Shown: positions 1 through 51,118 of the stretch, one piece after another
Layout of the letters: each line of letters opens with the position of its first letter
Numbering within the stretch: the stretch's first letter is position 1
Assembly (NCBI GenBank): GCA_001938485.1
Contig: MQRK01239597.1
Span: 34,159-85,276 of the forward strand
Length of the DNA: 51,118 nt
From: Girardia tigrina
Lineage: Eukaryota
Direction: 5' to 3'
The notes under the pieces: generated by a model
What the model saw: the letters and a program-made list of their open reading frames with translations, nothing else
Told to the model about the DNA's origin: nothing
Databases searched by the model: none
Translations under genes and position numbers: made by a program

Positions 1-100
1 CAAACAATTCAATAGAAAATTGCTGATGATGATTTTTTTAAAAATCGAAACATGTCCAATAGTTGTATTAAAAAAGCTTTAATCAAATTATATTTTCGAA

Positions 101-134
<34 letters not shown>

Positions 135-149
135 TTTTGAATAAGGCTT

Positions 150-340
150 AATGCAACTTAGATAAAACAGAACAAAAACACCATTTATCAAAAACTTTAT
201 TTCGTAAAAAGTCATTTACGAATGGTTTTCTGACTGTTACACCATAAATAATTTCCTATTTTTTTAAAAAACTTTAACGTGTTTAGATAAATCACTTTGT
301 AAATTTAAGCGCGGTTTTAATTGCGTAATGTAAAGGCAAT
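150..340 (-). mobile_element. Penelope-like retroelement 3' end relic
   Basis: The reverse complement aligns with 22550-22780 and encodes LYITQLKPRLNLQSDLSKHVKVF*, followed by the shared tail ...ttgataaatggtgtttttgtt...tatctaagttgc. It has an internal deletion relative to that copy. Confidence 0.65.
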
Positions 341-937
341 ATACACAAAAAATATACAAGAATATTTTAGTTTTTATTGAGAGACAGGAATTAGTGTTTT
401 AGTAATTATTATTGGGTTGATAGAGTATGGAGGCGATTGAGTTTTTTTTATTGACGGATGTATTTGGATTCACTTTCGACAGTGTTAGTATTATCTGTGG
501 TAAAGTTGATGGTATTGTCAAGAGTAAATTCGAGAAATGTTTATTTGATTTTTTATATTGCTTATTTTTATTTTTATATTTATTTTTATTTTCGCTTCCA
601 CAGGATACCAGAAAAGCTAAACTGCATTTTTAGGTTAAAGGCTTTAGACCCGCAGATATAGCTTCAACAAGAAAATTAATCCGTCAAATTAAAATTATAG
701 CTCAGAAAATAGAGAAAAAGAAACGTCAAAAGAGAAAAAAAATTTTTTTTAGAAAAAAAATCCGTCTTTAACAAAGGTAAATTAAATCAGATTAAATAAT
801 AATTCTGGCGTCCCATAGAAATATGGGATATTTGAATATTTAAAAATTCAAATAAAAAATCAATATTGAAATTATTATTTCATTAATAACGTAAATCTGA
901 TTGAAATTCAGATTGTCAAATTTTTAATTACTCACTG

Positions 938-1066
938 CCAGACTAGTTCTTTATTGTCATTAGTCTAATAATTCGACTCAAAGAAATTTTTACCTACCAG
1001 TCTAATTACCAGACAAGTTCATGACTACCATTTGCTTATTATTTCGACGTCAAGAAATTTTTATCT
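938..1066. repeat. Degenerate tandem duplication, ~71-bp period
   Basis: ccagactagttc...ttcgactcaaagaaatttttacct at 938 recurs as ccagacaagttc...ttcgacgtcaagaaatttttatct at 1009. Confidence 0.55.
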
Positions 1067-1726
1067 GACTTGTAGATACAATTATATATTTACAAAAGAA
1101 GGTACCATTGACAAAGGTCTAAACTATTTCTGAATAATAACATTGACAGTGTGAAGATCCATCTAAGTGGTATTGATATTTTTTCTTTTTAGTATTTCAA
1201 AATTTTAATTAGTTTAAAGAGAATTCTGTTGAAAGTTTGCTTGTTTTTGTTAAATTTGTAAATAAATAATTGAGAACCAGTAATACTCATTCTTGTTCAA
1301 TAAAAGAAAGAGAATATTCTTTGATTGATCTCTTTTCGGTTTATTGAATCAATCAGATAATTTTCTTGATTTAAGAATTTAAATTAGTCATAAAACGTAC
1401 ATCCACTATTACAGCCTATTACAATTACATAATGTTACAAACCAATACCAAAACACTTAATAAATAATTAATCAATTGATCATCCGCTCGGAATTTGTGT
1501 ATACTCAACCTTGAGTATATCAAGGTTTTTTTTGCATCGAAACAATGTAATAGAACTTGTTTGATTTGATCACAATCATCTAATGTATAATGCTTAGTTT
1601 AGTTTGATAGCTGCTAGATTTTGATAAATATTTCAAAGGTAGACTCAGAGATTTATCTGAAATTTAGGTATTCTGTTAGCGCTTTTACAGAATATTACCC
1701 ATTACCTCCAAAACATTAGCTTTATA

Positions 1727-2914
1727 TTGGGTTGGCTAAAAAGTCATTGCGTTTTTGAGAACGTCCTAATAAAAAGTTTGAAAATATGAAACGATGTGAT
1801 AAAATTTAAATTCAATTTTATATTCTGAAACCTTAAATTTTCGGACTATGTTTATACAAAATATTAATTGATTTTGTTTTAATTTATTACTTTACCGCCA
1901 ATTCGAAATGTGCAAGTGACTCCTTAAAACTTCGACAGTGTCAATACTGGTTTTCTAAATTTCGTTCTGAAAAAATTCATCTGAAAGATGCACCACGCTC
2001 CTGTCGACCAGTTGACGTTGATGGCGACAAAATAACAGCACTGATCAAATCTAATCCACATATGACGACAAGAGAAGTTGCAGAGACTCTGGAAATATCA
2101 AAATCAAGTGTTGGAAGTCATTTAAAGAAACTTGGATTTGTCAGTAAACTCGATATGTGGTTACCACATAAACTGAAAGAAATTCATTTGGTGAAACGTA
2201 TAGACATTTGCAATTCCCTTTTGAAGCGAGAACAAAGTGATCCATTTTTAAGCGCTTGATTACGGGTGACGAAAAATGGATTGTTTACAACAATGTGGAA
2301 TGCCGACGCTCATGGACAAAACGTGGTGAGCCTGCCAAAACGATCATAAAAGCAGAAATTCATCAAAAGAAGGTTATGCTTTCCGCCTGGTGGGATTTTA
2401 AAGGATTTGTGTTTTTTGAACTCCTGCCGAGGAATAAAACCATCAATTCAGACAGATATTGTGGTCATCTGGAGAAATTGGCTCATTCAATTCAACAGGA
2501 ACGTCCTGAATTGGCAAATCGAAAAGGAGTTGTAATTCAGCATGATAACGCAGGACCGCTTACAAGTTTGACCACTCGCCAGAAACTCTTATCACTGGGT
2601 TGGGGGATTTTGCCACACTCACCGTATTCTCCAGACTTGGCCCCATCGGATTTTCACTTATTTAGATCACTGCAGAATTCCTTAAACAGAAAAACATTCG
2701 CCAGTGATGATGACATCAAATCGTTCCTAGACGGCTTTTGTGCTGATAAAGGCAAAGGTTTTTATGAATCAGGAATAATGAAGCTACCGGAAAGGTGGAA
2801 GAAAGGCATTGAAAATAATGGACAGTATATCGTGTAAAAATATTTGTGCATCCATGTCATTTTTTGATAATAAATATTTTAGTAAAAAACGCAATGACTT
2901 TTTGGCCAACCCAA
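1727..2914 (+). mobile_element. Mariner (DD34D) DNA transposon, near full length, inactive
   Basis: TIRs TTGGGTTGGCTAAAAAGTCATTGCGTTTTT / AAAAACGCAATGACTTTTTGGCCAACCCAA, with TA duplications at 1725-1726 and 2915-2916. Confidence 0.95.
1921..2837 (+). pseudogene. Mariner transposase pseudogene (N-terminus deleted, 1-nt frameshift near 2250)
   Basis: Motifs WFSKFRS, WLPHKL (WVPHEL), TGDEKW, HDNAGP and HSPYSPDLAPSDFHLF. ORFs 2062-2259 and 2256-2837 are in different frames. Confidence 0.93.
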
Positions 2915-4910
2915 TACAATGTAATCTTTTGATCGACCACGTAGAACGGTGTTTTCAGTTTTCTATCTATCAGACATGGTTCTGCAATGATTTGAGTAAA
3001 TAAGAAAGTCTTCAAACTAGCAATATATTCTTCAACATCGTCTCCTTATTTGAAATATACCAGTTGTATTTGTTCCAGAAAATATTCGCAACTTTATGGA
3101 ATCATTATGTTTTATTTGGATTCAGAGTCCATTTCCAATTTTGGAATAAAAAATTAATTAAATAAACATTTTATAATAAATATTCAAAAAAGACTAATAG
3201 GTGGAAATCAGAAAAGAAATTTTCGCATCTGCTTTTCCAAAACATTAATAATATTACCACATTTGTAAGAAGATTCTCCTCTTTCTACAACACGATTCTT
3301 CCATTAATTAGAAAAAAATATTCTGAGTAAATATTTGTATAATTTCTTTCTCAATTATAAAATTTTCTGTGTTAAATAAAATTATTATAATTTGAGTATA
3401 TTACTAAATCATTATCAATATTCTTCTATAAAATTAATAAATAAAAAATTTCCTTTAATCAAACGATATTTTTAGCGGAAAACAAAACTGATATAAAAAA
3501 TCACTTTTTGGTTAATTATTTTTTTATTTTATTTCATTTTATTTTTTTTATCAAATTAAAATTGTTTGAGAAATATTTTAAAAAAAATATTTTCTAATAA
3601 TTATTATATTTATTTTGAGAAAAATATTTTTTATTAGTTTTGTTCAAATTTTAATATTAAATTAAATCTTTTTTATAGGAATTTATCGAAAATTTTTAAT
3701 ATTTAACTTGTTAGAATAAATAAAAAAAATACTTGAAACTATTATTTAAAAAAATAAATTAAGCTATTGTAAAAAAAATTCAAACTATATTTAATTAAAT
3801 AAATAAATAAATATTATTTATTTTTTTAAATAAAAATCCACATTTTTGTTACAAAACAATTAAATTTTTGGGAAAATAGTAATTAAAAATCCAACGGGAA
3901 AATTAATATATATTCAAAATAGTTTGTTCATTTATTTTAAGGGAAAAGTTATTTTAAATTTAAAATTAACATTTGAATAAATGTTAATTTGAAAATAATA
4001 AAAGTACAAAATTAGCATAATAAATTATATAAAAATATTTTTAATTTTAAAGTTCAAATAAAACAATCAGTCTTATATAAATATAATATGATATAATAAA
4101 TAACTTAATTAAAAATACTAATAAACTTTTGAGATTGTCTTATTTATAAGATTGTAGTTTTGCAACATTCGGTTGTAAAATTCATTTGGATACAGAGAGA
4201 GTTATAGTACAGCCTAACCCTTATACAGTCAATCCTGAGCACTTTTGGTTCCCATGCTGCTCCAATAAACTGCAATTGCCGCTCCATTTTTCTCACACTT
4301 ACAGAGTGCTTATACCGATTATTTTCGGTTCCAACGTTATATATCGTTTCAAGCTTATATTGTTCGACTGACGCTGTAACTAGGGTATGTTAGCGTAGAC
4401 TAGGCACCATAAAAGATTTTAAACTTATTTTGTTTTTTGGTTGTTTTTCAACATTTCACTCTCAAATGGCTTATTAAAACCTACAAATATAAAACATTAT
4501 TTGAATTTATTAATATATGCTATTTGTAAAAAAAAACAAAAAAACAAAATCTAAACAGTATTCGGCCACCGGGTTTGAGAATGGCGATCTTTATATGTCA
4601 GAATTAGAGTTTGCTTTAAAATTTCCATATATTCTGATAATGATATTCAGCTTAAGAATAAATGTAAAAACAAATCACAGATGAGTATGAGGAACGATTT
4701 CATAATACTCTTTCAACTCCTAATATAAAATATTTTTTACTCTAATATGTACTCCTAAGATAAACACTGTAAGAAAGTCACAGAAACCCAAACAATCAAC
4801 TAACATTATTTATAATAATCTACATTTCCGTCGTAAATGATCTTATCCTTATTTTATTGTGATCGAACTTACAACTCTTCCTTTCGTCCTTTCGTTCATT
4901 GAGTTATTAT

Positions 4911-5015
4911 AGTTAAATCTCCAGGTTTCACTTCAGGATTCATAATAACAACAAGTAGAATTTATTAATTATTTACAATCTTTTTAGAATACTTAAACAA
5001 ATAATAATCACAACT
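4911..5015 (-). repeat. 3' LTR of family A copy 1 (105 bp)
   Basis: Direct repeat of 9196-9300 with 5 mismatches by eye. Termini AGTT...AACT, adjacent to the PPT. Confidence 0.92.
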
Positions 5016-5025
5016 TTCCCCTCTT

Positions 5026-8000
5026 TTATAATTCGTTATTCACTTTCTTAATCCACTCAATTCTTCGACGAATTATGTTTCCATCTTTCAAATTCTGTAG
5101 TTCCAATTGGTGTGGCAATATATGTCTTAAAATTTGGTACGGTTCATCGAATGGGAAAGTGTCCTTTCTCAGTTTTGTAGGATCTTGTTTTACAAAAACT
5201 TTCTGACCATCCTCGAAATGTTGATTTGTTCTCTTCTCTCTCTCCCAATTTTCCATTCGTCTTGCCGCTTTCTCTAAATTTTCTCTGACCTTCATCTTGA
5301 TCACGTTGCTCTCTTCCATTTTAGCTATTCCTGCTGCCGCATGTAAGTTTATTTTTCTACCAAACACAACTTCGAAGGGCGAATATCCGGTCGTACTCTG
5401 AACTGAGGCATTTAGACAGAATTCTATCTTCTGAATAATTTGCCACCATGATTATTTGTCTGTGTCTCTTCTGCTTGTTACTATCATGTCTCTCACTGTT
5501 CGAATAGTTCTTTCTGCCAACCCGTTTAATTGATGTTCAAATGGGCTACTAAATCTTTGTTCGATTCCATATTTCCTGCAAAAATCTTTAAATTTTCCGC
5601 CAGTAAAACATTTTCCATTGTCTGTTAATATTGTTTTTGGCTTCCCATATCTATATATCCATTTTATCAACACGAATTGAACTATGGTGTCTTCGTTTTG
5701 AGTTTTAATCTCTGTCAAAGAGACCAATTTCGAAAACTGATCCACCATGACAAATAGATATGGGTACATGCTATTCTAGTCACCCACATATGCGATATCC
5801 ATCACGACTTGCTCTAAAAACTCGTCACTTCTTATTGGATTCAACTTGTCTTTTGTTTTTTCACTTGGAATTTTTCTGCGTATACATTCCTGACATTCTC
5901 CTATAACGATATGCACCTCTTTTGCTAAATCTGGTAGCATTAAAAAGATTTGGGATGAACTTCTTTGTCTTTTTGATACCTACATGACATAAATCTCTGT
6001 GTATTTTCCTGATGAAATCTCTTCTAATTTGCTTCGGAACCAATGGTAACACACAATTTCCTTCTTGCCTACCCCATAACCCATTCTGATAAACTAATTG
6101 GTCCTTTAGTTGTAATAACTCCTTGGTGATTTCATTCCTTTCACCCTCTGCCATCTCCTGTATTTGTTTCAACTGGTTCATCTCTGAGCACTTTTCTTGT
6201 TCGTCTTTTATCCATTGAATTGTAGACTGAATCACCACTGTATTGATCTGTTTCACCCTTGCTTTTGTTGATTTTGGTTCTTCGTGTTTTGTTTCACATT
6301 GTGCACAAACGTCGTTGTATAGCCGTGATAATCCATCTGCATTTCCATGTTCGTCACCTTTTCTATACTTCAAATCAAAGTCAAAATCCGCCATGTTTGC
6401 TAACCATGTCTGGAATTGAGGAGTTATTGGTTTGGAAGTACTCTTCATATACACTAGTGCTTTATGATCAGTTCTTGCTGTAAATCGCTTGCCATATAAA
6501 TATTGTTTGAAATGTAACATGAACTCTTGCAAAGTTAATAGTTCCTTTCTAGTCACACAGTACCCTTTTTCATGTGCAGTTAAAGTCCTCGATGCATGCA
6601 CGATTATTACTTCTTTCTCTTCTGATATCTAACTAAGAACTGCTCATATCGATCCGAATGATGCATCTGTGTCTAAGATGAAATTATTATTCGGGTTCAC
6701 AAATGCTAATATTGGTGCACCACATAGCTTTTGCTTCAATTCGTTAAAACTTCTGTCGCACTTGTCTGACCAAAAATATTTCTTTACATTTTCCGCTGCA
6801 TGCAATGTATAAAGGTGCTGCAAATTCTGCGTAATTCTTGATAAATCATCGATAGTGTAGTTACACAGATCTAAAAATGCTCGTAAATTTCGAGTACACT
6901 TTGGAATCGGAAAATTTTGAATTTCAGCCACTTCAATTTATTTGTTGAGATACCTTCTTTGTTAATTTTATGTTCCAGAAATACCAACTCCCCCACTCCG
7001 AATTAGCATTTCCCTGGATTGATTTTTAAACCTCCTTTCTTCAGTCTATTCGGTACTTCTTCTAATAATCTCATATGATCCTTCATTGATTTTGAGTAAA
7101 TTAAGACATCATCTAGATATATTACTACTCCAAAGAATAGTAAATCTTCAAATAATGAATTCATTATTCTCTGAAACGTTCCGGGTGCTGTTAAAAGTCC
7201 AAACGGTACACGGTTAAAACAATACTACTGTGTTCTTGTGCAAAACGCAGTCTTTTCTTGAGAACTTTCATCCAATGCTACTTGATGGTATGCTTTGCCT
7301 AGATCTATACTGAAAAAAATTCTGGAGCCACCCAGAGCATCCATTAACATTTGGCTGTCCGGTATTGGAAAGGAAACTTTCTTTGATACCTCATTCAATT
7401 TTATGAAATCTAAACAAATTCGAATACCTCCATCTTTCTTTGGCGTAATGATTAATTTCATTCACATTTACATTTCCGAATTATTCCTGCCTTTTCAAAT
7501 CCCTTCAGAAACCTTTGATTTGACTTTCTAAATGAATCGATTGCCTTCTTGGATTCAGAAAAATCGGTTTACCTTCTGTTTCAATTTTATGGACAACAAT
7601 ATCCTTAAATCCCAGATTATATTCATGTTTCATGAAAACATCATCATATCGCTTCACAAGGTCTTCCAGTCGTTTGTTTTGCTCTTGCAGTTTCATATCT
7701 TTCTCCACTCTCACAACTGACTTCTTGGTAGTTTTTTCAAGTTTGATTCCGAATTTATGCATGACATGAACACCACAAATGACTGCCGGTCGGATTGCTT
7801 TCACCACTAAAAAATCTACCGGATGACACTCTTCTTTCCATTTCAACTTCACTGTCATTTTTCCCAAACACTTATGGCCTTCTGAAAACGCTCCATTTAG
7901 TATAATTGGGCTCTTTTCTTATCTTGGTTGTCCGATTTCCAACCAAAGCCTCTCACTAATAACTGAAACACCCGCTCCACTATCCTACAACATTAATACA

Positions 8001-8134
8001 TTGTGAATGTTCAGCTTAACATTGCTCCACCATCTACCATCTGACTCATCTACTATCTATGCAATTCGATATTTTGGATATTTTATACCGACTCCACAGA
8101 CGAAATGCTCACCATGGAGTCTCTGGCGTTTAAA
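5026..8134 (-). pseudogene. pol: pol (PR-RT-RH-IN) pseudogene
   Basis: ORF fragments 5026-5367, 5452-5769, 5861-6601, 6644-6931, 7225-7461 and 7505-7867 are collinear pol domains separated by stops and frameshifts. Confidence 0.92.
8061..8134 (-). promoter_or_regulatory. -1 programmed ribosomal frameshift signal (U UUA AAC plus predicted pseudoknot)
   Basis: The heptamer is in the gag frame, followed by a 6-nt spacer and a 10-bp stem. The -1 frame is the protease frame. Conserved at 42978-43051. Confidence 0.82.
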
Positions 8135-9228
8135 TCATCTTCATATTCATCTTTATATGATTCCATATCCATGTTGTCTTCATTGAACACATCTTTGATA
8201 CATGCTACATTAACATTCTTAATATGATTACAGTTTCTGAACCCACGTCCACTTTTTTCACAGATTAAACAATGATTATTTAAAGGACAATCTTTTCCAC
8301 AGCAATAACAATCCCCTGTGGTTAAATGTTCCTCTTCTGGAGTTGGAAGTCTCTTTATTTTGCAATACAACTTCCTTGCTTCGTACAAAGCCGAATGCAC
8401 CGGCAATTATATTGCTGTTTATCTTCTGACATACTACAGGATCCTTTCTTAATTTTATTAAATCTTTCCGATGGTATTCTGCGTTCCGTTCTTAATATTG
8501 GTTGTCTATCGTTTGATTCATTCAATCTTGCTGTATTTCTTTTATGTTCAGGATTCTCATATCTTCTAACTTGATATTTGTCTTTCTTTTCCATTTCTAC
8601 ATACGATGTTTTGACGGATAAAACATCATTTCTTTCTTCTTTTGATATGTTGTCCTCATAAATCTTAGCTTCCGCTTTCATTTCACCCACCGATATGTTA
8701 GGTTTGAAAACAAATCGATCCTTCAGAACTTTAGATTTTATCCGCTTTTTCAAAAGTTCATTCAAAATTTCTTCATCGCTGTTTCCTAAAATTTTCAATT
8801 GTTTTCCGAACCCTTAATTTGAATGTTTCGAATCTTTCATTCTCACCTTGATAAATTTGGCTTAGTTTGTCCAATTCTTCGAACAGCGGTACTTTCTTTA
8901 TAAATGTTTTCTGGTACCAATTTTTGGATTCCACATCAGACATTGGTTTCTTATCTTCTTCTGTTGCATTCCCCCAAAGAATCTTTGCTTTGTCTATCAA
9001 CAAATAGTTACACCGTTCCGAGAATGTTAACCCAAAAAATTCTGAGAATTTGCATATGTCTCTATACCATATTTGACCTTCAGAATCCACTCCAGTGTAC
9101 TCCTTCATTTTCTTCTCGAGAGTTTCCTTAAAGATTGATGGAAGTTCTAGTTTTGGAAGCATCAAAACTTTTATTGGAACGCCAGTGTGGTCGCCATTTA
9201 AATCTTCAGGTTTCACTTCAGAATTCAT
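8083..9228 (-). pseudogene. gag: gag pseudogene (two frameshifts)
   Basis: ORFs 8773-9228, 8355-8798 and 8083-8406. Degenerate CCHC knuckles CYCCGKD.. / CLICEKSGRGFRNC. Homologous to 43000-44129. Confidence 0.85.
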
Positions 9229-9300
9229 AATAACAACAAATAGAATTTATTAATTATTTACAATCTTTTTAGAATGCTTAAACAAATAATAATCACAACT
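9196..9300 (-). repeat. 5' LTR of family A copy 1 (105 bp)
   Basis: Repeat of 4911-5015. Its last base is shared with the first T of the PBS. It contains AATAAA and the gag-frame ATG at 9228. Confidence 0.92.
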
Positions 9301-9773
9301 ATTTTAGTTAAATATATTGTTTTACAAAGAACTAATTCTATATTTTCATTATTTATCAAAACATATGTTTAGTGAATCTCGAATTAAATATTAGGATTTT
9401 TTTAAAAAAAATTTTTAATTCAATTATGAAATTGATATTAATTTTTAACTTGAAAAAATATGTATTTTATATGAAAAAAATCAATTTAATTTGAAAAAAT
9501 ATCGATTTAATAAGAAAATTATGTATTTAATACGAAAAAATATCAATTTAATATGAAATAAAACTTTTAAAATACAAACGTTTACAATTCAGCTTGCCAC
9601 CAAGGAAGAAGTTTAATTAACTATAAATATAAAAATAACATTTAAAGTCTATTTTGCATAATAAATTAAGATTTTTTTATATTTAATTTATATTTTTTTC
9701 ATATTAAATTGATAATTTTTAATATTAAATACTTTTCTTTCACATTATATTGATAAATTTTCATTTTAAAATG

Positions 9774-9816
<43 letters not shown>

Positions 9817-10367
9817 AACAATAAATATTGATTATAATCAAAAGAATAAAATTAAATATGCAGAGTTCGATAATTCTTACGGGAAACTGGAATTATATGT
9901 AATTGTTCGCCGATGTAGCTCGTCAACATATAATCAAAAATCATTGTCTCCTCATTTTCGATCACAGACGACGTAAATTCCATAAATATCTCAATCAATC
10001 AAATATCGCGGAATACATTGTTGTAAAAGGAACTACTATGAGGAAGAATGCTCTCCGTGCAATATTGAATAAAAGCTATGTGGTTTTTGTGACAAGAGAC
10101 AAAAACGACGTGTAATTTGTAAGGGTGGTGACACATCAGAGATGTTAGTTAACACAAAATGAAATAGAGGAAAACGACAGTTTCAACTACAATGGAGGTA
10201 ATATGGGATCAGAAAATATTGTTGAGATAATATTCTATTTTGTCCCTCCCTGTGACCCAAATTCCGCTTAATAACGCCAAAGTGTCGCAATCACGCAAGT
10301 AATGCGCCTTCTCTATTATCAGCCAAGTAGGGGAAAATTGGCATTCGACACACAAGACCCCCCCCCC

Positions 10368-10500
10368 GTTGCATGACAACGGTTACCATAGCAACGGTCG
10401 CGGTTACCACAGCAACGGTCGCGATCACCCTAGCAACGGTTCCGATTGGTCCCCGGTACCTTGGAAACATTTCTGATTGGTTCCCAGGTCCCTAGAAATG
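10368..10500. promoter_or_regulatory. Left array of RFX X-box-like palindromes plus two inverted CCAAT boxes
   Basis: GTTGCATGACAAC 10368, GTTACCATAGCAAC 10382, GTTACCACAGCAAC 10403, ATCACCCTAGCAAC 10424, GGTACCTTGGAAAC 10455. GATTGG at 10444 and 10475. Motif match only. Confidence 0.55.
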
Positions 10501-11149
10501 GTTTCGGTATTAGATTATTATGCAGATGTTATGTATTATATTAATGCATGTTTGAAGTACAACAGGAGTTTTTACAAGTCGTTTTAACATGTAAAATAAA
10601 AAGTTATGTATCTTGGTTACGGTAACCATAGTACTTGTGATTATACTTGTGTACATTAGGAGATTCATGTGGTATTGTTGATGGTAAACAACATACATAT
10701 ATCATATGGGTATATACGAAAAATAGATTTTTGAGCACTTTTTTGAGAATTTCAGAAATGTTCGAAAAAATTGATTTATCAGCACTTTTTTGAAAATATT
10801 GATGTGGAATCTGAATGTACGTATATGAATTACTATTCAAGTGCATCAGCACTTTTTTTGATATTCTGCTTTTTTGTACCTTTAAAATCGATGTGCATTT
10901 TGTGTAAATTTGTACATTATGTTAATTATAGGGAAAAGTAATCAATATATGAAATTTCTAATTGCACATTCAGATAGAAAATCAAAATGTGCATCAAACA
11001 CATGATATAGATTTTTAACACTAGTACTTTTAAAAAATTTTATGTATTGATTTTTGCACTTTTGCACATGTGCAACTTAAAAAGCACTGTGCTAGCATAT
11101 TAGAAATGTGCGGCATAATGTGCACTATCGATTAGCACTTTTTTCTTCG

Positions 11150-11292
11150 GTTGCTAAGAAAAGGGTTGCGGTTGCTATGGATGCGGTAATCGTTACCATG
11201 GTTACAACCATCTTGAATCACTGCATCCATTGCTAATGAAAAAAGCCCTTGGTTACCGTTGCTATGGGAACCGTAACTGTTACTATGGTAAC
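11150..11292. promoter_or_regulatory. Right array of RFX X-box-like palindromes
   Basis: GTTGCTAAGAAAAG 11150, GTTGCTATGGATGC 11171, GTTACCATGGTTAC 11192, GTTGCTATGGGAAC 11258, GTTACTATGGTAAC 11279. Motif match only. Confidence 0.55.
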
Positions 11293-12126
11293 AGTAACAG
11301 TGGGGTCTTGTGTGTCGAATTCCCATCTTTTTACCTACTCAGCCATTTTCTCACTTTTTACATAATCAAAATGGATGTAATAATTTAATTCGAATTTCAA
11401 TCTGTCTTTCATGGCAATGAAAACAGGTCCTTGTAGCCTTTTATTAATGAAAATAATCAATCTAGCTTACGAAATTCAATACAAGAATTTCAACTCCAGA
11501 CTTCTTTGCAATTCAAATATGTTTACCGGTGAAAATACGGCTGTTCAAAATAACGACTCTAAAGTTTCAAGTTTGACAAATTCAGAAATCTCAATCGACT
11601 CAAAATCAGTACTTAAGTATTCTGAACATGTCGATGTCCGCCGATTTGTGTCACATAGTGAAACTCAACAAACTGATTTCCAAAAGGTATTTCTGTGAAC
11701 CATCCAACCTTATCACTAATAATTTTTCGGGTTTCCTGGATTAGCTGAAACTGGAAATTCGTTGCATTAAGCACTCTCACCGACGAATTTCCATCTCACT
11801 AACAGCATCTAATCAACAAGATCATCCTAGAAGGTTTAGTAACAGATTAAACAAGAAAATCAGTAGTAGTGCAACAAATCTCATGTGACAATTTCAGCTC
11901 AGTCATTTGGACTTTGCCAGAAACGTACTTATCGTTGGTCTTGGAATTCCGAATCTCAATCTATTTTTTGTATCGTCAAATGATTTAACAATAGACTGGG
12001 TGCTTATTGTTCTATTCATTATTATTATTCATTATTATTAATTATTCATTATCTGTTTATATGTAGTTATTTTAAAAAGTTGATGGAAGAGGAAAATACA
12101 TCCAATTTCTTTTTCCATTACACAGA

Positions 12127-12161
<35 letters not shown>

Positions 12162-12207
12162 ATATAAAAAGTTCATGTAAAAGCAGCTTAAAATTTTATT
12201 TGATAGG

Positions 12208-12731
12208 TGTGAGGAATATTTTAAATTTGGTATGTTGAAATTGGTTTGTTGAATTTTGTATGTTGAGTTTAGTATTTGGAAATGTGTTTCTCTATCCAGA
12301 TGGAAAATTGATATTTTAGATGTTCACGATAAATAATTATTCGAGTATAATTTATATTTTAAAGTACACTATAAGATATTTAAAAACATTAAAAATATAA
12401 AATCTTCATATTAAAATTTAAATAAAATAAATAGTTTAACTAAGTTTTGAATTAATTAAATGTTCTTTCTTTACATAAAATAATTTTTANNNNNNNNNNN
12501 NNNNNNNNNNNNNNNNNNNNNNNNNNNNNNNNNNNNNNNNNNNNNNNNNNNNNNNNNNNNNNNNNNNNNNNNNNNNNNNNNNNNNNNNNNNNNNNNNNNN
12601 NNNNNNNNNNNNNNNNNATTATCAATTTAGAACGATGTCGAATGACGAGAGTTTCGCTGAGAGTTGTCCAAAAGACAATTCTGATTGTAATGAAAATAAA
12701 AGTTTGAAAAGCCATGTTGGTGTTCTTAATA
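12208..12731 (+). mobile_element. Solo LTR of a Gypsy family B relative (spans an assembly gap)
   Basis: Starts TGTGAGGAATATTTT and ends TGTTCTTAATA like the other family B LTRs. 5-bp TSD ATAGG at 12203-12207 and 12732-12736. The N gap could hide internal sequence. Confidence 0.85.
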
Positions 12732-15269
12732 ATAGGGTTTTACAATTCTTTAAAATTGTTTTGTTTAAACAATCATTCTTGATTCAAACAAAGTAAATTG
12801 GAAATTAGTTATGCTATCGTATTTAAATCAAACTAAATTTTAAATCAATGTTTCGAGACAATTGAAAATAATTTGACATCTTTTCAGACGAAGAATGAAA
12901 TGAAATCCTTTGTGAGACATTTGAAAAGAAACTTTCTATTTGTAACAAAAGAGAAAATAATCATTTTAAAAGGTTGATTTGCTCTATGTAAGGTATTTAT
13001 TTCATCAATGTATTTTGTGTTTGCTTTTGTGATACTGAAAAAAATATTTCAACATAGTTTAAATCAGACGAATTAAAAATTTCAAGATAAACTAATATTA
13101 TCAAAATTTAATTGTCTTAAAATGTTTATATGGAGTAAAAACAAAGTTTTTTTGTATAGTAAGTTAAAAAAATTTAAAATATTTTTTGTTTGTGATCTTG
13201 CACGCAATTGTTACAATAAATATACTACATCATGACTAATTAGGATAATTAATTGATATCAAGCTTAGTTAATCGTTTTGAATAAGGCCACTTCGACTAG
13301 AGTCTTTTCAGTACGTAAAATATGACTTGGTGACAAAGTAGCCAGGCGATTGTGGCGCTGCAGTGCCACAGGAGGGTGGTCTTTGGGTCACGGATGAATA
13401 ATAGAAAATCTGTTCTGGCCGTGCTTAGCATAGATATGCAAGTGGTACATAAACAACCATATGTTGACTGCGCTCAAGATTATAGTGTCATCCGACGGAT
13501 ATGTTTCAAATTAGAATCACAGAGACTCAGATAAAACTCTATCTCTTGAATGGTATCAACATTTTGACTAATGTACATTAAATCCAAATTAACACGCTTT
13601 AACCGTTCAGAAATTAAATAAATGATCAACCAAAAGTTTATATCACCAGCATTTCTAATAATTTATTTATGCGTAATAAATTTTATTTTTAAGATCTGAA
13701 TATTGTCTGTTTTATTTTACTGATTGTGAGGAATGTTAGAATTGTTTTTTGTTGTAAAATTTGCATGTTATATGTTGATTCGGATTGTCTCTCCTCCCCA
13801 AATGGCTGATTGGTATTTTCATGGATTCATAATTTTTGAAAATAATTTAATTTTAAAGTATAATTATTTAAAATTTTTTTCAAATGTATTTTTTAAATTT
13901 TTGAATGTAATATTTAATTTTTAAAGTAATTTAAAATGTTTTGTTTTTTTTGTCTTAAAAGTGTTTTTGTTTGTTTGTTTGTCGGTCATACTTTAAAATG
14001 TGAAATTGCGGACGAACCGGAGTGAATCCATTCAAGTACGTGGTGAATCTGGATAGCCCACGCCAATACAATTTTATGGGTACAGCGCCGTCGCTGAAAG
14101 ACGCTCGGAAGCTGATGAAATCGATCGAAAACCGTACAAGTATTTAAATGGTTAAATTAACACTGATTTCGAATAATGATGATTTCGATGATTCCTACAA
14201 GGAATTTCGTAAAACCTTTTATGAAAATACTAATAAAACACTAATGTATTTGATAAATTATGATTTTTATCATTTATTTACTAATTATATTTCTAAAAAT
14301 GAATTTAGCTGAAATTTGCAAAATTTCGTTGTTATCTGATTCACGGTTTGTCTATGATCATATAAATGCTGATAAAATGCGAAATAGTGGAGGAAAAGGG
14401 TGTGAATTTGCGTAAAGTTGAGAAAATTCTGCAGAGTCGAATATTCCTCACAATAATAACTTTTAAAAACTTTCTATTTAAATTTATTTATAAAATATTT
14501 TATAAAATTCATCAAAATAAATTAAATTTCATTGCATTAAAATTTTTGAAACGCAAATATATTATAAAAACTCTACTTAAAATTTTTATAAAATTACCAA
14601 AATATTTTTTACTTAAAATTTGGTAAATTTCATTATTTTAAGATATATCAATTGAAAATTTTATTTAAAAATTTATTTGTATTAAAATTGATTTGAATTG
14701 TAAATTCAAAAATCTTAACTTAAAAGATAGTTATCATTTCATTACTATTATTCAATTGTGTTTGAATGGACAATTATTGCAAATACAATTTTCAACTGCG
14801 GGGGCGAATCACCATTTTTGGTTCAACATACTTAAATCAATATTGCATTCACATACAATACAAAACATTTCTCATAAATGTAAAACAACACAATTAACAG
14901 ATTACTAGTTTATACTTGATTAAACTGATCGTATAAAATATTGTGTACTGCACCGATTGAAATATTTTATTCTTCTGCAATAAATCTTACTGATGTTGAT
15001 GTATTTCGACGTGCAGTATCACAAAAATTCTTTTAGTGTCTGTCATTTAATGCACTTCTCGCTCTTCTCAATCTCGGCTGATTAGCGACTAATGATATGG
15101 TTTCAAAACCCTTGGTTCTCTAATATTTCACTGTCAGTAAATTTAAAAACCAAATATTAAAACCTGAATCGGATTGTAATTGTGATTTAAAAACATTGTT
15201 CTGTTTTCTTAAAGAATGTTTATTTGATTGATTGTTTATGGAATTTTTATAATCTTTTGTAACATCATG

Positions 15270-16150
15270 AAAAAATTAACTTTAAAGTCCTTTTACGCCA
15301 TCATTTGAACAAAGGCTTTAAAAAGACGTCAGTTATCAAAAGGCTATGCAAAGTTGAAGACGATAATGTGGTATTGGATTGTACAGCGCAAAATTTGATT
15401 TCAAATTTTAATGACGACGACTTTGACCAGAGAATCAAGTTGCGTTTAGACCGATCTTTGAAAGGGACTTCTGAAACAAATCCCTCAACGCAAATTTCTA
15501 TATAATCCTCGAAATTCAATATTAATCAGACATCAATGGTGCAGAATTTTTTAAGATTTTTGGAAACTCAGTAAACGCCATTGAAATGTGCATTTTTAAT
15601 TGACTGAAATTCAAGATAAACAAGGTGAAAACTACAGCCAAATTCATATTATGACCATTTAATCCTCAAATTTGTTACTTGCGACGAAAGATGGATACAT
15701 TTTAAAAGTCCAGACAAAGAAAATCAATGGTTGAACCGAGGAAAATGGTGAAACTGGTAGAAAAACACGATTAGTTCTCAAGGAAGTCACTTTTGTGCGT
15801 CTGGTAGAGTTTAGATGTGGAGTTTAGTTTATTGTACAAATTACGATCGGAAAAATGAAGTGCGTTGCAGAAAGTACCATGCATTGATCGATCGAAAGTG
15901 TTCCGCTGCAGTACGACAACGCAAAACCCCAAACAGTCACCGAAACCTTAGAAAAGATGAACATCTTGAAACAATATACTTCTTCCATTCTTAGCTTAGA
16001 ATCCACCATTAGAATCGTCCGATCGTAATCAAAACGACTTTATGAAAAATGACCCAGAACCGATATCAAGTACATTAATTTTCTAAAGGTTCATTTACTA
16101 ATGGTATTACACTTTCTAAAGATATTATAAAATAATAGTAAATGTAATGC
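15270..16150 (+). mobile_element. Decayed mariner relic
   Basis: Collinear motifs FNDDDFDQRIKLRLDRS (cf. GDF.L.D.PRSGRP), VTCDERWIHF and QYDNAKP. Boundaries are approximate. Confidence 0.7.
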
Positions 16151-16444
16151 TTAATTTTAATTTAATTAAATTAATTTCAATTCATAACTCAATTTTCTGT
16201 AGATTTGAAGTGTAATTTTTAAAAATATAATTTTAATTTAGAAAGAAAATTTTAATTTGAAAATTAATTATGTTACATATTTTGCAAAAAGTAATTTATT
16301 ATTTATAATTCTTTATCGAAATGCATTTCGTGATAAAAATGTAAATTAAATATAATAAATTAGACGTACTAAAACAATATAAATAAAATGTTATTTGATT
16401 AATAAAATCTTTTCGAAATTGTATGATATTATATCATGTATATA

Positions 16445-17600
16445 AACGTGTTGCGTCTATTACTTATTCGGATAGAAGTTGAAAAGAACATGACGAATGA
16501 AAAATGTTTTTAATCAACATTGAAAAATGTATAGGTATTTATTTTTTAATATAAGATCCACGATTTTGAACACATTTTTTCCAGCGTCTTACCAACTTCA
16601 AGAAGGCATTTTCGAATGAAATAATGGAATAAAGTCTTCAGGAATTCTTGCACTTCCTCTTTCGATTATGCCTTTAAGTTGATATGTTTATCTCGTAGCT
16701 GTTTCTTGAGATAGAGGAACAAATTAAAATCACTCGCACCTAGGTCCGATGAATAAGGAAGGTTTTTGATGTTGTGGAAACCCATCTAATAGATTTCGCT
16801 TGTAAAGAATGTACTTGTTACAAATATTATCCTGAAAAAAATAGATATTGCATTTGCGGGATTTTCGTCTAGATTGCCTGGTTTTCTTGACTTGATCGAA
16901 GTAGTAACATGAGTTAATTTTCACATCCTTGTCAGCAAAGTTTATTGAATTGTCGCTATGAAGATTACAGAAAATCGTTAGCATGAGAGATTTTTGGTTG
17001 CAAGTTGATGTTCGTAGCTTTTTTGTGCTTGTTTTATATAGGAATTTCAAGTATAAATATAAAGCTGGGTTTTTCCTCTATCACAATGCATCGCAGAAAA
17101 TATCTCAAACATGCTGCAATGTCAATAGATAAGCGTGACATGAATTGAGTCTGTTTTCACATATTTCATTTGTTAGGAAACGTGAAATGAATCGTGAAGA
17201 AAGTTTTGTCAGACCCATGGATTTTATTAAAGAATCTAAACTTGATGCGTCTGTCACATGTGACAATATTCTCCACTTTTTCATTATTTTTTTAGTAAAT
17301 AGTCAAAGATCTTCTGGTATATTCTGGTATTGGATGAGATTTAATCATGCTATACATCGCTCAAGTACTCAATAATTTCCTTCACTAACAACTTCTTCAA
17401 AACATGAATCTTTATTAGACTACTAAATTCCACGGGAGAACACATGATTAGGAGGAGATATTGAATGTCCTCAAAAATCAGACCACATCCAGATGCTACT
17501 ATAAAAAATTGTATTAAATTAACTGTAATGCTCAAAGAATATATCACAAAAAAGCAATTAAATTCATATATTGTTACATCTTTATTTAATGGGCGCACTA

Positions 17601-17603
<3 letters not shown>
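16445..17603 (-). mobile_element. Decayed mariner-like element
   Basis: Minus-strand motifs LTKLSSRFI, LMLTIFC, INSCYYFDQV, YFFQDN and SSDLGASDFNLFLYLKKQL. Degenerate inverted ends acgtgttgcgtctatta / taatgggcgcactacg. Confidence 0.65.

Positions 17604-17641
<38 letters not shown>
17604..17641. repeat. (TA)n microsatellite
   Basis: Seen directly. Similar tracts lie at ~101-134 (TA/GA), 9777, 12130, 22170, 25569, 26167, 31832 and 46133, several bordering N gaps. Confidence 0.95.
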
Positions 17642-17644
<3 letters not shown>

Positions 17645-18037
17645 GGATAAAAACAAGACGACACGTTTCGAGATAATAAAAATCCCATCATCATGTAACA
17701 AAATGTACCAAGCAGGTACACTATATGGAAACTTGCCGAAAATAAATAAAGTTTATCCAATAAATTATTGGATGAAAATAACTTTATTTCACTTTTCCTT
17801 AAAATTAAGAAAAATGCAATCTAGAAGAGAAAATACAAGGAATAGAAAAAATGAACGAAAAGAATACACAAACATACAGTACAGAGGTCGGATTGGATAT
17901 ACGAATAGAAGAGACCAAGTAGCAGATTTAGAAGACTTCGATGACGAGTGGGAAAGAATGTCGGAAAGATCGAATAAAAGAGGAGGTCTAACAAGAAGAG
18001 AAAATATTACAAACATGAAAAATTTCAGAGACGAACA

Positions 18038-18079
18038 GGGAAACGAGGAGGCACGGTCACAGGGAGAAGTGATCAGTGC
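18038..18079 (+). promoter_or_regulatory. -1 frameshift signal (G GGA AAC plus bulged hairpin)
   Basis: The heptamer is in the gag frame, followed by a 6-nt spacer and a 10-bp hairpin. The -1 frame is open into the protease ORF 18101-18394. Confidence 0.8.
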
Positions 18080-21000
18080 ACTTCACTAAGAAACGAATGT
18101 ATGTGTATGTTTGACTGTATGAATGATTGCTTGTATGATGACGTATGTTGTTTATTGGACACTGTTGAAAATATTCCTCAAGAATTGTGTATATTAGATG
18201 GTGAAAAAGAAATACACAATGAGAAATGTGACATTTTGATCACAGAAAAAGATGAAGAAAGAAGCACAGAGATAATGAAAATATCAAAGTTTAAAATAGA
18301 ATATGAAGAACTGAAAGGCAGACCTAGTATAGGATTTCAAATAAAGCATAAAAAATTAAGATGTCTACTGGATACGGGAGCACGAGTCAATTAAATTAGA
18401 CGTACTCAAAAATATGAAAAATACCAAAATAAAGGAGACAAAAAGACGTATACACTGTGCTTACGATTCAGAACTAGTAAATTACGGTATAGTACAACTA
18501 AAGATTAAGATTGAAAGAATACAGAAAACAGTGGATTTTTTTGTGGTTAGAGATTTGGAACCCGAAATGAATGCAGGAATAGATTTCCTAAATAAATTCA
18601 GCATAAAACTAAAGAAACATGATACAACAAAGGAGTGCTGATAATACGAGATACTTTAAATGGCGGAGACAGACTTAAAAGAATAAGGGAAATATACGCA
18701 GATAAGATAGATGAACCATTAATGAAATTAATAATATAATATAAAACGATATTTATGGCGGACAAATGGGATATAGGGAAGACCACACTAACTAAGCATA
18801 AAATTTAAACGCAAGGAGAATCAATATTGGTAAAACCGTACCGAGAGCCAAAACACTTTGAGGAAAAACTAGATGATATTACCAAGAGTTACGAGGAAAA
18901 TGATATCATTGAAAAATGCAGTTCGCCGTGGAATTTCACGCTAGTATGCGTATGGAAAAAAGACAAACATGATATCCGAGTATGTGTTGATTTTCTACAA
19001 TTAAATAAAGTTACAATCGGTCCAGCATTTCCAATACTAAATGTAGAAGAAATGCTAAATACATTAAATGGAGCGAAATACTTCAGCACGATCGACTTGT
19101 GGAGTGCATATCATCAAGTTGAATTGGAGAACGATTCAAAATTAAAAACTGCATTTTCGACAAAGAACGGCCAATATTGATTTAAAAGAATGCCATTCGG
19201 AATTGCAGCTGCCCCAGCGACATTTCAAGAACTAATGACAAGAGTGTTAGGAGAATTAAACTGGAAAGAAACAGTTGTATATCTGGACGATATTCTAATC
19301 TTCGCAAAAGACAAAGAAGAACATTTCAGACGAGTCGAACACATATTTCAAAAGATTAAAGAATTGGGCCTTCGGATAAACCCTGAAAAGTGTCAGTTCA
19401 TGGTAGAAAAGACAAAATTTTTAGGATATGTCGTGAGCAAAGATGGTATAGAGACAGATAAAACGAAAATTGAAGCAATCAACAAATTTCAAAATCATGC
19501 ATTAAACATTTAAGAAGTTGTCTTGGGTCTAATGAACTATTATAGAAAATTTTTGAATGATTATGCAAAATATTCAAAAATTCTGGAAGGACTATGTGGA
19601 AAAAATAAAGAAAAAAAATTGACATGAACAAAGGAATGTGACGAGGCATTTAAGACATTAAACGATAAAATGACAAAAACACCGATATTAGCATATGCAG
19701 ATTTCGAAAAGGAGTTTATACTGGATACAGACTCTAGTTTTGGTACAATCGGGGCAGTACTGGCACAGAACGATGCATACGGAAGGGAAAGAGTAATTGC
19801 ATATTGATCCTACAAGATGAACAAACACGAACTGGGATACTGTATTAAAAGGAAAGAATTATTGGCAATCTATTACTTTACCCAACACTTCAAACATTTC
19901 TTATACGGAAAGTAGTTTCTATTTAGGACGGACCATAAGGCCATCACATTCATGATGACAACGAAGAACCCAATAACTCCACAATTCCAAACTTGGATAA
20001 ACTTCCTTAGTAGACTAGACATGAGGATGGAATACCGCAAGGGCGAAAAACACACTAATGCAGACGCAATGTCGAGAAATACATGTGAACTATGTGTACA
20101 ATGTCAGACAATGCACGATGACGCTAAAAAAGGAAAAGTTAAAACTAGAATCCTAGCATTAACAGAAGATTCAGAAGAGTTCATTTGGCAGACGAATGAT
20201 GAAGAAATAGAACAGATTAAAGAAAATATTAAAATGGGAAAGACAAAAGAATGGCTACTGAAAAACAATATCGTGACTACAAGAGATAACAAATATTGGA
20301 TCCCTATGAAGAAGAGAACAGACTTTATAGAAGATATACATAAAATGTTATGCCATGCAGGAAGTAAGAAAGTATACAATTACATAAAAGATGATTTCGA
20401 GATGTATGAAATAAGATAACAGATAAAGAAAATCGTACAAAGTTGCGAAAACTGCCAGAAAAGGAAGACGCTGACGGAAAAAACGAAAGAAAAACACATT
20501 AAACAATCTGCCGACGAACCCTTTCAAAGAAATTACATGGACTTTTGCGGACCATTCAGAAGGACTAGGAATGGATACCAATACATTTTAGCAATAATCG
20601 ATCAATTTAGTAGGTACAATAGCTTGACCGCAGTAGCACACCAAGACGAGAAGACTACACGAAAGGCACTTTTAGAGAAATGGATTTGGAAATTCGGACT
20701 TCCAAAAGAGATACACATTGATAGAGGAAAAACTTTCGAATCAGCACTCTTTAAAGAAAAGACGAAAAAATGTAAGACGGAGATAGTCTATTCAAGCCCT
20801 TATCACCACAACACTAATGAGATCATAGAAAGACACTTTAGAATAATAATAGACGCCATAAATATACGATTAAAGGATGAAATGCATAGAGATTGGGTAG
20901 AAATGTTGGTAGAAATAGAATTCATGTTAAACGGTGCAATTCAAGCAACAACAGGAATATCTCCAGCCGAGATAATCTTCGGAAGAAAACTAAGACATTG

Positions 21001-21249
21001 GTGGAAAACTACAACAGAAGGAAAAAGTGGAGAAAAAGAAAATAAAAATATAACTGAAACAAAGCGAATATTTCAGGTCGGAGAAAGTCTTGATAAAGAA
21101 AATTAACCCATCAAAAGATGATGACCGTTATATGAGACCAGCTAAAATTATAAAGCAAAGACACGAAAGAAGTTATTAGATACAACTATAGGATGGCAGG
21201 ATCCTGATCAGAAATGTAGAATGGCTAAAGCCATTTAAACTGAGGGGGA

Positions 21250-21711
21250 TGTGAGGAATATTTTAATTTGTTTGAATGTGTATATGTATGGATGTTGTAT
21301 GCTGATTTAAGTATGTTGAATTTAGAATGGTGATTATCCTACCCAGATGGAAATTGGTATTTTTTTTATTAAATTTAAAGTGATTGACTATTCGAACACA
21401 ATTAAAATTAAGTTTAATATTTTTTAGTAAAATTTAAATTAAATGCATTTTTAATAATTTGATGACATTTTTATTATTTTAAGATTTATTGAAAAATAGT
21501 AAAAATTATTATTTTTTTAATTAATATTTTTAGAGGCTAAATATTTTAAAAAATAATTTAGAAAAATTGTTCGAATAATCATGATTAAAATCAGAAAAAA
21601 GAAAACGAATTAGAAGGATGACAAATGATGAAAGACTTTCTGAGAGTCGTAATGACTCTAAATGTGATTGTAATAAACATTCAAACGAGACTTGTTTAAA
21701 TGTTCTTAATA
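21250..21711 (+). repeat. 3' LTR of family B (462 bp, TG...TA)
   Basis: Follows the PPT and is closely similar over its full length to the solo LTR at 47279-47740. Confidence 0.93.
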
Positions 21712-22166
21712 ATTTTAAATAATTTAAATTTCAGTTTATTAGTGAAATGAAAACTAAGTAACTCCTCGTAAATAATACATAAAAAATTATATTTAGAGAT
21801 GAATGTCTGTTTGTCTGTTCGCTATATGTTTAACCAAATATAATAAACTACAATGTAACAAAGTCATTATACGAATGAGTGCAAATTAAAAGTATAAACA
21901 CGTCTGCCAACCAGCATATCACCAAATATCTGGTCCGCGACAATGAGACGAAGCCTTCTACCTAAATAATATCATAGAGAAAGGAAGGTCTTTGGTTGCA
22001 GTGTAGCAATACATCTGTGAAAGGAAAACCATACTTTATATATAACTTTATTAACTCGTAAATGAAATATTTTCGGATATATGTTTAAGTGAACTTTTTT
22101 TCTACTATTCATGTAATGAATAAGTCCTAAGGTTTTTAAAAGAAGTTTCGAAACTCAATATACACA

Positions 22167-22212
<46 letters not shown>

Positions 22213-22269
22213 ATTAAAAGAATACATGTATGTTTTAATCTTAGAGTAATATAATCTACAAATAAATTA

Positions 22270-22790
22270 TAGAAATATTGTACCAATAAATCACGAACTC
22301 CTTTGAGTGTACAAGCAAATATAGTTTATCGGTTTAAATTTCACAAGTGTGAATTCTTCTACATTCGAGAAACACATCGTCATCTCCGTAATAGAATAGC
22401 AGAACACATTCAAATGAGTAGAAATAGATCCATTCTCGATCATATATATAGTTGTCGTGATCGTGAAAAAATAAATTATGAAAAATAGTTCAAAGTGTTG
22501 AGTAAATCTTTTGACACAAATTTCGAGCGTATGATCACTGATTAATTATTTATTAAGCAATTAAAATTATTCTTAAATATACAAAGTGATTTGTCTAAAC
22601 ACGTTAAATTTTTTTTTTAATTTGGAAATTATTTATGGTGTAATAGACAGAAAACCATTTAAATGACTTGTAATTTTGTTTAAATATTCATCTTAACTGA
22701 TGAAAGGTGAACTTAATTTTACAAGATAAAATTATTGATAAATGGTGTTTTTGTTTTGTTATATCTAAGTTGCCATTGATATAAATAAAT
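22270..22790 (+). mobile_element. Penelope-like retroelement 3' fragment with GIY-YIG endonuclease relic
   Basis: NIVYRFKFHKCEFFYIRETHRHLRNRIAEH...SILDHIYSC matches the PLE GIY-YIG pattern (VY..C..C...YIGET.R.L..R..EH). The 3' tail is shared with 150-340. Confidence 0.8.
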
Positions 22791-24128
22791 ATATAGATAT
22801 ATATAATTTGGTTAAATCACTTTTTAGAGCACTGTAATGAACACATAATTCCATTTAATGGTCAAGATATTTGAAATTACTTTGAAGATACCTAGATTTG
22901 TTGTTCTAATAAACCTAACTGATGTCAGTTCGCATGTTATTAACTTCAGCTATGGAATTGCTTTGAAACTGTCACACTAAAACTACTAAAAATAATTCTC
23001 AAATGTCAGCCAAACATCCAAAAATATGGAAATTTACTATTGCAATTAAATTTGAGCATATGAGGGGTTAATTTTAAATTTTTATCTCGCTTGAATAGTT
23101 TATTATTTTTTAATTTAAAGGGTAAAATATTTTTATGTTAATTTGCTTATTAAATATTTTAAAAAATTAAAAATTATATAANNNNNNNNNNNNNNNNNNN
23201 NNNNNNNNNNNNNNNNNNNNNNNNNNNNNNNNNNNNNNNNNNNNNNNNNNNNNNNNNNNNNNNNNNNNNNNNNNNNNNNNNNNNNNNNNNNNNNNNNNNN
23301 NNNNNNNNNNNNNNNNNNNNNNNNNNNNNNNNNNNNNNNNNNNNNNNNNNNNNNNNNNNNNNNNNNNNNNNNNNNNNNNNNNNNNNNNNNNNNNNNNNNN
23401 NNNNNNNNNNNNNNNNNNNNNNNNNNNNNNNNNNNNNNNNNNNNNNNNNNNNNNNNNNNNNNNNNNNNNNNNNNNNNNNNNNNNNNCGAGATAATTAAAT
23501 TAAATTAACAGGAAAATTTGTTTTAGAAATGTGAATTGTTTAGTAATAAATTTTGGTGTTTAAAAAAAATGAATTCTGATATAGACGTTGCAACCACTTC
23601 TCACAGAGCAATAGTTTAATAAGCTGCGCATAAAAGAATACGCTAGTGGTCATCTTCCACCATCAGCTAAAAAGAAATACAAGGATTCTCTGAAAGATTA
23701 ACTGGAGTTGTTGGACATGTTTTACCCAATGACAATGAAATTGGATATTTAGGTGTAGTTGCTCATAAAATTACATTCTAATTTGGTTTATTTATAAGTT
23801 TTTATTATTAATATATATATATTATAAAACAAATTCCAAATATTAAAAATTATTATTTTTAAAAATATATTTGTTTATGTTTATAATTTCTTATAAATTT
23901 TTCATGTTTATTTTTATTTTTCTATTTATTTTTCAATTTATTTTTCTATGATGTTTTATTATTTTAAAATATTTTATTATCTCTAATTCTTAAAATAAAT
24001 TATTAAAAATCTTTTTTATACAAAAATTAAAGTTTCAGACCTCTTTATATTTTTTCTTTAATAGATTTTCAAAAATTGTATTAATTTTTGTAATGTAATT
24101 TTTGTTATGTAATCATTGATTAGTTTAA

Positions 24129-24366
24129 CCCCTTAATGCTCAAGGGAAATATTTTTTCCTTCTACAAAAATCGTTATCGATTGTTCAATTATTATTGCAT
24201 CAATATTTTTTTACTGAATGTCAAAATAGAACGTATGTACAAAGCGGAAAATGTGTTTTTGAGCAAATAAAAAAAAGAACTGTCAAACTTTATTGCTCCA
24301 AAACCAAAACATTCGCGGGCCGAACTAAAAACATTTAGTCTTGGATATCTTCTGGTCTTTTAAGGG
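24129..24366. mobile_element. Possible piggyBac-type MITE (238 bp)
   Basis: TTAA on both sides (24125-24128, 24367-24370) and termini CCC(C)TTAA...TTAAGGG. The TIR is short. Confidence 0.45.
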
Positions 24367-25567
24367 TTAAAGGTTTTTTTTCAAGAATAAATATATTATA
24401 AGAATTGGAAAGCAAATGTTACACTTGCTTTATCATCTTTGAAAATCACTTTTTCTTTTATTCTGTTGAAACAAAATTATAAAAAAAATAGTTTTTTAAC
24501 AGTTTATAAATACTGCAATCTGATTGGTCGAAAGAATTCCTAGTTTATAAAAAATAATAATTTGTCAAAGAACACAATACGTATTTGGATTATATTTTAT
24601 ATTTTTTTGTATATGATACATAAAATAGCAATAATATTGAGGTAAATTTTCTTCGTCGATAAATTACTTTTTATGCAGTTTCCTAAATGACTTCTTCGTC
24701 CTGATTTATTCCTAAATTAATTTTATTGATGTAGTTCGTTGAAGAATTTAATTGATAAACATAAAAATGAAACTATTATTTATTATTTTATGAGAGAGAG
24801 AATAATTAATAGAAAACCTTGGGCTGGAAAATGTAATGAAAAGATCAATAAAATTAATATGTATGTGAAAGAACACATAAAAATAAATATTAATATACTT
24901 CCCTCAAATATATTATTGAGATTAATATATTTGTTTTCTTTTCAAAAATTTCATTATTTTTTATAAAAATAATTTTTTACAGGTAAATAAATAAAGTTAC
25001 TAATGTTATTGAAAAGGTATTAGAAATAATTCAGTCATATAAATTTTATCCGTCATCGTTTAATATCGAATTTCCTGGAGTTTCAGACCTACTTTTATAA
25101 AAGCAATCTAAAATGAATAGAATATAGAACAAAAATTGAGGAATTTTGTCACGAGCAATAATTCTTTAATACTCAAGGAAATTCTTGAGAAATGAAAATG
25201 ATTCTTCAAAAGAGACTAATTCCAGTAGAGTAATACATAGCAGTGAATATGGAAGAACAAGACCCAATACGATTAATAATTGATATTTGTTAAACATATT
25301 TGGATATTAGCAAAGTGCTGTTAGAGTATGTAAAAAATATTTTATAAAATCGCGATAATCTCTTTCTAAATTTTGTATTTCTCATATCTTTATCTCATCA
25401 TAGGAATAAATTAAGTTGTGATATCAATAAACGTATTGAAAATCCAATCATTGTTTTTAATACTTTTTTATTAAGTTACTTTATTTATACGTGGTACCAT
25501 AAGGCAAATCATTCAGAGGTGGTTGCTCCCGGGAAGGTACTTGTCCCTAGGAACTTGCTGATGTAAA

Positions 25568-25610
<43 letters not shown>

Positions 25611-25613
<3 letters not shown>

Positions 25614-25722
25614 GATGTCCCAAAAATATGTATACACATTAAAAATTTAATTTTATTGAATTTTATTGAATTTTATTGAATTTTATTTATGTTTAACTTT
25701 CATTATATTTAATATAAATAGT
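25611..25722. mobile_element. Tc1/mariner-superfamily terminus running into a gap
   Basis: TA-CAGGATGTCCCAAAAATATGTATACAC directly after a (TA)n tract. The partner end is not visible. Confidence 0.45.
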
Positions 25723-26166
25723 NNNNNNNNNNNNNNNNNNNNNNNNNNNNNNNNNNNNNNNNNNNNNNNNNNNNNNNNNNNNNNNNNNNNNNNNNNNNNN
25801 NNNNNNNNNNNNNNNNNNNNNNNNNNNNNNNNNNNNNNNNNNNNNNNNNNNNNNNNNNNNNNNNNNNNNNNNNNNNNNNNNNNNNNNNNNNNNNNNNNNN
25901 NNNNNNNNNNNNNNNNNNNNNNNNNNNNNNNNNNNNNNNNNNNNNNNNNNNNNNNNNNNNNNNNNNNNNNNNNNNNNNNNNNNNNNNNNNNNNNNNNNNN
26001 NNNNNNNNNNNNNNNNNNNNNNNNNNNNNNNNNNNNNNNNNNNNNNNNNNNNNNNNNNNNNNNNNNNNNNNNNNNNNNNNNNNNNNNNNNNNNNNNNNNN
26101 NNNNNNNNNNNNNNNNNNNNNNNNNNNNNNNNNNNNNNNNNNNNNNNNNNNNNNNNNNNNNNNNNN

Positions 26167-26204
<38 letters not shown>

Positions 26205-26462
26205 AATTTAAATGGTCCAAGAGTACTTCTCCAATAACAATAAAATTCGCAATTTTTTTATATTTCTATTAAACAAAGAATCTAAAATAAAAAATATATA
26301 AATAAAATATAAAGAAGTATAATATTATTGGTTAAAATCTATTGAAATTATTTATTAATTTTTGATTGGATCAATGAAAAAAAAGTTTATTAAAGTTATA
26401 AACAACAAAACTTTTGATTTCAGTAAAACAAAATAATATTTCAAGAATATCAAACATACATT

Positions 26463-27599
26463 ATGAATTGCTCATTTTCAATTAGTTGTCAAAATAAAAC
26501 GATACGTTATTTTTCTATATCATTTTATACAGTGTTAATTATCATTGGAACCTTTGGAAACATTTTTGCAGTTTTAGTGATTCGATTCACTCGAACGATG
26601 GGCAACTCGAAGAATGTATTCACAGCTCTCGCCATCGCCGACTCTTTGACTTTGTGGATTAATCCTTTACGATATTGGATTAGTTTCCTATTTCAGTTTG
26701 AAATTCGTACTTCGAGTGATGGTTTGTGTAAGTTCCATACGTTTATGAGTTACTCTTCGAGAGACATTGCAACTTGGATTTTATGTCTGCTAACCTTTGA
26801 AAGGTTTATTGTCGCTTGTGCCCCGTACAAGTCAAAGATCATTTGGCAAGGTTATAAAATCATACTGGTGTGGATCGTGATAATTTCCGCATTATTAGCA
26901 AAAAACAGTCCCGTTATTTGGCAGTTGAAAATCATGACTTCCAAAACCAAACTCTGTTTTTGTGATACTTCTGATGTTGTTTTTAGACATTGGTTTTTCT
27001 ACTTGGATATAATTGTTTATAGTATTGTCCCATCGGGTCTTTTACTGATTTTCAATTTGGGTATTTTAAAAGCCCTTAGAAAAGCAAAAGCTTACCGATT
27101 AGAAGCTTGTCGAGAGAACTCCTGTTCAACCACAGTTCATAACTTAACCCTTAAAAGTCGTTATATAACCAAAAGCAGTTCAAGAAAACAAAATCATGGT
27201 AAAAAACCCATTAACCTTACCAATCGTTTACTAATTCCTGTGTCCATTTTTCACATGTTTACGTCAATGCCCTTATGTATATTCTCAATTTTAGAAGCCA
27301 ACTTGAAATGGAAAGATAATGCAGATTCAAAGATTGTTTATTTTGCATTTTGCACTGGTCCCTTTCTTGCAATGATTACTGCGTGTAATAATGGAATCAA
27401 CTTTCTTCTCTACTTCTTGAGTTCAATTACGTTCCGTAGAAATTCAAAGGTGGTTTTATTAAAAATCTTTCAATTCTATCGATCTCCAAACAATGAAGAA
27501 AGACTCTTTCTTGAGCAAAATTATACGATTACTCAACTAAGAACACGAATCCCAACAAATAAAGATGATAATCAAGATACTTTGAAGAAAGACATCTGA
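26463..27599 (+). CDS. Rhodopsin-family (class A) GPCR, peptide-receptor-like orphan, 378 aa, single coding exon
   Basis: Intact ORF with 7 hydrophobic segments: TM1 GTFGN, TM2 LAIADS, TM3 C...LTFERF, TM5 IVP..LL..N, TM6 TSMP, TM7 INFLLY, helix 8 FR. N-glycosylation sequons NCS and NKT. TTTCAG acceptor-like site ending at 26423. Confidence 0.93.
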   Translation: MNCSFSISCQNKTIRYFSISFYTVLIIIGTFGNIFAVLVIRFTRTMGNSKNVFTALAIADSLTLWINPLRYWISFLFQFEIRTSSDGLCKFHTFMSYSSRDIATWILCLLTFERFIVACAPYKSKIIWQGYKIILVWIVIISALLAKNSPVIWQLKIMTSKTKLCFCDTSDVVFRHWFFYLDIIVYSIVPSGLLLIFNLGILKALRKAKAYRLEACRENSCSTTVHNLTLKSRYITKSSSRKQNHGKKPINLTNRLLIPVSIFHMFTSMPLCIFSILEANLKWKDNADSKIVYFAFCTGPFLAMITACNNGINFLLYFLSSITFRRNSKVVLLKIFQFYRSPNNEERLFLEQNYTITQLRTRIPTNKDDNQDTLKKDI

Positions 27600-28009
27600 A
27601 ATGTTGTCATTGTTATTTTTGTATGATATTCCGTTAATATTTGAAGTTTATTTATTTACATTATTTATTATAAAGAATATTTATTGTATAGAACTTTATT
27701 ATGTATTGTAAATTATCGTAATCACTCTAAAAAGTTTTACTCTACAACCTTTTGTCAAATCTTTCTTTTTTTGAATAAATATGACTGATTATGTTTTTCT
27801 TATGGCACAGATGAACATAAAGACGACCATTATCTGTATAATGTGTAGTAAAAAATAAAGTTCGGTCTGTCGGTTTTGGAAGAGAGAAATTGTTTTTTTG
27901 ATAACAGAAGAAAAGAGGTTAATTAAGAGCAGCTTCTTTCTTGTGTTTGTTACTTCTAGTGTTGCTTATTATACTGATATTTTTCAACAGTCTTAGAAAT
28001 CAAAACAAT

Positions 28010-28790
28010 AGCACTTAAAATTCTAGTAGAGGTAATTTTATGATCTACAGATCACATATAAGTTGGATAATTGAATTTCCTAATGGGTTGAATGAAAAGC
28101 AGAAATAAAAGCATAAGGATGCTTGCTTGATGATGCTTTCTCGTTATAAATGTGAAAACATTTTGAATCAAATCATCACTTGTGAGGAAAAAAGGATCTG
28201 ATTTAATAATTGCAAACATTCAGCAAACTCAAAAACAGTCCAAAGCACAGTATTCATCAAAGGAAACATATAGTGATTGTTTGGTGGTCTTTTGTAAATG
28301 TTATCCATTATGAGGTCATGAAAACTGGTTCTGCAATCATAGCTGATGTCTACTGCAACCAATTGGAAGGTATAAAGCGGACACTTAAAGAAAAACAGTT
28401 GCGTTGTGTAAACAGGTCGTCTTTCATCTTGCTCTACAACAATGCAAAACTATATACTGCACTTAAAACCGTGACAAAAATACAGGAATTTGAGTTGAGT
28501 CAGTATCATCTTCTATACTCAACAGAGCCCTAGTTGATTACAATTTCTCCCTCAATTCGAAAAACACTTTTAGAGCAAAAAAAATCAATTCCGAAGATTC
28601 CGTAAAAAGTCTTCCAAGAATTTATAGATTATTGTCCACCAGGTTTTTATTCGAATAACTTCAACAAGCTACTGCTCAAATGGTAAAAGCGTGTCGATAA
28701 TTAGGGTGAATACTTTGTTGAATGTCATAAAACATTTTGTATAGGTAAATTATCAATAAACTTGACGACCTAATTTATGACGCCTAACAT
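28010..28790 (+). mobile_element. Decayed mariner relic
   Basis: Motifs QIITCEEKRI, IVWWSFVNVIHYE, ADVYCNQL and ILLYNNAKLYTA (HDNARPH equivalent). Confidence 0.8.
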
Positions 28791-30200
28791 GTCATTCTTT
28801 TTTAATAATTCATTAATAGAGTATGTAGAATTCAAAATGCTTTAATTTTGTGTCTCATTTCCAAGGTTTTCAATGCGTAACAAAATTAATTCACCTTAAT
28901 TTCTAAGTTTTATTTAGACTCTCTTATGAATATAACATGATGTCATTTCAATGTATGTGATGTTACAATCATTACTTATATTGCTTTTAAGCAAGATCCG
29001 AGAACAGTAATAACGGTTATATATGTTTATATGTGTAAATTTTTATTGAATATTCTTTTTTCAATCCAAAATAACATCAGATCACTTATATCTTGGACAA
29101 TTGTATTAAAGAACAATCCTATTATATGTATGCTACATCCACTTCAAAAATTAGAATAGACATTCGTCGTCGTCGACTTTGCTCATTGAATTACTTTCCA
29201 CAAATTCCCGATTAATGAATTGAATTCTCGTTCAACTGAATTGTTCATTAAGGAAAACTTTATATTTTGAAGTTAGTAAAATTTTTAACAGAACCTCTCT
29301 CGTCATATGTTGTTAGTTGTTAAATCTGTATTGATAAACATAATGCATTAACTACTCAAATTATGACGGGTTCGAGTAGAGAATTTATAAAATATAAGTC
29401 TGAAAAGAGAGGTGATTGACAATAATATTATTGTTCGTGATACCTTCAACAGGGTAACTGACAATTAATCTCTTACAGATTCAGATTGTAATTTATAATA
29501 ATATATATATGATTTATACTTCTGCAGAAACTTTAAATTGCAAATATATTTTAATGATAATATATTTTATGAATTTGGTGGGGATCCATAAAACAATATA
29601 ACTCCGGCTGACCTCTTCAATCAGTCCCGCCCGATCCTTTCATCCTTATGCTTTCTGAAAATAAAATTTGATAAATAAAAAGAAAACTATATTTCCATTT
29701 GTTATTTAAATAAAACTTATATAAAATAATTACAAATCTTTAATTCTCATCAAATTTATATTAAGAAATAATAAATATTCTTGATTACAATAGTTTTATG
29801 AAGTACGATTACCATTTTTTTAATGTAAAAAATACTTTTATAAATATATCAAACTGTTATTTGCAGTGAACTACTGTTTGTGGTTCAAGTAAGGGGCGAT
29901 GTTTGAATGGTGAGTACCTTGCAATTGTTGAGTTTTTGTGTCGCGAAATTGAAAATTCAGGTTGAGCTCGTCATTAGGTTCTTATTAATGTGGAAAATAG
30001 AGTCCATTATTAGTTCACATTTTGAGATTTTTAATATTAGATAAATTTTGAAATTGATTTCGATTGAGTCTTAATTTGAGTTTTGTTGTCGATTTTAAAT
30101 GCTTCATTTGTACATAAAAAAATAAAATTACAAAAATACAGTAGTTCCAAAGAATAAATGTAAAAAATGTAATCTTTTGTTAAATAACAGAAGGAATTAA

Positions 30201-30664
30201 AACACGGGAAAATTCACCCGGTCCGAACACTGTGAGGAATGACAGATTGATAGCTCTTTCTTGATTCGGTGGGTGGTAATGCATGGCCGTTCTTAGTTGG
30301 TAGAGCAATTTGTCTGGTTAATTTCGTTAACGAACGAGACTCTCACCTGCTAAATAGTACATTTGTGTCAAATCGCAAATTCTGATTTCTTAGAGGAATA
30401 AATAGCGTTTAGCTAAATGAAATGGAGCAATAGCAGGTCTCTGATGCCCTTATATGTCCGGGTTTGCACACACACTACAATGGCAGTACCAGCCAGTTTT
30501 ATTCCTCGCTAGAAATGGCCGGGTAAACTGCTGAATCACTGTAGTTTCGGGAATAGTGGATTGAAATTATCCCACTTGAACGAGGAATTCCTAGTAAGCG
30601 CAAGTCACTAGCTTGCGCTGATTATGTTCCTGCCTTTTGTACACACCGTCCGTCGCTACTACCG
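30201..30664 (+). pseudogene. 18S rRNA gene fragment (3' part), orphan pseudogene
   Basis: Conserved SSU blocks AACACGGGAA, GACAGATTGATAGCTCTTTCTTGATTC, GCATGGCCGTTCTTAGTTGGT, AACGAACGAGAC, GAACGAGGAATTCCTAGTAAGCGC and TTGTACACACCG, with many substitutions at normally invariant sites. Confidence 0.95.
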
Positions 30665-30854
30665 CTCAAACGCTTTTATTTGACTCAAATCACACAATCC
30701 GCAAATTTGGTAAAAAAGTCGAATATTAAAACAACATTTCATAAAACAACAGATATCACATTTTCGTCCTTCCCGACTCTTTTTTACCTAAATATGAATT
30801 TCTTTGATGTAAATGATGGTGAAAAAAGAATTTTTTGAATTTAATATAATTGTA

Positions 30855-30920
30855 AAGGAGCTAACTGGAAACGTGTTTCAATGAACTCCTTTAACGTAAA
30901 AAATAAAGATAAATATGTAT
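30855..30920. repeat. Dispersed ~65-bp repeat, second copy at ~32147-32215
   Basis: gagctaactggaaacgtgtttcaatgaactcctttaacgt versus gagctaaatgaaaacttgtttcaatgaactcttttagcgt. Confidence 0.6.
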
Positions 30921-31285
30921 AAAACTTTGATTTTTACAGAATATAAATAAACATATATAACAAAAAAAATCGCATACGACAGAGAGAGAACGGCACAGAT
31001 AAATCTCGATTTCGATTTGTGTTTGTTGTTCAAAGGTTTCAAGGAATGATCTTCTGTTGTAACAATATCGATGGAAAGGTTAGAGAATCATTCGGTTGCA
31101 CAACAAGATTTTGAGAAGATAGATCACATGAAGAGGAGCACTTTTAGGGGGAATATTGATAAATTGGTTTGCAGGAAATTCCTTTACGAACCGATTTTAC
31201 AAGAACGCTCTGCAGGCAATATAGTATAATTGTAAACAGTAATATTAATGATTGTTTTTATCGATGGTTTATATATATATATATA

Positions 31286-31386
31286 CAGCTGTGGACAAAA
31301 GTCTGTTGACTTTCACATTTTCTACACATTAAGTGCACATTAAGTTCTTGCCTCCAAACACCACCATGAGAAGTGAAAATTATTTA
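31286..31386. mobile_element. Tc1-like terminus running into a gap
   Basis: TA-CAGCTGTGGACAAAAGTCTGTTGAC after a (TA)n tract. This resembles a Tc1 TIR start; no partner end is visible. Confidence 0.45.
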
Positions 31387-31831
31387 NNNNNNNNNNNNNN
31401 NNNNNNNNNNNNNNNNNNNNNNNNNNNNNNNNNNNNNNNNNNNNNNNNNNNNNNNNNNNNNNNNNNNNNNNNNNNNNNNNNNNNNNNNNNNNNNNNNNNN
31501 NNNNNNNNNNNNNNNNNNNNNNNNNNNNNNNNNNNNNNNNNNNNNNNNNNNNNNNNNNNNNNNNNNNNNNNNNNNNNNNNNNNNNNNNNNNNNNNNNNNN
31601 NNNNNNNNNNNNNNNNNNNNNNNNNNNNNNNNNNNNNNNNNNNNNNNNNNNNNNNNNNNNNNNNNNNNNNNNNNNNNNNNNNNNNNNNNNNNNNNNNNNN
31701 NNNNNNNNNNNNNNNNNNNNNNNNNNNNNNNNNNNNNNNNNNNNNNNNNNNNNNNNNNNNNNNNNNNNNNNNNNNNNNNNNNNNNNNNNNNNNNNNNNNN
31801 NNNNNNNNNNNNNNNNNNNNNNNNNNNNNNN

Positions 31832-31867
<36 letters not shown>

Positions 31868-32399
31868 CATAATTTACTATATATAATTTATATTTAATAA
31901 TTGACTGGGTCACTACAATAATGTTGATTAATTTGTCTGAAAAAGAAATTTTTTGCTAGTTGTTTAGATTAAACGCTTCGACTTGCACTCTGAATGCGAA
32001 ATTCGAAAATGATTCGCCCCTTACCTGTTTTAAATAAATTATTGGCAGTATTTTCACCTATTTTAGAATTTTTTTTCAAATTTTTCGATCCGCTTTGTGG
32101 CCATACTGTAGATATTCATTTGTTTGTTATCAGTAATTGAAAAGTGTAAAAGAGCTAAATGAAAACTTGTTTCAATGAACTCTTTTAGCGTTTAAAAAAA
32201 ATATAAGTAAATATACAATAAATTTCTAATTTAATAAACTATAATAAATAGTAATAACTAATATAGATGTCACAAATATGTTTAGTGAAAAAGGAAACAT
32301 GAATAACGTTGCTTGTCAAATATTTGGGAAAATTGATATAATACCTTGACAATTCGAGTGGTTATTCGAATAGTTAATTGACGATATAATTGGATTGAT

Positions 32400-33530
32400 T
32401 GTTAATGAAATTTCCAGAAGAAGTGGTATTCGGATTATTGTTACTGCAATTATAATTCTGATCAGTGTCATGTTAATTTATTTTGTTCGGTATTTGATTT
32501 TTGGATTCGGGAATTGTTGTAGTTACTATTGAAGATGGCCAATTGACGAGTAAGAATTGATTCGATAAATTGGGATTGCAAATGGCAATCCAAGATTCTG
32601 ATTCGTGAATTAAATTAATTGATTCCAACTCGGAGCTATCGTGATCAATAAATTCAGCAACGGTTTCGTAAGAATCAATGATGACATTTGAGAACACTTC
32701 GCATAATGCTTCTCCAGCAAATTTAAAATTCTTGTATTCTAAATCATTATTTATAGTTTTTCCATTTGAATCAAGATGAGTACCATAATAATCATGTTGA
32801 AGAATGAGTCCATTCGACGTTCTCCTAGATTGAATGCACTGCGATGGGGAGCATTAGTAGATATGAAGATCGCATCAAGACTACGTTCGATGAAATGATG
32901 TATAGCTGTTTCAATTACTTTTTGATAACGCGGATTTTCATCTGGACCACCATCAACTAAAATTATCATTACAGGTTTTAGTAAATTATTTTCACCGAAA
33001 AGAAATCGTTTTAACTGATCAACGTCATATAAACGTTTAAAATCTTTAGCATGTGAATATGCGGTCGAATGAGAATGCTTTCCTGATCTTACAGCGATGT
33101 TTGTAGGACCAGAATATTGAACTGCATTTGGATCACCAAAAACGTTGTTATCAATCGTTAATGCAGCATAAACTGAAGGTATCAACTTGTGTTGTTGAGC
33201 AATAACCTAATCATGATCAGGAAGTTTGACTCGATATTCCATGTTCATCAACAACGGCGCTTGACAATTAGCTGCAGGTAAACCAATCGGTACTTTTGCC
33301 TTATCGTCTTGACTAATGATCACTACTTCCTCAGGACCTAAAAAAGATGCGAGCTCATGGAGATTATTGTAAGTAGCTGTGCAAAAAACAGAATCCGGGT
33401 GACTTTTATGATTATCTCGCAAGGCCTTGATTAAGCGAACTGGAACTGTTTTAACATGTTTCTTATCATCAATTGAACGATAGTTTCTTGGTTGAAGATG
33501 ATGATACACCGTTGATCTACCAATTTCAAT
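32400..33530 (-). mobile_element. DDE transposase pseudogene, probably Zator superfamily
   Basis: SQDDKAKVPIG, LPDHD*VIA..HKLIPSVYA, YSGPT.IAVRSGKH, VDGGPDENPRY and NAPHRSAFN.GERRM. The family call is from recalled motifs, and no TIRs were found. Confidence 0.68.
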
Positions 33531-34027
33531 ATCCCTCCCATTATCCCATTACCATACTTTGTAATTCAAATTAATTTTAATTTACTTTTTAATTACAAGT
33601 TATTTTTGGTGAAAAGTCATTTTCTGTTAAAACTCTCACAAAAAAATAAAAAATGCATTTGTATTTCTTAAAATAAGAGGAATACATTCAGATCTATGTA
33701 TTTAAATGTTACATTAAAATCGTTAAGAATGAGATTCATTTGTTTTTTGCTAATTTTGATAAATCCGCTTTTAAAATGTCACAATGATTAATGTTTAGTG
33801 TCTAAATTTGAGTTTTATCTTTCGAAGAAATCGTTTTATTTTTAGAAATCTACCTCAAATTCAAGTGACAATCTTTTCCATAGCAATTAGCAACTTTAAA
33901 GTGTTTATATTAGAATATTTTTACAGTTAATATATAACCACAGGTTAAAGTTTTAAGAATATTTTAAATTGTGTATGAACGTGGTGTATTGATTTCAGTG
34001 TACTGAAATCGGAATTGTGATTCTGTG

Positions 34028-34300
34028 CAGTAGCGCAACCAGATGGGTGCAAGGGGTCATTAGAACCCCCAAAAAATTTCAAATTATATTTCAAATTTAT
34101 AAAAAAATAAAAATAAAATGAATTTAATTTGAAAATTCGACTCAAATTCAAATTTCTAGAGTTTTATGTAAAAATAACATTATTTAAATTCATGTATTTA
34201 TTCAGCGTTTAAATCAGTGTTTAAATACAGTTTTTGAAATCTTTTATGTGTTAAAAATTATTTTTTGCATCCCAAATAAGAATTTCTGGTTGCGCCCCCG
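34028..34300. mobile_element. hAT-type MITE (273 bp)
   Basis: Exact 8-bp TSD ATTCTGTG at 34020-34027 and 34301-34308. TIRs CAGTAGCGCAACCAGA / TCTGGTTGCGCCCCCG. Confidence 0.85.
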
Positions 34301-36084
34301 ATTCTGTGACCCTGTTGGAAAATTGGTGTTGTATTGTATTTGCGATAAGTGATCATTCGAACACAATTGATATTTTTACAAATTAATGAAAATTTATTAA
34401 TCCGGCAAAATTTAATTTTATGAAGTAATAAGATAGGGTAAATTTTAAATAAAAGCAATAATTTTCAAAAGTTTAAATGGAGATATTTAACGTATTTATT
34501 AAAGACATTTTAGAGGTTGATAATAATTTTACTATTAGTTTTTGTTGAGTTCGTGATCAATAATATAATTCATAAGAACATAAAACTTCATTTCTATAAC
34601 AATTAACAATCAATCAAACAAGTTTTATTGAAGAACGTTTCTTTTGTTTTTGACCCGATTGATTATACTTAAAAATACTGAATTATAAATATTGATAAGT
34701 TATTTATTAATATTGTTATTTTTACTAATTGTATTTGATTTATTTTGAAAATAAATTTTAAAATCTACATAATTTAGTTACAAATAATTACTTTACAATG
34801 TTTAAATTTATATTAATAGACAAAAAAATTAATAATTTGCCATATCTCAAATTTATTCAAATTTTAAAATATCATTTTCGTGCTAATTTTGCCTATCTAT
34901 TTCTGTAAAATTTTTAATGGGTGTTTATTTTAATTTAAACTTGATAGATTTTTTCATTATTTTTTTAAAGTTTAATTAAAAACTTTGAATTTATTAAACT
35001 TTAAACTTCTTACAATTATATTAATAATATTTAATATCGAACTTATTCTGATAACCATAATTCCAATTTTTTAAAACCATTTTAATTTTAGACTTAAAAA
35101 TTTATATAATTCTGTTTGAAAATAATATTTATTGTTCACATAATTTTATATTCGATTAATTTTAATTTTTACATTCAATTGTAAAATAGCTTTAAATATA
35201 ATTTGTTTTGTATACGATTATTATTTATGTGATTAAATCTGAATTTTAAATTTTCACAATCAAATAAACCCCCTCCCCCCTTAGTGCATGACGTTGTTAA
35301 TGAACGAACCCTTTCGTAACTATAACTATCCGATAATTCCCATAAACTTTAACTTGGATAAAAACTAAATTCTTATTGCTAACGTTTTTACAATCTATTA
35401 AAGAGTTTTTGAGCCAGGAACAATTAAAAAGCAACCCTTATCAGCATATTGCGATGTCACAAATGATGTTTAACAAGGGATAATAAATCATCCCATAAGT
35501 TTTATGGAGCTTAAAACATATTTTATACTCAAAATATTCTGTTAAAAAGGGTAAAGATTAGAGGAGGCATCTTTGAATGTTACTTCACTTTAAGTTAGGG
35601 TCCTGTACAGATATTATATGATTTAAAATTGAAACTTAATGAAATTCTTAACTGTTTTTCGAAACATTATGATAAATTTAAGAAATAATTCTTTCAAGAA
35701 AAAAATATATTTTTTTGTAATATATGTAGCAAATTAACTCAGTTTGCATTCTTTTTCCACATTCTAACTGTGTTTCCGTAAGCTCTTACAGAAAATATAA
35801 AACTTAACAAGCAAATATAAAATTTAGTAAAGATTCTAATTTATTGAATTTCGTAAAATAATATTATTCGTAATATATTTTTATTCATAACATGGTCGAT
35901 AAAGGTTTTTGCTAAATTAAAATTGAAATTAAAATAATATAAAATAGAAAATGTAGCACGTTTTTATCTCATTTCGTTTAATATTTATTATAAATGGATC
36001 TAATAAAAAATTAGTGATATAATTTATTTTATTAATTTTGGTTTCGTTAATAAATAAAAAATGGTTTCTTAATCGACGACTTAA

Positions 36085-36290
36085 GTATGAAATATTTGGA
36101 ATGTTTGATGTTTTGTGTTTGAATGTTGTGCGGTGATTTGGGATTGTCTTCTATCGAAATGACAAATTAATATTTTTTGTTATTATCTGCCACTAATGTA
36201 ATTTAAATTTAGATTTAATGTTTAAATTTATTTTTAATTTAATATCGTAAAATTTAAAATCATTTTTTAGTTTTTTTTTAATTTTTAATT
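36085..36290 (+). repeat. Diverged fragment resembling the 5' part of family B LTRs
   Basis: tgttttgtgtttgaatgt...tgatttgg...attaatattt...ttattatct parallels 48880-48980. No termini or TSD. Confidence 0.4.
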
Positions 36291-36319
36291 TTTGAAATGA
36301 AAAATTGTCGACTCCAATG

Positions 36320-36900
36320 TGACATAGACAATCTTAAGATATTAGATGATGTTAGAGAGAGTTTCTGAGATAATATCATTGTCATGGATGAAAGACCATT
36401 ACCACTGTATTTCCAAGAGGCTAAACGTGAATCTTTAGATTGGCAAGTCCATGGAGGGGTAAATTCTAAGAAGATAGTATCTTCATCAAGTCACTAAAAG
36501 GTCCTCATTTTGATTATCTTTTAAAATGTTAATAGTCTTATCCTTGTTGAATTTGCCAAACTTGAGTTCGAATGTACAGCTTCTCCTACTAAAATTTGTA
36601 CAACTAACTAGAAAGATCTAAAAAAAAGTGTTTATAAATGATTATTTACACAAGAATGTCAGTTTTCTTTCAAAAAAAATTTCATTGAGCACAATTTATG
36701 GATTTGAATGTAAACTACTTTTACATCATTTATACGGCTTAGATTTAGTATCATTGAACTTCTTCTTCATTAATCATCTTAAAAGAACCCTGTGAGGTGA
36801 CATATTTCCTTCAAAAATGATTTGCAAAATACCAACTTCTTTGAAACTGCCTTTAAAAGCCTAGTTGTTAGAAGTCAGAATTTCACTGTAAAACATTTAT
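36320..36900 (+). mobile_element. Decayed mariner relic (3' half)
   Basis: IIVMDERPLPLYFQEAKRESLDW and HHLYGLDLVSLNFFFINHLKRTL (HPPYSPDLAPSDF equivalent). Confidence 0.65.
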
Positions 36901-37980
36901 TTCATAAATAAAAGTCTGTAATCTTCCGAATCTTTTCCATAATGTTTGCTTATAAAATAATTGCCCAAATATTTTATTTAAAAAATTATTAATTTAATTT
37001 TATTTAATACATTTTAATTATTTTAAACTTCTGTTGAATTTAATAAAATTTCGTAAAATCATTTAACATTTATATTATAAATTCAGCAATTATTTTTGGG
37101 AGAGACAACACACTTTAATACATACGACTCATCATTCTTACATTTCTCACAATAGTCCTAAGCTGGAAAAAATGTGTTGATAATAGTGATAGTTACTTTG
37201 AGACATAATCCCTTCATGACTTTGTTGTTGCAAATTATTTTGGGCTTTATTTATTTCTATCTATTAGAGTTTCACTACTTATCTTAAGGTAGAATATTTA
37301 TATTTAAATGCCAATTCATTTTTTAAATTTTGGTAAGTAATAAGATTAAGAGCAATTTCCTCAATGAAATCAATGATAAATAACTGTATAAAAATTTAAT
37401 AAAACTTTCTTTCTGATTATACTTTTAAAAATACCACTGAGAATAATATTTTTGTGTTTATAATATTTTTATTTATATTTTTGTGTGGTATTCTAGTTTC
37501 ACAAAAGATGAGGAAGAGCTGCGGTTGTTGTTTGAAAATTTTTAGTAGCTTTTATGCCATTTTCGTTATCCGAAATTTCAGAATTCATATTGAACTTAAT
37601 TAAACACAATAATACACATTGTAGTGTTCACTAATTCGTATCAGCAGCAGCAACCAATTAAAAGTTTTTCCATGTGATATTTAACTTATTTTTTGTAATT
37701 TTTAATTATCAAAATTGCCTTAATTGGATTTGCGACCCCTGAAATTTTAGAGCTGAAAAAAATCCAGATGTACATTCAAAAAATTTTTAATTCAATTAAA
37801 ATTTTAAAAATTGATGATAAATTATCGAAAACTGTGAATATTTTAATTTGGTGTTGTTTAAATAATTAACTTTGTACGAAAATTTGAAGCATAAAATAAA
37901 TTAATTGATATCGTTTGAATTTTTTTATTTCGATTAAATTGATTCTATTTCGACTTTTCACGTAGTTTAAGTAAATAAAG

Positions 37981-38400
37981 ATGTCAGAGAATAAATGTTC
38001 GAAAAAACGCAAAGAAAAATAAGATCATCGATCTTGGATTCCTCGATTTTTTATCGGTCGATTGCCAATGGAATTCGAACGGAAACCCGTCGATCCCGAG
38101 TATCGAAAATATCTGATCGCGCAATCGTGAATCGCCGCCGCAACAGGCGACTACTCGTACTTGGCAACGGCGCAATACTATCCTCGATATTCCAATGTCG
38201 ACCCGTCCAGAGAACGATCTCGCATGAAAGTACAAGCGAAAGATCTGCCGCTTTATTCGGAACCTCCCGATCCGAAATACGGATATGAATATATACCGAA
38301 TAAACGCATTTTAACAAAAACGACAAACGGAACGGTTTGTGAATCGTTAAAATCGAAATACAAATTATCGAACAATCGGAGTCTGTGGGCGACGCGATAA
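37981..38400 (+). pseudogene. Putative single-exon gene of unknown function (139 codons, two in-frame stops)
   Basis: One frame from ATG 37981 to TAA 38400, broken only by TAA 38020 and TGA 38128. It coincides with a sharply bounded CpG-rich island. Confidence 0.5.
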
Positions 38401-39498
38401 TTTACGTGATCGATATCGGTGACACCGGTCACCTCACACATATAAACAAATTTTCCGTTAATTTAATCATTTTGCCAAAATCCATTTGTTAAATTTTTCT
38501 TTCAATTTAATTTGTAAAAATAAATTATAATTATAAAATTTATTTTTAAATTATAAATAAATTTTTTTTATAAAATTTTATCATAAAACTATTAAATTTA
38601 AATTTACCAAAAGGCTTTTTTCAAAATTATTGCTTAAAAATATTATAAATTTTAAATTCGTTTATTATTTATTTTGAAATTCTTATTTCAACACTTTTAT
38701 TAAAATATATCAATTGTTATGACTGTAAACATTTTTTTTTGTTTTTATATAATCATTTAATCTTTGTTTGTTTTCATTTAAAAATCATTTGGAACTTTTT
38801 CTAATTTTGAAACGTTTTGTATTTATTTTATTCTTTAAAATTTTTAAATTTCAAAAAATTATTAAATTATTTTGGCGAAGTACAAATTTTTGATTCACCT
38901 TGGGGGTAAAAAATTAGCACAAATCCATCATATCTTGAATATTCAAAAAATCATTTCAAAATTAAATCTGTACATGAAAGTTGAAATAACTGTTAAGAAA
39001 ATGAATTTTAATGTAAATGGTAAATAAAAAAATATTGTTAAAAATTTAATTCGATTTGTTTTACAGAATTAATTAAATCAATTGATAAATGAAAAAAAGT
39101 TGTAAGATTTTAAATAACAATAAAAATAATAATATGTGATTGAATATCGTTCTGATTTGTTACCCTCATTGCGTGATAAAATTCAGTCGAAAAGACAGGT
39201 AAAAAGAGATTTCAATTCGTTAATGGAAAATTTGACTATTAAATTTCGTCAGCCATCAATAACAAATATTTTATAAAAGCATTTATAATTATCGTGACTA
39301 AAAAATAATTCAATGAATGAATTCAATAATATGTTTGCATGTTCTGAATATTCTCTTAACATTAATGATTCTGAAAAACTAAATAATTAAGTGAAAATTG
39401 ATTTTGTTATCTCCTGTGATACTGGGGCTCTCTATGTGAGTAAAAATTGTGAAGAGTCTGAAATTGAAATAAATAAAACTATCGATTCGATAAATTCT

Positions 39499-39648
39499 TA
39501 TTCGGGATTGTTATTTGTAGTTTTGAATCCCTACAAGAGATTGTCAATTTGCAGTGATAATATGATCGAGAGGCATAATGGTAAAAGGTGGTGTTCATGG
39601 CCGCCACGTGCTTGCATACTCCCAAACACGGCTCAAGCAGTCTATTGA
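39499..39648 (+). pseudogene. Myosin II motor-domain fragment, decayed
   Basis: YSGLLFVVLNPYKRLSICSDNMIERHNGKRWCSWPPR aligns with the conserved myosin II segment YSGLFCVVINPYKRLPIYS..IE.Y.GK.R..PPH. Confidence 0.7.
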
Positions 39649-41336
39649 CCAAGTCAGTTTGGATTGTTCTTGGCCGAGACCACCAACGTTTTTCCCATTT
39701 GAAGATGAGAAAAATATGATCGTAGGAGGAGCGAACAAAATGTCGATGACTGTTGATCGAATGGATCAGATTCTTAGTCATTCTCTCTCCCTTCGATTCA
39801 GTCTTCACCTGCCTATCACCAGAGCATTAAAGCAACGACCACGCTGCGCCCGCAATTGCATCAACAACAAATTTTAACAAAATACTCATAACAATATTCT
39901 CGTGTTTTACAACTTAACTTCAAAAAAATATTTACTTGGATCGACATTTCTAAAGACTTTTTATTTCTTATAAATAAAATTTTAATAATATTATTAGTAT
40001 TCTTTAAAAATGAGCTTCTGATAGCATCGATGTATCTGTAAATTATCTGCTTCATATAAATTATCCCCTTAGTGAATACATCTGTTATACGACGATGTCT
40101 GTGACATTTACATTAACTACTACGAATAAATTCTCGCAAACTTCAACTTTAATAAATAAATCACGAAATAAACTTAAAAAAACATTTTTCAAGTCTGAAA
40201 ATTAAATTAAATTCAGAAACGTTTTGAAAGTAAAAATTAATTTGACATTTTTATGGAATGTTTTATACAAAATCCATTTTTGTTTGGCAGTTCCGTTAAT
40301 AAAAGTTGAATTTAATTTATTTTTGTTTCTTTAGTAGTAATATAACATTTTCAAAAAAATAACATTGAATTAATCATCAAATAAATATACGGTATAAGCG
40401 ACAGCTTATTGAGCTGCGTTCAATTTCAGGTAGGAAATTATGTAAATGTTAAAGCAAAAAAAACAATTAAAGATACATATACTTATCTACCTCCGTTTTT
40501 TAACAACAAAATCTTCACAACCATCACAGGTGTCATCATCAATTACTGTTTCGGAATTTTGAATATATTTTTATTTCTATTCTGGTATTTCAATTTATGT
40601 CTCGAAATATTCTCCTTCTCTTCTTGTCCAAACGACAATCAATAATAAGAATTAATCATTATAAATTTAAAATTTATAATTATAAATGACAATATCGCTG
40701 AATTACTTGTTACTTTTTTATGTATAAAAATATATAATATAAGTTTTGTTTATTAAATATGTCTAATAAATTAACCAAGTACTCAAATATAATTTAAAAT
40801 ATTGAATATAAAAGATGATTTTTAATGTTACAGTTTTACTATATTTTTAAAAAAAACAATACTGATCTACCCGATTCACGAGTTGTCCCGAGAAGTGGAC
40901 GGTTGTAGCAGTAGTGCGCAGTGCAGGTTCGAGCAGGAGCTCAAAATCAGTGTGGCGGGCCCATATTTTTAATATCGATTGAGAGAAATACATTTGAAGA
41001 CAAAAGAGATAAGAATCGTTTTTGAAAATCGTGAGTGAAAACATCGAGAAATCTGTCACCAATACAGTCGATATTATCGCTCAGTTAATCGCGCATGTGA
41101 ATTTTGATCATCCTAACTAAATCATTAGAAAGTTTTTTACTGCAATTATAGTAAATATTTTCAAAAAATTCAAATGAATTTCTTTTAATATTTCCGTCAA
41201 AAGACGACATTAATTCGAGGACATGAGAGTCAGACATTTGAAATTAAGCTTTCGATATCGATATGATTTTTCGAAAACAAAATATATTTTCTTTTAAAAA
41301 AAATAAAATAACAATTCAAATGTTTATTTTCTTTTT

Positions 41337-44225
41337 AGTTAAGATATTCGACTACATTAAGACACTTGACAATTCAAAATTTATTAATTTGACACCAATA
41401 GTTAATTTAAACAAACCTTCATTAATATTTCCATAATTTCCCCCTCTGACATTTGAGGTTCATATCTTCTTAAGCCATTCAATTTGTCTTCGTACCTGTC
41501 AACCATCTGCTTGATTTTGTAACTCAAGTTGATGAGTGATATATGTGTTATAATTTTAAATGTGCCTTCAAATCGGATCGCATCCTTCTTTTGTTTTTGA
41601 GGATTTATCTTTACCATAACCTGTTGACCATCTTCAAAATTTCTCTTCGTTCTCTTCTCTCCCTCCCACTGTTCCATATGGTTTGCTGCTCTTTCCACAT
41701 TTTCTTTCACGATCTTTTTAATATCTTCTCCCTTTTCCGTCAGTGACACTCCTCCAGCAGCGTGCAAATTTATTTTCCGTTTAAAAACAATTTCAAACGG
41801 CAAAATCCGGTTGTACTTTGTACCATCGCATTAAGCGAAAACTCAATTTTGGGAATTATTTACTACCACATCTGTTTAACCTTCTCTCTATTGGTTGTCA
41901 CCAACATATCTCTCACTGTCCGAATATATCGTTCTGGGAATCCATTGGATTGATGCTGGAATGGACTACTACACCGATGTTCAATCCCATGTTTTTGACA
42001 GAATTCCTTGAACTTCGTACCCGTAAAATACGTTCCATTATCTGTTAAAATTCCTTTTTTTTATCAAATCTATAAATCCATTTAACCAGATTACATCGAA
42101 TTACAATATTTTTGGATTGCGTTCTGATTTCCGTCAAACTCACTAGTTTTGAGAATTGATCAACTATCACTAACAAGTACGAATAATTTGAATTTCTATT
42201 TCAAATGAAAGCATGGTGATCCATAAAGAGCATCAAATAACATCTGACTATCCGGCATCGGAAATGAAACCCTCTTAGCCACTTCATTTCACTTTCTAAA
42301 ATCCAGAGACATCCGGATTCCACCATCCTTCTTTCATCCTTCTGTGAACCAATGGCGAATTCCAATCGCTTTAACATTTTCTAATAAAACCCGCGATTTC
42401 CAATCGATGCAACACATCTTCCACTTTCTTTTCCAAGTGTATGGATTGCCTTCTAGGGTTCAAAAATATTTGTTTACTATCCGTCTCAATTCTGTGAACT
42501 AGCACCTCTGTAAATCCTAGATCCTATTCATGTTTCATGAATACATCTTCATATCGAACCACGACTTCTTCCAACTCTTTACACACTTTTGCGGATTCCA
42601 TATTATCTCCAACATATTTAAATTTCTGCCTTTTCCTTGTGGTTTTCTTCTTTTATTAATTTCAGCTTAAATTTCTTGATTGCATCGATTCCTTTGATAA
42701 TCTATGGTCTAATCTCCTTGACCAAAACTAATTCAACCTTCTGCGACTCGACTTCCACTCGAAAACAATCATTATTTTACCTAAACATCTATGACTTTTC
42801 GAAAAAGCTCTGTTCAAAATAATCCCACGTGGAACCATTTTTGGTTGCCCAATCTTTTTCCATTCATTCTCACTAATTACTGAGACACCCGCACCACTGT
42901 CCCACAACATCGAGATCACTTGAACTCTGATTCGCACTTCATTCCACCATCTTCCATCTGTGCAGACCTTCATATCCGCACTTCGTTTTTCTTTCGCATT
43001 TATATCGATTCCACTGACGAAATGCTCACAATGGAACCGTTGGCATTTAAATCTTCCTCCAAATTTTCTCCTTGAATTTCCCGATCTCCTTTATATGTTT
43101 CTCTGATACATATCAGATTCAACTATCGATTCTAGTAACACTGACGGAAACCATGTCCGCTCTTTCGATATATTAGGCGATTTCTTTTGGTATGTCCATG
43201 TTTTCCACAACAATAACAATCTCCTTTCAATAATATTTCTTCCTCAGGTTGTGGGAGTCCCTTTACCCGGCAGTACAATTTTTTGCTTGAAACCACGCTG
43301 ATTGAACTGGTGTTACAACTTGTTGAGACGGTTTGGAGACCATAATTGATTGAAGTCCCCCAGTTACCCCCTGTCGCCCACTGAACTGTTCTACAGGCCG
43401 TCGGTCTGTTGTTTCTTTGAATTTGGCCTGGCTGTTTCTGAATTTCTGAAAAGATACTGTATCCTTGTATTGATTTATTTTCTGAATTACTTCTGCAAAT
43501 GATTGCTTTCTCGTCATAACAGCAACTGATTCTTCTCTTGTTATATTATTTTCATAAATTATGGCTTTGTCCCGCATCTCTTCGATCGGCATTCTCGGTT
43601 TGAATACAAACCTCTCCTTCAGCACCTGGGATCGTATTCTTTTTCGTAGTAACTCTTCTACGATGTATTTACTTCGTGCCTGTAACTTTTCCACCGCTTC
43701 TCTGACTCTCAGTTCGAAAACAAAAAAAAATCATTTTCTTTTTGTTCTATATTACTTACCGCTTCAAGATATTCTAAAACTGAGCTCTTCTTCGTAAACA
43801 TCTCCATAAGCCACTGCTTGGTCTCCTCATCTGACACTGCTTTCCTATCTTCTTTGAAATTTTACCATAGAGTCTCCGCCTGCTCTGTCAACATGCCGTC
43901 GAACAATGTCATGAATGATATTCCCATACATTGAGTCCGTTGGCACATATCTGCAAACAAGGATCCTGCTTCTTCCGTAGATTCCATTGAAAGGCCTCAG
44001 TTTCTTGTTGATCGCATCGGTTAATGCTTTCGGCAGTTCCAATTTCAGTATTGATTGGATGATTTTCACTCCGTTTCATGGAAGTTCTTCTTGTTTGGCG
44101 TGGTCGCCAGTTAAGATATTCGACTTCATTAAGGCACTTGACAATTCAAAATTTATTAATATAACACCAATAGTTAATTTAAAATCTTTATTAATAAGTC
44201 GTATTTTATTAATATTTCCATAACT
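41337..44225 (-). mobile_element. Ty3/Gypsy family A copy 2, internally deleted (2889 bp)
   Basis: LTRs at 41337-41438 and 44109-44225, PBS TGGCGACCACG, PPT AGAGGGGGA and TTTTT flanks. gag, protease MLWDSGAGVS and the start of RT are joined near 42200 directly to the integrase core (DQFSKLVSL). Confidence 0.92.
42978..43051 (-). promoter_or_regulatory. -1 frameshift signal (U UUA AAU plus predicted pseudoknot)
   Basis: Same architecture as 8061-8134. The -1 frame is open into the protease ORF 42728-42973. Confidence 0.82.
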
Positions 44226-45367
44226 TTTTTCATGAGTTATTTCCAAAAAAAATCAAAATTCAATAACCTTTCACACAAAAAATATCTCCTCAAAACTAGC
44301 GATCAAATCAATAAATTTTTAATCGTATAATTTTAATTTAAAACTTTTCAAATATCACTAAATCAAAATATTTTAAATCAAATAAAATCCAAAGAAAATT
44401 TAAACTGAATTGATCATACGCTATGACAACAAAACATTTCTCGTCAATTAAACCGAATTGTCAAAAATAGGATACTGATAACAATTGTGAGTGAAGAACA
44501 AAAAAATATCGTTAATTGTGAACTTCGATTTCTCACTATGATTCCTCTGACCAGGCCCGTACCGCCAGGGGGCCGAAGAGAGCCCGCCCCTAAAACGCAA
44601 GTCTGTCCCCCACCAAGTAAAAAAATACAAATGAAAAAATAGGGATTTGGCAAAATGTATACAGAAAAACTGAACAACAGACCTATAGAGTGACAGAGAG
44701 TAGTATGGGTAGGTAGGTGAGAGAGAAGGAAAGTTTGTACACATGGATTGACGTGGTATGAGGGAATAATCTACATCCAAACAAAAACACACACAAGCAC
44801 ACATTTGCTGTCTATATCTGTCATTATTCTGTGCTTACTCTTACTGCATACTATGCACTGCAGTGTCATTGTAATTGATCCTACCCTGTGACATTATTTT
44901 GATTGTAATAGAACATGTCGACACACGAGCATCATGAATTTCTTCCAAGTTATTCCGAAGAATTCTGTAACTTCAGTCAATCCACATAGAATACTATCCC
45001 TGCTTCTATGTCATCAACATATGCTACTACATCCATCTCTGATACTATTCAATCAATCTGCGTTACTATATTACTGTACTTCATATATTACTGCTACTTC
45101 ATATATCCCTGACAATAGAGTGATGTCTTCATTTGCCTATATACCTGCCAAGCCAATGACATCTACTAAATCTGATTTGGGGGACGACATGCCGCGCCAG
45201 CCAGCTACTGTAAATTTCTACAGAATTTCAAGACTCCATTTGGTTCAAGGGAGCGCTCATTTTCTTCTGCGTGGTATAACGGAAGACCATATTTTAGTAC
45301 TTGGGAATACTTTAAAATTACTTTTGTTGGGGCCAAGTATTAATGTTCGAGCCCATAGGAACTCGCC

Positions 45368-45901
45368 CTAAAATTCAAGCTCCCAATCGTCAATTGTGGT
45401 CCTTAAGAGGACCGTATTTCCTTCGCAATTATTAGAAGCACTTGAGGAAACACTGATGAAATAATCTGGTTGAAACAATTTCCCAAGATTCGAATTCAGT
45501 ACATAATCGAGAGTGGTACTATTCAATTCAACCATGACGCTGATCGGCACACACTTTCCATGAATTCCAGAAGTAAAGTAAACGTAAATTCTTTGTAATT
45601 GCAAATCACTGTCGCTTTCGTAAACACCAGTGGTCGGTTTGACACCGTGTTCGTTGGTGATTATTTTCCAAACCTTCGTTTCGATACTGTTTCCACAACT
45701 TTGAAATATTCTCATTAATTCATACCATTGATCATGAATGTCTTCACAAATTTTAATAGGTGCTGAACTTTCGTTAGTTTCTTTGATATGCAATCTCCGA
45801 TCGGGAATTCTTGCATGATTATCTTCAAATGTCTTTATAAAATAATCTACATTAAAAATATAGTCAAATGGAAAAGTTATCTGTTCTTTTAAATTAGACA
45901 T
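45368..45901 (-). CDS. Unknown 177-aa ORF inserted antisense inside the hAT transposase (possibly a truncated gene copy)
   Basis: Long ATG-initiated ORF in very AT-rich DNA with globular-protein composition. The frame stays open for ~50 more codons after the TAG. No transposon motif recognised. Confidence 0.5.
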   Translation of the reverse strand: MSNLKEQITFPFDYIFNVDYFIKTFEDNHARIPDRRLHIKETNESSAPIKICEDIHDQWYELMRIFQSCGNSIETKVWKIITNEHGVKPTTGVYESDSDLQLQRIYVYFTSGIHGKCVPISVMVELNSTTLDYVLNSNLGKLFQPDYFISVSSSASNNCEGNTVLLRTTIDDWELEF

Positions 45902-46127
45902 TCAATTTCAGTCAAAGAATAATTTTCTTTAATAATTAAAAATCAATATCTTAATTAATTTTTATTAGATCTCAAATTTTATAATCTAATTTAAAACATT
46001 AAAACAAATCAAATAATAAACCTTTTTAAGTTTAAGTTTTCAAATCATAATTTTTTTCTTTTCCTTTTTTTAACAATACAACAAAAGTAATTTTAAGTAA
46101 TAATTTTTTTCTTTCTTTTTAACAGTA

Positions 46128-46182
<55 letters not shown>

Positions 46183-47278
46183 NNNNNNNNNNNNNNNNNN
46201 NNNNNNNNNNNNNNNNNNNNNNNNNNNNNNNNTATATATATATATAATTGGAATTAAATTCCAATTCAAAAATTTATTTTTATTTCCATCTTGAACAGTA
46301 CTCTATTGAGAAAGATGCTGTCTTCTGCTTTTGCTGTCGAAAATTCTCATAGCCCGGCTCTGCTGGAGAAAGTGTTTTCTGAACAGGTGGATTCCGAAAT
46401 TGGAAATCAACTTTGGAAAAGGGAAAAAGTTTTCAAAAGCATGATTCTTCTGCTGACCTAATCAATGCCATGGAACGATGGAAGGAGAGGCAGCTGCGAT
46501 GTGAAAGAGGAGTGGAAGTTTGAACTTTGATTAATGAAACACAACTCAAGAACAACCTTTACTATGTCGACGCAATTGTTGATATTGTGAAGTTTCTTGT
46601 GATAAATGAATTAGCCTTTCGTGGTGACAGTTTCAGTAGGAATGACATTGAGGAGGATGAGAAACTTCCAAATGGCCTCTTTTTATGTCTTTTCGAATAC
46701 ACTATTAAGAAAAATCCTGATCTGGATCGAATCAATAAAACAATTCCAACATTTGCCACCTAGAATTTAAAATGAAATTATCGCGTTAATGGGATTAATG
46801 GTACATGAGTCAATTGTAAAGAAGTGTAATTCTGATGATGTCGAATATTTTACACTGAAGGTGTATGGTACCAAAGATCGAACGGGGTCTGAAAATGTGT
46901 CGATTACCATTAGATTTTTCTCAGCAGGACAACCTCAGGAGCACTTAATCTGCATTTCTCGAACAATTTTCACGAAACCAAAACTTTTTAAATATTGAAG
47001 AGCTAAAGACATTAGCGAATTTGTGTGGCGTGGATATAAACAAAACCCAACATGAGTATGAAACTGCAAAGATATTCCTATTGAAGACGACTAATACTGT
47101 GACATACGTTCATCAGTTAGTGCAAGAATTATACTTTTATCGAGAGGCATTTCCATCTGTGTATCGTCTTGCAGTTTCGGCACTCACACTCGGTTCTTCA
47201 ACTGCCACATGTGAGGCGAGTTTTAGTACTTTATCTCGTGTTCTAACTCCCTTTCGTACATCTATGACGCATTCTCGC

Positions 47279-47740
47279 TGTGAGGAATATTTTAATTTGT
47301 TTGAATGTGTAAATTTATGGATGCGGTATGTTGATTTAAGTATGTTGAATTTAGAATGGTGATTCTCCCACCCAGATGGAAATTGGTATTTTTTATTTAA
47401 ATTTAAAGTGATTGACTATTCGAACACAACTAAAATTAAGTTTAATATTTTTTAGTAAAATTTAAATTAAATGCATTTTTAATAATTTGATGACATTTTT
47501 ATTATTTGAAGATTTATTGAGAAAATGGTAAAAAATATTATTTTTTTAATTAATATTTTTAGAGGCTAAATATTTTAAAAAATCATTTAAAAAAATTTTT
47601 CGAATAATCATGATTAAAAATAGAAATAAGAAAACCAATTAGAAGGATGACAAACGATGAAAGACTTTCTGAGAGTCATAATGACTCTCAATGTGATTGT
47701 AATAAACATTCAAACGAGACTTGTTTAAATGTTCTTAATA
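47279..47740 (+). mobile_element. Solo LTR of Gypsy family B (462 bp) nested in the hAT transposase
   Basis: 5-bp TSD CTCGC at 47274-47278 and 47741-47745. Removing it restores ...SMTHSR|KANLVLLSF...RRLQLF*. Confidence 0.95.
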
Positions 47741-48863
47741 CTCGCAAAGCAAACCTTGTATTGCTCTCGTTTAAAAGTGAGATCACTAATAACATCAAAT
47801 TTGATGACTTTCTTTGACGATTTAATGAAATGAAAAATCGTCGATTGCAGTTATTTTGAGTCACATTAGTATCTCATGCATACAATTTCTTACTTCCGTA
47901 TGTAATTGCTGTATTATTTCTATTGTATACTACTACACTCATCCTTTGTTATAGTAAATCTGTCTGTCTGTACTCACAATGTTAAATTATCCATCGTGCA
48001 AACATAATAAAATATGCAACTAATGTAATTGATTTTTGTCTTTATTTTGGAAAAATGCGCGAAATTCATTTCATATGCGCAAGAATGCTGCAAAGTAATG
48101 TCCAGATAAAAGTTCTATTTTGCTTTCCTTGATCCTTCGAAATTTAAACATTTACACCGTGTATTTTCAAAAAGTATTCATTTATTACACGAGAATTACT
48201 GGCCCTTTTAATAAGTGTCTGGGCCCCCACAAAAGGTATCACGATACGGGCTGCCTCTGACCAATCAGAGTGAGAATTTCATATTATCTGCCAAAATAAA
48301 ATTGACACATGTTCATTTTTAACACACCAAACTAAACAGTTGTAGCAAAAAAATGAAATTAAGTAAAGAAAATGAAATGAAGTAAAAATCAGTTTCACCT
48401 TTTCTTTTAAATTTAATTATTTTTATTTAATTTTCTTTATTTAATTATTTTTAAATATATTATTAAACAACTAATTCAAACAAAATCAAGGCTATAACGA
48501 TCACTTTTCGTATCCGAATTTTTGACTTTAAGTCTTTTTAGTCTCGAAAGATGTCGAAAAAAATAATGATAATAATATAATAAAAAATTGCAATTAAAAA
48601 TATTTTAACTAATTAATTTCAATTAATTTAAGTATTAATTTCAATAAAAATATCAATTTAAATTCTGAAAATATACAATTAATTCAAAAAATAATAATAA
48701 AAAAATATATCACATTTTCATGAAATGTGTAGAACGATCTGTATTTTAACAATGTTATATCGTTATTGGAGGAAATTTGAAATAAGGTGACGATATTAGT
48801 GATTGTATTTTGGAAGAGAATAAAAAATATCTAGAATGTGTTGAAAAGAAATATAAGTATTAT

Positions 48864-50745
48864 TGTGAGGAATATTTTGAATATTTTGAATGTTTTGTGT
48901 TTGAATGTGTATGTTGATTTGGAAATATGTATCTCCTACCCAGATGGATGATTAATATTTGAATTCTTATTATCTAAAAATATGTCATGTTAAAATTTAT
49001 TTTTAATTTCAAATAATTTTAAAATTTTAAATAAGTTACACCAAAGCCCCTATGCGTCTAATCGCTTTTGCGTCGATTGATTTTTTGCCATATAAAATTA
49101 TAGGTAGATATATTGTAATAGTCTTTCTGATCAATATTACCACATATTCGTTATGCGTCGAAACTCATTTAGCGTCTCAACTTTCTCAACCGAATAGAGA
49201 CGCAAAGCGGGGATTTGGTGTAATCAATTTTTACAATTTTTAATAAATAAATCAAATTAATATTTTTTAAATAATTCATTATTATTTTAATTATTATCCA
49301 ATAAGTTTTGAGTAAATATTTTAATAAAATATTTATTTATCCATTTGCTAAAAAAATAATAAGAATTAATTCATTAATCAATTTTGTTTAGAATGCAATA
49401 GTACGAAAGTTTTGACAAAGATTGTCTTAAGGACAATCAAAATTGTTGTTTAAATAAAAATATGAAAACTCAAACTTGTGTTCTTAATATGGAGACACAC
49501 GACCACGTGACTCCAAATGTCAAAGGTCCAGAAACATTAGACGGATCTGAGACAAAAGTGAAAGCATTTATAAAGAATTTCAACAGATACGCGAAGATAA
49601 TGGTATTTTCGGAGGAAAGGAAAATCCTTTTAATCACGCCATACATGACTCCGGAGGCAATAATTAAATAGGAAACAGCACCCAGTGAAACATGTGAAGA
49701 AAAGTTAAGAGCAGCGTTCTCCAAGGAAAAAACCGTACTAGATTTAATGAAAGAAATTTTAGATTTGAGAATTGGCTCCAGCGATCCCACAATAATATTT
49801 AGAAAGGCAGACGAACTAATCAAGAAATTGGTAGAGAAAAAGTTGGGTATGAAACAACTATCGAATTTAGTATACGCTAATTTGATAGATGATGATGATG
49901 TACAAGAACAAATATCCATTCAAGGTATCACGAAATCTAATGAGATTGAAGAAATACAAACAAGAAGGTTCGAACATAAGAAAAAGAAAAGAAACGAACC
50001 AGTGGCAGCATATAATACAAAAAGAGAAAATTAATGGAAAACAGTGGAAAATAAAAGCAGAACAACAAGACCACGGAATAGAGAAATTCCAGAAGATACA
50101 AGAATAAATTTTAAAGTCAGGTAAATTACTTGTTGGGCATGTCATGAAGAAGGACATGTTAGAAGAGATTGTCCAGATGTGACATGTAATCCTTGCAACA
50201 AAAAAGGACACATAAGAACACAATGATATGAAAACCCGAATAGGTTTAAGGAACGCGAGTAATGCAAACGGGATAATGGAAGAAATCGATGGGAAAATGT
50301 TAGGAAAAATTACTCGAATCAAAGATAGAGAGACCGGCCGACATACACAAATAGGAAATATTCAGTAGCGGAATTGGACGAATTAGATGATGAATTGTAT
50401 GGATGAGATGACTCTTCAAGACAGGGCTATACCAACGAAACCAATAGAAAAGAAGACTCTAAAAGACAGGAATATCCTAGAGGTTACAGAAAATTCAAAG
50501 GTGATCAGAGAAACGAAGATGCACGATCACAAGGAGAGGTGATCAGTGTGCTTCATTAGAAAGTCAATGCAGATGTATGTTTGATTGTACGTATGAATGT
50601 GTGTGTGATTGCATGTTTGATTGTGTGTATGAAAATATTCGTCTATAAATGTGTGAATTAGATAGTTTGAATAAAGAAAATTGTGAAAAATGTGATAGCA
50701 TGAATTTAGAAAAAGAAAGAAAGGAAAGAAATATTACAATATATA
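48864..50745 (+). mobile_element. Gypsy family B relative: 5' LTR (48864-49489), PBS-like site, gag and frameshift region
   Basis: LTR TGTGAGGAATATTTT...TGTTCTTAATA, then TGGAGACACAC. gag has CWACHEEGHVRRDC and CNPCNKKGH knuckles. Its C-terminus NEDARSQGEVISVLH* is homologous to 18040-18089. Confidence 0.9.
49039..49220. mobile_element. MITE (182 bp) inserted in the LTR
   Basis: Imperfect TIRs CACCAAAGCCCCTATGCGTCT / AGACGCAAAGCGGGGATTTGGTG flanked by TA. Absent from the related LTRs. Confidence 0.75.
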
Positions 50746-51118
50746 CAGGGTGGCCGAAAAGTCCCAGGACACTATACATGTATTTTTAATAAAACACAAT
50801 ATTTTTTAATGAAATACACAGAAACATATATATTCAACAAAAAAGAGAACTTTATTAGAAANNNNNNNNNNNNNNNNTAGAGTAATTTAGTGGTCTAGGG
50901 GATCAGTATGTTGGCCCTCATTGTTTTTGCACAATTCCATTCGCCTCCAGGTTCTTTGTGCCATTTTTTTGAGAGAATTCCTTGATACGCTAGCAAAACC
51001 TGCAATAATCGCATGCTTCAGCTGATCAATGGTTTCGTATCTAATACCAGAAACTTGACCTTTAATTAAACCCCATAATGAGTTGTCTGGAGTGGTTAAG
51101 TCGGGGCTTCGTGGTGGC
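50746..51118 (-). mobile_element. Tc1/mariner-superfamily element (rosa/DD41D-like), 3' end, inserted into the Gypsy element
   Basis: TA-CAGGGTGGCCGAAAAGTC TIR. The minus-strand frame 51118-50887 reads PPRSPDLTTPDNSLWGLIKGQV...ELCKNNEGQH*. Confidence 0.85.

Follow-up and report, generated by a model that had tools for sequence, protein, structure and literature searches.

We conclude that a lineage of compact (about 4.4–4.7 kb) Ty3/gypsy elements, two of whose copies lie in the 51,118-nucleotide stretch of Girardia tigrina DNA analysed here (the window), probably carries a programmed −1 frameshift cassette with an H-type pseudoknot at the junction of gag and pol, a reading to which we assign a probability of about 0.6. 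That −1 frameshifting and the first stem of the cassette (stem 1) operate in this lineage is very probable; the H-type pseudoknot, that is, the frameshift with a second stem (stem 2) included, we would place somewhat above even odds. As far as sequence can tell, the features of a canonical −1 signal are present: a heptamer in phase, a downstream ORF in the −1 frame and a stem at 6 nt, within the allowed 5–9.

Under the mechanism that we propose, ribosomes translating gag would arrive at U UUA AAY, or in sister families at A AAA AAY, carrying tRNA-Asn together with tRNA-Leu (or tRNA-Lys), and would there be stalled by a 10-bp stem 6 nt downstream, the loop of which would be paired with an octamer 21 nt further on to form the pseudoknot. 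By analogy with established −1 frameshifting, the structure would block the mRNA entry channel while the tandem tRNAs slip; a minority of ribosomes would move back one base and make Gag-Pol, and the remainder would stop 14–15 codons later and make Gag. The cassette would in this way explain how the family sets its ratio of Gag to Gag-Pol. The frames, the heptamer and a conserved potential of stem 1 to pair are seen in the sequences; slippage itself, its rate and stem 2 are the parts of this scheme that we infer.

The window has the base composition of AT-rich eukaryotic DNA (GC 14–40%), with assembly gaps and several transposon relics, and the two copies are made up as follows.

4911..9300, minus strand: copy 1, a decayed Ty3/gypsy LTR retrotransposon of ~4.4 kb (LTR pair, Gag and Pol matches, Pfam rve and RT_RNaseH)
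9196..9300, minus strand: copy 1 5' LTR, starting AGTT
9196-9187, minus strand: copy 1 PBS-like TGGCGACCAC, directly after the 5' LTR, so labelled from its position and TGG start
4911..5015, minus strand: copy 1 3' LTR, ending AACT, with a purine tract in front
8083..9228, minus strand: copy 1 gag (capsid and two CCHC knuckles), frame-broken (tblastn of the intact Gag P0001, 84–89%)
5026..8134, minus strand: copy 1 pol (PR-RT-RH-IN), entered in the −1 frame, with stops and frame breaks (tblastn of the intact Pol P0194, 86–91%)
41337..44225, minus strand: copy 2, of a diverged Ty3/gypsy family, with an internal deletion that removed RNase H and most of RT (LTR pair)

The elements are Ty3/gypsy (Metaviridae), as seen in their paired LTRs, PBS, purine tract, PR-RT-RH-IN order, Ty3-closest RT, and capsid fold with CCHC knuckles. 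Both copies are dead, copy 1 having stops and frame breaks in gag and pol and copy 2 having lost RNase H entirely and RT for the most part (residues 230–735 of P0194 find no match within it). The LTRs of copy 1 (4913-5015 and 9198-9300) show 4 differences per 103 bases, and its gag stop is a TAA at 8085-8083; those of copy 2 lie at 41337-41437 and 44109-44225, followed by the same PBS-like TGGCGACCAC. Because the two copies are only about 67–72% alike in DNA over their alignable parts, they represent two families and not two insertions of one, and the Gag and protease of copy 2 are about 40–50% identical to those of the intact copy-1 family. The LTRs of both copies are very short (about 100–115 bp), are bordered by A-rich near-duplications of 4–5 bp, and end in AGTT...AACT rather than TG...CA; AGT-type ends are, we believe, reminiscent of insect gypsy-group elements. 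The ATG that starts gag lies inside the LTR, in its U5 end, and the frame runs on through the LTR end and the PBS (9228-9187 and 44129-44099, both minus strand), an arrangement that presumably resembles that of Ty1; all 18 full-length Gags examined (P0001 and 17 others) start M-x(4-11)-T-G-[DEG]-[HQP].

The cassette itself has the same layout in both copies.

8134-8128, minus strand: copy 1 slippery heptamer U UUA AAC, in gag phase
8122..8127, minus strand: copy 1 spacer, 6 nt
8121-8112 with 8099-8090, minus strand: copy 1 stem 1, 10 bp, closing a 12-nt loop
8101..8108, minus strand: copy 1 proposed stem 2, 5' strand, inside the loop (loop 12/12 identical between copies)
8061..8068, minus strand: copy 1 proposed stem 2, 3' strand (the octamer), 21 nt past stem 1
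42978..43051, minus strand: copy 2 cassette, same geometry as copy 1
43051-43045, minus strand: copy 2 heptamer U UUA AAU
43038-43029 with 43016-43007, minus strand: copy 2 stem 1
43002-43000, minus strand: copy 2 gag stop
42985-42978, minus strand: copy 2 octamer

A first-pass annotation had proposed this structure, and every base and position that it quoted for the two copies was found on the minus strand where it had been placed; the identical loop and the protease reading frame, −1 relative to gag in both copies, likewise held. The gag stop falls just behind stem 1. Directly before the copy 1 heptamer there is a TGA in the −1 frame (8137-8135), so that the overlap is about 50 nt (52) and the heptamer is its first feature; it is also the only canonical heptamer in that overlap, and the copy 2 heptamer is the only in-phase one in its own. 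From the heptamer to the protease motif the −1 frame is open in copy 2. A pol-frame stop of copy 1 just past the octamer, at 8059-8057, is private when set against the reads of four (X1, X16, X17 and X20) of the 24 listed sequencing runs, compared over 7880-8330: a different base accounts for 115,364 of the 116,279 depth in X1 and for the whole depth in X20, X16 and X17. Of these runs X17 is an RNA library, and we guess X16 and X20 to be RNA as well.

All 10 stem-1 pairs form in both copies, seven of them invariant, one changed on one side and two changed on both sides. The covariation claimed for the structure is thus real as two swaps in stem 1, but it reaches no significance in two sequences (it is equalled in 120 of 500 shuffles) and is absent from stem 2. 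This lack of significance is one of two points in favour of chance as the explanation, by which heptamers and hairpins would be common in AT-rich DNA and the copies would agree by descent only; the other is that the window holds 1,245 X XXY YYZ heptamers on its two strands, 29 of them with an unbroken 10-bp stem 5–9 nt downstream. However, the two cassettes are the first and second of these 29 by stem energy (−13.6 and −11.6; next, −10.6), and they stand in phase at the gag-pol overlap. The copy 1 hairpin has a z score of −4.15 and that of copy 2 one of −4.42, with none of 200 shuffles as good in either case. The 84-nt regions are weaker than the hairpins, 6 and 23 of 200 shuffles folding equally well, and the nested minimum-energy fold of the copy 1 region differs from stem 1, using positions at which copy 1 departs from the other copies. 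Rfam gave no match to a frameshift family: at the gathering threshold the window yields SSU rRNA only, and 7900-8300 yields six matches at E 3–9, none of them to such a family.

Intact relatives were found among proteins. The ORF search with the copy 1 Gag gave one cluster among 30 candidates, headed by an intact Gag of 390 aa (P0001); among the 15 members listed 11 reach the tail, of which nine have the same stop, one continues for another 10 residues, and the last is a deletion chimera. The search with the copy 1 RT gave 93 proteins, with a single cluster in the clade and the others at most 50% identical. It contains an intact Pol of 990 aa (P0194) that is 93% identical to the RT of the window; six of its 15 members have this length and none is fused to Gag. 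Contigs of 7,558 and 4,471 occur in both the Gag and the Pol lists with full-length proteins and are probably the same contigs. Since full-length Gag and Pol are separate and, among the members listed, not fused, intact elements in nature have two ORFs, and not the single frame for gag and pol that the first-pass annotation had named as evidence against its proposal. P0194 shows the Pfam order PR-RT-RH-IN, and its best PDB match is Ty3 Gag-Pol (E 1.4e-112). The Gag of the lineage carries two Cx2Cx4Hx4C knuckles; its feature matches are to Retrotrans_gag and zf-CCHC at 0.95–0.96, with Pfam matches below threshold only, and the top folds for its structure model are dArc, Arc, PNMA2 and the Ty3 capsid (best E 5.5e-3, none under 1e-3). 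A search with the copy 2 protease gave no relative among 40 candidates, and none of the Pol members of the RT cluster extends upstream of the catalytic motif. At the DNA level, viral contigs gave only two loci, from 14-residue knuckle matches on large contigs, and prokaryote genomes gave no match; six loci matched in metagenome contigs were rejected as relatives, all being unrelated zinc-knuckle proteins.

The strongest evidence for the heptamer and stem 1 comes from the tails of diverged Gags. A protein search of 1.84 billion representatives returned 38 proteins at E up to 1e-10, and the clade members are stand-alone Gags of 359–434 aa where full-length, 28–45% identical in alignment A1. We screened 45 proteins (P0001 and P0016–P0059), and 23 of these combined the clade's second knuckle with a matching tail; P0022, with a degenerate tail, was exchanged for its cluster mate P0175, and P0051 was added. 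The counts below are for 25 tails. P0045, which ends before the tail, was left out, as were others that are partial or consist of unrelated knuckle repeats. Because the tail filter required I-[ST]-x-[VL], the invariance of those residues is partly selected (with one miss, P0022); the tests of heptamer and stem played no part in it. The tails read x-[L/K]-N-x7-I-S-x-V, with the stop 14 or 15 residues after the Asn, and 24 of 25 fit U UUA AAY (9) or A AAA AAY (15) at one fixed place, against a background of 127 of 2,675 tripeptides (4.7%). The residue before Leu is never one whose codons end only in purines, and the residue before Lys never one whose codons end only in pyrimidines (3/0 versus 0/8; Fisher p 0.006). 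That 24 of 25 diverged tails should keep the heptamer in one of two forms largely refutes chance, which we now regard as scarcely credible.

Stem 1 leaves its imprint as well, since seven of its 10 pairs join first or second codon positions and can be read from protein. Watson-Crick pairs at codon-fixed positions number 128, against a mean of 117.5 when the 3' arms are permuted (6 of 20,000), and with G.U included 161 of 175 cases are pairable, against 157.2 permuted (315 of 20,000). At one stem-1 pair Ser/Glu in seven tails and Pro/Gly in 11 correspond to U-A versus C-G, and in 24 of 25 tails the residue at the stem's top has a codon starting with G (Val, Ala, Gly or Glu, against 29% in the background), which fits the C of the Ser opposite. 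The register is specific: 6.5 of 10 stem-1 pairs are expected in that of the window and 3.0–4.3 when it is slid. In five tails no more than 5 of 7 fixed pairs fit; four of these tails have Gln-Pro and, by eye, a stem shifted by one base. Kinship among the tails inflates these pair counts; a Gag tree from which the tail was left out puts the swap at four changes and the heptamer switch at three, and stem-1 swaps amount to one independent pair on well-supported branches and four on all, for which the sign test is not significant. The tail is disordered in the structure model (pLDDT under 50 at residues 351–390), so that the fold does not explain its conservation.

One could still envision Pol being made without a frameshift, by splicing or by initiation at a Met two codons before the catalytic Asp, with the Gag tail kept for a protein reason and its Ile-Ser-Ser-Val perhaps a protease site. 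Gene callers do start Pol at that Met in nine of the 15 cluster members, the Met is present in both copies of the window, and ISSV resembles, by eye, the V/I-x-small-V/I border motifs VLAV, VVCI and INTV of Gag and Pol. However, a protease begun at this Met would lack the strand that precedes the catalytic Asp; this region is conserved between the copies in the −1 frame, and the retropepsin structure requires it. A protein reason leaves unexplained both the third-base rule before Leu or Lys and the register-specific pairing. Contigs of X16 and X17 read straight through the gag-pol junction, which makes splicing unlikely, and X16, X17 and X20 have no joint listed (in each case contigs only, at low depth). 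We therefore consider synthesis of Pol without frameshifting improbable, although a role of the tail in protease cleavage could coexist with frameshifting.

The frameshift with stem 1 thus draws on 25 tails, and the question becomes whether stem 2 completes a pseudoknot. Seven of the stem 2 pairs are invariant between the two copies; the eighth position, U.G in copy 2, is U.U in copy 1, in keeping with the one G-U and one mismatch noted at first pass, and stem 2 has no double change. An H-type geometry is feasible (stem 1 of 10 bp, loop 1 of 3 nt, stem 2 of 7–8 bp, loop 2 of 0–1 nt and loop 3 of 20–21 nt). The duplex of loop and octamer is equalled by 74 of 2,000 shuffles for copy 1 and 39 of 2,000 for copy 2 (P about 0.02–0.04), and the loop pairs equally well with 45 of 414 windows of the copy 1 element itself and 4 of 262 of the copy 2 element. 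The 3' strand of stem 2 lies past the gag stop and before the Pol start used by gene callers, and is therefore invisible in proteins; the read-through Gag P0014 would allow the octamer, though with a damaged loop, and adds nothing independent. Rough stem energies with an approximate loop penalty place the knot near or slightly below the extended hairpin, a figure that we do not count as evidence. The support for stem 2 is suggestive only, and modest. As for the first-pass claim that a functional pseudoknot sets the ratio of Gag to Gag-Pol, its frameshift and stem 1 are supported by the tails, whereas its stem 2 is plausible and shows no compensatory change.

Alternatively, a real −1 frameshift could be stimulated by stem 1 alone, with the gag stop just behind it, a signal HIV-like in kind; the loop would then be conserved through dual coding, and the octamer match would be inherited chance. 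The loop bases do encode the near-invariant Ile-Ser of the Gag tail, and the overlap of gag and pol is dual-coding, which by itself conserves bases. The strong evidence of the tails bears on the heptamer and on stem 1, the scores of stem 2 are modest and it lacks a double change, and the ViennaRNA folds of both copies (−15.0 and −13.0) add 3 bp to stem 1 at the expense of the loop, all of which would fit a simple hairpin. That competing extension, however, is impossible in 11 of the 25 tails, and with the loop open the 10-bp hairpins are worth just −12.6 and −10.6 kcal/mol. Moreover, the octamer forms an island of identity in sequence that codes for pol only (the copies share 7 of its 8 bases, and 19 of 42 in its flanks; Fisher p 0.05), and loop 3 is constant in length although its sequence has drifted (11 of 21 identical). 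We thus regard stem 1 acting alone as possible, at odds well short of even, and prefer the frameshift with the pseudoknot.

Variation among the sequencing runs bears on the same elements. The copy-1 family is high-copy (2,574 contigs in X1), and the last base of the heptamer (8128) is U in 62% of the depth in X1 and in all of it in X20 and X17. The heptamer UUUAAAC, to which attention had been drawn as that of coronaviruses, is present in copy 1, but the form ending in U is commoner in the runs; since UUUAAAC is the minority allele, the likeness is incidental. Cassette variants among the rows listed comprise three in loop 3, one at the last base of the heptamer and one that keeps its stem-1 pair; among the variants listed (all but 30 rows), none falls in the loop or octamer across the 2,574 contigs of X1. 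A piece of the copy-2 family in X20 has the same heptamer and two octamer differences, with one single-sided change of a stem-2 pair, and pairs at 7 of 8 positions by eye; because it too has U.U, at the fourth position, the mismatch is probably native. Identical variant letters recur in runs labelled as three organisms and a leaf-litter metatranscriptome, which indicates that one family is nearly identical across them, as might result from recent spread, shared host material or horizontal transfer.

A further reading, which we offer tentatively and consider unlikely, is that compact Ty3/gypsy elements of a hitherto undescribed clade have a single rigid recoding cassette in common, with a loop more invariant than plain base pairing would demand. 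There would then have been at least three switches between U UUA AAY and A AAA AAY, with stem-1 pairs free to swap and the loop behind Ile-Ser almost invariant across Gags ~30% identical; the loop might form the base triples of a new pseudoknot subtype, be the site of a frameshift-tuning factor or carry an overlaid protease cut. Were this so, some 25 natural variants would be a ready library for matching slippery sites to stimulators.

The mechanism proposed is a textbook one, known from PEG10, PNMA3 and the −1 signals of retroviruses, and is only modestly surprising; the cassette of this lineage would be a new case of it. The MMTV gag-pro signal uses A AAA AAC. The likeness to the signals of MMTV and of IBV is a convergence of mechanism and not homology. 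According to PMC5009743, a 2003 survey counted, among 51 animal retroelements, 28 whose pol lies in the −1 frame, mostly of Drosophila, many of them with classical heptamers; the most shift-prone sites include A AAA AAC and U UUA AAC, with spacers of 5–9 nt. The present lineage is like those animal Ty3/gypsy signals in having pol in the −1 frame and a classical heptamer at the overlap. It also resembles the IBV or coronavirus type, as described in PMC5009743, in its shift-prone heptamer, spacer within 5–9 nt, long stem 1 and short loop 1; unlike IBV, which needs 11 bp in stem 1, it has 10, one short, and its common allele ends in U and not in C. Among CsRn1-like AgCR elements, nine of 14 overlap by −1 (PMC2582038). 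Membership of the CsRn1 clade was nevertheless rejected: that clade, according to the same source, has a CHCC Gag signature and a tRNA-Trp PBS, whereas the present lineage has two CCHC knuckles (Cx2Cx4Hx4C) and a TGGCGACCA PBS.

The closest tested parallels concern host genes. [quoted passage not shown] Like these (same sources), the elements described here have a Ty3/gypsy origin and a heptamer with what we propose to be a pseudoknot, and would make a Gag and a trans-frame product. PEG10 and PNMA3 are host genes with tested structures, whereas the present cassette is predicted, in a mobile high-copy family. The tested Ty3/gypsy-derived pseudoknot stimulators that we found in the literature belong to domesticated mammalian genes, and a conserved pseudoknot stimulator in mobile invertebrate elements would be a candidate for a new Rfam family. 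In the open-access literature (subscription papers being outside the scope of the search) we found no description of this lineage or its signal. For annotators, the finding means that gene callers, by starting Pol at the Met next to the catalytic Asp, cut the protease short, and a frameshift cassette that can be read from Gag tails alone offers a reusable search where databases hold proteins only.

The window contains other mobile elements and genes, some of them as follows.

1837-2837, plus strand: mariner-type transposase (Transposase_1), flanked by inverted repeats near 1709 and 2931
46949-47362, plus strand: hAT dimerisation fragment
26427-27599, plus strand: rhodopsin-family GPCR ORF, single exon, 390 aa
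45368-45901, minus strand: tubulin exon

A third, more distant Gypsy family at 17600-21200 (plus strand), with a Pol about 40% identical, has a −1 signal of its own: an in-phase G GGA AAC at 18038-18044, a 6-nt spacer, a bulged 14-bp hairpin at 18051-18079 (−11.9 kcal/mol), a gag stop at 18087-18089 and pol in the −1 frame. In a partial second copy of this family (50250-50760, plus strand) the heptamer at 50508 is mutated and the hairpin kept. An isolated, degraded 18S rRNA fragment (Rfam RF01960) at 30163-30625 (plus strand) is apparently a pseudogene and may be of flatworm type. Finally, 21250-21711 and 47279-47740 are 95% identical copies of a 460-bp dispersed repeat that has shorter relatives at 12208, 14781 and 48864 and is probably a non-autonomous element.

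Follow-up and report, generated by a model that had tools for sequence, protein, structure and literature searches.

What kind of mobile DNA lies at positions 10326-11339 of this stretch of Girardia tigrina DNA, and which enzymatic machinery moved it there? We considered this question within the window, by which we mean the whole 51,118-nucleotide stretch that was analysed, together with public sequencing runs, domain libraries and published descriptions of known elements. The 1,014-bp insertion is confirmed as a real mobile DNA element without genes, bounded by terminal inverted repeats (TIRs) and a target site duplication (TSD). Its components are listed below, with + for the strand as read and - for its complement.

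10326-11339, no strand assigned: whole element, 1,014 bp, without a credible coding frame
10320-10325, +: left copy of the TSD, CAGCCA, with a T directly before it
11340-11345, +: right copy of the TSD, CAGCCA
10326-10331, +: left terminal hexamer AGTAGG, a perfect inversion of the right end, sharing 5 of 6 letters with (AGT)2
11334-11339, -: right terminal hexamer, reading CCTACT on the + strand
10343-10361, +: left copy of the 19-bp inverted core ATTCGACACACAAGACCCC, perfect, with a run of C after it
11302-11320, -: right copy of the 19-bp inverted core, perfect
10380-10442, +: three tandem 21-bp units, the first and second each with a palindromic GTTRCYATRGYAAC-like box
10427-10488, +: two tandem 31-bp units, 71% alike, found in the left arm only
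10499-11140, no strand assigned: A+T-rich interior of short modules, 28% G+C, with very high depth in all four mapped runs
near 10620-10640: an extra 21-bp-like unit in the interior
11150-11298, -: right arm with inverted 21-bp units, partly degenerate and best preserved at 11258-11298
starts at 10735, 10782, 10849, 11056 and 11135, +: copies of the motif GCACTTTT

A first-pass annotation of this DNA had described an exact 6-bp TSD, termini of the form AGTAG...CTACT and a perfect 19-bp inverted core, and each of these is present as listed, the termini being seen as full hexamers. The core occurs at only two sites in the window when up to 3 mismatches are allowed, and none of 100 shuffles gave two matches. 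The long inverted arms described there proved imperfect, as claimed, but not long: the two arms align over just ~95 nt at 73%, and deeper in, the shared part is the 21-bp motif only. The number of these units differs between family members, as in a contig joint that leads from 10438 back to 10380. At their first 11 positions the two ends mismatch at 2; a Repbase rule relies on the same TSD length and on alignment of terminal positions 1-11 to a classified member, with one mismatch allowed, to recognise a non-autonomous element (PMC4455052). When the single strand is folded, the ends are paired in both the minimum-energy and the centroid structures, a length at which the folds carry no shuffle control.

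The exact direct repeat is 7 nt long, TCAGCCA, as the left CAGCCA is also preceded by T, and two longer TSD readings are also possible. A 7-bp TSD is exact but leaves the element with asymmetric ends, and an 8-bp TSD (TCAGCCAA/TCAGCCAT) carries one mismatch and would give the ends GTAGG..CCTAC. The 6-bp reading is the sole one tested that has neither mismatch nor asymmetric ends, on the evidence of one copy of the element and hence one TSD. By chance alone, two hexamers at a fixed site would match with a probability of ~4e-4. When the whole window is searched, 54 pairs combine a 6-bp direct repeat with a 6-bp terminal inversion, and it is solely the subterminal core that puts the pair of the element at the top of this list (24 of 30 letters, with 20 for the runner-up). 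Other such candidates around 38300-40500 were set aside as merely A+T-rich chance repeats, and no second copy of the element was found in the window.

The interior had been described earlier as lacking a credible open reading frame and as carrying a recurring motif, and both descriptions hold. Eight stop-to-stop frames of at least 55 aa overlap the element, the longest of 105 aa, and none has a Pfam match; a search of 9000-13000 against Rfam gave three matches (E 0.65-0.84), all far under thresholds. The element holds five copies of GCACTTTT, each of them on the + strand; four more lie in the remaining 50 kb of the window. Four copies lie in 10499-11140, against a shuffled mean of 0.03 and none of 2,000 shuffles, while any 8-mer reached four copies in 5 of 1,000 shuffles of that interval. 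Sites within 2 substitutions of the palindrome GTTRCYATRGYAAC, which we take to be the consensus of the RFX X-box, number five in the element and none elsewhere in the window.

The insertion is a non-autonomous element resembling a miniature inverted-repeat transposable element (MITE), and its family is a very abundant one among flatworm repeats. We favour a Polinton/Maverick as its mobiliser: in this reading, to which we give roughly even confidence, the element was moved in trans by a Polinton/Maverick integrase. An exact 6-bp repeat lies directly outside the perfectly inverted AGTAGG/CCTACT. Polinton TSDs are 6 bp (PMC10045372), and vertebrate Mavericks carry the end motifs (AGT)2//(ACT)2, (AG)3//(CT)3 or (AC)3A and TIRs of 46-1,447 bp with a mean of 402 bp (PMC8097293). 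The Polinton-type TSD length and AG ends noted in the first-pass annotation fit this pattern. The end motif is not the canonical (AGT)2: at either end AGTAGG shares 5 of 6 letters with it and is an imperfect trinucleotide repeat; flatworm motifs may differ. The TIRs, ~95 nt at 73%, fall at the short end of the vertebrate range and below its mean. Polintons are present in planarians (Schmidtea), where they are controlled as piRNA targets (PMC8532177), and DNA annotated as Maverick is expanded in Dugesia genomes (10.64898/2025.12.11.693146).

If the Polinton reading is correct, a DDE integrase supplied in trans would have made a cut staggered by 6 bp in the target DNA, the repair of which would yield the CAGCCA duplication. 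The terminal hexamer and the 19-bp core would be the cis signals for the integrase of the partner, and perhaps also for its protein-primed polymerase. A single strand could close into a panhandle; the original Polinton model reportedly involves such an intermediate, which the paired ends of the single strand would suit. More tentatively, the family may have spread by Polinton-style excision, copying and re-integration, and its interior modules may have been reshuffled through slippage and recombination.

Comparison with described elements places the insertion near Polintons without making it a member of the autonomous class. It shares with autonomous Polintons/Mavericks the AG..CT ends, an AGT-type first triplet, the presence of TIRs and, on the 6-bp reading, the TSD length (PMC8097293, PMC6431247). 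It differs in being 1 kb long, whereas vertebrate copies measure 12.7-24.6 kb (PMC8097293), in lacking genes, in ending in AGTAGG rather than (AGT)2 or (AG)3, and in having short imperfect TIRs. An autonomous Polinton/Maverick was accordingly rejected as a candidate on length (1,014 bp against ~13-40 kb; PMC8097293, PMC6431247) and on the lack of any pPolB or integrase Pfam match in the element. The combination of AG..CT ends with a 6-bp TSD fits Polintons better than it fits IS3EU, GingerRoot, Crypton or a solo LTR. IS3EU and GingerRoot have the TSD length in common with the element on the 6-bp reading, but their ends are TA..TA or TG..CA (PMC10045372); both were rejected on this ground, and an inner TA..TA reading has mismatches at 4 of 6 flank positions. 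Cryptons, described as having short terminal direct repeats and no TIRs (PMC3212892), were rejected since the element has TIRs.

We regard the novelty as modest, because non-autonomous families named after Polintons already exist. In the name Polinton-1N1_DR, the "N" stands for non-autonomous. This Repbase family name has appeared in print (PMC9341505), and its type would be of the same kind as the element (Polinton ends, no machinery, moved in trans). The available parts of the literature searched describe no non-autonomous Polinton/Maverick from a flatworm; Repbase and Dfam stand outside that literature and may list the family. None of five short motifs taken from the element or from its family occurred in the literature searched, and nothing relevant to a described Dugesia repeat family appeared among the matches listed.

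An autonomous partner was sought in the window and in public collections. For 118 of the 197 window frames of at least 55 aa, the Pfam matches include neither pPolB nor a packaging ATPase, an adenoviral-type protease or a capsid domain, and the integrase-core matches among them lie in retroelement remnants. The window is A+T-rich animal DNA with many decayed Gypsy-type, mariner and hAT remnants, and it matches the base composition and repeat load described for planarians (10.64898/2025.12.11.693146), which would suit a free-living planarian as host. The recognisable fragments are as follows.

4913-9300 (-), 17978-21711 (+), 41337-44196 (-) and 47279-51118: Gypsy-type retroelements in decay, with pieces of reverse transcriptase, RNase H and integrase
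1837-2837 and 28210-28533: mariner transposase, in broken copies
46949-47362, +: divergent hAT dimerisation domain fragment
45368-45901, -: divergent tubulin fragment, under the Pfam cut-off
39391-39645, +: divergent myosin head fragment, under the Pfam cut-off

Direct repeats of 103 bp, 91 bp and 463 bp by the Gypsy-type retroelements may be LTR remnants, and the tubulin and myosin head fragments may be pseudogenes or captured pieces. Three adjacent frames at 32473-33548 (-) have no Pfam match and resemble a decayed DNA transposase; a DDKAKVPIG stretch within them is, we presume, reminiscent of Zator-type transposases. Beyond the window, searches of viral contigs with the end and interior motifs returned 17 stretches, none continuing the core or aligning to the element. 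Metagenome contigs returned nine stretches with 21- to 29-nt matches in DNA of 44-72% G+C, which were judged to be chance, and prokaryote genomes gave no match to the element motifs. These blanks in the viral, metagenome and prokaryote collections say little, because flatworm genomes are not expected there.

Public sequencing runs were more informative about the family. Of the sampled words, fractions of 0.64 and 0.54 are present in two DNA runs of one organism and small shares in another 18 rows, while three small runs labelled as organism A and guessed to be RNA contain none. Three of the 18 (X3, X4 and X7) were mapped, and the other 15 were given no weight as evidence of habitat. Four of the 24 listed runs were mapped on 9860-11980 at 80% likeness: X1 (a DNA run), X3 (organism B), X4 (organism C, guessed to be RNA) and X7 (an aquatic metagenome). 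In X1, 205,243 of 13,058,167 contigs (1.57%) map to this 2.1-kb stretch; the shares are 0.25% in X3, 0.29% in X4 and 0.10% in X7. Median depth in X1 is 1.4e7 over 13 interior bins, against 2e2-1.7e4 in the flank bins, and X3, X4 and X7 show the same concentration inside the element; contig depth is no copy number, and a coverage hole proves nothing. A few thousand copies or more are estimated by hand, on the premises that bases are over-counted up to 31-fold and that a single locus accounts for the junction contig depth of 180. The interior of the element is thus part of a very abundant repeat family, and this family is modular. Its members show internal skips of 444-466 nt and back-joints of 59 to 425 nt (10438 to 10380, 10657 to 10524, 10889 to 10739 and 11103 to 10678), and some loose contig ends consist of further modules.

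The ends of the element behave differently from its interior. The left junction is present in reads, because a 315-nt X1 contig with 3 differences crosses it, spanning 10041-10355 and ending 30 nt inside the element; X1 is possibly related to the source of the window, so that this support is not fully independent. With a word length of 31, as we assumed, a graph branch at 10326 would make the contig stop at just this point. Coverage at the two ends lies 29- to 2,031-fold below that of the interior in all four runs, with interior-to-end ratios of 29 and 714 in X1, 1,639 and 154 in X3, 61 and 1,084 in X4, and 1,010 and 2,031 in X7. No loose end falls at 10326 or 11339 among the 24 shown of 1,763 (with the X1 differences partly counted). 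Either short terminal contigs were lost by the method, or the ends mark a small subfamily and the interior has been amplified elsewhere. The first-pass annotation had called the locus a non-coding, non-autonomous TIR insertion, which is supported, and a multi-copy family is indeed seen in the mapped runs. It did not foresee the excess of interior over ends in every mapped run, which a simple model of many 1-kb copies with shared ends does not predict.

The main rival to Polinton mobilisation is that the element is a MITE of a cut-and-paste transposase, either of a hAT-type subgroup (6- to 8-bp TSD) or of an unclassified family with a 6-bp TSD, and we hold this to be somewhat unlikely. Subterminal arrays of short units are a hallmark of cut-and-paste elements, and the short imperfect TIRs with inverted subterminal 21-bp arrays resemble that pattern; the arrays, spaced two helical turns apart, would then serve the transposase as binding sites, and the likeness of the AG..CT ends to those of Polintons would be no more than a resemblance. 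The norm for hAT elements is an 8-bp TSD, the 8-bp reading here has the single mismatch noted above and the 7-bp reading none, and a hAT dimerisation remnant lies inside the window. Ends of the form TAGG..CCTA would suit hAT or IS3EU, but at 10328-11337 no duplication adjoins them (mismatches at 4 of 6 and 7 of 8 positions), and the 6-bp reading does without either mismatch or asymmetry. Some hAT families have a 7-bp TSD (PMC4455052). Like the MITEs of cut-and-paste TIR transposons, the element is ~1 kb long and non-coding, with TIRs, a TSD of fixed length, very high copy number and internal deletion variants; this abundance and the 444-466 nt deletions are typical of MITEs (PMC8969392). It differs from them in that its ends fit no superfamily tested and seem rarer than its interior, the opposite of the usual MITE pattern. 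Abundance also speaks for a cut-and-paste origin: the median for vertebrate Mavericks is 8 copies per genome (PMC8097293), the available text on Anolis reports no non-autonomous Maverick copies (PMC3014272), and the interior of the element far exceeds in abundance the tens to hundreds of copies given for vertebrate Mavericks.

A composite origin, which would be compatible with either mobiliser, appears improbable. Here a satellite-like modular interior would owe its amplification chiefly to tandem arrays or to other elements that contain it, and only a small subfamily would have been packaged between AGTAGG ends and moved. The interior-to-end ratios of 29 to 2,031 across the four mapped runs agree with this, as do the back-joints and the loose ends of further modules, and by hand estimate the unbranched junction contig allows only ~10-15 other copies with an identical first 30 nt. 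Against it, the 21-bp arrays extend the inverted symmetry of the cores, the inner borders, near 10369 and 11301, show no duplication on inspection by eye, and the low end depth may be technical, with short terminal contigs that run into unique flanks possibly left unplaced. A nested inner insertion was rejected on the same lack of an inner duplication. Satellites are defined by a tandem array without clear termini or TSD (PMC8969392); the element has both termini and TSD, and its family shows back-joints and repeated modules.

That the insertion is a solo LTR with non-canonical AG..CT ends, left by a Gypsy- or BEL-type retrotransposon, is very improbable. Some insect gypsy LTRs start with AGT, and several Gypsy-type remnants lie in the window. 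The usual end repeats of LTRs are far shorter than inverted arms of ~95 nt, which the element has together with a perfect 19-bp core, and the element is unlike the direct repeats that flank the retroelements of the window. Solo LTRs keep a 4- to 6-bp TSD and often form abundant "unknown" families, but the ends here are neither TG..CA nor among the variants listed in the available text, and a canonical solo LTR was rejected on that criterion (PMC8969392). It is scarcely credible that the ends and the duplication arose by coincidence, or as an artefact of assembly around satellite DNA: the 54 chance-like 6+6 pairs and the many N gaps in the assembly lend it something, but the 19-bp core is confined to both ends of the element, the fixed-site hexamer match is improbable by chance, and a public contig crosses the left junction, though from a run that may be related to the source of the window.

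The consequences depend on the mobiliser. If the element was moved by a Polinton, it defines minimal cis signals for Polinton integration and copying (the hexamer, the 19-bp core and the 21-bp arrays), and Polintons, usually low-copy in vertebrates, would be able to drive amplification on the scale of MITEs; the reading of the "Maverick" fractions of planarian genomes could change. We suggest only speculatively, and think it rather unlikely, that a gene-less 1-kb Polinton parasite is among the commonest repeats of a freshwater flatworm group, and that such miniatures and satellite-like modules, rather than 15- to 40-kb elements, account for part of the planarian "Maverick expansion"; with several X-box-like palindromic boxes per copy, the family may also have scattered thousands of host-factor sites. 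If the element was moved by a cut-and-paste transposase, it would count as an ordinary MITE, if a very abundant one, and belongs in repeat libraries.

Several further observations concern the surroundings of the element. The flanks at 9860-10325 and 11346-11980 are older, moderately repeated sequence of 34-37% G+C with no Pfam match, and related contigs in X1, X3 and X4 are roughly 80-88% alike. One X4 contig has a loose end before 11356 of which 21 of the first 24 shown letters match, by eye, the window at 9884-9907. This contig seems to lack the element and ~420 bp of the left flank, and its gap seems to be a splice or deletion variant of the flanking repeat, with an inexact join. About 540 bp to the left of the element, at 9444-9787, lies an A+T-rich fold-back with units of 21-bp period and inverted arms of 95 nt at 76%, possibly a second, unrelated MITE-like remnant. 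At 26427-27599 (+), the window carries an uninterrupted, intact-looking frame of 390 aa for a rhodopsin-type receptor, which belongs to a small clade with eight relatives at E up to 1e-30; the three of these eight examined that bear species names come from a cestode (43%), a monogenean (43%) and, much more weakly, a gastropod (29%). The closest named relatives of the receptor are thus flatworm proteins, from which the host was judged to be a flatworm. At the insertion site itself, the CAG of the TSD follows a pyrimidine tract, and the right end of the element adds another tract and CAG; the element may thus be placed on a splice acceptor.

Follow-up and report, generated by a model that had tools for sequence, protein, structure and literature searches.

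The stretch of Girardia tigrina DNA analyzed here (51,118 nucleotides, called the window below) carries one copy of a short mobile element whose two arms hold ten sites resembling, as a close fit in base sequence, the X-box of the RFX/DAF-19 transcription factors. Eight of these are set in arrays with a period of 21 bp. The element is very probably of the Polinton/Maverick type. Taking all of the evidence together, we lean to the view that the arrays are sites for host RFX, inherited from the terminal control region of a Polinton.

The window is AT-rich DNA with remnants of mariner, hAT, and Gypsy elements and one intact GPCR frame. This frame (26427-27599, plus strand) is intronless and of the rhodopsin family; its strong named relatives are tapeworm proteins, at 33-39% identity, which points to a flatworm host; composition and repeats would suit a triclad living free. 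On the minus strand, 4913-9300 is taken up by a decayed Gypsy, bounded on both sides by a 103-bp direct repeat (96%). Pieces related to it lie at 41337-44196, and a further Gypsy occupies about 17900-21100. A dispersed repeat of 463 bp is found at 21250-21711 and 47279-47740 (95% identical), with shorter relatives at 12208, 14781, 36091, and 48864. A degenerate tubulin-like frame at 45368-45901 (minus strand) scores E 4.7e-7, below the Pfam cut-off. Broken transposase-like frames at 32473-33548 (minus strand), one piece of which was searched without a Pfam match, are taken by us to resemble Zator transposases.

Boundaries and class of the element

The element is delimited by the following features.

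10320..10325, plus strand: left copy of the target-site duplication, CAGCCA, 6 bp
10326..11339, no strand assigned: non-autonomous element, very probably Polinton/Maverick-type, 1,014 bp, without a recognizable gene
10326..10361, plus strand: left terminal inverted repeat, with the tip AGTAGG and a 19-bp block at 10343-10361
10511..11139, no strand assigned: AT-rich interior, 28% GC, without a matrix site of at least 8 bits
10616-10633: degenerate inverted box within the interior
11302..11339, minus strand: right terminal inverted repeat, with CTACT at its end
11340..11345, plus strand: right copy of the target-site duplication, CAGCCA

The termini read AGTAG…CTACT, and CAGCCA flanks them on either side. 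Among 25 such starts and 34 such ends in the 51-kb window, only one pair comes with a 6-bp duplication; the chance of a matching 6-mer is about 5e-4. Ends of the form AG…CT together with a 6-bp duplication are the signature of Polintons, or Mavericks (PMC8097293, PMC10045372).

Other placements were ruled out. Duplications of 3-5 or 7-11 bp fail, and the alternative boundaries TAG…CTA were dismissed on reading the sequence. IS3EU/GingerRoot, the other family given with a 6-bp duplication in PMC10045372, has termini TA…TA, occasionally TG…CA, and was excluded by the AG…CT termini of the element.

With described Polintons, the element shares its AG…CT ends, its 6-bp duplication, and its inverted ends (PMC8097293, PMC6431247, PMC3014272, PMC10748475). 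Autonomous members, however, are 13-25 kb long, whereas here there is 1 kb, and a Pfam search of these 1,014 bp found no gene for pPolB, integrase, ATPase, protease, or capsid. None of the 12 internal frames of at least 40 amino acids reached the Pfam cut-off, and neither did any of the 33 frames in element and flanks together; a check for non-coding RNA gave no Rfam match in 9800-12200. By its length and by the absence of a Pfam match at the cut-off, the element is not an autonomous Polinton.

The tip differs as well. Vertebrate Mavericks end in (AGT)2, (AG)3, or (AC)3A, with AGTAGT the commonest (PMC8097293). AGTAGG, found at both ends of the element, is neither (AGT)2 nor (AG)3; it agrees with (AGT)2 at five of six positions, a criterion that was drawn from vertebrates only. 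The terminal inverted repeats of intact vertebrate Mavericks measure 46-1,447 bp (PMC8097293); those of the element are shorter and less perfect, and its arms are short, imperfect, and asymmetric. It is for its tip, its short repeat, and its missing genes that it is filed as non-autonomous with Polinton-type ends. The features of a MITE (short, non-coding, with inverted ends and a target duplication) are of course present too. Within this frame, the left terminal repeat, 10326..10361, would be the candidate core for integrase and replication.

The arms had been described as inverted copies that are not exact, and this is how they align: 31 of 38 columns are identical at the tips, and similarity then continues at 72.9% over 96 columns. 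The 19-bp block is perfect in both arms and absent from the rest of the window. The asymmetry may have been taken over from the parent, or the element may be a hybrid that joins two related ends. Decay at an even rate since the insertion would account for it poorly, giving 0.15 for the intact duplication and about 0.05 for the 19-bp block.

A search by the strict end pattern found no further copy in GTDB, and phage records, searched by blastn with the element as query, gave no match. Directly inside either arm there are no core-promoter words (TATA, TCAGT/TCATT). A hairpin at the ends is not significant (z -0.54 and -1.44). The word AGCACTTTT occurs four times in the element (10734, 10781, 10848, 11134) and seven times in the whole window, and TGCAC words are numerous in the interior; these may represent a further binding motif, or else a fragment taken up from some other repeat.

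The flanks (9850-10325 and 11340-12000) have 33-35% GC and broken reading frames, for which there was no Pfam match at the cut-off, no homologue, and no Atlas match. They are perhaps decayed coding sequence that was struck by the insertion. Just to the left of the element lie two AT-rich arrays with a period of 21 bp (9444-9563 and 9652-9774), inverted with respect to each other and 76% alike over 95 bp.

X-box-like sites and CCAAT boxes

The sites in the two arms are arranged as follows.

10368..10380, no strand assigned: X-box-like 13-mer, 12.8 bits, 14.5 bp center to center from the left array
10382..10437, plus strand: left array of three X-box-like 14-mers with a 21-bp period (21.1, 15.7, and 12.6 bits)
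10427..10488, plus strand: 31-bp direct repeat, each unit holding an X-box-like site and, 6 bp beyond it, GATTGG
10455: X-box-like site of 12.0 bits in the second unit of the 31-bp direct repeat
11150..11205, minus strand: right inner array of three X-box-like sites with a 21-bp period (8.8, 16.1, and 18.6 bits), the spacers differing
11258..11292, minus strand: right outer pair with a 21-bp period (20.4 and 18.1 bits)

The sequence-only reading of this DNA had counted about ten palindromes of 13-14 bp. The three 14-mers that it quoted were found, as were the eight phased positions; the sites at 10368 and 10455 bring the total to ten. As palindromes, the 14-mers are imperfect, with 2-6 of 7 pairs matching. 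The spacing of exactly 21 bp holds at 10382/10403/10424, 11150/11171/11192, and 11258/11279, but other neighbors are 14.5, 31, and 66 bp apart.

Sites were scored with a DAF-19 matrix made from 30 of the 31 validated X-boxes in Table 1 of PMC3245922, the 15-bp nph-1 site being left out. When the window is ranked by this matrix, the top six sites all fall in the element. Eleven sites reach at least 12 bits; nine of these are in the element arms, and none of 200 dinucleotide shuffles equaled this. At a threshold of at least 8 bits, with overlapping 13- and 14-bp matches tallied separately, the left arm has 7 sites and the right arm 5, against shuffle means of 0.5 and 0.39 (0/200 in each case). 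Judged by matrix and shuffles, the proposed likeness of the sites to RFX X-boxes is a close one.

Individual sites make the same point. Site 11279, on the minus strand, is the osm-6 X-box letter for letter, site 11258 is the bbs-1 X-box, and a third differs by one base from a validated X-box. The DAF-19/RFX promoters themselves are built differently: they hold one to three boxes, irregularly spaced, upstream of a start codon (PMC3245922), whereas no gene lies downstream of the boxes in the element.

The word GTTNCYATRGNAAC, at one mismatch or none, has five matches in the window, all in the element, where 0.41 are expected (0/100 shuffles). Inward RGYAAC half-sites form five pairs 21 bp apart, and five pairs at any single distance of 10-44 bp were reached in none of 20,000 random placements. 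Such shuffles and placements ignore tandem duplication, of course; what they establish is that the arrangement is not random, rather than that it has a function.

In pairwise comparisons within the window, identity is 292/392 in boxes and 35/70 in spacers, and between the arms it is 158/210 (75%) and 18/42 (43%), where the values for boxes are inflated because boxes were picked by their likeness to a consensus. The inward half, RGYAAC, is perfect in all eight phased boxes. The outward half is so in 4 of 8, and 41 of its 48 positions fit the palindrome. All eight boxes are oriented alike relative to the tip, in both arms. Two spacers in the left array are identical, which points to a recent tandem duplication. 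Uneven decay of this kind would be expected of protein-binding sites. That motif and period are kept better than spacers, one of the outcomes by which the sequence-only reading was to be judged, is borne out within the window and also against the end of an unrelated element, described below.

CCAAT boxes had been assigned to both arms, and this is wrong for the right arm, in which neither CCAAT nor GATTGG occurs. GATTGG, which is CCAAT on the minus strand, is confined to positions 10444 and 10475 of the left arm, 31 bp apart, as had been noted. Each box belongs to one unit of a 31-bp direct repeat whose two units are 71% alike, so that the pair represents one event. Both fit the context RRCCAATSR, which is the consensus for NF-Y, and about 31-32 bp is one spacing at which tandem NF-Y sites occur. 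Binding of NF-Y to these boxes is possible, if somewhat doubtful.

X-boxes and CCAAT boxes are combined in the enhanceosome of MHC class II genes, which is specific to vertebrates; there, RFX5 acts with NF-Y, and the gap between X and Y is about 19-20 bp. The element resembles this module in having an X-like box with an inverted CCAAT after it (CTGATTGG at 10473). Its gap, however, is 6 bp in both units, and a module of the MHC class II type was rejected on this ground. The X-box of MHC class II is mentioned in PMC5760533.

Similar sites in other repeats and at known termini

A scan for two boxes separated by any gap of 0-30 bp returned 37 loci. Of these, 31 lie in prokaryotic DNA dense with genes, where ORF cover is 0.57 or more, and the comparison of elements does not include them. 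The other six are gene-poor and animal-like (ORF cover 0-0.24) and fall into three repeat families. Over all 37 loci, a 7-bp gap was found in 4 (two of them bacterial) and a 10-bp gap in 7; one bacterial repeat of 21 bp (L013) shows the same pattern as the arrays.

The first family is a repeat ended by AGTAGT, found in one bacterial MAG on two contigs that are short and animal-like (L015, 1843-2254; L033, 2084-2508). The two copies are 92% identical over 426 bp; their shared part stops exactly at AGTAGT, and beyond it the flanks differ. Three X-box-like sites (12.8-23.9 bits) follow each other with a period of 21 bp, starting 112-113 bp inside the tip. As the scan accepted any gap from 0 to 30 bp, neither the period, nor the third box, nor the terminus was selected for. 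The two spacers are unlike, sharing 0/7 bases in L015 and 2/7 in L033. Tip and boxes aside, the family has an end that is unrelated to those of the element in the window (best blastn E 0.03; spacers 43/140). Between L015 and L033, orthologous boxes agree at 39/42 positions and spacers at 11/14, which is not a significant difference (p = 0.16).

These two loci are one family, with one end per contig and without the duplication or the gene that marks a Polinton. A Maverick end present as contamination is likely. The frame adjoining the end in L015 matched only itself in a homologue search. Both copies have a 115-bp subterminal hairpin (z -7.0 and -9.1), which, being strong here and not significant in the element of the window, is not a common feature. 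They also have three CACGTG words. After the boxes come four words in a 15-bp tandem that we take to be YY1-like, and further out others that are presumably an E-box and CRE-like.

The second family, in animal-like contigs of another MAG, is an imperfectly palindromic, MITE-like repeat of about 350-400 bp (L003, 7658-8043; L025, 7683-8074; L027, 7812-8074). Its ends differ from those of the window element. X-box-like pairs with a 24-bp period lie near the ends, at both ends in L003 and L025. The third is a tandem repeat (L018, 229-1191) with a best period of 158 and 17 X-box-like sites of at least 10 bits, often 50 bp apart. The 14-mer thus recurs, these comparisons suggest, in unlike animal repeats; with spacings of 24 or 50 bp in them, a general helical rule of 21 bp finds no support.

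Known Polinton ends offer a second comparison. By eye, the ends of Polinton-2_NV and Polinton-2A_NV hold several TGACGTCA (CRE) and CCAAT words, and the start of Polinton-1_DR holds two GC boxes and a short repeat (supplement 3 of PMC8504770). Dense words that look like host-factor sites, just inside the tip, are thus shared with the element in the window, and with the first two CCAAT boxes are shared as well. The words themselves differ: CRE with CCAAT, or GC boxes, are seen there, and in these three ends neither an X-box nor a 21-bp array was found by eye. Clusters of this kind are thus seen in known Polinton ends, and RFX-like arrays would be confined to some lineages. Four X-box words were likewise absent from the gapped alignment of 12 Polintons in PMC8504770, where gaps and trimming can hide them. 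No motif words were found in the supplements of PMC10748475 and PMC8502044. The supplement of PMC8363768 gave no Polinton end sequences, and that of PMC8097293 offers a table of end motifs only.

Polintons share their mode of replication with adenovirus, in whose terminal repeat auxiliary origin sites for NFI and Oct-1 adjoin a protein-primed core origin. There, too, host-factor sites stand next to the core origin; the factors, however, are NFI and Oct-1, not RFX. To our knowledge, no help to replication by RFX has been described.

For RFX itself, viral precedents do exist. RFX1 and RFX3 bind the terminal repeat of AAV1/2 (the D sequence) and the EF-C/EP sites in the enhancers of HBV and polyomavirus, where they raise expression modestly; knock-down of RFX1 lowers AAV expression (PMC5760533). 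A host RFX site in a terminal or enhancer region is therefore common to these viruses and the element. In the viruses, however, the account in that source is of a single RFX site with demonstrated binding, whereas here about ten putative, phased sites lie in an endogenous, virus-like transposon.

Competing explanations and consequences

The boxes might instead bind a protein encoded by the element (integrase, terminal protein/polymerase, or an accessory protein), with the likeness to X-boxes arising by convergence, much as in the subterminal repeats of cut-and-paste transposons. Subterminal sites for transposases are, of course, common. The geometry would suit such a protein, for the eight phased boxes run in the same direction from the tip in both arms with their inward hexamer invariant, and they have been kept although the element has no gene to transcribe. 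Yet the same 14-mer lies in the differently ended arms of the MITE-like family and in the tandem repeat, and for its presence in such unlike repeats a shared host factor is an easier explanation than the protein of one element. Three Polinton ends, moreover, lack the 14-mer although all need an integrase, and two of the sites equal validated X-boxes. An element-encoded binder is in our judgment rather improbable. We give still less credence to a neutral minisatellite, in which a 21-bp (and a 31-bp) unit with a chance X-box-like word was duplicated by slippage and motif and period are by-products. Tandem Repeats Finder does call both arrays, at period 21; the spacers of the left array are identical, the AT-rich arrays at 9444-9774 have the same period, and the bacterial repeat L013 shows the same pattern. 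Against slippage stands the unevenness of decay, with RGYAAC kept in 8/8 boxes and spacers at 43-50%. In L015, spacers share 0/7 bases at an unchanged period, and the unrelated AGTAGT end has the same arrangement.

Two further alternatives accept binding by RFX and change its consequence. RFX could act as a repressor, the arrays keeping the element quiet, whether imposed by the host or self-limiting. RFX1 and RFX3 carry repression as well as activation domains (PMC5760533), a distal X-box represses C. elegans F25B4.2 (PMC3245922), and planarian Polintons are heavily targeted by piRNA (PMC8532177). Activation of these Polintons goes up, however, in differentiation to brain and epidermis (PMC8532177), and AAV expression falls rather than rises on RFX1 knock-down (PMC5760533); a silencing role seems very unlikely. 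Alternatively, a host gene could have co-opted the element locally as its RFX/NF-Y enhancer. The sites are strong by matrix, and Polinton repeats affect host genes at eri-6/7 of C. elegans (PMC11414722). The element lies, however, in a transposon-rich stretch between Gypsy remnants; its flanking frames are unrecognizable, and the nearest intact host ORF found, that of the GPCR, is 15 kb away. These surroundings weaken the idea of a local enhancer to the point where we give it almost no weight. With one copy in the window and no host gene found near it, the suggestion that the element spreads ready-made RFX enhancers is left unsupported.

The preferred reading, that the arrays are host-RFX sites from a Polinton terminus, would then run as follows. 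The element would derive from a Polinton/Maverick, as a short, non-autonomous form that the integrase of a presumed Polinton partner inserted in trans. Its arms would preserve what remains of the terminal control region in the parent, where sites for host transcription factors were clustered; in this lineage, the cluster would consist of RFX X-boxes, with two putative NF-Y sites on the left only. The arrays would have grown through tandem duplication of a 21-bp unit, after which box and period were kept while spacers drifted. With a period of 21 bp, RFX dimers would sit on the same side of the helix, separated by two turns. Once bound, RFX might open the termini and promote transcription of the parental genes in the inward direction; alternatively, it might help replication or integration at the ends. 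Activity would be expected in cells rich in RFX: ciliated epidermis, neurons, and spermatids.

The steps of this account do not stand equally firm. That host RFX binds the boxes is somewhat more likely than not; that their phasing matters is a more tentative proposition, which we would not press. Work on planarians gives the account a plausible setting. In these animals, cilia gene modules are connected with an Rfx whose motif occurs in their promoters (PMC12660999), and Polinton H3K4me3 and RNA increase as cells differentiate into brain and epidermis (PMC8532177). The genus Dugesia shows an expansion of Mavericks (preprint 10.64898/2025.12.11.693146). NF-YB is reported to function in the spermatogonial stem cells of planarians, and RFX2 during spermiogenesis in the mouse (PMC4909293, PMC4745085, PMC4498915).

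A bolder proposal, which we regard as a long shot, is that a lineage of animal Polintons, scattered among distant hosts, has used X-box arrays in helical phase to couple its termini to host RFX. Such elements would be transcribed, replicated, or mobilized in cells that build cilia or flagella: in spermatids, which would secure inheritance, and in ciliated surface epithelia, which would allow the release of particles and spread between animals. Since the arrays have been retained in both diverged arms of an element without genes, RFX would here be a cofactor of mobilization at the ends and not only a transcription factor, in a role like that of NFI and Oct-1 at the adenovirus origin. Particles of Mavericks/Polintons have, according to PMC8097293, not been observed.

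Much of this is, of course, known in its parts. Non-autonomous elements, factor sites carried by transposons, and binding of RFX to a viral terminus have each been described before. A search by title and start of abstract, beyond whose reach most subscription papers and Repbase reports lie, found no paper that deals with RFX sites at the ends of Polintons. To have called the arrays an undescribed system was therefore an overstatement, since known Polinton ends show clusters resembling host-factor sites; what seems unreported is a terminal cluster that is RFX-like and phased.

Should binding by RFX fail, the element would be an ordinary non-autonomous one with subterminal repeats. Should it hold, the arrays may tie the activity of the element to ciliated or sperm cells. 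Any enrichment of RFX motifs in invertebrate chromatin data may come partly from repeats. With a named host factor that has a tissue pattern, the question of how and where animal Polintons switch on becomes directly testable in planarians, which offer rfx RNAi, ATAC, and CUT&Tag, and in which Polintons wake during the differentiation of brain and epidermis (PMC8532177).
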